Origin: an uncultured Opitutales bacterium
Lineage (GTDB): Bacteria > Verrucomicrobiota > Verrucomicrobiia > Opitutales > Intestinicryptomonadaceae
Length of the DNA: 32,000 nt
Assembly: GCA_934660865.1 (NCBI GenBank)
Contig: CAKUIA010000002.1
Span: 157,893 to 189,892, forward strand
Direction: 5' to 3'
Position numbers and translations under genes: made by a program
Shown: positions 1 through 32,000 of the stretch, in pieces
Numbering within the stretch: position 1 is the stretch's first letter
How the letters are laid out: each line of letters begins with the position of its first letter
Notes under the pieces: model-generated
The model's input: the letters and a program-made list of their open reading frames with translations, nothing else
Database searches by the model: none
Told to the model about the DNA's origin: nothing

Positions 1-1
1 C

Positions 2-610
2 CTTCTTAAAATTATGCCCGACTTGGACAAGGTGCGCCGCATAAAGAAAGCCCCGTTTAGGGTTTGCGGGGTAATTTCGGGTGTAAAGCGCCGCTTTACA
101 AAAAAAGACAAAAAGCCGTGGGCGTCCTTCCTGCTTTCGACAAGAGACGGCGAATCGTATTCGTTTAACATGTTCCCTACCGCCTACGAAAGCTATAAAG
201 ACGTGCTCGGCGAAAACGTTTGCCTTTGCATTTCGGGCGACATTCGCTACGACAACGGCGAAATACGCTACAATGTGGAAAGCGCGGCGCCTATGGCCGA
301 AACCGTGGCCGGACAGGCAACCGACGTAACGTGGGTTATAGACGCCTACAACGACGCCGAAAATTTCGTGCGCAGGCTTTCGCACTGCATACACGACGGC
401 GAGCAGGACCGCAGCATTATGCACCACGTTTTAATTAGGGTAAACGAAACCGACTACATGTCGGTAGACCTGGATTTTAAAAGCGCCTTCGACAAAGACA
501 AGTTTGCCGATTTAAAAAAGGAAAGCGCCTTTTTAAAACTCGACGCAAAAATAAAGGCGTTTGAACCGAAAACAAGAAAGTTCGAGTTTAGGCGCAGAAC
601 AACAAATTAA
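2..610 (+). CDS. dnaE: DNA polymerase III alpha subunit (DnaE), C-terminal fragment; the 5' end lies off-window
   Basis: The frame is open from the window edge (LLKI precedes the first Met at 14), with a stop at 608-610. The sequence VCGVISGVKRRFTKKDKKPWASFLLSTRDGESYSFNMFPTAYESY fits the OB-fold near the DnaE C-terminus. Recognised by eye, no search was run. Confidence 0.7.
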   Translation, partial: LLKIMPDLDKVRRIKKAPFRVCGVISGVKRRFTKKDKKPWASFLLSTRDGESYSFNMFPTAYESYKDVLGENVCLCISGDIRYDNGEIRYNVESAAPMAETVAGQATDVTWVIDAYNDAENFVRRLSHCIHDGEQDRSIMHHVLIRVNETDYMSVDLDFKSAFDKDKFADLKKESAFLKLDAKIKAFEPKTRKFEFRRRTTN

Positions 611-620
611 AATTTGCAAA

Positions 621-2366
621 ATGAAATTCGTTAAATTCGGGTGCTCGTCGTGCCTAGTTTTAGTATTGGCGTTTTTTGCGTTTCTTGCGCTGGGAATGGG
701 CGCGGCAAAATACCTGAAAGCCGAAAAAGGCGAAAGCATTGTCTCTATAAACCTTGCAATGCCCGTGCCCAACCTACCCTTTTCGGCAAATTCGCCGTTT
801 CTTAGCGAGGGCAAATACGGCAGGCTAAACGAAAGGGAAATTGCAAACGCCATTGCAAAGGCGGCCTACGACAACTCTGTTTTGGGCATTTTGCTTTATG
901 CGGAAGGACCGACGCAAATGTCGCTTGCGCAGGCATGCGAAATAAGAAACGCCCTTTTAAGCTTTAGGGAAAGCGGCAAAAAGGTATATGCGGCGGCCGA
1001 CTATGCCGACAAAAAAGCCTACTATATTTTTAGCGCCTCCGACGAAATTTTTATGGACGAAATGGGCGAGATAGACCTTTCGGGGCTGGCCTTTGAGGGC
1101 GTGTTTTTCGGAAACGCATTCGAAAAATACGGCATTTCGGCAAACGTTGTAAAGTGCGGCAAATACAAGGATTTTGGCGATATGTTCACAAAAAGCGGCT
1201 TTTCGCCCGAAGCAAAGGCGCAGCTTACAAACATAGCCAAAAGCCTTTGGCAAAATATGCTAAACGCCGTCTGCACGGCAAGGGCGATAAACCGCAAAAC
1301 CCTTGAAAACGAAACGGCAAACACGCCCGTTTTCGGGGCGAAAGAGGCCGTAAAATTGCGCCTTGCAGACAAAATAGCCGACAAGGCGAAAATCAAAAAA
1401 ACGCTTTTTAAAGACGACGAAATAAACGAAATTCCCGTCGAAAAATACGCCGACACAACCCCCGATATAGGCGCGTTTGCGCCCAACAAAACCGCGCTTG
1501 TATACATGTCGGGCGACATTGTATCGGAAGACGACCCCTCCGATATTTTCGGCGAAAAAAGCACGATTTCGGCAAAGCTGTATACGTCCATTTTCGACGA
1601 GATTGCAAAAGACGGCGCAATATCGGCCGTTGTAGTGCGCATAAACAGCGGAGGCGGTTCGGCGCAGGCAAGCGAGCAAATACGCAGATCTTTGCAAAAT
1701 CTGGCGCAAAAAAAGCCCGTGTTTGTTTCGGTTTCGTCGATGTGCGCAAGCGGGGCGTATTGGATTTCGTCGGCGGCGCACAAAATTTTCGCCCAAGAGC
1801 AGAGCCTTATAGGCTCTATAGGCGTATTTTCCATAAACTTCGGCATAGAAAAATTGGCCGACAGCTACGGAATTAATTTCGACACGGCAAAAAGCGGCAA
1901 GTTTGCCGATATGCTTAGCCCCTTTAGGCAAAGCACGCCCGAAGAAAACGCCGTTATACAAAGCCGCATAGATTTTGTGTACGACAAGTTTGTAAACCTG
2001 GTTGCAAATTCGCGCAAAATAGACAAGGCCTCGGCAAAAAATCTGGCAACGGGCGAAGTTTGGACGGCGCAAACGGCAAAGGCCTTAAAATTGGTAGACG
2101 CAAGCAATATGACGCTTTCCGACACGATTGCCTTTGCATTGCAAGCGCAAGAGGAAGCCTCGCAAATAGAGGTGTTCCCAAAAAAGCCGTCTTTTGAGGA
2201 ATTTTTAAACGCGTTTTTAGGCGGGGCTACAAGCACATTTTTAAAGGCAGCCCGCCCCGAATCGCTCGAGCAAAAAAAGGCAAATGCCCTAAAACAAATA
2301 AAGGGCATTGCCCCAAACGAGGGCATATTGCTTTACACGCCCTATAAGCTTGAAAACTTAAAATAG
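621..2366 (+). CDS. sppA: Signal peptide peptidase SppA, long (two-domain, 67K-type) S49 protease
   Basis: The ORF track starts at 561, but the ATG at 621 (MKFVKFGCSSCLVLVLAFFAFLALG) gives an N-terminal membrane anchor and clears the dnaE stop at 610. Two tandem S49-like halves are visible (..LLYAEGP.. and ..VVVRINSGGGSAQASE..SMCASGAYWISSAA..). Confidence 0.85.
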   Translation: MKFVKFGCSSCLVLVLAFFAFLALGMGAAKYLKAEKGESIVSINLAMPVPNLPFSANSPFLSEGKYGRLNEREIANAIAKAAYDNSVLGILLYAEGPTQMSLAQACEIRNALLSFRESGKKVYAAADYADKKAYYIFSASDEIFMDEMGEIDLSGLAFEGVFFGNAFEKYGISANVVKCGKYKDFGDMFTKSGFSPEAKAQLTNIAKSLWQNMLNAVCTARAINRKTLENETANTPVFGAKEAVKLRLADKIADKAKIKKTLFKDDEINEIPVEKYADTTPDIGAFAPNKTALVYMSGDIVSEDDPSDIFGEKSTISAKLYTSIFDEIAKDGAISAVVVRINSGGGSAQASEQIRRSLQNLAQKKPVFVSVSSMCASGAYWISSAAHKIFAQEQSLIGSIGVFSINFGIEKLADSYGINFDTAKSGKFADMLSPFRQSTPEENAVIQSRIDFVYDKFVNLVANSRKIDKASAKNLATGEVWTAQTAKALKLVDASNMTLSDTIAFALQAQEEASQIEVFPKKPSFEEFLNAFLGGATSTFLKAARPESLEQKKANALKQIKGIAPNEGILLYTPYKLENLK

Positions 2367-2381
2367 GCCTTGCCATTGCGC

Positions 2382-2426
2382 AAAAAAAAACGGCTTTCGG
2401 ACGGAATTTCCCGAAAGCCGTTTTTT
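2382..2426. terminator. Bidirectional rho-independent terminator between convergent sppA and the DeoR gene
   Basis: A perfect 10-bp stem pairs CGGCTTTCGG (2391-2400) with CCGAAAGCCG (2411-2420). It is preceded by an A9 run (2382-2390) and followed by T6 (2421-2426). Confidence 0.75.
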
Positions 2427-2441
2427 GCTTTATAAATTCTG

Positions 2442-3212
2442 CTAGACTATTTTAAGCCCCGCCGATTCGAAAGGCTGCAAGGCTTCGGGGCTGGCGGCCG
2501 AATCGGTAACGAGAACGTCTATTTTGTCTAAGGGCGCAAAATAGCTTATCGAGCGCGCGTTAAGTTTCGAAGAATCGCACAACAAAACTTTTTTCGAGCA
2601 AAACGGCAATACGTTTTCCTTAAACTCGGCGTGCATTTCGGCGGCTTCGCTTGCGCCCCTGTCTATGTCTACGCCGTTGCACGAAAAGAAAAACAAGTCT
2701 ACCGAATAGCGCTTAACCGCCTGCCACGACGCAAAGCCGCCAAAGCTGTGGCTTTCGCGGTCTAGCCTGCCGCCGGTTAGAATAACCGTAATATTCGACT
2801 TGTCCATAACCGCCAAAACGATGTCGTGCGCGTTGGTTATAACCGTAAGCCTTATGTCGGGCAGCATTTCGGCCAAAACAAGAGCCGTAGAGCTTGCGTC
2901 GAACAAAAGAGTGTCGTTTTCCTTAATCATTTCGAGAGCCTTTTTGGCAATCTCGCACTTAAGGTTGTGGTTTTGCAGCAGGCGTTTGTTAAGGGGCAAA
3001 TTGCCGGTACCCTTTTCTATTCTTATGCAGCCGCCGTGGGTGCGGATAAGCTTTTTTTCCTCGTCAAGTTGCTCTAAATCGCGGCGTATGGTTTCGTCGG
3101 TAACTTCGAAATATTTGGCAAGCTCTATTGTTCTAAGGCTTGCCTGGCTCGAAAGCATATTTAGTATTATTCTGTGTCTTTGCCTTGCTAACATACGCCA
3201 AAAATCGCGCAA
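2442..3212 (-). CDS. DeoR-family transcriptional regulator (HTH plus sugar-phosphate-binding DeoR C-terminal domain)
   Basis: N-terminal ARQRHRIILNMLSSQASLRTIELAKYFEVTDETIRRDLEQL is a typical DeoR HTH. The C-terminal half is DeoR-like (..LLFDASSTAL.., ..ILTGGRL..). The real start may be the Met at 3194 (MLARQRH). Confidence 0.85.
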   Translation of the reverse strand: MRDFWRMLARQRHRIILNMLSSQASLRTIELAKYFEVTDETIRRDLEQLDEEKKLIRTHGGCIRIEKGTGNLPLNKRLLQNHNLKCEIAKKALEMIKENDTLLFDASSTALVLAEMLPDIRLTVITNAHDIVLAVMDKSNITVILTGGRLDRESHSFGGFASWQAVKRYSVDLFFFSCNGVDIDRGASEAAEMHAEFKENVLPFCSKKVLLCDSSKLNARSISYFAPLDKIDVLVTDSAASPEALQPFESAGLKIV

Positions 3213-3350
3213 ATATTGCGTATAGTCAAGATTTATAACATCTTAAAAGCAAACATACGCCGATTTTTTGCTTGAAGTTTTTTGATTTTTTGGTTTTTTG
3301 TTGATTGCGAACAAAATAAATTGTTTAATTTTGAGTATATTTTTTAGATT
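3213..3350. promoter_or_regulatory. Divergent promoter/operator region between the DeoR gene and the aldolase-rhaB operon
   Basis: This is a 138-bp AT-rich intergenic region between divergent genes. It holds four TTTTTTG heptamers (starts at 3264, 3278, 3286, 3294), the last three spaced 8 bp apart. No specific operator was recognised. Confidence 0.3.
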
Positions 3351-4214
3351 ATGAAAAGCACCGCAAAGAAATCCGCAAAAAAACAAAAGGAATTTATCAT
3401 TAAAAGCTCGGAATTTTTCTGGGACGAAAAAAGCGACAAGGCGGCTTGGAAAGATTTGGACAAGTTTTTTAACTCGCCGAAAATAAACAAGCTAAAAGAG
3501 CTTATTTGCGATTTGGGCAGGCGCTGCTACTCGCGCCACTACAACGACGGCAACGGCGGCAACCTGTCGGTTAGGGTGGGTTCTAACCTGGTGCTTTGCA
3601 CGCCTACAATGATAAGCAAAGGCTCTATGAAGCCCGAAGACCTTTGCCTTGTAGATTTAGACGGCAACCAGCTTTGCGGCACAAGGAAGCGCACAAGCGA
3701 AATTTTGGCGCATTTGGCCATAATGAAAACCCAGCCAAAGGCAAAGGCCTGCTGCCACGCGCACCCGCCCTATGCCACCGCTTTTGCGCTGGCGGGCCGC
3801 ACCCCCGCCAGATTCATAAACCCCGAGGCCGAAATTTTTGTGGGGCAAATCGGTTTGGCCGAATATAAAACGCCGGGAACGAAGGAAGTTTCGGAGGCCA
3901 TAGGCGCGCAAAGCAAAGAGCACGACTGCATTTTTATGCTTAACCACGGCGTGATAACCTGGGCAAAAGACATAGAGGTGGCCTACTGGAAAATGGAAAA
4001 CATAGAGGCCCTAAGCCAGTGCGCGTATTTGTCGATGTTTATCGGCAAAGGCCCCATGCATGTAAACAAGGCGCAGCGCAAAGATTTAGACACAATTAGA
4101 ACGGCTTTGGGCAGCCCCGTTCCCGAAGTGGACCTTTCGTACGAATACAATTTCTCGTGGGACGATTTAATCGAAAAAATCGCCGACAAAGTGGTTAAAA
4201 AATTAAAGAAATAG
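3351..4214 (+). CDS. Class II (metal-dependent) aldolase/adducin-family protein; candidate rhamnulose-1-phosphate or fuculose-1-phosphate aldolase
   Basis: The sequence carries GNGGNLSVRV and the His cluster CCHAHPPYATAFA typical of class II aldolases. It sits 5 nt upstream of rhamnulokinase. Confidence 0.75.
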   Translation: MKSTAKKSAKKQKEFIIKSSEFFWDEKSDKAAWKDLDKFFNSPKINKLKELICDLGRRCYSRHYNDGNGGNLSVRVGSNLVLCTPTMISKGSMKPEDLCLVDLDGNQLCGTRKRTSEILAHLAIMKTQPKAKACCHAHPPYATAFALAGRTPARFINPEAEIFVGQIGLAEYKTPGTKEVSEAIGAQSKEHDCIFMLNHGVITWAKDIEVAYWKMENIEALSQCAYLSMFIGKGPMHVNKAQRKDLDTIRTALGSPVPEVDLSYEYNFSWDDLIEKIADKVVKKLKK

Positions 4215-4219
4215 TTTTT

Positions 4220-5695
4220 ATGGAAAAAGTTTATCTGGCGGTAGATTTGGGAGCGGGCAGCGGCCGCGTTATGGCGGCGGTGTTCGACGGCAAAAAAATT
4301 GTTTTAGACGAAATTTCGCGCTTCGACAATTCGCCCGTAGACATGCCCGACGGCCTGCACTGGAACATTACAAACCTGTGCAAAAATATGTACGACGGCA
4401 TTTACGCCGCCGACCGCAAGTACGGCAAGAAGATTGTTTCTGTCGGCATCGACACATGGGGTGTAGACTACGCTTTGATAGACAAAAACGGTCAGCTTTT
4501 GGGGCTGCCTTTCATATACAGAGACGCGAGAACATCGGGCTGTATGGAAAGGGTTTTCGCAAAAACGGGCAGGGAAAACCTTTACAACAACACGGGCATT
4601 CAGTTTCTTTTCTTCAACAGCATTTACCAGCTTTTTGCGCATTTTAAGAATTCCAAAGAGCTGCTTAAAAACGCAGATTCCCTGCTGTTTATACCCGACT
4701 ATTTGTCGTACGCGCTTACCGGCAAAAAGGTTATCGAGGAAAGCATTGCAAGCACTTCGCAACTTTACAACACGGCAAAACACTGCTGGGCAAGCTCGAT
4801 AATCTCCAAATTGGGCTTCAAAAAAAGCCTGTTTAAAAAGGCGGTGGCCGCCCCCAAAAATTTGGGAAAGATAAGGAAGAGCCTGTCGGCCAATATGGCA
4901 AGCAACCCCAATGTTATATGCGTGGCGGGCCACGACACGGGGTCTGCGGTGGCCGCAGTTCCCAGTGCCGAAAAATCCCCCTTTTGGCTTAGCAGCGGAA
5001 CTTGGTCTATTATGGGCATAGAGCTTAACCGTGCCGTTATAAACGCCGACGCCTATAAATATTCTTTTACAAACGAGCTTGGCCTTTGCAAAACGGTAAG
5101 GTTTTCGAAAAACATTTGCGGGCTTTGGCTTATGCAGGAATGCAAGCGCGCATGGACGCAAGCGGGCGAAAAAATCGGCTACGAAGACATGCTGCGCCTG
5201 GCCAAAAATTCCACGCCCTTTAAATATTTTATAGATCCCGACGCCGCAGAATTTGCAATGCCGTGCGATATGCCCAAAAAGATTGCCGACGCGATAAAAA
5301 GGCGCTACAAGAAAGCCCCCAAAGACAAGGGCGAAATTTTAAGGTGCATATACGATTCGCTTTCGCTTAAATATGCGTATGTATTCGAAAAGCTAAGCAA
5401 ACTTTCAAATACAAAACCCCATGCGCTGCACATTATTGGCGGCGGCAGCAAAGACGATTTGCTATGCCAGTTTACCGCAAACGCCCTTAACATGCAGGTT
5501 TTGGCCGGTCCCGCCGAAGCGACATCTCTCGGCAATGTGGCGGCGCAAATGATTGCCGACAAAACCGTAAAAGACCTTAAAGGCGCGCGCGCCATAATTT
5601 CCGCCTCGGTAAAGCCCAAGCTTTACAAGCCGCAAAACGCGCAGGATTTTGCAAAAGCGTATATCGAGTATAAAAAGCAGCTAAAGCTAAGCTAA
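4220..5695 (+). CDS. rhaB: Rhamnulokinase (FGGY carbohydrate kinase family)
   Basis: Several blocks match what I recall of E. coli RhaB: AVDLGAGSGRVM, IDTWGVDYALIDKNGQLLGLPFIYRDARTSG, GIQFLFFNSIYQL, SGTWSIMGIE, LHIIGGGSKDDLLCQFTANAL..AGPAEATSLGN. Confidence 0.85.
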   Translation: MEKVYLAVDLGAGSGRVMAAVFDGKKIVLDEISRFDNSPVDMPDGLHWNITNLCKNMYDGIYAADRKYGKKIVSVGIDTWGVDYALIDKNGQLLGLPFIYRDARTSGCMERVFAKTGRENLYNNTGIQFLFFNSIYQLFAHFKNSKELLKNADSLLFIPDYLSYALTGKKVIEESIASTSQLYNTAKHCWASSIISKLGFKKSLFKKAVAAPKNLGKIRKSLSANMASNPNVICVAGHDTGSAVAAVPSAEKSPFWLSSGTWSIMGIELNRAVINADAYKYSFTNELGLCKTVRFSKNICGLWLMQECKRAWTQAGEKIGYEDMLRLAKNSTPFKYFIDPDAAEFAMPCDMPKKIADAIKRRYKKAPKDKGEILRCIYDSLSLKYAYVFEKLSKLSNTKPHALHIIGGGSKDDLLCQFTANALNMQVLAGPAEATSLGNVAAQMIADKTVKDLKGARAIISASVKPKLYKPQNAQDFAKAYIEYKKQLKLS

Positions 5696-5714
5696 ATGGC
5701 TTTGCAGAAAACAT

Positions 5715-5760
5715 AAAAAAAATCCGCAACCGAAATGCCCGGTTGCGGATTTTTGTTTTT
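5715..5760. terminator. Bidirectional rho-independent terminator between convergent rhaB and proA
   Basis: An 11-bp stem pairs ATCCGCAACCG (5722-5732) with CGGTTGCGGAT (5740-5750). An A8 run lies upstream and T-runs lie downstream. Confidence 0.75.
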
Positions 5761-5770
5761 TATAGGCTTA

Positions 5771-7039
5771 TTATCTTGTCTGCCCCGTGCCGAAAATCTT
5801 GTATTTATACGAGCACAATTCGTTAAGCCCCATGGGCCCGCGCGCATGCAGCCTGTCGGTGCTAATGCCGATTTCCGCCCCCAAGCCGAATTCGTAGCCG
5901 TCGGTAAATCTGGTAGAGGCATTCCAATATACGCAGGCGGAATCTACATTGTTTAGGAACTCTTCGGCGGCCTGCTCATTTTCGCTTACAATCGCGTCGC
6001 TATGCCCCGAGCTGTGCACGTTTATAAAGCGGCAGGCGTCTTTTACGCCGTCTACTGTGGCAACCGAAATTATATAGTCGGTATATTCGGTGTAAAAATC
6101 ATCTTCGGTGGCCTCTTTTGCGGGTATTGCCGCCTTTTGCAGAATATCCAAGGCCAGCCCCTTTGCCCTGATTTCCACATTCTTTTCAAGCAAGGCCCTG
6201 CATATTTCGGGCAAAAAGCTTTCGGCAATAGAACTGTCTACCAAAAGGTTTTCGGCCGCATTGCAGGCGCTCGGCCTCTGGCACTTGGCGTTGACGGCAA
6301 TGCTTTTTGCCATCTCCAAATTTGCGGATTTTTCTATATACAAATTGCAAACGCCCTTATAGTGCTTAATTACGGGTATTGTGGAATTTTCGCAAACAAA
6401 GCGTATCAGCTTTTCGCCGCCGCGGGGAATTATGCACTGTATTTGCGAATCGAGCTTTAAAAGCGTGTTTAGCGCGGTTCTGTCGGCCGTTGGTATAAAC
6501 TGCACGGCATTCGGGCACACTCCCGTTTCGGTTAGCGCGTCTCTTATGCACTTGGCCAAAATTTGGTTCGACAAAAAGGCTTCTTTGCCGCCCCTTAAAA
6601 TGCAGGCGTTAGAGCTTTTAAGGCACAGCACCGCGCAGTCGACCGTAACATTCGGGCGGCTTTCGTATATTATGCCTATAACGCCTATGGGAACCGACAC
6701 TTTTTTAATAACCAAGCCGTTCGGCCTTTTTGTTTCCGACAAGATTCTGCCCGTGGGGTTTTCCAAGCTTGCAACCTGCTCTACGCCCTCGGCGATGGAG
6801 TTTATAAGCTTTTCGCTAAGGGTTAGCCTGTCTACCATGGCGCTGCTTAATCCGTTTTGCTTTGCAGCTTCAACATCTTGGGCGTTTGCCTTTAAAATTT
6901 CGGCCGTATTTTGCCTTAGGTGTTTTGCAATGCAAAGCAGCGCCGCATTCTTCCTTTCGCCCGACAAGTTTGCAATGTCTAGCGCCGCCTTTCTTGCGGC
7001 CAGGGCCATATCCTTTACGGTTTGTTCGATATTTTCCAT
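5771..7039 (-). CDS. proA: Gamma-glutamyl phosphate reductase (glutamate-5-semialdehyde dehydrogenase)
   Basis: This 422-aa protein of the aldehyde dehydrogenase superfamily has ProA-typical blocks: IGIIYESRPNVTVD, ILRGGKEA, PSACNAAENLLV, NASTRFTDGYEFGLGAEIGIST. Confidence 0.92.
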   Translation of the reverse strand: MENIEQTVKDMALAARKAALDIANLSGERKNAALLCIAKHLRQNTAEILKANAQDVEAAKQNGLSSAMVDRLTLSEKLINSIAEGVEQVASLENPTGRILSETKRPNGLVIKKVSVPIGVIGIIYESRPNVTVDCAVLCLKSSNACILRGGKEAFLSNQILAKCIRDALTETGVCPNAVQFIPTADRTALNTLLKLDSQIQCIIPRGGEKLIRFVCENSTIPVIKHYKGVCNLYIEKSANLEMAKSIAVNAKCQRPSACNAAENLLVDSSIAESFLPEICRALLEKNVEIRAKGLALDILQKAAIPAKEATEDDFYTEYTDYIISVATVDGVKDACRFINVHSSGHSDAIVSENEQAAEEFLNNVDSACVYWNASTRFTDGYEFGLGAEIGISTDRLHARGPMGLNELCSYKYKIFGTGQTR

Positions 7040-7048
7040 GGCAAGCTC

Positions 7049-7960
7049 CTATACGGTTGTAATTTCGCGCAAAAATGCTGTTCTTTTCTCGACTTCGGCA
7101 AAGCCCGATTTTTCGAGCTTGTCGCACGAAAAGTCCTCTACCGTAAGCGAGGCGACGGCGGCGGCATAAAGCATTGCGTTTTTCATGGACTTAAAGGAAA
7201 AGTCGTTGTCGCCCGCCATTTTGCCGATTAAGGCTCCGGCATACGAATCGCCGGCGCCCGTGGGGTCTCTTAACTCGGCTACGGGATAGGCGGGGGCTAT
7301 GAACATTCCGTCTTTGTGGAACAGCACCGAACCGTGCTCGCCCTTCTTTATAAGAACGTTTTTTGCCCCCAGCTTTTTCATTTCGTCGGCGGCCTTAAAG
7401 ATGTTGTCGCAGCCGGTCAACTCGGCCGATTCCGAATCGTTTAAAATAAACAAGTCGGCTTTTGGAATAAGCTTTAGCAAGTCTTGTTTGGCAATGTTTA
7501 TCCACAAATCCATTGTGTCGACTAGCACAAACTTGGGGCTTTTTATTTTTTCCAAAACCGCAAGCTGGTGTTCGGGGTTGATGTTGCCGAGCATAACGCA
7601 TTGGCAGGTCGAAAGGCTTTCGGGAAGCTGCGGCTTGTAGTGCTCGAACACGTTTATTTTAACGTCCAATGTTTCGCGCTTGTTAAAGTCGTCGAAATAT
7701 TTGCCGCGCCAAAAAAAGGTGTCGCCCGTATTGTCTATCTGCAGGCCCGAAATGTCTATGTTGCGGTTTTTAAGGCGCTGTATGTCGCTTTGTTTAAAAT
7801 CTTTGCCCACAACGCCGGCCATGTGCGTGTCGGCAAAATACGAGCACGCCAGCGACGCATACGACGCCGACCCGCCCAAGATGTAGTCTCTTTTTGCGTA
7901 GACCGTTTCAATGCAGTCGTACGCAACCGAACCGAATACCAAAACTTCGTTTTTTTCCAT
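7049..7960 (-). CDS. PfkB-family carbohydrate/nucleoside kinase (ribokinase-like fold)
   Basis: The PfkB signature DPTGAGDSYAGALIG lies near the C-terminus. The ORF track extends to 8050, but the Met at 7960 (MEKNEVLVFGSVAYD) matches the usual PfkB N-terminus. The stop is 9 nt from the proA start, and a GGAG lies ahead of proA. Confidence 0.8.
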   Translation of the reverse strand: MEKNEVLVFGSVAYDCIETVYAKRDYILGGSASYASLACSYFADTHMAGVVGKDFKQSDIQRLKNRNIDISGLQIDNTGDTFFWRGKYFDDFNKRETLDVKINVFEHYKPQLPESLSTCQCVMLGNINPEHQLAVLEKIKSPKFVLVDTMDLWINIAKQDLLKLIPKADLFILNDSESAELTGCDNIFKAADEMKKLGAKNVLIKKGEHGSVLFHKDGMFIAPAYPVAELRDPTGAGDSYAGALIGKMAGDNDFSFKSMKNAMLYAAAVASLTVEDFSCDKLEKSGFAEVEKRTAFLREITTV

Positions 7961-8066
7961 ATTAGGCGAAAAGCTAAAGCATTTATCCGATTTTAGAAAG
8001 AAAAAAACGCGCATATGCGCTAATTTGAACTTGCAAAAATCCGGCGCCAATCAAAGCTATAACTCT

Positions 8067-9299
8067 ATGAGTTGGTGGTTGTACATAGCCTATAAACAGC
8101 TTTTCCCGACGGGCAAAAAAATATCGTTTTTTGCCGCGGTTTCGATTTTGGGAGTAGCGCTGGGCGTGCTTGCCCTTTTGGGCACGCAAAGCGTAATGAA
8201 CGGCTTTCACGAGCAGATAGGGCAAAAGCTAAAGGATACTACCGGCGACGTTTCGGTTTCGCGCATAGGCAGAAATTTGCACAACACAAAAGAGCTAAAA
8301 AAACGCCTTTCGAAAATGGACGGCGTTTTGCGCGCCGAAGAGGTAGTTCAGGGCCCGGTGATGATGATTTTCAGAAACTCGCCGCTGTTTCCCGCGTTCA
8401 GAAGTTTCGACACGATTTCGAAAGACTGCGCGCTGCCCATTGCGGAAAACGATTTTGTTATGTACAACACAATAGACGCCCTTGACGACGACGGCGTAAT
8501 TTTGGGCTCGCGCATGGCGTATAATGCGGGGATTTCGGTGGGCGATTTCGTTACGGTTTACTCGCCGGCAATGATAGACAAATTAAACGACAACGAAGTG
8601 CCCATGCCCGTGCGCCTTAAGGTTGTGGGCCTGCTTAACACGGGCTTTTCGCAGGTAGATTCGAACACGGGGCTTGTTTCGCTGCGCAGAATGCGCGAGC
8701 TGTACAATTTCGATTCGAACGGCGCGCAAAACATTTCGCTAAAGCTAAAAGACGGCTTCGACTGCAAAAAATTCGCAAAAAAACTCAACGGCGAGCTTGA
8801 CAGGGAAGGCCTTAGGGCAAAATCGTGGACCGACAACAACGAGGCCTTTTTAAGGGTGATTTATATGGAAAAGACAATGATGTCGCTTATAATTATGCTG
8901 GTTATTTTGGTGGCGTCGTTTTCGATTTGCATTTCGCTTTACACTTCGGTTGTAAGAAAAACCCGCGAAATAGGCCTTATGGCGGCAATGGGCGCAAGAA
9001 GCTACCAAACGGTTTTATGCTATTGCGCGCAGGGGCTTTTTATAGGCATATTGGGGTCGGCGGTGGGCTTGGCGCTAACTTTCGGCATTTTGCATTTTAG
9101 GCAGCAAATTGTAGACTTTACCTTGGGCAACGAAACGATTAGCGAATTTTACTTCCTTACAAGGCTGCCCGTTGCCTACAAGATGTCGGATATAATTTCA
9201 ACCTCGGCGTTTGCGGTTGTTTTGTGCACGCTTGCGGGCATTATACCCGCCTGCGTGGCCGCCCGCCTTAAAGCCTCGAAAGCGATGCGAAATGAATAG
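8067..9299 (+). CDS. LolC/LolE-family ABC transporter permease (MacB-like periplasmic domain plus FtsX domain)
   Basis: The ORF track starts at 7911, but the ATG at 8067 (MSWWLYIAYKQLFPTGKKISFFAAVSILGVALGVLAL..) is the typical LolC/E start. FtsX-type TM helices are at the C-terminus. Confidence 0.8.
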   Translation: MSWWLYIAYKQLFPTGKKISFFAAVSILGVALGVLALLGTQSVMNGFHEQIGQKLKDTTGDVSVSRIGRNLHNTKELKKRLSKMDGVLRAEEVVQGPVMMIFRNSPLFPAFRSFDTISKDCALPIAENDFVMYNTIDALDDDGVILGSRMAYNAGISVGDFVTVYSPAMIDKLNDNEVPMPVRLKVVGLLNTGFSQVDSNTGLVSLRRMRELYNFDSNGAQNISLKLKDGFDCKKFAKKLNGELDREGLRAKSWTDNNEAFLRVIYMEKTMMSLIIMLVILVASFSICISLYTSVVRKTREIGLMAAMGARSYQTVLCYCAQGLFIGILGSAVGLALTFGILHFRQQIVDFTLGNETISEFYFLTRLPVAYKMSDIISTSAFAVVLCTLAGIIPACVAARLKASKAMRNE

Positions 9300-9975
9300 C
9301 TTTGTACTAGAATGTTCGGACATACGAAAATCCTTTAAAAGCCCCGACAAGTCGAACATAGAGGTTTTAAGGGGTATAAACTTTGCAATACGACAGGGCG
9401 AAAGCGTAAGCCTAAGGGGCGAAAGCGGAGCGGGCAAAACCACGCTTTTAAACATTGCCGCCGCCCTGGAACAGCCCACAAGCGGCGCCGTTATGTGGAA
9501 CGGGCAAAGAATAGACAATTTGGGCAACTCCAAACAAAGCGCGCTGCGAAGCCGCTTTATGGCCTTTGTGTTCCAGTCGTACTGCCTTATTCCCGAGCTA
9601 AACGCGCTTGAAAACGTGCTTATTGCCCCGAGAATTGCGAATCTCTACAACAAGCATTCAAAAGAAAGGGCCTTGGCTCTTTTGGAAAAAGTTGGGCTTA
9701 AAGACAGAATCAGGCACACGCCCGCAATGCTTTCGGGCGGCGAAAGGCAAAGGGTTGCCATTGCCCGCGCCCTTATGAACGCCCCAAAGCTTATCATGGC
9801 CGACGAGCCTACGGGCAACCTCGACGAAAAAACGGCGGCAATCATAAACGAAATGTTTTTGGAATTGTGCAAAAACGACAATGTTTCGCTTTTGCTTATA
9901 ACGCACAATTCCGCGTTCGCAAAAATGGCCGACAAACAGCTGCTGTTAAAAGACGGCACAATTTGCAATGGATAG
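9292..9975 (+). CDS. lolD: ABC transporter ATP-binding protein, LolD/MacB-ATPase type
   Basis: It has Walker [10 protein letters not shown], signature [14 protein letters not shown] and Walker [13 protein letters not shown]. The ATG at 9292 overlaps the permease stop by 8 nt (ATGAATAG). The longer ORF start at 9211 lies inside the permease gene. Confidence 0.8.
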
Positions 9976-12100
9976 CGCGCAAAGCAGAATACTGGAGCTT
10001 AGAAAGCTGCTCGAAAAATACGAGAGGGCCTACCGCATAGACAACGCGCCCCTTATAAGCGACATAGAATACGACGCGCTTATGCACGAGCTTGTAAGGC
10101 TCGAAAAGGTTTTCCCGCAATACGACTCGCCGGATTCCATAAGCAAGCGGGTTGGCAGCGACTTGGGCGACGATTTCGAAAAGGTAAAGCACCTTTCGCC
10201 AATGCTTAGCCTGGACAATGTATTTAACATTCAGGAATTGCGCGAATTCGACAGCCGCCTGAAAAAGGCGCTGCAAATAGACGAAACCAAAGAGCTTGAA
10301 TATAACATAGAGCCAAAGATAGACGGGGCGGGAATTTCGCTTGTATACAAAGACGGCGTTTTGCTTAGGGCGCTTACGCGCGGCGACGGCGAAACGGGCG
10401 AAGACATAACCGAAAACATAGGCATTATAAGGGGCATAACCGAGGTTTTAAACACGCCCACCCCGCCACGGCTTTTGGAAATAAGGGGCGAAGTTTACAT
10501 GACCCGCGCCGAATTTGAAAGGCTTTGCGCCGAAAAGGAGGCTAAAAACGCGGCAAAAAAGCAAAAGGCGCAAAGCGACCTTTTCGGCCAGCAGCTAGAC
10601 AATGCCGCTGCGGAAAAACCGCAAAAACGGGCCTATGCAAACCCGCGCAACCTTGCTGCGGGCACAATGAAGCTGCTCGACAAAACGCAGCTTGAAAAAC
10701 GCGAGCTGCAATCGGTTTTCTACTTTATAGCCAAATCCGACGGCTTTGAGCTGGACTGCCAAAGCTCGCTGGCGGGCACGTTGAAAGGCTGGGGCTTAAG
10801 CCCCCTTTTGTGGAGCCAAAAGGCGACGGGCGTAGACGCGGCCTACCAAGCCATAATGCAGCTCGACGAAATAAGGGCAAAATTCCCCTTCGATACGGAC
10901 GGCGCTGTTATAAAGCTTAACGACTGCTCTTTGTGGCAAAAGGCGGGCTTTACGGCAAAGTCGCCCCGCTGGGCAACCGCGTGGAAATATAAAAGCCAAA
11001 GGGCCATAACGACTTTAAAAAAGATAACATTGCAAGTCGGCAGAACGGGCGCAATTACGCCGGTTGCCGAGCTTGAAAGCGTGTTCCTTTCGGGAAGCAC
11101 GGTTTCGAGGGCTACGCTGCACAATGCCGACGAGCTTGCCAGAAAAGACATACGCGAGGGCGACAAGGTTTTAATAGAAAAGGCGGGCGAAATTATACCC
11201 GCTGTAATAGAGGTTGTAGACAAAAATTTGCGCGGCGCAAATTCGCGGCCCTTCAAGTTCCCCGAATACTGCCCCGTGTGCAACACAAAGCTTGTGCGCG
11301 ACCAGGGACAGGCGGTGTGGCGCTGCCCCAATTTCTTTTGCCCCGACAGGATAAAGCGCGCGCTGGAGCACTTTGCCTCGCGCGATTGCATGGATATAGA
11401 GGGCCTTGGCGGCGCCGTTGTAGAAAAGCTGGTTTCCGCCGACTTGGTAAAGTTTCCCTCCGACATTTATTCGCTTAAAAAAAGCGACCTGCTCGGGCTG
11501 GACAACATAAAGGAAAAGAGCGCGCAAAACCTTATAAACGCAATAGAGCAAAGCAAAAACAGGGATCTGCCGCGCCTGCTTTTCGCCATAGGCATTTTCA
11601 ATATCGGCGAAAAAACCGCAAAAGATTTGGCGGCAAAATTCGGCTCGCTGGACAACATAAAAAACGCCACAAAGGAAGAGCTTTTGGCTGTCGACGGCGT
11701 AGGCGAAGTTCTTGTAGATTCGATTACCGCGTTTTTTGCCGACCCGCACAATTTGGAGCAGATAGAAAAGCTGCGGACGGCGAACGTAAACTTTTTAAAC
11801 CGCACAAAGCCCGTTTTAGACACCTTTAAGGGAAGCACTTTTGTGCTTACGGGAACACTGCAAAGCATGCAGCGAAGCAGGGCAAAAGCCCTTATAGAAA
11901 GTTTGGGGGGCAAAGTTTCGGCAAGCGTTTCGGCAAAAACTTCGTATGTGGTTTGCGGCGAAAATTCGGGCTCCAAAAAAACCGAAGCGGAAAAACTGGG
12001 AGTAAAAATTCTAGGCGAGGCAGAATTCCTTAAAATGGCCGATTTCGATCCCGAAAAAGAAAGCCCCGACAACAACCAACAAATGCTTTTCGACCTATGA
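9968..12100 (+). CDS. ligA: NAD-dependent DNA ligase
   Basis: It carries the adenylation motif [11 protein letters not shown], the Zn finger [25 protein letters not shown], HhH repeats and a C-terminal BRCT (TFVLTGTL..). The start overlaps the lolD stop by 8 nt (ATGGATAG). Confidence 0.95.
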
Positions 12101-13887
12101 AGCCCCCCGAAATAAGGAAGCTGGACAGCGTTTTAATAAGCAAAATCGCGGCGGGCGAGGTTGTAGAAAGACCCGCTTCGGCGGTAAAAGAGCTTGTGGA
12201 AAACGCCATAGACGCAAAGGCGACAAAAATAGACATAGATTTTAAAAGCGGCGGCAAAGCCTACATAAGGGTTGCCGACAACGGCTGCGGAATGACAAAA
12301 GAGCAGGCTTTAATGAGCCTTGAGCAGCACGCGACAAGCAAAATTTTTACCGCGCAGGACCTAAACGAAATAAAAAGCTACGGATTTAGGGGCGAGGCCG
12401 TTCCCTCCATTGCCGCGGTTTCGCAATTTACAATAAAAACGCGCCCCGAAAATTCGGTGGCGGGCACCGAAATTTTCGTAAACGGAGGCAAGCTTGAATA
12501 TTGCAGGGAATGCGGAACGTCTTTCGGCACCGAAATTACCGCGGCAAACCTGTTTTGCTCGGTTCCCGCCCGCCGCAAATTCCTTAAAAGCGACAACACC
12601 GAGGCAATGCAAATTGTAAGGCTGTGCAAAAGCTACGCGCTGGCTTTGCCCGAAATTTCGTTTACGCTTAGGGAAAACGCAAAAACGGTTTTTAAATCGT
12701 CAAAGGGCTTCGGCCTTATAGACGCAGTCGAAAAAATATACGGGCGCGAGCTTTCCGAAAAATTAACCGAACTCCCCCCCGAACAAAGGGGAGCTTTGAA
12801 AATATACGGGGCGATTTCGAAGCCCGAATTTTCGTTTGCAACAAGCCGCAACATATACGCCTTTATAAACAACCGCCCCGTAGAGTCTAAAACGGTGTTT
12901 TTCGCGCTAAAAGAGGCGTATGCGCCGTTTATACCGCAGGGCAAATATGCGGGCGGCTTTTTGTTTATAGAAATAGACCCAAAGCTTGTAGACGTAAACG
13001 TGCACCCCGCAAAGCGCGAAGTGCGCTTTAACGACGAGCGCCTTGTGCGCGACTTTCTGTGCGAATGTGTCTCTAAAAAAATAGAGTTGCTGGCAAACCC
13101 CTTTGCCGGAAAAAAAGAGGAAAGCGCCGCGTTAAGGCCCGAAATTTTCCCCGCAATTTTCCCGTCGCGCGAAGGGCCCAAAAACATCGAATATGTGCGC
13201 CCGTTGCAGGTAAACGACTGCGTTGCAGCCAAAATTTTGCCCGCAAAAGCCGAAGTTTTAGGCGGCGACAACAACGCCGCTTCGCAAAAATCGACCGCGC
13301 CCGAAAGCGCGCAAAGCGCCCTGCCCGACTGGCAGTTTATGGGCTCTTTCGAAAACTATGTATTTTTTAAGGCGGGCGATTCGGTAAAAATTTTAGACGC
13401 TGTAGGTGCCAAAAAACGCATTGTTTTCGACAGCATTATAGATTCGCTTGAAAGCGGGGCAAAGCGCCCCGCGCAAACGCTTTTGCTGCCTCTTTGCCTG
13501 CAGCTTGACAGACTCGATTCGGAAATTTTACGGAACAACCTCGGGCAATTTTCGGCCTGCGGCTTCGAGATAGAGGAATTCGGCAAAAACTTTTTCAGGA
13601 TTTTAACGCTGCCGCAGTGGGCGGAAATTTCGCAGGCCGAAGGCTTTGTAAAAGACTTTTTGGAGCTGAAAAAAACTTCGGCGCCGGCAAGGGCGGCCGA
13701 TATAAACTACGCCTTTGCAATGTCGGCGGCCCAGGCAGTGCGCGGCGCAAAAACTCCCGATTGCGCCGAAAGCGCAACGCAACTTTTAAGCGAACTTTTT
13801 AAATGCCAAAACGCTGCAAACGCCCCCGACGGCGCGTATATAATAAAGTCGGCCGACAAAAACTTTTTGGCGCGCCTTTTTAAGTAG
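12097..13887 (+). CDS. mutL: DNA mismatch repair protein MutL (GHKL ATPase N-terminus; the C-terminal endonuclease motifs appear degenerate)
   Basis: The N-terminus KIAAGEVVERPASAVKELVENAIDA and DNGCGM are canonical MutL/GHKL. There is a 4-nt ATGA overlap with ligA. See the finding on the C-terminal motifs. Confidence 0.9.
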   Translation: MKPPEIRKLDSVLISKIAAGEVVERPASAVKELVENAIDAKATKIDIDFKSGGKAYIRVADNGCGMTKEQALMSLEQHATSKIFTAQDLNEIKSYGFRGEAVPSIAAVSQFTIKTRPENSVAGTEIFVNGGKLEYCRECGTSFGTEITAANLFCSVPARRKFLKSDNTEAMQIVRLCKSYALALPEISFTLRENAKTVFKSSKGFGLIDAVEKIYGRELSEKLTELPPEQRGALKIYGAISKPEFSFATSRNIYAFINNRPVESKTVFFALKEAYAPFIPQGKYAGGFLFIEIDPKLVDVNVHPAKREVRFNDERLVRDFLCECVSKKIELLANPFAGKKEESAALRPEIFPAIFPSREGPKNIEYVRPLQVNDCVAAKILPAKAEVLGGDNNAASQKSTAPESAQSALPDWQFMGSFENYVFFKAGDSVKILDAVGAKKRIVFDSIIDSLESGAKRPAQTLLLPLCLQLDRLDSEILRNNLGQFSACGFEIEEFGKNFFRILTLPQWAEISQAEGFVKDFLELKKTSAPARAADINYAFAMSAAQAVRGAKTPDCAESATQLLSELFKCQNAANAPDGAYIIKSADKNFLARLFK

Positions 13888-13941
13888 CAAATCCTTCGGG
13901 CTTTGCGCGCAGGCAACCGCATTTTACGGCTAAAAAAACAT

Positions 13942-13970
13942 TTGCCTTAAATGCCAAGACGTTTAATAAT
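13942..13970 (+). promoter_or_regulatory. Candidate sigma70-type promoter for lysS
   Basis: TTGCCT (13942-13947) is followed by a 16-17 nt spacer and TAATAAT (13964-13970), about 22 nt upstream of the lysS ATG. This is a pattern match only. Confidence 0.3.
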
Positions 13971-13991
13971 GGCCTAAATTTTTATTTAATA

Positions 13992-15548
13992 ATGAACGAA
14001 GACCACAACAAAACAATTCAAGAAAACAGCCACGACCTTTTTGCCGTACGCAAGGCAAAGCTAGACGCAATGCGCGCCCGCGGCGAAGACCCATTTAGGA
14101 ACGAATGGCCGCAAACGCACACCTCCGAGCAGGCGCTGGCGTTGTTTAACGAAGAAACCCAAAGCGGCCCCGAAGTTTCGCTTGCCGGGCGCATTATGCT
14201 TTTCAGGCTTATGGGTAAAGCCAGCTTCATTAAAATTCAAGACCGCAAGGGAATAATACAGCTGTATTTCTCGCGCGACAACCTGCCCGAAGGCAAGTAT
14301 AACGACCAGTTTAAAAAAGACATAGACGTAGGCGACATCATAGGCGTAAAGGGCGAATTGTTTAAGACAAAGACGGGCGAAATTACCGTTAGGGTGCACG
14401 ACTATAAAATGCTCAGCAAAGCATTGCGCCCCCTGCCCGAAAAATGGCACGGCCTTACCGACGACGACCAAATATACCGCCAGCGCTACCTAGACCTTAT
14501 CACTAACCAGGAGTCGAAACTAAGGTTTATGCTGCGCTCGAAAATAATCAAGGAAATAAGGCAGTTTTTGTGGGAGAGGGATTTCTGCGAAGTTGAAACC
14601 CCAATTTTGCACTCGGTTGCCGGCGGGGCTGCGGCAAAGCCTTTTGTAACGTATATGAACGCGCTAGACTCTTTGTTCTTCCTTAGAATTGCGCCCGAGC
14701 TTTATCTAAAAAGAATGCTTGTAGGCGGTTTTGAAAGGGTATTCGAACTTAGCAGGGTATTCCGCAACGAAGGCGTAGACCGCAAACACAACCCCGAATT
14801 TACAATGCTGGAAGTCTACCAGGCCTACTCCAACCACGAGGGCATGATGGAACTTTTTAAGTCCATGATTCAGCGCATATGCAAAAACATTTTGGGCACA
14901 ACTTCCATAAAGCGCCCCGACGGCCAAGTTATAGAGCTTGGCGGCGAATGGCGCCAGGCCGACTATAAAGACCTTATTATTGAAACTACAAAAGACCCGA
15001 ACTGGTTTTCGAGAACAAGGGAGGAAAAACTTGCCTATTGCGACGCGCAAAAAATAGAGATTAAAAACCGCGACAACGCCGAAGACTACGAAGTTACAAA
15101 CGCAGTTTACAGCAAGCAAATAGAGCCTTTCCTGGTTCAGCCTACTTTTGTTATGCACATTCAAAAAGAGCTTTGCCCGCTGGCCAAAATCAACCAGAAA
15201 GACACGGGCGTGCTCGACGTTTTCGAGCTTTGCATAAACGGACAGGAAATTGCCCCCGCCTACTCCGAGCAAAACGACTCTATTATACAGCGTCAAATGC
15301 TCGAAGCGCAAATAGGCGAAGAAGTGCAAAAGCTGGACGAAGACTTTTTGGTTGCAATGGAGCACGGCATGCCCCCCGCGGGCGGCATGGGCGTGGGCAT
15401 AGACAGGCTTGTAATGCTGCTTACCAGCGCCGAAAACATACGCGACACCGTATTGTTCCCAAGCCTTAAGAATATGACGAAAGACGCCGAAGACTCAAAA
15501 GAGGGCGTTCTTTTAAAGTCTTTCCAAAACTATTCTAAAGAGCAGTAG
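13992..15548 (+). CDS. lysS: Lysine--tRNA ligase, class II
   Basis: An N-terminal OB anticodon-binding domain precedes the class II motifs (FCEVETPIL, RVFRNEGVDRKHNPEFTMLEVYQAY, GMPPAGGMGVGIDRLVMLL). Confidence 0.95.
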   Translation: MNEDHNKTIQENSHDLFAVRKAKLDAMRARGEDPFRNEWPQTHTSEQALALFNEETQSGPEVSLAGRIMLFRLMGKASFIKIQDRKGIIQLYFSRDNLPEGKYNDQFKKDIDVGDIIGVKGELFKTKTGEITVRVHDYKMLSKALRPLPEKWHGLTDDDQIYRQRYLDLITNQESKLRFMLRSKIIKEIRQFLWERDFCEVETPILHSVAGGAAAKPFVTYMNALDSLFFLRIAPELYLKRMLVGGFERVFELSRVFRNEGVDRKHNPEFTMLEVYQAYSNHEGMMELFKSMIQRICKNILGTTSIKRPDGQVIELGGEWRQADYKDLIIETTKDPNWFSRTREEKLAYCDAQKIEIKNRDNAEDYEVTNAVYSKQIEPFLVQPTFVMHIQKELCPLAKINQKDTGVLDVFELCINGQEIAPAYSEQNDSIIQRQMLEAQIGEEVQKLDEDFLVAMEHGMPPAGGMGVGIDRLVMLLTSAENIRDTVLFPSLKNMTKDAEDSKEGVLLKSFQNYSKEQ

Positions 15549-15570
15549 CATAACATTCTGCAAAAAACGC

Positions 15571-15602
15571 AAAAAACTTCGGCATTTGTCCGAAGTTTTT
15601 TT
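15571..15602. terminator. Bidirectional rho-independent terminator between convergent lysS and the porin gene
   Basis: AAAAAACTTCGG (15571-15582) pairs with CCGAAGTTTTTT (15590-15601) around a 7-nt loop. The A and T arms allow it to function on both strands. Confidence 0.65.
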
Positions 15603-15638
15603 GTGCCCGAAATTTCGGGAATAAAAATTTATTTTCGC

Positions 15639-16949
15639 CTAAAACATTACCTGCAGCTGGCCTATAACTATGTCCGACGACGCCGAGCCTTTGTCTACCC
15701 CCAGCGGCGAGTCTTGGAAATCCAAATGCTCTATGCCCATTGCATATTTTAGGTATCTGCCGCGTATGTACCAATTTACGCCCGCATAATACGCATGGGC
15801 TTTGTTGAACAAACCGCCGGCATTCGGCGATTTGTAGAAAACGTCGCATTCCCTAACGCCTTTGCCGTCGGTATTTAAGTAGGTATATCTAAAAATAGGT
15901 TCCAGTTTGCCAAGCTTGCCTAAATCGAATAACTTGTAGGCAACCATTGCGCTAAAGCCGTGAGGGTCGGCATACCCCGAGGCGGTTGTATAGGTGGGGA
16001 CTAAGTCGGACTTTGTTTTGCCGTATTGAACTTTTGCCATCATATATTCAAGCTGCACGGTAAGCTTTTCGGTTGCCAACCTAAAATAGGGGTCTATGCC
16101 GTAAAGGTCGCCGCAATCTACAATATCGCTCGGCAACGACGCCCCGCCCGCTATTGCCGAAACGCTTTTTGTCGAATAGCCGAAGTTGCTGCCGAATTTT
16201 ACGGTAAAATCTTCAAACTTCTTTTCGTAGCCGAGCATAAGCCAAACAATAACACCGTTGTCGCGCCTGATATCTATGGCGTCGGTTTTCGAATTTGAAA
16301 GGCCAAGCTGATACACATATTCCTTGTGCGTAGGCAAATAGCCGTCGAAATATATGCCCGGGTGGCTGCCCGAAAAGCCGAGCGACGTTCCGTAGGCCGT
16401 TTTGCGGTAGCCGTCTATGCCGCCGTCGCCCCCGCCGAAATACAGGCACAAAATGTTTCTGTCGGGCGTAAAAAGGTTTGTACAGCTGTCGGGCTCTTCC
16501 ATCGAAAAGTTCGGCCCCAAAAAGCCCGCCTTAAAAGTTCCGCAAACATATTCGCTTTCCAAATTGTAGGTTGCAAAAGCGCTGTTTATGGGCATGTCGC
16601 TGGGCAAATATACGGCCACAAACACGCTGGTATTTTCGGTTGGGTTTGCAATAAAAACAGGCAGCAGCCTTCGTATGTCGAAGCGCGACTGGCTTGAATT
16701 TGCCGCGTTAAAATAGGTGTGCTGCGCGTAGGTATAGCGGTTTTGCAGAATAAGAAAGGTTCTAAGGCGCGGCTCGGACTGCGGCAACAATAGCTCTATA
16801 GACGAGCTTTCCTTCTTCACGGCGTCGGCGTCCATCTTCGAAATTACGCCCGTTTCCGACAGGGCGTCTAAAAAGCGTGCGTTAATGGCTCCCTTTGCAA
16901 ACGCCAAAGGGCAAACCATTAAAAAAACTACCGCAAAAAAGCCGCGCAT
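15639..16949 (-). CDS. Putative outer-membrane beta-barrel porin (phosphate-selective porin O/P-like)
   Basis: It has the signal peptide MRGFFAVVFLMVCPLAFA and an alternating amphipathic, aromatic-rich sequence. The C-terminus ends in Phe (QLQVMF), typical of OMP barrels, and YYAGVNWYIRGRYLKY resembles the OprO/P family. The family call was made by eye. Confidence 0.55.
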   Translation of the reverse strand: MRGFFAVVFLMVCPLAFAKGAINARFLDALSETGVISKMDADAVKKESSSIELLLPQSEPRLRTFLILQNRYTYAQHTYFNAANSSQSRFDIRRLLPVFIANPTENTSVFVAVYLPSDMPINSAFATYNLESEYVCGTFKAGFLGPNFSMEEPDSCTNLFTPDRNILCLYFGGGDGGIDGYRKTAYGTSLGFSGSHPGIYFDGYLPTHKEYVYQLGLSNSKTDAIDIRRDNGVIVWLMLGYEKKFEDFTVKFGSNFGYSTKSVSAIAGGASLPSDIVDCGDLYGIDPYFRLATEKLTVQLEYMMAKVQYGKTKSDLVPTYTTASGYADPHGFSAMVAYKLFDLGKLGKLEPIFRYTYLNTDGKGVRECDVFYKSPNAGGLFNKAHAYYAGVNWYIRGRYLKYAMGIEHLDFQDSPLGVDKGSASSDIVIGQLQVMF

Positions 16950-16957
16950 TCAAAATA

Positions 16958-18400
16958 TTATTTCAACTGGCTATTGTTGAAAAATACCGGCGCTTTGCAA
17001 TCTTTAAGAGATATAAATTCTTTAAAACCCGCGGGCTTGTAGGTGCTGTTTATTATGCGCAGGTTCGAAACGTTGTCGGCAACAAAGGGGCTTCGAATGT
17101 CGTTGCCGTTCCAATAGCCAATGCAAACGTTGTTAAAGGTAATGTTGTTGGCGTTTCTTACATAAAACGCGCTGGAAGGCAATATGCAGCCGAACACCCT
17201 CGGCCCGGGAAAGCCCTTTTCGGGGTCTTTTACATCGCGGGATTGCTCTTTTTGCAGCTTTTCCAGCGGCGCGCCGCCCTTGGCTTGAAGCGTAAAATCG
17301 CTTATGGAAATGTTTTCCAAAATATGCCCCGGCGTTGCGGTAATCGAATTGCTAATCCAGCTTTCGGCCTTTGCGGTTATGCCCGAAATTTTCACGTTTC
17401 GTATGGCGCTTTTCGGGTTGCCCTTAACGCCGCGGTTGCGGTGCCCCACCCTTATGCAAAGCGGAACGTGCATATCCATAACAACCAGGTTCGAAATATT
17501 TACGTTTTCTATAACGGCCCCGTCTACCGAAGAAATGTTTATGCCGCAACCGCCGTTTATGCCCTCCGAAACGCCAAAAGTTTTTGGCCAGTGCTTGCGC
17601 GACTCGTAAACAATGGCTCTTTCGGCGCATTTTTTAATTATGCAGTTGCTTATTGTTATGTTTTTAAAATTGCCCAATGTTTCGGTGCCCGTTTTTACCG
17701 AGCTTGCGCACGACGATATAAGGCAGTTTGTTATTGTAACGTTTTCTACAACCGAGTCGGCATTAAGTGTTTTTAGCACAATGGCGTCGTCGAAAGTATC
17801 TATAACGCAGTCGGAAATCACCACATTTTCGGATTCTATGTCTATGCCGTCGTTATTGTAATTTGCATGGGCGTAGATATTTAGCTTGCTTATCTTAACG
17901 CCGTTGCACTGCAAAAGGTAGAATGTCCAATAGGCGGGGCTAGTAAGGCGCACATTTTCCACCAAAACGTTTTTGCATTTTTTAAGCAAAATAAGGCGCG
18001 GTCGGTTTGGGGCTTCGTCGCCTATTTCAAATTCGCCGCCCGAACCGTCTATTGTGCCAAGCCCCGTTATGCCTATGTTGCTTGCGTTTTCGCCCCTGAT
18101 AAGGGCCACATTGTATTCGCTGCTTTTATGGCCTTTTAAAACTACGCCGCGCGGCAGATTAAGCATTACATTGTCTTTTAAAAATATGCTTTGCGTGCGG
18201 TATGTGCCAAGCTTGTCGAACAACACTTCGCCGCCGCCCGTTGCACTGCATTTGTCTATTGCGTCTTGTATCTGCTTGGTGTTTATAAACTTGCCGTCGC
18301 CAACCGCACCAAAGTCCGAAACTTTTACATTGTCTGCCCAAGCCACATTTGCCAAAAGTGCGGCAAAAACCGCGCTAAATATAAATCTTATCTTTCCCAT
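16958..18400 (-). CDS. Secreted glycoside hydrolase family 28 protein (polygalacturonase/rhamnogalacturonase-like parallel beta-helix)
   Basis: It has the signal peptide MGKIRFIFSAVFAALLANVAWA and the N-terminal block VSDFGAVGDGKFINTKQIQDAIDKC. GH28-like catalytic blocks NNDGIDI and DTFDDAIVLKT are present. The stop is 8 nt from the porin start, so an operon is likely. Confidence 0.8.
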   Translation of the reverse strand: MGKIRFIFSAVFAALLANVAWADNVKVSDFGAVGDGKFINTKQIQDAIDKCSATGGGEVLFDKLGTYRTQSIFLKDNVMLNLPRGVVLKGHKSSEYNVALIRGENASNIGITGLGTIDGSGGEFEIGDEAPNRPRLILLKKCKNVLVENVRLTSPAYWTFYLLQCNGVKISKLNIYAHANYNNDGIDIESENVVISDCVIDTFDDAIVLKTLNADSVVENVTITNCLISSCASSVKTGTETLGNFKNITISNCIIKKCAERAIVYESRKHWPKTFGVSEGINGGCGINISSVDGAVIENVNISNLVVMDMHVPLCIRVGHRNRGVKGNPKSAIRNVKISGITAKAESWISNSITATPGHILENISISDFTLQAKGGAPLEKLQKEQSRDVKDPEKGFPGPRVFGCILPSSAFYVRNANNITFNNVCIGYWNGNDIRSPFVADNVSNLRIINSTYKPAGFKEFISLKDCKAPVFFNNSQLK

Positions 18401-18474
18401 TCTTTGCTATATTAATGTTAATGTATTCGTTGGCATATTTGCAAGCCGCCTGTTTTTAGGCAAGCAAAAATTGC

Positions 18475-19476
18475 CTAGTTGAAAAACTTTTCGGCTTCAA
18501 AGCGCGAAATGTTGCGCATATTAACATAGCGGCTTTTTAAAAGCATTTGGTTGCTGTGCCCCATATTTAGCTGCAGACGCGGCAGGTCTTTAAAGCGCTT
18601 GGCAAAAAAGCTGGCAAACGTGTGCCTAAGCACATCGGCTTGCCACGGCAATGCGTTGCGGCTAAAACCGCTGCTTTGCCTTATGTTTTGCCAACGGCGC
18701 TCCCAGTTTTTTGGGCATATTTTGCCCGAACCTATTGTTTTGCTTAAAATGCGCTTTAGCTGCGGCATAATTTCCACTTGGCGCACCCCGCCTGTTTTAG
18801 AACACAGCGAGCGCACAGTTATTGTGTTTTCCTGCAAATCAATATCTTGCCAAGTTAGCCGCCTAACTTCGCGCGGGCGTATTCCCGCATATATCAAAAG
18901 GGCAACGGCTGGCAGGCAAATGCCACCGCACTCGCTTTTTGCAACTTCTATAAGCCGCCTTATTTGGCTTAGTTTTAGCGGCAAAATTTCCTTTTCAATA
19001 ACGCGCCGTTTTTCGATGTGCTTTATGGGGTTTTTGTCGCACCAGTTGTAGCGCACTGCAAATTCAAATAGGGCGTGCAGCATACTCCTTGCCTTGTTTT
19101 GCTGGCTTGGTGTGCTAAAGGCGCAGCTTAGCCACGCTTCGCATTCCGACACACTAAGTTGCGAAAAATTGCGATTGGCAAGTTCGGAGTTGGCTTTAAT
19201 CAGCCTATTGCCTATGCAGCGAATGTCTCGCAAAGAGTCTTTGCGCAAGTGCTTTTTGCTTTCGTAATAAATTGCAAAACCCCGGTTAAAAGGCATTTCG
19301 TTTGCCCTTATGTTGCGAAGGCCAACTTCAATAACTTTTAAAACAAATTGCGCGTCGGTTAAATTGCAGTTTTTGGGCTTCGCGTCTAAAATATTTCTGA
19401 CAAATCTTGCCGCGTCTAACGCAGAAACATTTGCACCGTTTAACACCTCTTTTATCAATAGTTCCATTTTGTCCAT
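18475..19476 (-). CDS. Tyrosine site-specific recombinase (phage-integrase family)
   Basis: The C-terminal catalytic domain has Arg-I in LLIYAGIRPREVRRLTWQDI, the box II block DVLRHTFASFF, and GHSNQMLLKSRYVNM supplying His-III and the Tyr nucleophile. By hand alignment the usual His of HxxR is Asp. Sampled GC is host-like. The start codon (19476-19474) overlaps the left inverted repeat. Confidence 0.85.
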   Translation of the reverse strand: MDKMELLIKEVLNGANVSALDAARFVRNILDAKPKNCNLTDAQFVLKVIEVGLRNIRANEMPFNRGFAIYYESKKHLRKDSLRDIRCIGNRLIKANSELANRNFSQLSVSECEAWLSCAFSTPSQQNKARSMLHALFEFAVRYNWCDKNPIKHIEKRRVIEKEILPLKLSQIRRLIEVAKSECGGICLPAVALLIYAGIRPREVRRLTWQDIDLQENTITVRSLCSKTGGVRQVEIMPQLKRILSKTIGSGKICPKNWERRWQNIRQSSGFSRNALPWQADVLRHTFASFFAKRFKDLPRLQLNMGHSNQMLLKSRYVNMRNISRFEAEKFFN

Positions 19477-19490
19477 CGTATTTAAAATAC
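19475..19490. repeat. Left inverted repeat (IRL) ATCGTATTTAAAATAC
   Basis: It is the exact reverse complement of 19653-19668. It contains the near-palindrome CGTATTT-A-AAATACG. Confidence 0.9.
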
Positions 19491-19652
19491 GAATGTCAAA
19501 TATAAATTCAAAAGATTGTTTGAATTATTTGCATAAAATAACTTACGCAAAATCAGCTGAACGGTTGGAACAGATTTTAAAACAATTTCTTTGCAACGCA
19601 AAATATATAATATTGTGTTTTTCAAAAGCTTGCAACAAAGCAAATGCCTATA

Positions 19653-19668
19653 GTATTTTAAATACGAT
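19653..19668. repeat. Right inverted repeat (IRR) GTATTTTAAATACGAT
   Basis: It is the exact reverse complement of 19475-19490 and ends 25 nt upstream of the ATG at 19694. Confidence 0.9.
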
Positions 19669-19693
19669 AGGCTTCCCTTAAATTTTAATCGTA

Positions 19694-20458
19694 ATGACGT
19701 ATGGCGTTTTTTTAGAGGAAGTGAATTCTATGCTTTCAAAATTTCCCGAAAGCAAGTTGCTTGTCCCCACATTGGGAGGGAGATCTTTGTTCTTGATTTA
19801 TGTGGAAAATGGCAAGTTAAAGATAGTAAATTCGAAAGGCAAAACATACGCTTTCACCGATAAGGAATACAATGCCATACAAAAGCGGTTTGTAGAATCG
19901 CCCGCTTTTGTCGCATTTAAAACTTGCAACTATACAAAAACAACAAATGCGGGGTGTATCGGCTGGACAACCCAAAACGGCAATAAAAATTGGATTTATT
20001 GGGGTTATTTGCCCGCTGTATTTCGCGAATTATATGCGCGCAATGAAATGTGCATAGGCAATTCTTATTTATACAACTCCCCCGATATGCGCTCGTATAC
20101 GGCTGTTGAGTGGAAAGACTTTCTCTCCTACATAAAAATTAGAGATATAATAAGCTCTATCTCGTATAACGATATTAATTTCGACAAAAAAGTTGAACTT
20201 TCGTCTTTTTTAAACGCCAAAAAAAAGGTTTGTGATTTTTTTGTAGGCAATAATTGGGGCATACATTGTGTCCTTTGGAGCAATATTGCAGACACCGTTG
20301 AGGACGAAACTTTGCGCTATATAGTTTTAATTATTTTAAAATGGCTTAGGAAAGAAATCATTAAGTGTTTTAAAAAATGGAAAGACAAAAAAGGAAAAAA
20401 TAAGTACCCGCGCCGCAACTGCAACAAATGCCCGCGCAACAAAAATTATAAACATTAA
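19694..20458 (+). CDS. Hypothetical protein (no recognisable domain; Trp/Tyr-rich core, Lys/Arg-rich C-terminal tail with CNKC)
   Basis: This is a 254-aa ORF and the first gene after the IR-flanked segment, 12 nt upstream of the next gene. An alternative start at 19730 has an AGAGGA about 10 nt upstream. Sampled GC is about 37%. Confidence 0.5.
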   Translation: MTYGVFLEEVNSMLSKFPESKLLVPTLGGRSLFLIYVENGKLKIVNSKGKTYAFTDKEYNAIQKRFVESPAFVAFKTCNYTKTTNAGCIGWTTQNGNKNWIYWGYLPAVFRELYARNEMCIGNSYLYNSPDMRSYTAVEWKDFLSYIKIRDIISSISYNDINFDKKVELSSFLNAKKKVCDFFVGNNWGIHCVLWSNIADTVEDETLRYIVLIILKWLRKEIIKCFKKWKDKKGKNKYPRRNCNKCPRNKNYKH

Positions 20459-20470
20459 AATTTTGTATTT

Positions 20471-22945
20471 ATGAAAAAATATATATTAACATTATCTTTC
20501 TTGGCGGCAGGAGTAATCTTTGCCGACAACGACATTCATACCGGCGAACTTAGCGGAAACTATTCGGGGGCTAGCCACGTTGATTCCGTTTGGGAAAATA
20601 CCTACGTTAAAGATGGAGAAAAGGTTATTTTTTCAACTCCCATAAAAAAAACAGACTATACTCGTGCAAATTTTGCAGACGCGAATCTAACCTCAGCGGC
20701 TTTTGATGGCGCAACATTGACAAATACAGATTTTACTAATGCAAACCTTTCCTCTGTGTCTTTTGGAGATGCAGTACTAAGAAATGCAAATTTTACAAGG
20801 GCAAATCTAACCTCGGCATCCTTTTTTTATGTATTAATGGATGAAGATAATGACATAGAACGTGGTGCGACATTGGAGAATGCGAATTTCACAGATGCGA
20901 TAGTCAAAAAGACCGATTTTTCGATGACCGTATCATGCGGATTTACAGAAGCACAGTTGAAATCCACGAAGAGCTATAAAGAAAAAGATTTAAGTGAAAT
21001 ATCTCTTGGTAATAACGATTTGAGTGGATGGGATTTTAGTGAACAGAATCTAACCTCGGCGGGGTTTTGGTGGTCAACATTGACAAATGCGAATTTTGCG
21101 GGGGCGAATCTAACCTCGGCGAGTTTTTCCGGTTCATTGACAAATGCGAATTTTACGAATGCTACAATTAAAGATGCAGGCTTTTCTGGTACTGTATCAC
21201 ATGGATTTACAGAAGCGCAGTTGAAATCCACGAAGAGCTATAAAGAAAAAGATTTAAGTGGAATATCTCTTGGTAGTAACGATTTAAGTGGATGGGATTT
21301 TAATGAACAGAATTTAACCTCGGCGGAGTTTGCCGGTTCAACATTGACAAATACGAATTTTACGAATGCTACAGTTAAAGAGGTTAATTTTATTGGGACC
21401 GTATCATGCGGATTTACAGAAGCACAGTTGAAATCCACGAAGAGCTATAAAGAAAAAGATTTAGGTGGAATACATCTTGATAGTAACGATTTAAGTGAGT
21501 GGGATTTTAGCGGTCAGAACCTAACCTCGGCGGGGTTTGAATTTGCGACATTGACAAACGCGAATTTTGCGGGGGCGAATTTAACCTCGGTGAATTTTTT
21601 CTCTTCAACATTGACAAATGCGAATTTTACGGGTGCTACGATTAAAGGCGCACGCTTTCAGCATGCTGTATCACGCGGATTTACGGAATCGCAGTTGAAA
21701 TCCACGAAGAGCTATAAAGAAAAAGATTTAAGTGGAATAGATCTTAGCAGTAGCGATTTGAGTGGATGGGATTTTAATGAACAGAATTTAACCTCGGCGA
21801 GTTTTTGCTTTTCAACATTGACAAATGCGAATTTTGCGGGGGCGAATTTAACCTCGGTGAATTTCGTAGATACGATAGTCAAAAAGGCCGATTTTTCGAT
21901 GACTGTATCACGCGGATTTACAGAAGCGCAGTTGAAATCCACGAAGAGCTATAAAGAAAAAGATTTAAGTGGAATAGATCTTAGCAATAGCGATTTGAGT
22001 GGATGGGATTTTAATGAACAGAATTTAACCTCGGCGAGTTTTTGCTTTTCAACATTGACAAATGCGAATTTTGCGGGGGCGAATTTAACCTCGGTGAATT
22101 TCGTAGATACGATAGTCAAAAAGGCCGATTTTTCGATGACTGTATCACGCGGATTTACAGAAGCGCAGTTGAAAACCACAACGAGCTATAAAGAAAAAGA
22201 TTTAAGTGGAATAAATCTTAGTAGTAACGATTTGAGCGGATGGGATTTTAGTGAACAGAATCTAACCTCGGCGAATTTTTACGATACCACATTGACGAAC
22301 GCGGATTTTACTAGCACAGACCTGCGCGGGGCTACACTTACCAACATAGACGGCACGCCGATTTACAAAAACACCATTATGACAGACGGTGTCATAAAAA
22401 ACTTTTCGATAACTTCGGCGGCAGATAACCTTACAATTCACAAATACACACCTGCAACTAGCGGCGGAGAAATTATTAGCGCAAAAGTTTCCGAAAGCCA
22501 CGCAACGGTTTCGGGAGGAGCAACACTTAAGTTAGATACAGGAGCGCAACTAGATATTGTAAACAAAAAGATGCTTATCATAGCCCAAGACGGCGCGCTT
22601 ATTATTGACACCTCTATAAGCGATCCAACGCAAATTTATGTAGAATCTTTGGCGGGATTATTGGTTATAGGCAGCAATTTTACCGTAAACATAACCGAAA
22701 GTCTTTTAGACAACGTTGAATACAAGTTCGACTTAATTTCGTTTGAAGACGGCGCTAATATAGACATTCCCGAAGAATGTGTATCGCTTACCGTAATGGG
22801 CGAAACTTTTAACGGAACTTGGAGTTGTGTTAAGGGCGAAAACACATTCAGCATAATTGCAACGCAAGTTCCGGAGCCCGCAACTGTTGCCGCAATCTTC
22901 GGCGCGCTTGCGTTGGCATTGGCGGTTTACAAACGCAAAAAATAA
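20471..22945 (+). CDS. Secreted pentapeptide-repeat protein with a C-terminal PEP-CTERM sorting signal
   Basis: It has the signal peptide MKKYILTLSFLAAGVIFA. Long runs of A(N/D)LxS/F-type pentapeptides occur (ANLTSAAFDGATLTNTDFTNANLSSVSF..), and the linker GFTEAQLKSTKSYKEKDL appears six times. The C-terminus VPEPATVAAIFGALALALAVYKRKK (22868-22942) is PEP motif, TM helix and basic tail. Confidence 0.85.
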   Translation: MKKYILTLSFLAAGVIFADNDIHTGELSGNYSGASHVDSVWENTYVKDGEKVIFSTPIKKTDYTRANFADANLTSAAFDGATLTNTDFTNANLSSVSFGDAVLRNANFTRANLTSASFFYVLMDEDNDIERGATLENANFTDAIVKKTDFSMTVSCGFTEAQLKSTKSYKEKDLSEISLGNNDLSGWDFSEQNLTSAGFWWSTLTNANFAGANLTSASFSGSLTNANFTNATIKDAGFSGTVSHGFTEAQLKSTKSYKEKDLSGISLGSNDLSGWDFNEQNLTSAEFAGSTLTNTNFTNATVKEVNFIGTVSCGFTEAQLKSTKSYKEKDLGGIHLDSNDLSEWDFSGQNLTSAGFEFATLTNANFAGANLTSVNFFSSTLTNANFTGATIKGARFQHAVSRGFTESQLKSTKSYKEKDLSGIDLSSSDLSGWDFNEQNLTSASFCFSTLTNANFAGANLTSVNFVDTIVKKADFSMTVSRGFTEAQLKSTKSYKEKDLSGIDLSNSDLSGWDFNEQNLTSASFCFSTLTNANFAGANLTSVNFVDTIVKKADFSMTVSRGFTEAQLKTTTSYKEKDLSGINLSSNDLSGWDFSEQNLTSANFYDTTLTNADFTSTDLRGATLTNIDGTPIYKNTIMTDGVIKNFSITSAADNLTIHKYTPATSGGEIISAKVSESHATVSGGATLKLDTGAQLDIVNKKMLIIAQDGALIIDTSISDPTQIYVESLAGLLVIGSNFTVNITESLLDNVEYKFDLISFEDGANIDIPEECVSLTVMGETFNGTWSCVKGENTFSIIATQVPEPATVAAIFGALALALAVYKRKK
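20939..22150 (+). repeat. Intragenic tandem modules (264, 207, 267, 237 and 237 bp), each starting with GGATTTAC..(GFTEAQLK)
   Basis: Module starts were read at 20939, 21203, 21410, 21677, 21914 and 22151, all in frame. The last two full modules (21677-21913 and 21914-22150) differ at 3 of 237 nt by hand alignment. Confidence 0.9.
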
Positions 22946-22964
22946 ACAAGTTAAATAACGGCCA

Positions 22965-23762
22965 ATGCCAAAAAGCTACAAAGTGTTTGTTATAAATCTC
23001 GACAGGTCGGCTGACCGCTGGGAGAACATGCACACGCAGCTTGATAAGCTTGGCCTGCCCTACGAACGCTTTGCCGCAATAGACGGCAAGAAGTGTTCCG
23101 ACGCCTTTTTGGGCGGTTATTATTCGGCATTTTTAAACAAAAAGCGCTATTTTGCAGACTTAAGCCGCGGCGAAATTGCCTGCTACATTAGCCACTTAAA
23201 AGTGTGCCAAAAAATTGTAGATTTAAATCTCGACTACGGCATTGTTTTGGAAGACGACATCGAATTAAGCCCCCTTTTTTATGCGGTTCCCTTTGCATTA
23301 AATGCAATTAAGCGCAAATGGAGCTACATTAAATTGATTGCGCCTTTTAAGCCGAAAAAAGTACGTTCGCGCACGCCGTTTGCGGTAGAAATTCCCGCAA
23401 CTTGCACAACCGAAAAGTTCGACGGCAAAACACCGCAAAAAAGCGAAAAACAAATTTTGGCCCCCTTTGTTTTTGAATTGGTAAGTTGGAACAAGCCGCC
23501 ATGCGGCACGCAGGCCTACGCCATAACAAAAGAGGGCGCAAAAGAATTTTTGGCAAAACGCTCGCGTTTTTTCCGCCCCATAGATGTAGACTTGCAATAT
23601 ACTTGGGAAACTTTGCTAACCATAGAGGGCCTATGCCCGTTTTTATGCAAAATTAAGGAACAACATTCCGAAATTGCACGCGCAAAAAAATACCACTACC
23701 CCTTTGCACGCTTAATTTACAAAATTAGGCGCGCAATTTGTAAAAAGCACAACGCCGCGTAA
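22965..23762 (+). CDS. Glycosyltransferase family 25 (LOS/LPS beta-1,4-galactosyltransferase-like)
   Basis: The N-terminus YKVFVINLDRSADRWENMHTQLDKLGLPYERFAAIDG and GEIACYISHLKVCQKIVD..GIVLEDDIEL are typical GT25 (Lic2/LgtB/LpsA-like). Confidence 0.8.
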   Translation: MPKSYKVFVINLDRSADRWENMHTQLDKLGLPYERFAAIDGKKCSDAFLGGYYSAFLNKKRYFADLSRGEIACYISHLKVCQKIVDLNLDYGIVLEDDIELSPLFYAVPFALNAIKRKWSYIKLIAPFKPKKVRSRTPFAVEIPATCTTEKFDGKTPQKSEKQILAPFVFELVSWNKPPCGTQAYAITKEGAKEFLAKRSRFFRPIDVDLQYTWETLLTIEGLCPFLCKIKEQHSEIARAKKYHYPFARLIYKIRRAICKKHNAA

Positions 23763-25324
23763 TGAAAAACTTAAGACACAAGATTTTCGTAATAAACATG
23801 GCGCAAAGCACACAAAGGTGGAAACAAATTTCCGCACAGCTCGACAAATTGGGTCTAGTTTACGAACGGGTAGAGGGCATAGACGCCTCGAAATTGTCTG
23901 CACAGGAAATGGCTGCCTACTATTCGTTCGAAAAAAATAGAACGCAATACCCGCGCCCCTTGAAAACGGGCGAAATAGGCTGCTACATTTCGCACATAAA
24001 ATGCTGGCAAAAAATTGAAGAGGAAAACCTCGATTTTGGCGTTGTTTTGGAAGACGACATTGTTTTGTCCGACAAGTTTTCGGCAGCGATAGATTTTTTG
24101 AAAACGCATTTTTCGGAATGGAATTTTGTTCGCCTGCAGGAGGAAAACAAAAACCGAATTTTATACAACGAAAAAGTTTTTGCGGAATTTAACCTAAGGG
24201 AATTTATAAGAACATCGGGCTGCACATGGGGGTATGCGGTAAATTTATATACCGCAATGTTTTTGCGGCTTAAGTGCGTGCCGTTTGGCATTACGGTAGA
24301 TTCTGCAATGCACTTTTACCACAAGCTTAATATTAAAACCCTTTGTCTTTTCCCGCCCGTTGTATTTGCGGGCAAAAATTCAGAATCGTGCATAAACACG
24401 GGTTCAAAGAAGCCCAAAAACTTCCATGTGCTGGCACGCCCCGCATTTAGCTTTCGCTGCTATATGGGCAAGCTTTTATATTTTTTTAAGCGCGACGGCT
24501 TGCCGACATTTATAAAAAATTGTTTGCACCTAAAAAAAGAAAAGCGCTTTAACGGAAGCATTGATTTTAACGTGTTATATTGCGCAAACGAAAAATACGC
24601 AAAATTTGCCGCCGTTTGCCTTATATCTCTGCTAAAAAACAACGGCAACTACAATGTAAACGTTCATCTATTCGAGTCGGATTTTTCTGAAAGCACAAAA
24701 AGAACTTTTCTTAAAATTGCGGAAAAATTCAAAAACGCCTCCCTATATTTTTATAAAATAGATTCGGACAAATTTTCCAAGCTTGGCACCAGTGTAGGCT
24801 ATATATCCAAAGAAGGTTATTACCGTTATTTGGCGGGCGAACTTATTGTCGGCAAAGACAATGTTTTATATTTGGATTGCGACACCATTGTAAACAAAGA
24901 CATTGGCGAAATCTTTTTAACCGATTTAAACGGAAATTTTTGCGCCGCAGTTGCCGACAAATACGTTATGCGCCACCAACTGCAAAAAAAATTGGGGCTT
25001 AAGGGAAAATATTTTAACAGCGGGGTATTGTTGTTCAATTTGCCGGAAATCAGAAAAGGCAACGCGGCGAACTCGCTGCTAGAAATCTCCGCAAAAAATT
25101 CGTTCAGATTTCAAGACCAAGACGCAATCAACATAGTTTTCAACGGCAAAATCGGGGAATTGCCCGGCAAATACAACAGCGTTTCAAAATCGGCATTGGG
25201 CGCAAAAATTATACACTATGTCGGGCCAAAAAAGCCGCACAATTCCCGCGAGATAAGCATTCGCAAATTTAAATACAAAAAATACGAGCGTTTGTTTAAT
25301 TCGCTAACAAAGCAGGCAATTTAA
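23762..25324 (+). CDS. Bifunctional glycosyltransferase: N-terminal GT25 domain fused to a C-terminal GT8 domain
   Basis: Residues 1 to about 215 are GT25 (IFVINMAQSTQRWKQISAQLDKLGLVYERVEGIDA, GEIGCYISHIKCW, VVLEDDIVL). Residues about 270-520 are GT8 (YCANEKYAKFAAVCLISLL, LDCDTIVNKDI, FNSGVLLFNL, QDQDAINIVFNGKI, IIHYVGPKKP). The start overlaps the upstream stop by 1 nt (TAATG). Confidence 0.8.
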   Translation: MKNLRHKIFVINMAQSTQRWKQISAQLDKLGLVYERVEGIDASKLSAQEMAAYYSFEKNRTQYPRPLKTGEIGCYISHIKCWQKIEEENLDFGVVLEDDIVLSDKFSAAIDFLKTHFSEWNFVRLQEENKNRILYNEKVFAEFNLREFIRTSGCTWGYAVNLYTAMFLRLKCVPFGITVDSAMHFYHKLNIKTLCLFPPVVFAGKNSESCINTGSKKPKNFHVLARPAFSFRCYMGKLLYFFKRDGLPTFIKNCLHLKKEKRFNGSIDFNVLYCANEKYAKFAAVCLISLLKNNGNYNVNVHLFESDFSESTKRTFLKIAEKFKNASLYFYKIDSDKFSKLGTSVGYISKEGYYRYLAGELIVGKDNVLYLDCDTIVNKDIGEIFLTDLNGNFCAAVADKYVMRHQLQKKLGLKGKYFNSGVLLFNLPEIRKGNAANSLLEISAKNSFRFQDQDAINIVFNGKIGELPGKYNSVSKSALGAKIIHYVGPKKPHNSREISIRKFKYKKYERLFNSLTKQAI

Positions 25325-25337
25325 CAAAGGGCACAAA

Positions 25338-26099
25338 ATGGATATTTGCTATTCTACAAACGAAAGTTTTTCGCCGTATATGGCGGTTTCCATCACGTCG
25401 CTTTTGGAAAACAACGCTTCGCACAGCGTGGTTGTCCATATTTTACATTCCGATTTAAGCGAAGCTACAATCGCACGCCTGTCGAAATTCGAAACGCGCT
25501 ATAAAAACGCGAAAATAGTATTCCATAAAATAGACGATTCGCGCTTTGAAAAATTCGGGCTGACAATAAAACATATTACAAAGGAAACATATTTCCGTTA
25601 TATGATAGCCGACGTTCTACCGAATATCGACCGCGTTTTGTATTTAGACGGCGACACAATCGTAAACGGCAATATTGCCGAACTTTTCGAGACGGACTTA
25701 ACAAACTGCTATTGCGCGGGAGTAAGCGATATTTACATAGAAAGCATAGGCTATAAAAAGACGCTCGATCTAAGCGGCCTATACATAAACGCGGGGGTAA
25801 TACTCTTTAACCTCGACGAAATGCGCAAAACCGACATCGCCGAAAAGCTTTTTAAACTTACCGCCGAAAACAATTTCAAATACCAAGACCAAGACGCAAT
25901 CAACATAGCCTTCAACGGCAAAATTAAGGAGCTTGACTGCGTCTACAACTTCAAGCGCGCCCACCAAAAGGCCTTCCCCGAAAAAATTCCCTCGGCAAAA
26001 ATCGTCCACTACGTCGGGCCAAATAAACCCTGGCGAAAGTTTACATTCAACAAGCTTAAGCGACTGTATTTTAAATATCAGAGAACCTATCAATTCTAA
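25338..26099 (+). CDS. Glycosyltransferase family 8 (LPS/LOS alpha-glycosyltransferase-like)
   Basis: It carries the GT8 blocks LDGDTIVNGNI (DxD), INAGVILFNL, QDQDAINIAFNGKI and IVHYVGPNKPW. It is a paralog of the GT8 half of the preceding gene. Confidence 0.85.
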   Translation: MDICYSTNESFSPYMAVSITSLLENNASHSVVVHILHSDLSEATIARLSKFETRYKNAKIVFHKIDDSRFEKFGLTIKHITKETYFRYMIADVLPNIDRVLYLDGDTIVNGNIAELFETDLTNCYCAGVSDIYIESIGYKKTLDLSGLYINAGVILFNLDEMRKTDIAEKLFKLTAENNFKYQDQDAINIAFNGKIKELDCVYNFKRAHQKAFPEKIPSAKIVHYVGPNKPWRKFTFNKLKRLYFKYQRTYQF

Positions 26100-26103
26100 C
26101 AAT

Positions 26104-28221
26104 ATGCACACCCCCGTAAATCTTTGTTTTGCCTGCAATGACAAATATGCGCCACATATGGCTGCCGCAATAATTTCTGTACTAGAACACTTTCCACAAA
26201 AAAGAAAGCTTTCAATATATGTTTTGGCAAGCAACATTTCAGAGAAAAGTAAATCTAAGATCAACGAGATAAAAAAACTTCACGACTTTTCAATCTCGTT
26301 TATAGATGTAAACAAGAATGAATTTTCGCAATGCCCAATAACAGGGTATGTTAAATATATAACCAAAGAGACATATTATAGGTTTAAAATTCCCGCTCTA
26401 TTGAAAGATGTAGATAAGGTTTTATATTTGGATTGCGACCTTATTGCATTGGCTGATGTATCGCCGCTATTCGACTACGAATTACCCGAAAACAAATACA
26501 TAGGAATGGTACCCGACACAAGCATTTGGTGGCACCAAGATCGGTTAAAATTACCCAAAACGCAACTGTACTGCAACGCAGGAGTAATGTTGATAAACAA
26601 TAAAAAATTACGTGAAATAGGAGCAGAAAAACTGCTTTTCGGCTACACAAAATCGCCCGATAGAGAAATTCAGTTTCAAGATCAAGACGTTCTTAATATA
26701 GTATTCAGTAAAAACATAGAATATTTGCCCGTCTGTTGGAACCTTATGCATAACGCATTGCTTCAAAACGGTAGCTACAGAAACGAACAAGAAATTCAAT
26801 TACACGAGGCTATTAAAAATCCAAAAATTGTTCATTTTACAAACCCCAAGAAACCTTGGAATTTTCGATGCAACAATCCATACAAGAAAAAGTATTTGCA
26901 AGCGTTAAAGAAGACTTCTTTTACTGGAGTTTTTTTCAGATCCAAAATTTCACAAATGGCGACTTCTTTGCTTGGTGAAATATATTCTTCTAGAAAAGAT
27001 TGCTATAGAAAGACAATTAAATTATTTGGCATAACAATTAGGCGCACAAATAGGCAGATACAAATGTCGGACAAATTAACCGAAATGTCGGACAAATTAA
27101 CCGAAATGTCGGACAAATTAACCGAAATGTCGGACAAATTAACCGAAATGCCGGACAAAAATAAAGCCTTAAATGAGATACAACAAATAAATCGCCACGT
27201 CGACAATATCGTAAATTCGTATAAACATTCAAATTCAACGAAGTTTCACAACAATGAACTTCCTTATGCAATATTTGATTATGATTTTAGCGATTCTATA
27301 ACTCTATACAACGCAGGAGATTTTATTCAATCTATAGCCGTAAAAAATTTGCTACAAAAAATCAAGCCAACTTCGGATTGTGTATATATTGACAGGGAGA
27401 AACTATCGTTTGCACAAACAAAAAATCTTCTTGTTGTTATGCAGGGCTATTTTGCCCATGAACTAAATTTCTTCCCGCTTCCAAATCATCTTTCTATATA
27501 CATTGGCATTCATTTAAACAACCGCGCCAAAGCATATGTAAACGAGCTAATAAAAACGGATGCGAAAGTTTTTGAAAATAAAACGATAGGCTGTCGAGAT
27601 TTAGCAACAAAAAACTTTTTCAAAGAATGCGGAGTTGATGCATATTTGTCTAGGTGTTTAACACTCACTTTACCCAAGCGCAAAAAACTAGATACGCAAA
27701 ATAAAATATATATTGTAGACCTACCCGAAGATATAATTGAATCTATCCCTAAAGAACTAACGGAAAATGCGATAATTTACCACCAACGCGAATTGCCGCA
27801 CATAGCCTCGCGCGAGGGTCGCTTTAACAAAGCCGAAGAAATTTTAGACAATTATAGCGCAAATGCAAAATTAGTTATAACCTCCGCTTTGCATTGCGCT
27901 TCGCCATGTGTTGCAATGGGAATTCCCGTGATATTGATAAATTTGGGAAACGAAGGGGAACGCTTTACATCGTTAAAAAACATAATCCCGATTTACACAA
28001 AGCAGGACATCATTAACGGGAAAATAGATTTTTACAATGTTTCGGCGCCAGACATAGAAGACTTAAAGTCTCTTATGTATAAAAATTTGTCTTTAACAAT
28101 AAAAGACGCCATATCTGACGCAAAACAAGATTCGGACGAACTACAAGAAATCCGACAGGAAATTGAAAACTTTAAACCAAATACTTGGACAAAAAATTTG
28201 CAGCACACAAATTTTATATAA
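26104..28221 (+). CDS. Fusion protein: N-terminal GT8 glycosyltransferase, heptad-repeat linker, and C-terminal polysaccharide pyruvyl-transferase-like domain
   Basis: The ORF track starts at 25933 inside the previous gene. The ATG at 26104 (MHTPVNLCFACNDKYAPHMAAAIISVL) is the typical GT8 start. The GT8 blocks are LDCDLIALADV, CNAGVMLINN, FQDQDVLNIVF and IVHFTNPKKPW. The C-terminal roughly 330 aa (..GCRDLATKNFFKECGVDAYLSRCLTLTL.., ..AKLVITSALHCASPCVAMGIPVILI) resemble the PS_pyruv_trans family by eye. Confidence 0.7.
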   Translation: MHTPVNLCFACNDKYAPHMAAAIISVLEHFPQKRKLSIYVLASNISEKSKSKINEIKKLHDFSISFIDVNKNEFSQCPITGYVKYITKETYYRFKIPALLKDVDKVLYLDCDLIALADVSPLFDYELPENKYIGMVPDTSIWWHQDRLKLPKTQLYCNAGVMLINNKKLREIGAEKLLFGYTKSPDREIQFQDQDVLNIVFSKNIEYLPVCWNLMHNALLQNGSYRNEQEIQLHEAIKNPKIVHFTNPKKPWNFRCNNPYKKKYLQALKKTSFTGVFFRSKISQMATSLLGEIYSSRKDCYRKTIKLFGITIRRTNRQIQMSDKLTEMSDKLTEMSDKLTEMSDKLTEMPDKNKALNEIQQINRHVDNIVNSYKHSNSTKFHNNELPYAIFDYDFSDSITLYNAGDFIQSIAVKNLLQKIKPTSDCVYIDREKLSFAQTKNLLVVMQGYFAHELNFFPLPNHLSIYIGIHLNNRAKAYVNELIKTDAKVFENKTIGCRDLATKNFFKECGVDAYLSRCLTLTLPKRKKLDTQNKIYIVDLPEDIIESIPKELTENAIIYHQRELPHIASREGRFNKAEEILDNYSANAKLVITSALHCASPCVAMGIPVILINLGNEGERFTSLKNIIPIYTKQDIINGKIDFYNVSAPDIEDLKSLMYKNLSLTIKDAISDAKQDSDELQEIRQEIENFKPNTWTKNLQHTNFI
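27064..27160 (+). repeat. Perfect 21-bp tandem repeat x4 (ATGTCGGACAAATTAACCGAA, encoding MSDKLTE) plus a degenerate fifth unit
   Basis: Units lie at 27064, 27085, 27106 and 27127 and are identical. The partial unit ATGCCGGACAAAA starts at 27148. The repeat is in frame within the 26104-28221 CDS, between its two domains. Confidence 0.95.
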
Positions 28222-28261
28222 CGTTCATGACGTAATTTGTATTTTTTGAAAGGAACAAATA

Positions 28262-29224
28262 ATGGACACCGATTATCCCCCAAGAAATTTTTTGGACATA
28301 AAGTTAGGATATGCTTGTAATTTTAAATGCGAATACTGCTATCAAGTATCAGATGGAGTTCGTCAAACTGGACTTTTAAAAAAAGAGCACATAAATGCGT
28401 TATTGTCGTATTTGGACAGAACCAAACTACAGTTTTACGTAACATTGGCAGGCGGAGAGCCGTTTATTTATCCATATCTTGATTCTATTGTAGACGGACT
28501 AACTAAAAGGGGACATTCCCTTGCGATAATAACGAATTTTTCTGCAAGTGAAGATGTTTTAAAGAATTTTTTCCTAAAAACAAATGGATTTCTAAAATCT
28601 TTCTCTATATCCATACATCTAAGCCAGTGGAAAAATATTAACGATTTTTTTGATAAATTCGAAAATATAATTGCATTTGTAAAAAAAAACAAAATAGATC
28701 TTAGTATATATCCCACTTGCGTTCTTACAATCGAAAACATTGATAAGGTAAAACAGCTTCATTTAAGAATGAAGGAATATGGGTATCCATTGGAAGTTCA
28801 ACGCGTGTACTACAATGGTAAATACCAGATATATTCATCTGAAATAGAAAATTATTTTAAAGACAAAGACCTAGATGTTTTAAGCGAGAATACTGATAAC
28901 GCCAAGTTTTATGGAAATTTGTGCTATGCGGGCAGTAGGTTTTTATATGTAGAATCCAACGGGAAAATATTTCGTTGTTATACCGATCAGGAAAACGAAA
29001 AACTATACAAATTAGGCACCCTAGACAATCCGGAAAAAATTCCTGTATTAAAAAAAGCGTATCCGTGTTTAGCACACGAAAACTGTGTGTGTTTTAAACA
29101 TTTTCAACGGCAACATTTTATAACCAATAAAAAAGCCTCTTCAACTGAAATGAGTGAAGCGCTGTCATTCAACTTGTGTTTTTGCCAAAGAATTATCAAT
29201 TATTTTAAACATCTACATCAATAA
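28262..29224 (+). CDS. Radical SAM enzyme with a Cys-rich C-terminal (SPASM/twitch-like) region
   Basis: It has the CX3CX2C motif in LGYACNFKCEYCYQ and the GGE motif in LAGGEPF. C-terminal cysteines fall in CYAGSRFLYVESNGKIFRC..PCLAHENCVC. Sampled GC is about 33%. Confidence 0.85.
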   Translation: MDTDYPPRNFLDIKLGYACNFKCEYCYQVSDGVRQTGLLKKEHINALLSYLDRTKLQFYVTLAGGEPFIYPYLDSIVDGLTKRGHSLAIITNFSASEDVLKNFFLKTNGFLKSFSISIHLSQWKNINDFFDKFENIIAFVKKNKIDLSIYPTCVLTIENIDKVKQLHLRMKEYGYPLEVQRVYYNGKYQIYSSEIENYFKDKDLDVLSENTDNAKFYGNLCYAGSRFLYVESNGKIFRCYTDQENEKLYKLGTLDNPEKIPVLKKAYPCLAHENCVCFKHFQRQHFITNKKASSTEMSEALSFNLCFCQRIINYFKHLHQ

Positions 29225-29301
29225 ATAATATCGCATTTATTGCTATTAAAGAAAAATCAAGCCGACAATTATAATAAATTTAAACTTTGTTGTTTTATAA
29301 T

Positions 29302-31038
29302 ATGAAACGCTATTCTCGCTATTTAAACTACATAAAACCCAAGATTTGGCATTTGATTGGGGCGCTGTTATCTGGACTGCTGTTCGGAGCCTCGAGTGGC
29401 TTCGGTATGCCCGTTATTTTCGACAAAGTTTTGAAGCGCATTTTTATGCCCGAGAACGGCGTATCATATAACCTATGGTATGTATTCGGCGTAGCTATGC
29501 TCATTCCGTTCGTCTTTATTGTCCGTGCGATAACGGGCTATTTGAGCGGGTATTTGATGAGCTATGTTTCACTCGACGTGTTGCGCAGAATCAAGCAAGA
29601 CTTGTTTTCGCGCGTGCAAGACTACCCTCTTTCATTCTTCGACAAACACACAACTGGCGACCTCTTTGTGCGCTTGACAACCGACACCCAAGCGGTGCAG
29701 ACAATTCTGCTTTCGTTCGCCTCGGAAATGATTCGCCAGCCGGTGCAAGTAATAGGCGCGCTTTCGTTTTTGGCGTACATGTGCCTTACAAAGGGCGAGA
29801 TTGTATTTCTTTTGGTGTTCATTGCAGCCGTACCGTTTTGCATAATTCCCGTGCAGATGATGCGACGCAACCTCAAGCGCTGCGCGAAAATGTCGGCGGA
29901 GTCGCTGGGAGCGATAGCGCAGTGCTTCAACGAAAATCTCGCCGCGGCACACGAAGTACGAGTATTCAATCTCCAAGAACCACAGAAAAAAAGATTTTGG
30001 GATATGAACGTAAGCTTTCAAAAGTTAGTGCTCAAGATAACACAATACGAGCTTTTACAACAACCGATGATGGAAGTTTTGGCGGCAACAATGGTTTCTA
30101 TTACTTTTGTCTACGCATACAAGGCAAATATTGATTTTTCGACATTCGCGGCAATCGGGCTTGCGCTTTATTTTACAATCGACCCAATTAAACGAATTGT
30201 GAGAATGTGCACAGACTTTATCAAAATTACTCCGTCGTTTGATAGGTTAAATGAAATTCTCGACTATGTTTCCACCGTACCCGAAGCCGAAAACCCCGTG
30301 AAAATCGACACTTTGCGCGGCGAAATCGAATTTAAAAATGTAAACTTCGCCTATTCCGACAAAGCCGTTTTGCACAACGCAAACATAAAAATTCCCGCAG
30401 GCACGAGTTGCGCTTTGGTGGGCGAATCGGGCGCGGGCAAGAGCACGTTTGCAAAGCTTGTCATGCGCTTTTACGACCCGACCGAAGGCTCAATCACGGT
30501 TGACGGAATTAATCTCAAAGATATGTCGCTTTTCGACCTCCACAAGAACCTCGGTTCCGTACCACAGTATCCCGTGCTTTTCAACGACACAATCTACAAT
30601 AATATTTTACTAGCAAGGCCAAATGCAACCGAAGCCGAAGTACATATTGCAGCCCGCGCCGCATTCGCGCACGACTTTATTATGGAGCTGGAAAACGGCT
30701 ACAACACCCGCGTTGGTGAACGTGGCGATAGACTTTCTGGCGGACAAAAACAACGTATTGCAATAGCGCGCGTGTTCTTGAAAAACCCGCCGCTTATCGT
30801 CTTGGACGAAGCCACTTCTGCTCTCGATGTCAACAGCGAAGCCTTTATACAAAAGGCGATAGACAAACTTATGCACGACCGCACAATGTTTATAATCGCC
30901 CATCGCTTCAGCACAATCCGCAACGTGAAGAAAATCATCGTCTTCAAAGAGGGCAACCTTATAGATTTTGGCACACACACCGAACTCTACGCCCGTTGCC
31001 CCTACTATAAAACGCTTTACGACAAACAGGCAAAATAG
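29302..31038 (+). CDS. ABC half-transporter, fused TMD-NBD exporter of the MsbA/PglK type
   Basis: The N-terminal six-TM exporter domain is followed by an NBD with Walker A GESGAGKST, signature LSGGQKQRIAIARV and Walker B LIVLDEATSALD. The ORF track start at 29287 is a TTG, so the ATG at 29302 (MKRYSRYLNYIKPK) is preferred. There is no N-terminal C39 peptidase domain. Confidence 0.9.
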   Translation: MKRYSRYLNYIKPKIWHLIGALLSGLLFGASSGFGMPVIFDKVLKRIFMPENGVSYNLWYVFGVAMLIPFVFIVRAITGYLSGYLMSYVSLDVLRRIKQDLFSRVQDYPLSFFDKHTTGDLFVRLTTDTQAVQTILLSFASEMIRQPVQVIGALSFLAYMCLTKGEIVFLLVFIAAVPFCIIPVQMMRRNLKRCAKMSAESLGAIAQCFNENLAAAHEVRVFNLQEPQKKRFWDMNVSFQKLVLKITQYELLQQPMMEVLAATMVSITFVYAYKANIDFSTFAAIGLALYFTIDPIKRIVRMCTDFIKITPSFDRLNEILDYVSTVPEAENPVKIDTLRGEIEFKNVNFAYSDKAVLHNANIKIPAGTSCALVGESGAGKSTFAKLVMRFYDPTEGSITVDGINLKDMSLFDLHKNLGSVPQYPVLFNDTIYNNILLARPNATEAEVHIAARAAFAHDFIMELENGYNTRVGERGDRLSGGQKQRIAIARVFLKNPPLIVLDEATSALDVNSEAFIQKAIDKLMHDRTMFIIAHRFSTIRNVKKIIVFKEGNLIDFGTHTELYARCPYYKTLYDKQAK

Positions 31039-31181
31039 ACAAGATAACCACCTTGTGTTATGGTGGATTGTTTTTATATGCGAACCATATTACAAGAAGA
31101 ATTATGTTCAAGAGCTAGCATATGAAGAAATAGAGGGCATTGAATAAAGTTTTAGATAAGTATAATTATTGATATGACAAG

Positions 31182-31209
31182 CGCCGCCAAGAATTTGGCG
31201 GTGTTTTTT
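31182..31209 (+). terminator. Rho-independent terminator downstream of the ABC exporter gene
   Basis: A 9-bp stem (with one G:U pair) pairs CGCCGCCAA (31182-31190) with TTGGCGGTG (31195-31203) around a GAAT loop, followed by TTTTTT. Confidence 0.6.
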
Positions 31210-31211
31210 GT

Positions 31212-32000
31212 GTGTGGTTGGGGAAAAATACAAGCACTCTATTGCGAGCAAATTTTTTTGTGAAACAGACTTTAAATGCCGACAAAGAAAGAGACTTTTT
31301 TACGTTGATACAAATGCTGCGCAATTCTAAGTCGCTTTTATCGGTATCAAATTTTGCCGAACGGCTAACGCTTCTTAAAAGTATTGATTTTATTTAAAAG
31401 ATTTGGGGAAAGCTTAAAACCTTTAAATCTCTTTAAAATACATGAGACAAGGGGATTTTTTTGCTACAAACGTGTTTTGAAAAAAGTGCCTGCTTTTATA
31501 ATAGAAAATCGAGAGTTGGACTGAAAAACTAATCCTGCACCACAAACACAATTTTTTAAAATTTTCGGGCGCCGAAGTGGTTTTATAATACAAAAAGAGG
31601 CTTCTGAAAGTATATTGCAAGCGCCTTATTTTATGTTTATAAATGTATTGCAAATTATTTTCGGACGGCAGCATGTTCGCCATCGCCATTAGATTTGAAG
31701 AGATAAGCGAAGCCAAAATAACTTTTGTAGGCTAAATCCACAAAAATCTCGAAAAGAAATGCCAAGCATGCCAACTACAAAAAATCCATTTACAACAAAC
31801 TAGCAACCATAATACGAGCCATTGCAAAGGAGCTTCAAAATATCGCGGGTTCTTTGTCCCTTAGATTGGGTATGTCGGTGGCGCAAGATACGCGCTGATT
31901 CGGGTTTTAGTGGTTGTTGGGAACAAGACGTTTTGCGGCACACCTACGCCAGTTTTTATGCAAAGCGTTTTAAAGATTTGCCGAGGCTGCAGGTAAACAT
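31212..32000 (+). pseudogene. Degraded paralog of the 18475-19476 tyrosine recombinase, on the opposite strand, running off the window
   Basis: Frame 1 of 31861-32000 translates to LDWVCRWRKIRADSGFSGCWEQDVLRHTYASFYAKRFKDLPRLQVN. The intact copy has KNWERRWQNIRQSSGFSRNALPWQADVLRHTFASFFAKRFKDLPRLQLN. In-frame stops at 31801 and 31810 and frame changes upstream interrupt it. Weaker colinear similarity occurs further 5' (GKNTSTLLRANFFVKQTLNADK versus GANVSALDAARFVRNILDAK, starting around 31221). Confidence 0.55.

Follow-up and report, generated by a model that had tools for sequence, protein, structure and literature searches.

The 32,000-nucleotide stretch of DNA from an uncultured Opitutales bacterium analyzed here (referred to below as the window) carries, on its minus strand, a tyrosine recombinase gene and, on its plus strand, an operon for a surface protein and glycan-related enzymes, with a short AT-rich gap between the two. 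The gap is bracketed by inverted repeats, which raises the question of whether it is an invertible DNA switch and, if so, which genes would be controlled by its inversion. A preceding model-made reading of the letters alone (the sequence-only reading) had proposed such a switch.

The two repeat arms, ATCGTATTTAAAATAC (positions 19475-19490) and GTATTTTAAATACGAT (19653-19668), are exact reverse complements of 16 bp each, separated by a 162-nt spacer. As the sequence-only reading had stated, the left arm shares 2 nt with the start codon of the recombinase gene (ATG at 19476-19474 of the minus strand); the ORF at 19694 begins 25 nt past the end of the right arm. When 150 sequences of 32 kb were simulated with a first-order Markov model of the window, one contained a perfect 16-nt inverted repeat with arms no more than 300 nt apart (mean, 0.013); with the local AT-rich composition, 2 of 150 did, i.e., about 0.013 to 0.02 such repeats are expected by chance per 32 kb. 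The core pattern derived from the family described below, GTATTNNNAATAC, occurs twice in the window, in both cases at the repeat arms, with 0.02 copies expected. These figures bear out the claim of the same reading that the repeat is very unlikely to be accidental. Its caveat that the sites are nearly palindromic also proved real: each arm has the form TCGTATTT-N-AAATACGA, and the pair doubles as a direct repeat, 83% by score. The true inversion of the two arms rests only on the central asymmetric trinucleotide, which is TAA in the core of the recombinase-proximal site (GTATT-TAA-AATAC at 19478-19490, plus strand; the extended repeat includes the overlap with the ATG) and TTA in the core of the cargo-proximal site (GTATT-TTA-AATAC at 19653-19665).

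The same arrangement is widespread among relatives of this bacterium. A common architecture, consisting of the GTATT-NNN-AATAC core, an interior of 139 to 166 nt, an inverted site, and the recombinase ATG, is shared by 38 recombinase-linked loci of gut and rumen Opitutales, found in genomes as well as in metagenomes, and two further loci have this layout with recombinases that are only 44 to 45% identical. Cultured relatives carry loci too, namely, Intestinicryptomonas porci Cla-KB-P66 (L014 and L041) and Puniceicoccaceae Marseille-Q1082 (L023, L026, and L042). The central NNN falls into at least 12 classes among the 38 loci, and in every locus examined the NNN of one arm is the reverse complement of that in the other. 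The extended site profile, (T/C)ATn-GTATT-NNN-AATAC-nAT(A/G) with an asymmetric NNN, thus has the organization of a tyrosine recombinase core site, two inverted arms around an asymmetric center that matches between the partner sites. Beyond the distal site, a gene that reads away from it starts within 5 to 130 nt in almost all loci whose upstream sequence is long enough. A single site with no interior is seen in locus L015. At least six loci of the family are found in one metagenome-assembled genome, CAKTSY01, and the central trinucleotide differs among most modules within one genome; these differences probably keep the modules of the same genome from recombining with one another. Recombination sites of this kind were absent from the subfamily of protein P0143, which has exact matches in four samples, and a scan of JGI metagenomes for close relatives returned only fragments that did not include the switch region. 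An exact-protein look-up of P0002 yielded 15 contigs with the same neighboring genes. The segment very likely belongs to a previously undescribed family of switches in gut Opitutales, in which each switch has its own recombinase beside it.

The case for inversion comes from comparison of the interiors. Loci L004 and L006 encode recombinases with 91% identity to that in the window, have the same glycoside hydrolase (GH28) and porin neighbors, and carry recombination sites identical to those in the window. Their interiors align with the window interior (19491-19652) from end to end, at approximately 90% identity, only as the reverse complement, with the breakpoints at the cores, whereas loci L005, L009, L057, L058, and L060 have the interior in the same orientation as the window. 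Across some 40 loci, both orientations are present and the register to the sites is kept exactly. Judged by the conserved TTGACA hexamer discussed below, the interior faces the recombinase in 31 loci (including the window) and the cargo genes in 5, with two loci having the hexamer at both ends; locus L061, beyond the 38 recombinase-linked ones, is one more flipped case. The proposal of an invertible switch between the recombinase gene and the surface-protein/glycan operon is thus supported by a precisely inverted interior in a close relative, by the presence of both orientations in the family, and by arm cores that covary as reverse complements in every locus. Since all these comparisons are between strains, species, or paralogues, the differences could represent old fixed inversions; in the cleanest of them, the window versus L004, the cargo-side flanks are not homologous, and an exchange between loci may have taken place instead. 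The segment may flip reversibly within a population. Three contigs (L017, L028, and L029) break off precisely at the boundary of a core, which is a hint of switching within a clonal population. The ends of contigs L003, L059, and L060 were discounted as a sign of inversion because they lie 9 to 14 nt inside the interior, off the expected inversion branch point, and have low coverage.

The recombinase gene (18475-19476, minus strand) codes for a 333-aa putative invertase that matches the phage integrase-type domain PF00589 in Pfam with an E value of 1.7e-13; its closest relative of solved structure is XerA (5hxy). Residues R199, K226, R283, H284, H306, and Y316 are invariant in the family and the catalytic signature R-K-H-R-H/W-Y of tyrosine recombinases is retained, with one exception: alignment to XerA places an invariant Asp, D280, where the HxxR box has its first His. 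Most tyrosine recombinases have His at this position, and the Asp counts as a point against the switch interpretation. The AlphaFold model of the protein is weak (mean pLDDT of 66); its N-terminal part is all-helical and shows no sign, at this model quality, of a beta-sheet arm-binding domain like that of lambda Int. A role in chromosome dimer resolution of the XerC/D-dif type was rejected: the NCBIfam Xer models score 38 to 57 bits against cutoffs of 220 to 335, and there are several paralogues per genome, each with paired sites, as opposed to a single 28-bp dif. The strict genetic linkage between gene and sites makes the adjacent recombinase the likely enzyme that flips the segment. A single base separates the core from the downstream ATG of the recombinase in 36 of the 38 recombinase-linked loci; in the remaining two (L030 and L046), the ATG is located within the core itself. 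With the ATG one base past the core, the transcription and translation start signals of the recombinase must lie in the site or in the invertible DNA, and its expression should therefore depend on the orientation of the segment. The missing Shine-Dalgarno sequence before the gene is uninformative because most genes in the window do not have one.

What inversion would do to the operon depends on the promoter-like motifs, and here the sequence-only reading fared unevenly. It overlooked the dominant feature, an almost invariant TTGACA (19494-19499, minus strand), which resembles a -35 element, lies 3 nt from the core of the recombinase-proximal site, has a T-rich, UP-like tract upstream, and now faces the recombinase. 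All 39 site pairs examined have the hexamer at the same register, either intact or with a single mismatch. Two elements that had been pointed out in its stead have moderate conservation in the family, namely, the outward-facing TATTnT in each site and the TTGAAT (19506-19511, minus strand), which may represent a second -35-like element 16 nt upstream of the TATTTT in the core; the family profile has TTTGAA at positions -23 to -18 of this end of the interior (end A), with per-position conservation of 48 to 87%. The other two have less backing: the TTGCAA at 19630-19635, taken as a -35 element facing the operon, is weakly conserved, and the TATAAT at 19606-19611, which reads toward the operon, is patchy among distant family members, has no -35 element at a suitable spacing, and lies outside any promoter call above chance. 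A generic sigma-70 scan of this region of the window found nothing above chance; its sole match, TTGCAA-17-TATTAT on the minus strand, did not exceed the expectation from shuffled sequences and is not conserved in the family.

The place of the TTGACA relative to the flanking DNA suggests a split promoter. After inversion, it would come to lie 18 nt from TAGGCT (19668-19673, plus strand), a candidate -10 element in the fixed cargo flank. Among 31 nonredundant loci, the pattern nAnnnT at a spacing of 16 to 18 nt is present in 22 cargo flanks and in none of the recombinase flanks (background, 35%), with the T at position -7 of the cargo flank found in only about half of the loci and the conserved A and T overlapping the apparent outer arm of the recombinase-binding site (nATA, in three of the four arms). 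The TTGACA could thus serve as a mobile -35 element whose partner, a -10-like element in the cargo flank, stays fixed, and its present position suggests that the promoter is now directed toward the recombinase rather than the operon; in the mobile -35 model, the operon in the window would be off as assembled. Since a -35 box is usually less strictly conserved than the TTGACA, the hexamer could be a protein-binding site instead.

An alternative that accepts inversion dispenses with the mobile cargo promoter: the segment might mainly control the recombinase, act through an orientation-dependent terminator or leader (similarly to the switches in Clostridioides difficile), or use two outward promoters with the TATTnT motifs inside the cores as their -10 elements. 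The base at the core center, read outward, is T in 30 of the 38 loci, giving TATTnT; TTG-like hexamers are located 17 to 18 nt upstream of this motif at both ends; the recombinase ATG is 7 to 8 nt downstream of it, which would fit a leaderless mRNA; and the -10-like element in the cargo flank is only moderately conserved. The polarity bias of the cores is seen in just 8 of the 12 classes and so could reflect common descent. Against this alternative, the TTGACA is 4 nt from the in-core TATTnT, too close to be its -35 element, but is correctly spaced (16 to 18 nt) from the motif in the cargo flank, and a -10-like hexamer is frequent in the cargo flank (22 of 31) but never seen in the recombinase flank (0 of 31). 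This explanation appears unlikely.

The reading of the 162-bp segment as an inverton, with the adjacent recombinase as its likely enzyme and a predicted mobile -35 element for the cargo operon, is quite probable. Recombination between the two inverted core sites (GTATT-NNN-AATAC with short flanking arms) would flip the interior, which is directional, its end A bearing the outward-pointing TTGACA, 3 nt from the core, and the T-rich tract upstream of it. In the predicted ON state, the fixed cargo flank would supply a -10-like TAnnnT at a distance of 16 to 18 nt from the TTGACA and the operon would be transcribed, yielding the PEP-CTERM surface protein with its pentapeptide repeats, the glycosyltransferases, the radical-SAM enzyme, and the ABC exporter. 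In the state assembled in the window, the -35 element would face the recombinase, whose flank has no -10 element, and transcription of the operon would be off or low. With several modules per genome, the central trinucleotide probably keeps most of them apart.

A more elaborate model, in which all these properties are combined in a self-contained module with the recombinase built into the switch, can be offered only tentatively. In such a module, the start codon would be at or inside the crossover site and the flipped DNA would comprise the promoter and leader of the recombinase itself, providing each switch with built-in, orientation-dependent autoregulation. The cargo promoter would be split, with the -35 and UP elements mobile and the -10 element fixed outside. 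The 3-nt crossover center would serve as a locus address, allowing six or more paralogous switches to coexist in one genome without cross-recombination, and the modules might also be anchor points for the exchange of surface-gene cargo.

The cargo operon (19694-31038, plus strand) runs from an unknown 254-aa protein, whose ORF starts at 19694 (or possibly at 19730), through an 824-aa pentapeptide-repeat protein (20471-22945, plus strand) with an N-terminal signal peptide and a C-terminal PEP-CTERM sorting signal, glycosyltransferases of the GT25, GT25/GT8, and GT8 types, and a GT8-pyruvyl-transferase fusion, to a radical-SAM enzyme and an MsbA-like ABC exporter. Pentapeptide-repeat proteins are a recurring cargo of the family (12 of the 59 cargo ORFs, with one BLAST cluster of 16 members). 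A PADLOC search of the cargo gave no convincing match to a defense system. On the side of the low-GC cargo region farthest from the switch, a fragment that runs off the end of the window (31852-31998, plus strand) represents a 5'-truncated remnant of a paralogous recombinase; in tblastn, it matches residues 253 to 304 with 63% identity (E = 2e-16), and in-frame stops are found just upstream. The switches appear to turn such surface-protein and glycan genes on and off.

Several of these features would also fit an integrase of a mobile or exchangeable low-GC island, with the sites used for integration, excision, or cargo exchange. The GC content falls at the boundary between recombinase and cargo, from approximately 48% in the upstream housekeeping genes to approximately 38% in the operon; the window, L004, and L057 have completely different cargo at the same GH28-porin-recombinase position; and the recombinase remnant at the far cargo end and the solitary site in L015 point in the same direction. 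However, surface-glycan loci that undergo replacement through homologous recombination normally have a low GC content and vary in their genes between strains, and the geometry is the same in some 40 loci, with a conserved directional interior. The window contains no tRNA gene (nor any Rfam match) and no third copy of the site, so that it does not resemble an integrative element or an integron-like integrase locus, and two inverted sites 162 bp apart, both on one side of the cargo, would lead to inversion and not to excision. An island integrase is accordingly quite unlikely. The idea that the DNA is not rearranged and that the sites are operators, at which a dimeric transcription factor represses the divergent promoters of recombinase and cargo, draws on the near-palindromic arms, the direct-repeat character of the pair, and its overlap with the regions where both genes are likely to have their promoters and starts. 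It is largely refuted by the physical inversion of the interior in relatives with breakpoints at the sites and does not predict a variable central trinucleotide with reverse-complementary arms in every pair examined; moreover, the conserved partner gene codes for a tyrosine recombinase and not for a regulator. This idea can be considered extremely improbable.

Gut Opitutales are frequent in the microbiota of humans, pigs, and ruminants but have received little study. The switch family would give them several independently switchable programs of surface protein and glycan per genome, which could be relevant to immune evasion, phage resistance, and colonization. It would also offer a compact, sequence-addressable toolkit of recombinases and sites, in which each of at least 12 natural variants of the core is paired with an enzyme of its own. 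The combination of a recombinase start codon at the crossover site with an apparently split promoter would be an unusual way of coupling the state of the switch to the supply of recombinase.

Similar designs are known from other phyla. In Mycoplasma penetrans, many paralogous surface-protein genes of the mpl (P35) family have their own invertible promoters of about 135 bp, flanked by 12-bp repeats and served by a tyrosine recombinase; there, all promoters are served in trans by one or two recombinases, and the individual switches are not known to have a recombinase gene fused to them. The E. coli fimS element with FimB and FimE is likewise a short invertible promoter segment that controls a surface structure and has tyrosine recombinase genes next to it, and the orientational control of fimE expression is akin to the orientation dependence predicted here for the recombinase. 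In contrast to the Opitutales switches, fimS is 314 bp long, has 9-bp repeats and a complete promoter, and shows no sequence similarity to them; the fimB and fimE genes are located upstream with their own promoters, and there is one locus per genome. Invertible promoters of Bacteroides capsular polysaccharide (CPS) and surface-protein loci share with the Opitutales family the presence of several phase-variable loci per genome and of a short repeat-flanked segment that heads an operon. Bacteroides thetaiotaomicron has five invertible CPS promoters, with tyrosine recombinase genes beside them. In Bacteroides, however, the whole promoter, of the Bacteroidetes TAnnTTTG type, is inside the element, the recombinase genes have their own upstream regions, and both the sequences and the recombinase subfamily are unrelated to those in Opitutales; in B. 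fragilis, a single global serine invertase (Mpi) serves most loci, and Tsr tyrosine recombinases are found there as well.

The nearest described relative of the Opitutales switch is the group of invertons in Akkermansia, the only member of Verrucomicrobia for which phase variation was described in the literature searched; the cps1 capsule switch of Akkermansia muciniphila is an example. These invertons ("group 138" in PMC11892184) also come from gut Verrucomicrobiota, are present in many copies per genome, lie beside surface or capsule genes, and have palindrome-like repeats of the xxATT-N2/3-AATxx type, with a short variable center. Their repeats of ~17 bp and interiors of ~158 bp (such as 2092093-2092109-2092267-2092283; PMC11892184) are closely matched by the 16 and 162 bp in the window. 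The repeat motifs differ: the A. muciniphila motif given in PMC13343947, which cites Jiang et al. 2019, is CGGATT..AATCCG, as opposed to GTATT-NNN-AATAC in Opitutales, and GGATTNNAATCC is absent from all 68 loci examined. While no recombinase is assigned to the Akkermansia invertons in the literature searched, almost every Opitutales inverton has its own, with the ATG abutting the core. The Opitutales element can thus be regarded as a further form of a known type of inverton.

The 16-nt sequence ATCGTATTTAAAATAC at 19475-19490 of the window and its exact reverse complement at 19653-19668 are separated by a gap of 162 nt (19491-19652). The left arm shares 2 nt with the start codon of the minus-strand ORF at 18475-19476, which encodes a tyrosine recombinase (PF00589, E=1.7e-13), and 25 nt separate the end of the right arm from the start of a plus-strand ORF at 19694. 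Among 150 Markov-simulated sequences of the window's size, 1 had a perfect inverted repeat of 16 nt within 300 nt, as did 2 of 150 sequences simulated with the local AT-rich composition. The exact repeat pointed out in the sequence-only reading was borne out. The arms are individually near-palindromic, the pair doubles as an 83% direct repeat, and the asymmetry of the arms resides in the central trinucleotide (TAA vs TTA). The only other 16-nt repeat of the window (2385/2411) is a tight hairpin with convergent genes on either side, presumably a terminator. Perfect hairpins of 12 to 16 nt at 2385-2426, 5718-5754, and 15571-15601 each separate convergent genes and are probably bidirectional terminators. 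Interpretation of the segment as an invertible switch, proposed from the same reading, is supported by strong comparative evidence, namely, an inverted interior in a close relative, a shared layout of the family, and covariation of the core sites.

The inverted relative is represented by a Hadza gut metagenome contig (L004) and by the same locus in the Opitutales metagenome-assembled genome CAKTSY01 (L006), in which the recombinase is 91% identical to that of the window and has the same GH28 and porin genes after it. Both 16-bp arms are as in the window, with a spacing of 161 nt, and the interior aligns with that of the window from end to end at ∼90% identity only when reverse-complemented (alignment scores of 119 to 122 reversed and 17 forward). 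The repeats, of 13 to 22 bp, are shorter than assembler k-mers (e.g., K77, which appears in the Hadza MAG title), and the flipped interior of the contig therefore very probably reflects real molecules. The orientation of the window is also seen in an identical copy of the region (ENA contig ERZ27286925:k141_316943) and in the related loci L005 (76%), L009, L057 (98%), L058, and L060.

Homologues of the window recombinase number 1355 at E<=1e-5, mostly ∼64% identical, with 110 representatives of 50%-identity clusters at E<=1e-30. A scan of one genome per species yielded 45 loci, exclusively from gut or rumen Opitutales, including Intestinicryptomonas porci, Candidatus Merdousia, Coraliomargarita sp. 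CAG:312, and Puniceicoccaceae Marseille-Q1082. The modules are present in multiple copies per genome, with at least 6 in CAKTSY01. The 38 recombinase-linked loci share a common layout, which consists of a GTATT-NNN-AATAC core, an interior of 139 to 166 nt, the inverted core, one base, and the recombinase ATG; elsewhere in the 68 fetched loci, the core pattern is essentially absent. This layout is retained in L061 and L062, whose recombinases are only 44 to 45% identical, and is not present in subfamilies of <=38% identity. Several modules are degenerate: in L015, which has no interior, one core alone directly separates the recombinase ATG from a divergent gene (about 2950-2980), L018 has one core and lacks TTGACA, and L034 lacks the core. 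Orphan site pairs with TTGACA in the interior and no adjoining recombinase of their own were seen at L004 7861-8027 (sites 7861/8015), ahead of a pentapeptide gene, and at L046 2463-2639 (sites 2463/2627), the latter in tandem with a recombinase-linked switch and with variant GTATC/GATAC arms. These orphan pairs imply the existence of double switches and an ability of the recombinases to act in trans.

At least 12 versions of the central core trinucleotide occur (TTA, TAT, ATA, CTA, TGT, CTG, CCA, ATC, CTC, CTT, ATG, and CCC), in addition to GGG in L061, and this trinucleotide is reverse-complementary between the two arms in every pair examined. Strand exchange by tyrosine recombinases requires homology within an asymmetric crossover region, so matching centers are expected of their partner sites; two independent operators, the other way to read the arms, would not yield such reverse-complementary trinucleotides. 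Paralogues within one genome mostly have different centers, and those with the same center are usually recent duplicates of 91 to 99% identity (L007/L008, L010/L013, L023/L026, and L030/L046), with L022/L040 sharing a center at only 65% identity. On three of the four arms flanking the cores, the palindrome is extended as (T/C)ATn...nAT(A/G).

Interiors cannot be aligned beyond close relatives. An outward-facing TTGACA (<=1 mismatch) is almost invariant, exactly 3 nt from one core, with a T-rich UP-element-like tract upstream and a second, TTGAAa-like hexamer ∼13 nt deeper. This end of the interior (end A) is turned toward the recombinase in 31 of the recombinase-linked loci, among them the window (TTGACA at 19499-19494, minus strand), and toward the cargo, i.e., the genes beyond the distal site, in 5 loci (L004 and L006, which are one locus in two assemblies, L017, L021, and L039), as well as in L061; 2 loci have TTGACA at both ends. 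The same 3-nt register in both states is predicted by exact site-specific inversion. The opposite end (end B) has conserved TCAA at positions -31 to -28, T at -22, and GC.TA adjoining the core. Four TTGNAA-type hexamers lie on the recombinase strand of the window (19591-19640 and 19494-19511) as two pairs spaced 10 to 12 nt apart, TTGCAA with TTGAAA near end B and TTGAAT with TTGACA near end A; rather than being only -35 boxes, these could serve as binding sites for proteins.

For a -35 box located 3 nt from a 13-bp core, the -10 element would have to lie just past the core, in the fixed flank. At 16- to 18-nt spacing, nAnnnT is found in the cargo flank of 22 of 31 non-redundant loci (consensus tATAnt; 35% background, binomial p of about 8e-5) and in the recombinase flank of none of 31 (consensus cATGaA), which favors a split promoter. 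The invertible segment would then carry the -35 box and the UP element, and the -10 element would be fixed next to the cargo, such that the window would be OFF, with TAGGCT at 19668-19673 as its flank hexamer, and L004/L006 would be ON. Against a split promoter, the conserved A and T of the cargo flank overlap the apparent outer binding arm, the T at -7 is found in only about half of the loci, and a generic promoter scan of the window gave nothing above chance. The alternative is a pair of outward promoters with TATTnT within each core as the -10 element, akin to the outward -10-like elements that the sequence-only reading had placed in the repeats. In 30 of 38 loci, the center base of the core is a T when read outward, and such promoters would put the recombinase transcription start at or adjoining its ATG. 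The promoter polarity assigned here and the reading of the window as OFF are about as likely to be right as wrong. Under either model, the predicted promoter-like module is confined to end A and points at the recombinase in the window. Multi-locus genomes have at most one ON-state locus (1 of 5 scorable loci in CAKTSY01 and 1 of 3 in RGIG6690); this, with the predominance of the "parked" state, fits a one-at-a-time repertoire but is only suggestive.

The score of the window recombinase falls well short of the Xer and integron equivalog cutoffs, and XerA is its nearest solved relative. The family keeps the catalytic Arg, Lys, Arg, His, and Tyr residues, and residue 280 (18637-18639, minus strand) is an Asp that is invariant even in the 35 to 45% identical subfamilies and replaces the first His of the HxxR box present in XerA and most tyrosine recombinases. 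The N-terminal half is all-helical in the AlphaFold model (pLDDT 66), which has no obvious separate arm-binding domain. As the recombinase ATG lies one base past the core, there is no fixed upstream DNA for a promoter or leader, so its drive has to lie in the site or the invertible segment. Expression of the recombinase should thus differ between the two orientations. A Shine-Dalgarno sequence is absent before this gene, which is uninformative because most genes of the window also lack one. L030 and L046 (about 2963-2980) have ACG at the position of the ATG of other loci, and their recombinase genes start instead at an in-frame ATG that forms the center of the core (GTATT-ATG-AATAC), which puts the start codon within the crossover region.

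Upstream of the recombinase, the window encodes LigA, MutL, a class II aminoacyl-tRNA synthetase, a porin, and GH28 at ∼48% GC; from about 19000 on, GC content is ∼38%. The plus-strand cargo operon from 19694 encodes an uncharacterized 254-aa protein, an 824-aa pentapeptide-repeat protein (20471-22945), GT25, GT25/GT8, GT8, a GT8-pyruvyl-transferase fusion, a radical-SAM enzyme, and an MsbA-like ABC exporter. The first ORF has an alternative ATG at 19730, with AGAGGAAG just before it, which may be the true start and would leave a ∼60-nt leader beyond the distal site. In the pentapeptide-repeat protein, a signal peptide is combined with a clear PEP-CTERM tail made up of VPEP, a hydrophobic helix, and KRKK; the protein is therefore predicted to be exported and surface-anchored. 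The ENA contig, identical in other respects, encodes a 745-aa version (6778-9015); the difference is due either to assembly collapse or to a varying number of the ∼80-aa tandem units. A remnant of a recombinase paralogue, truncated at its 5' end (31852-31998, plus strand), occupies the far end of the low-GC cargo and runs past the window end, with 63% identity to recombinase residues 253-304, stop codons immediately upstream, and no core site close by; it suggests past rearrangement or cargo replacement at such modules.

Across the family, nearly every locus with sufficient upstream sequence has a gene that points away from the distal core and starts 5 to 130 nt past it. Pentapeptide-repeat proteins account for 12 of 59 cargo ORFs, and the BLAST cluster built on them has 16 members. 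In 7 loci (L009, L013, L019, L026, L027, L041, and L058), the first cargo gene encodes a conserved, uncharacterized P-loop protein of ∼150 aa that carries a Walker A motif (GxxNSGKS) and matches no Pfam family, followed in 5 of the 7 by a pentapeptide-repeat protein. Further cargo includes GT25, PEP-CTERM, and SPFH proteins and many proteins without a Pfam match. At one and the same chromosomal position, the cargo is wholly different among the window, L004, and L057.

Invertons are a well-known class of elements. Intergenic invertons per genome are most numerous in Verrucomicrobia, a figure based on Akkermansia alone (PMC10028968), in which the inverton motif is CGGATT..AATCCG and the controlled targets include the cps1 capsule (PMC13343947); in one such inverton, repeats of 17 bp flank an interior of 158 bp (PMC11892184). 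We found no published work on phase variation in Opitutales and no publication that assigns a recombinase to the Akkermansia invertons. The Opitutales element has the same geometry and a structurally similar site but differs in site sequence (no Akkermansia-type site was found in the fetched loci), in belonging to a different order, and in its one-to-one tie with a cis-encoded recombinase. Its logic is that of fimS, the Bacteroides CPS promoters, and the Mycoplasma penetrans mpl promoters, from which it is set apart by a start codon located at the crossover site, a promoter that is apparently split, and a crossover trinucleotide that is specific to the locus.

Follow-up and report, generated by a model that had tools for sequence, protein, structure and literature searches.

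Does a recombinase-controlled DNA switch in a gut bacterium govern a surface protein and a glycan cluster together, and do the glycan genes belong to that protein? The question was raised by a stretch of 32,000 nt (the window; GCA_934660865.1 CAKUIA010000002.1:157893-189892) from an uncultured Opitutales bacterium of the gut (Verrucomicrobiota). A preliminary description had proposed that a recombinase-linked switch is followed here by a single transcription unit encoding a PEP-CTERM pentapeptide-repeat protein and its own glycan machinery. The reading that we favour, with somewhat better than even confidence, is that two separately conserved gut Opitutales units are joined in this region, and that one flip would co-vary a surface protein and an outer-core glycan.

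An invertible element beside its own integrase

The gene on the minus strand (18475-19476) encodes a tyrosine recombinase (integrase/invertase) of 333 aa (Phage_integrase PF00589, E 1.7e-13). The protein aligned to XerA (5hxy) across the Arg-I (GIRPREV) and VLRH/GH motifs, Y317 was invariant in the family alignment and the His-II position was occupied by Asp (D281); judged by its sequence, it is a XerA-like tyrosine recombinase. More than 1355 homologues of this integrase were found, with several copies per Opitutales genome.

The start codon of the integrase adjoins a short element bounded by a perfect 16-nt inverted repeat, the integrase-proximal (19475-19490) and operon-proximal (19653-19668) arms of which are separated by 162 nt (19491-19652). 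Within these arms, two cores of the form GTATT-NNN-AATAC, GTATT-TAA-AATAC (19478-19490) and GTATT-TTA-AATAC (19653-19665), delimit an element of 188 bp, and the integrase ATG sits 1 nt outside the repeat core. The core pattern GTATTNNNAATAC occurred exactly twice in the 32 kb, compared with 0.02 occurrences expected from shuffles. The invertible segment was recognized from a conservation profile and from its orientation, which differed among close relatives. The profile revealed a near-invariant TTGACA (19499-19494, minus strand) at a distance of 3 nt from one core. The segment also holds a hairpin (19506-19525) and a TTGCAA (19629-19634).

Furthermore, the design of the switch was compared across 33 loci, namely the window and 32 others from gut and rumen Opitutales. 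The core abutted the integrase ATG in every one of them (33/33), and the central trinucleotide was of 12 types, always co-varying between both ends of the element. At least five paralogous switch loci were present per genome, with one divergent recombinase each.

In a sister species, the orthologous locus was observed with the element in both orientations: the element of L053 and L004 was the exact reverse complement of that of L054 and L055. The flanks were 99.9-100% identical and the integrase was identical; the inversion was exact and confined to a 187-bp segment. The recombinase-linked switch that had been claimed was thus borne out: it is genuine and active in nature, the inversion having been seen in the sister species and not in the window's strain. 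All four contigs of the window's own lineage (the window, L001, L051, and L052) showed a single orientation. Additionally, the switches beside homologues of the first gene past the element (eight, L056-L063) and those beside the glycosyltransferase (GT) block described below (four, L066-L069) were in the majority orientation in 12 independent samples.

The ATG of the first gene past the switch lies 28 nt beyond the repeat core in the window, and 14-45 nt past it in many of the loci where this could be read. Since only 28 nt are left beyond the site, the promoter of the gene string would have to be supplied by the element, which the recombinase flips, as shown in the sister species. The TTGACA, conserved at about 2 bits and at one end of the element only, may be the -35 box. 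Past the operon-side core, TAnnnT was over-represented at two offsets, 0 and 2 (in 16 of 30 loci, the background being about 1.3 per offset), and on the integrase side it did not occur at any of the offsets 0-8; the candidate -10 of the window is TAGGCT (19668-19673), after the operon-proximal core. The TTGACA would then meet a -10-like TAnnnT on the operon side only, forming a split promoter. The window's switch has the majority orientation and is predicted to be OFF or low, because its TTGACA points toward the integrase. Alternatively, the majority orientation could correspond to ON, or the two orientations could represent high and low expression, since both ends of the element carry a weaker promoter-like arrangement, with TTG/TTA about 18 nt upstream of an in-core TATTnn.

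A surface-protein cassette followed by a glycan cluster

Eight plus-strand genes follow the element (19694-31038). The genes, their domains and the gaps between successive genes (12, 19, -1, 13, 4, 40, and 77 nt) given in the preliminary description were all reproduced by re-calling, and when the window products were searched with Pfam and NCBIfam profiles, the Pfam count agreed with the five GT domains and one pyruvyl-transferase domain that it had listed. The earliest convincing plus-strand terminator past the switch was an intrinsic-terminator-like hairpin located 3' of the ABC transporter gene (31179-31206, plus strand; 12-bp stem with six GC pairs, followed by a T-run), which closes the gene string. 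The GC content fell from 48% to 32-44% over the orphan to radical SAM genes and was back to 46.6% in the ABC gene.

The first gene (19694-20458) was called as an orphan cytoplasmic protein of 254 aa without an assigned family; no match was obtained in Pfam, NCBIfam, PADLOC or PDB, and its AF2 model (pLDDT 73) gave no fold match. The family is small (10 clusters), and its members were always flanked by a TAA-type switch on one side and a large protein on the other. The second gene (20471-22945) encodes a secreted pentapeptide-repeat protein of 824 aa (Pentapeptide E 1e-59, 13 stretches), with an N-terminal signal peptide, MKKYILTLSFLAAGVIFA, identified by inspection only, and the tail VPEPATVAAIFGALALALAVYKRKK, in which the PEP motif is followed by a TM helix and a basic cluster. 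This PEP-CTERM tail was a marginal pass for TIGR02595 (18 bits, cutoff 16), and no exosortase (EpsH/Xrt) was encoded within the 32-kb window. Tandem repeats of about 237 nt were detected in the gene (20928-22376; TRF and repeat search), which was one repeat shorter in a 99.9%-identical contig, giving a protein of 745 aa. A PEP-CTERM gene was the first or second gene past the switch in 16 of 29 related loci, and a GT25 homologue was present in only two of the 29 integrase-family loci. The first unit (18475-22945) represents a cassette that exists in multiple copies and comprises the recombinase, the 188-bp element, a small cytoplasmic gene and the PEP-CTERM protein.

The glycan block begins with a GT25 glycosyltransferase (22965-23762, plus strand like all the genes that follow), continued by a GT25 + GT8 fusion (23762-25324), a GT8 glycosyltransferase (25338-26099) and a fusion of GT8 with a polysaccharide pyruvyl-transferase (26104-28221; PS_pyruv_trans 51 bits, cutoff 25). 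The linker of the latter contains an in-frame 21-nt repeat of 4.7 copies (27062-27159; TRF), and its counterpart in relatives has a methyltransferase as C-terminal domain instead. The Pfam scores were above gathering for GT25 (120 and 112 bits) and GT8 (134, 171, and 146 bits), and the LPS equivalog PRK15171 gave 79-117 bits with the window GT proteins, against a cutoff of 461. A GT11 was present in the sister species. The block continues with a glycan-cluster-associated radical SAM enzyme (28262-29224; Pfam Radical_SAM), the homologues of which had GT8 neighbours in every context read and, in Opitutales, were located upstream of an MsbA-like gene. An assignment as a radical SAM/SPASM peptide maturase was considered and rejected: SPASM reached 17.8 bits against 21.5, the maturase equivalogs were far under their cutoffs and the neighbours are GT genes.

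The last gene (29302-31038) encodes an ABC half-transporter (ABC_membrane and ABC_tran). Of the MsbA/PglK-type exporter described earlier, the likeness to MsbA was retained, TIGR02203 being the best NCBIfam model (435 bits, under its cutoff of 602; PRK11176, 371 bits, cutoff 867), and the identity as PglK was dropped (NF050066, 217 bits, cutoff 1000). The MsbA-like protein is probably the housekeeping lipid A-core exporter. The 77-nt gap before its gene contains TATAAT and its GC content is like that of the core genome; the gene may lie outside the switched unit, with msbA probably having its own promoter.

The order GT25-...-GT8-GT8/X-rSAM-(~200 aa)-ABC was kept in all five relatives compared (L066-L070). 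Identity of the ABC protein was 94% in L066-L069 and 82% in L070, that of the GT8 protein was 85-87% in L066-L069, and that of the GT25 orthologue was 80% in the sister species, 60-61% in L066-L069, 56% in L023 and 52% in L070. The block was found without a PEP-CTERM gene in L066-L069, where a paralogous switch immediately preceded the orthologous GT25 at a distance of 50 nt, and without either a PEP-CTERM gene or any integrase in L070. The presence of a paralogous switch directly before the same GT cluster elsewhere in Opitutales indicates that switch control of the glycan cluster is recurrent. Variants of the block included a DAGK and an LtaS/EptA-like sulfatase-family gene (L067 and L068); in L023, GT25 was followed later by LpxB, and in the window and L070 the block was near mutL. 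No Wzx, Wzy, initiating transferase, ligase or oligosaccharyltransferase was found in the gene string with Pfam and NCBIfam. Family annotations and neighbours suggest an LPS/LOS assignment, on which the second unit (22965-31038) is a resident cluster of LPS/LOS-core-type glycan genes that ends at the highly conserved MsbA-like exporter.

Proposed joint switching and its alternatives

The earlier claim of one transcription unit fits the sequence, in that the tight gaps and the lack of a terminator before 31179 are consistent with read-through into the GT genes. Transcription would run from the surface-protein gene into these genes, because none of the gaps on the way exceeds 40 nt and no terminator intervenes; the operon structure of the gene string is a prediction of this kind. 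A single flip would then change the surface protein along with the outer-core glycoform, and it is plausible that such a protein and an LPS/LOS-type outer-core glycan are expressed jointly in a phase-variable manner. The notion that the glycan machinery is the PEP-CTERM protein's own was not upheld: the same GT/rSAM/ABC block exists without a PEP-CTERM gene in L066-L070, and the conserved partner of the switch is the PEP-CTERM gene (16/29 loci), with GT25 in only two.

These same observations make it decidedly unlikely that GT25 and GT8 glycosylate the pentapeptide PEP-CTERM protein and that the switch turns on this protein with dedicated decorating enzymes. Such a glycoprotein coat would agree with the position of GT25 directly after a pentapeptide PEP-CTERM gene in three lineages, represented by the window, the sister species (80% identity) and L023 (56% identity), with the many N-L-T/S motifs in the pentapeptide repeats and with the glycosylation that is widely presumed for PEP-CTERM proteins (PMC4960237). 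Nevertheless, a GT neighbour is lacking for most of the PEP-CTERM genes linked to a switch, the block was devoid of an oligosaccharyltransferase, a GT41-type N-glycosyltransferase and a lipid-carrier pathway (Pfam and NCBIfam), and its variable neighbours (LpxB, DAGK with the EptA/LtaS-like gene, and the MsbA-like gene) point to LPS. We also regard as improbable a fuller scheme, in which one flip would yield a phase-variable coat from a pentapeptide beta-helix PEP-CTERM protein and GT25-led decorators, through self-contained switch cassettes with a locus-variable crossover trinucleotide, a leaderless integrase mRNA (its -10 inside the recombination site) and a split promoter with a flipping -35 and a fixed -10.

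The two units might, on the other hand, be merely juxtaposed, the switch governing the orphan and PEP-CTERM genes while the GT, radical SAM and msbA genes are constitutively expressed from internal promoters, without phase variation of the glycan. The resident, switch-free block of L070 favours this, as do an msbA that is probably essential and has the GC of the core genome, the abundance of promoter-like sites in AT-rich coding DNA, and the 12 independent samples in the majority orientation, a state that would be awkward if it silenced LPS core genes. We consider it rather unlikely, given the gap of only 19 nt between the pentapeptide and GT25 genes, the lack of a terminator before 31179 and the switch 50 nt upstream of GT25 in L066-L069, which is hard to explain unless switch control was selected. 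A mobile genomic island, corresponding to the low-GC region (19.5-29.3 kb) and including the integrase, with inverted repeats that are there by coincidence, is very improbable: the integrase ATG lies against the inverted repeat in 33/33 loci with co-varying central bases, the observed inversion was exact and involved the 187-bp segment alone, and neither a tRNA nor att-like direct repeats were found in the window. The GC content of down to 32-44% would suit an island, as would cargo that is very different between species with common flanks, and a remnant at the far end (31852-32000, plus strand), which is a C-terminal fragment of a paralogous integrase (tblastn, 63% identity to integrase residues 253-304) with in-frame stop codons upstream. 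However, the gene order of the GT block, with the MsbA-like gene last, was kept in five relatives, and mutL is nearby in both the window and L070.

Relation to known phase-variable systems

The earlier statement that no described system combines these parts was too strong, since invertons near PEP-CTERM genes in Akkermansia and invertible promoters before polysaccharide loci in Bacteroides have been published (PMC11892184). The former are, by analogy, the closest precedent. According to that article, which cites Jiang et al. 2019, A. muciniphila invertons (PhaseFinder 'group 138') number many per genome, with a published example of about 191 bp and 17-nt IRs. Their orientation changes in vivo, and they are enriched beside genes with a PEP-CTERM sorting domain. 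The phylum is the same, and by description the element size and PEP-CTERM adjacency appear similar. No nearby invertase was linked to the Akkermansia group and no association with an LPS-type GT cluster is reported for it, whereas here such a cluster was found and each element has its own integrase, with the start codon 1 nt from the site.

In Escherichia coli, fimS is a short invertible promoter element for surface-structure genes, with the adjacent tyrosine recombinases FimB and FimE and all-or-none expression. The present switch resembles it in the short, putatively promoter-bearing element, the surface genes and the adjacent tyrosine recombinase. However, there is only one fimS locus, and its two recombinases are transcribed toward the switch, whereas here each of the five or more paralogous elements of a genome has one divergent recombinase, the start of which is overlapped by the site, and the promoter may lie partly outside the element.

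The first genes past the switch in Bacteroides capsule loci are the small locus-specific regulators UpxY and UpxZ, to which the small first genes found here may be analogous. B. fragilis and B. thetaiotaomicron have invertible promoters before capsular polysaccharide loci (PMC11892184), with the recombinases Mpi and Tsr; they are likewise gut commensals with many promoter invertons per genome before multi-gene glycan loci. Mpi, however, is a global serine recombinase and those loci are Wzx/Wzy capsule pathways, in contrast to the GT25/GT8 outer-core-type genes beside msbA and the PEP-CTERM protein as usual cargo in Opitutales.

The cargo also resembles that of LOS phase variation, in that GT25 and GT8 (GT11 in the sister species) would extend the core and be switched to vary the surface glycan. 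The phase-variable LOS outer core of Neisseria, Haemophilus, Campylobacter, and Helicobacter (lgt, lic2A, lgtC and similar genes) depends on slipped-strand repeats in single genes, whereas here the whole cluster would switch by promoter inversion.

The invertible element and its integrase family

The interval from the integrase start to the first gene of the string held a perfect inverted repeat with 16-nt arms at 19475-19490 and 19653-19668 and 162 nt between them, and the core pattern GTATTNNNAATAC was found twice in the window, against 0.02 occurrences expected. The adjacent tyrosine recombinase gene (18475-19476, minus strand), recognized by profile search, had more than 1355 homologues, and a scan of GTDB species genomes returned 45 integrase loci, all of them from Opitutales of the gut or rumen, with several loci to a genome. 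When 32 of these loci were compared with the window, a second GTATT-NNN-AATAC core lay 165-193 bp from the integrase-side core, and the central trinucleotide was the reverse complement at the two ends in every locus, with 12 types among the 33 loci. This co-variation between the ends is what is predicted for functional inversion sites. Another 22 complete elements were obtained in a metagenome scan. A strict rule of one central trinucleotide per switch within a genome (orthogonal switches) was rejected, since the recent duplicates L005/L006, L008/L012, L021/L023 and L020/L038 had the same one.

At the orthologous locus of the sister species, the 187-bp element of contigs L053 and L004 was the exact reverse complement of that of L054 and L055, and the flanks of these contigs were 99.9-100% identical. 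The four contigs came from different samples, and all encoded the identical sister-species integrase. Inversion of the element at this locus is directly evidenced by the two orientations. This locus and the window had a common integrase-GH28-porin-LysRS synteny, at 91% identity for the integrase and 92-99% for the three proteins of the flank. Hence, the recombinase-adjacent switch of the preliminary description was borne out by the inverted repeat, the co-varying sites and both orientations at the orthologous locus. All contigs of the window's own lineage carried one orientation, and the inverted-state junction predicted for this lineage (element 19478-19665) was AAAATAC joined directly to TATAGGCATTTGC. 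An assembly break 13 nt inside the element (Logan sample ERR7745687) was not accepted as a sign of mixed orientations. The reading of the locus as a mobile island was also rejected, as there was no tRNA, no Rfam match and no att-like direct repeats. In the sister species (L053-L055), the porin and LysRS genes were separated by an additional pentapeptide-repeat gene of 471 aa (14075-15490 in L053), which was absent from the window.

In all 33 loci (the window, at 19474-19490, and 32 others), exactly 1 nt separated the integrase ATG from the recombination core, which leaves no space for a Shine-Dalgarno sequence. A TATTnn motif was present within the core, 7 nt upstream of the A of this ATG. The sequence suggests that the integrase mRNA is leaderless and that its -10 box forms part of the integrase's own binding site. 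Residue D281 was an invariant Asp in this family, at the place where the HxxR motif of XerA/XerD has His. A second integrase of the same family was found as a C-terminal fragment at 31852-32000 (plus strand), 63% identical to residues 253-304 and with stops upstream, and is probably a remnant; the contigs of close relatives stopped about 1 kb past the ABC gene, as contigs are expected to do at a repeat with many copies. In the metagenome contigs L056, L057, L059 and L060, the switch-adjacent gene was called at 113 aa only, versus 331-333 aa for full-length integrases, and a different gene lay beyond it; a rearrangement of these loci is suggested.

Proposed promoter logic and orientation

The first gene started 14-45 nt past the core in many of the readable loci (28 nt in the window), so near that the promoter must be inside the element or the site. 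TTGACA was near-invariant and stood 3 nt from one core only. On the operon side, TAnnnT was found 16-18 nt downstream of the place where TTGACA would land in 16 of 30 loci, versus a background of about 1.3 per offset; on the integrase side it occurred at the corresponding position in no locus. The proposed mechanism is a split promoter, in which the -35 box (TTGACA) would flip and the -10 box (TAnnnT) would stay fixed. The orientation with TTGACA toward the integrase was seen in the window, in 27 of the 33 compared loci and, with one or two exceptions, in the 22 metagenome elements, so that under this model most loci would be OFF. Additionally, both ends of the element carried TTG/TTA about 18 nt upstream of the TATTnn inside the core, an arrangement that could provide outward transcription in either state, that of a leaderless integrase mRNA included. 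Since both ends are promoter-like, the assignment of the orientations to ON and OFF is only a best guess.

Just upstream of the conserved TTGACA there was a hairpin (19506-19525, ATTCAAA-N6-TTTGAAT) with a T-rich run behind it, and a CAAA...TTTTTG pattern was kept across loci at this position. The hairpin might serve as an insulating terminator or as a site for protein binding.

The gene string and the origin of its glycan block

The eight plus-strand genes described previously (19694-31038, with gaps of 12, 19, -1, 13, 4, 40 and 77 nt) were reproduced by the ORF map, and profile searches, the check proposed with that description, confirmed every one of its domain calls. The first gene after the switch (254 aa) had no family match in these searches. 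It was followed by an 824-aa pentapeptide-repeat protein (20471-22945) whose N-terminus resembled a signal peptide and whose tail matched PEP-CTERM (TIGR02595, 18 bits versus a cutoff of 16), and then by the glycan block (22965-31038), with glycosyltransferase genes in the order GT25, GT25+GT8, GT8 and GT8 plus polysaccharide pyruvyl transferase, a radical SAM enzyme and an ABC half-transporter. The proposed MsbA/PglK-type exporter is better called MsbA-like, as MsbA was the best model, though with a score under the equivalog cutoff, and the PglK model clearly failed. The radical SAM enzyme gave just generic core matches to the viperin, MoaA and SPASM families, all under the cutoffs.

An exact database look-up of the pentapeptide protein gave no record, since its repeat number varies among strains. 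Tandem repeats of about 237 nt (79 aa) were observed at 20928-22376, and a 99.9% identical strain was one repeat shorter (745 versus 824 aa); the sister-species version had 1742-1889 aa and was only 44% identical, though the flank genes reached 92-99%. The GT8 and pyruvyl-transferase domains were linked by an in-frame 21-nt repeat of 4.7 copies (MSDKLTE, 27062-27159), and the fusion protein was 14 aa, or two repeat units, shorter in a contig 99.4-99.9% identical.

Across the switch family, 16 of 29 loci had a PEP-CTERM tail on one of the first two divergent genes, and pentapeptide-repeat proteins made up 11 of these 16. What lay between the switch and the PEP-CTERM gene varied: a gene of a P-loop family of about 150 aa, of a second family (L004, L018) or of the orphan family of the window. 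The P-loop proteins (142-161 aa, N-terminal P-loop, e.g., VLSGRMNSGKTTT) were encoded by the first gene after the switch, before PEP-CTERM genes, in L007, L012, L017, L023, L025 and L039; no Pfam family matched them, and by analogy they may be locus-specific regulators like UpxY/UpxZ.

The glycan genes had been presented as the PEP-CTERM protein's own, and this was not supported by the neighbourhood comparison. A GT25 homologue was present at just two of the switch loci (L004 and L023). The radical SAM homologues sat in a conserved block, GT25-(variable)-GT8-GT8/X-rSAM-(~200 aa)-ABC. In the related loci L066-L069 this block lay directly behind a paralogous integrase and switch (central AAG, 178 bp, 63% integrase identity) without a PEP-CTERM gene, and in L070 it adjoined mutL without an integrase. 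The ABC protein was 94% identical to that of the window and GT8 85-87%; the radical SAM enzyme reached 75%, the GT8 domain of the fusion 65% and GT25 60%. The variable content was DAGK plus an LtaS/EptA-like sulfatase-family gene in L067 and L068, GT11 plus GT25/Caps_synth in the sister species and, downstream in L023, LpxB. In the gene string, profile searches detected neither Wzx nor Wzy, nor an initiating transferase, a ligase or an oligosaccharyltransferase. The gene context points to LPS/LOS core chemistry rather than to a carrier-lipid capsule pathway or dedicated protein glycosylation.

Judged by its sequence, the window holds a switch-PEP-CTERM cassette joined to the head of a resident glycan cluster. 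The 19-nt junction and the lack of a terminator make read-through from the cassette into this cluster likely, the first strong plus-strand terminator past the switch being at 31179-31206; transcription would run from the switched surface-protein gene into the glycosyltransferase genes. The presence of the cluster under a switch in at least two arrangements argues that this control is selected. GC content was 48% left of the string and 32-44% from the orphan through the radical SAM gene, rising back to 46.6% in the ABC gene; this core-genome GC and a 77-nt gap holding TATAAT indicate that msbA probably keeps its own promoter. An alignment of the regions upstream of msbA in the window, L066, L067 and L070 revealed nothing conserved, and a sigma-70 scan of the region (26 promoter-like sites versus 34.8 in shuffles) was uninformative on internal promoters.

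Relation to known switches and significance

The fim switch and the polysaccharide promoters of Bacteroides are the mechanistic archetypes of such elements. In Akkermansia, invertons of about 191 bp change orientation in vivo and are over-represented near PEP-CTERM genes, with no nearby invertase linked to them (PMC11892184). The group-138 example lies at 2092093-2092283 of CP001071. By description, the Opitutales switches resemble them in size and in the PEP-CTERM neighbours, but are recombinase-paired. No publication on invertons of Opitutales was found in our literature search.

Gut Opitutales, which have hardly been studied, are common in ruminants and in the guts of non-industrial human populations; several of the contigs came from Hadza samples. 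As the locus shows, these bacteria place PEP-CTERM surface proteins under a large family of promoter switches, each paired with a recombinase and with at least five in a genome; in at least two arrangements a switch also precedes a glycan cluster of LPS/LOS-core type. Should the read-through be real, a single flip of the DNA would alter the endotoxin glycoform at the same time as a surface protein, which would bear on IgA and phage escape and on host sensing of these bacteria. Furthermore, the fixed design (GTATT-NNN-AATAC, integrase ATG 1 nt off, TTGACA at one end) provides a simple pattern for finding and scoring such switches in metagenomes.
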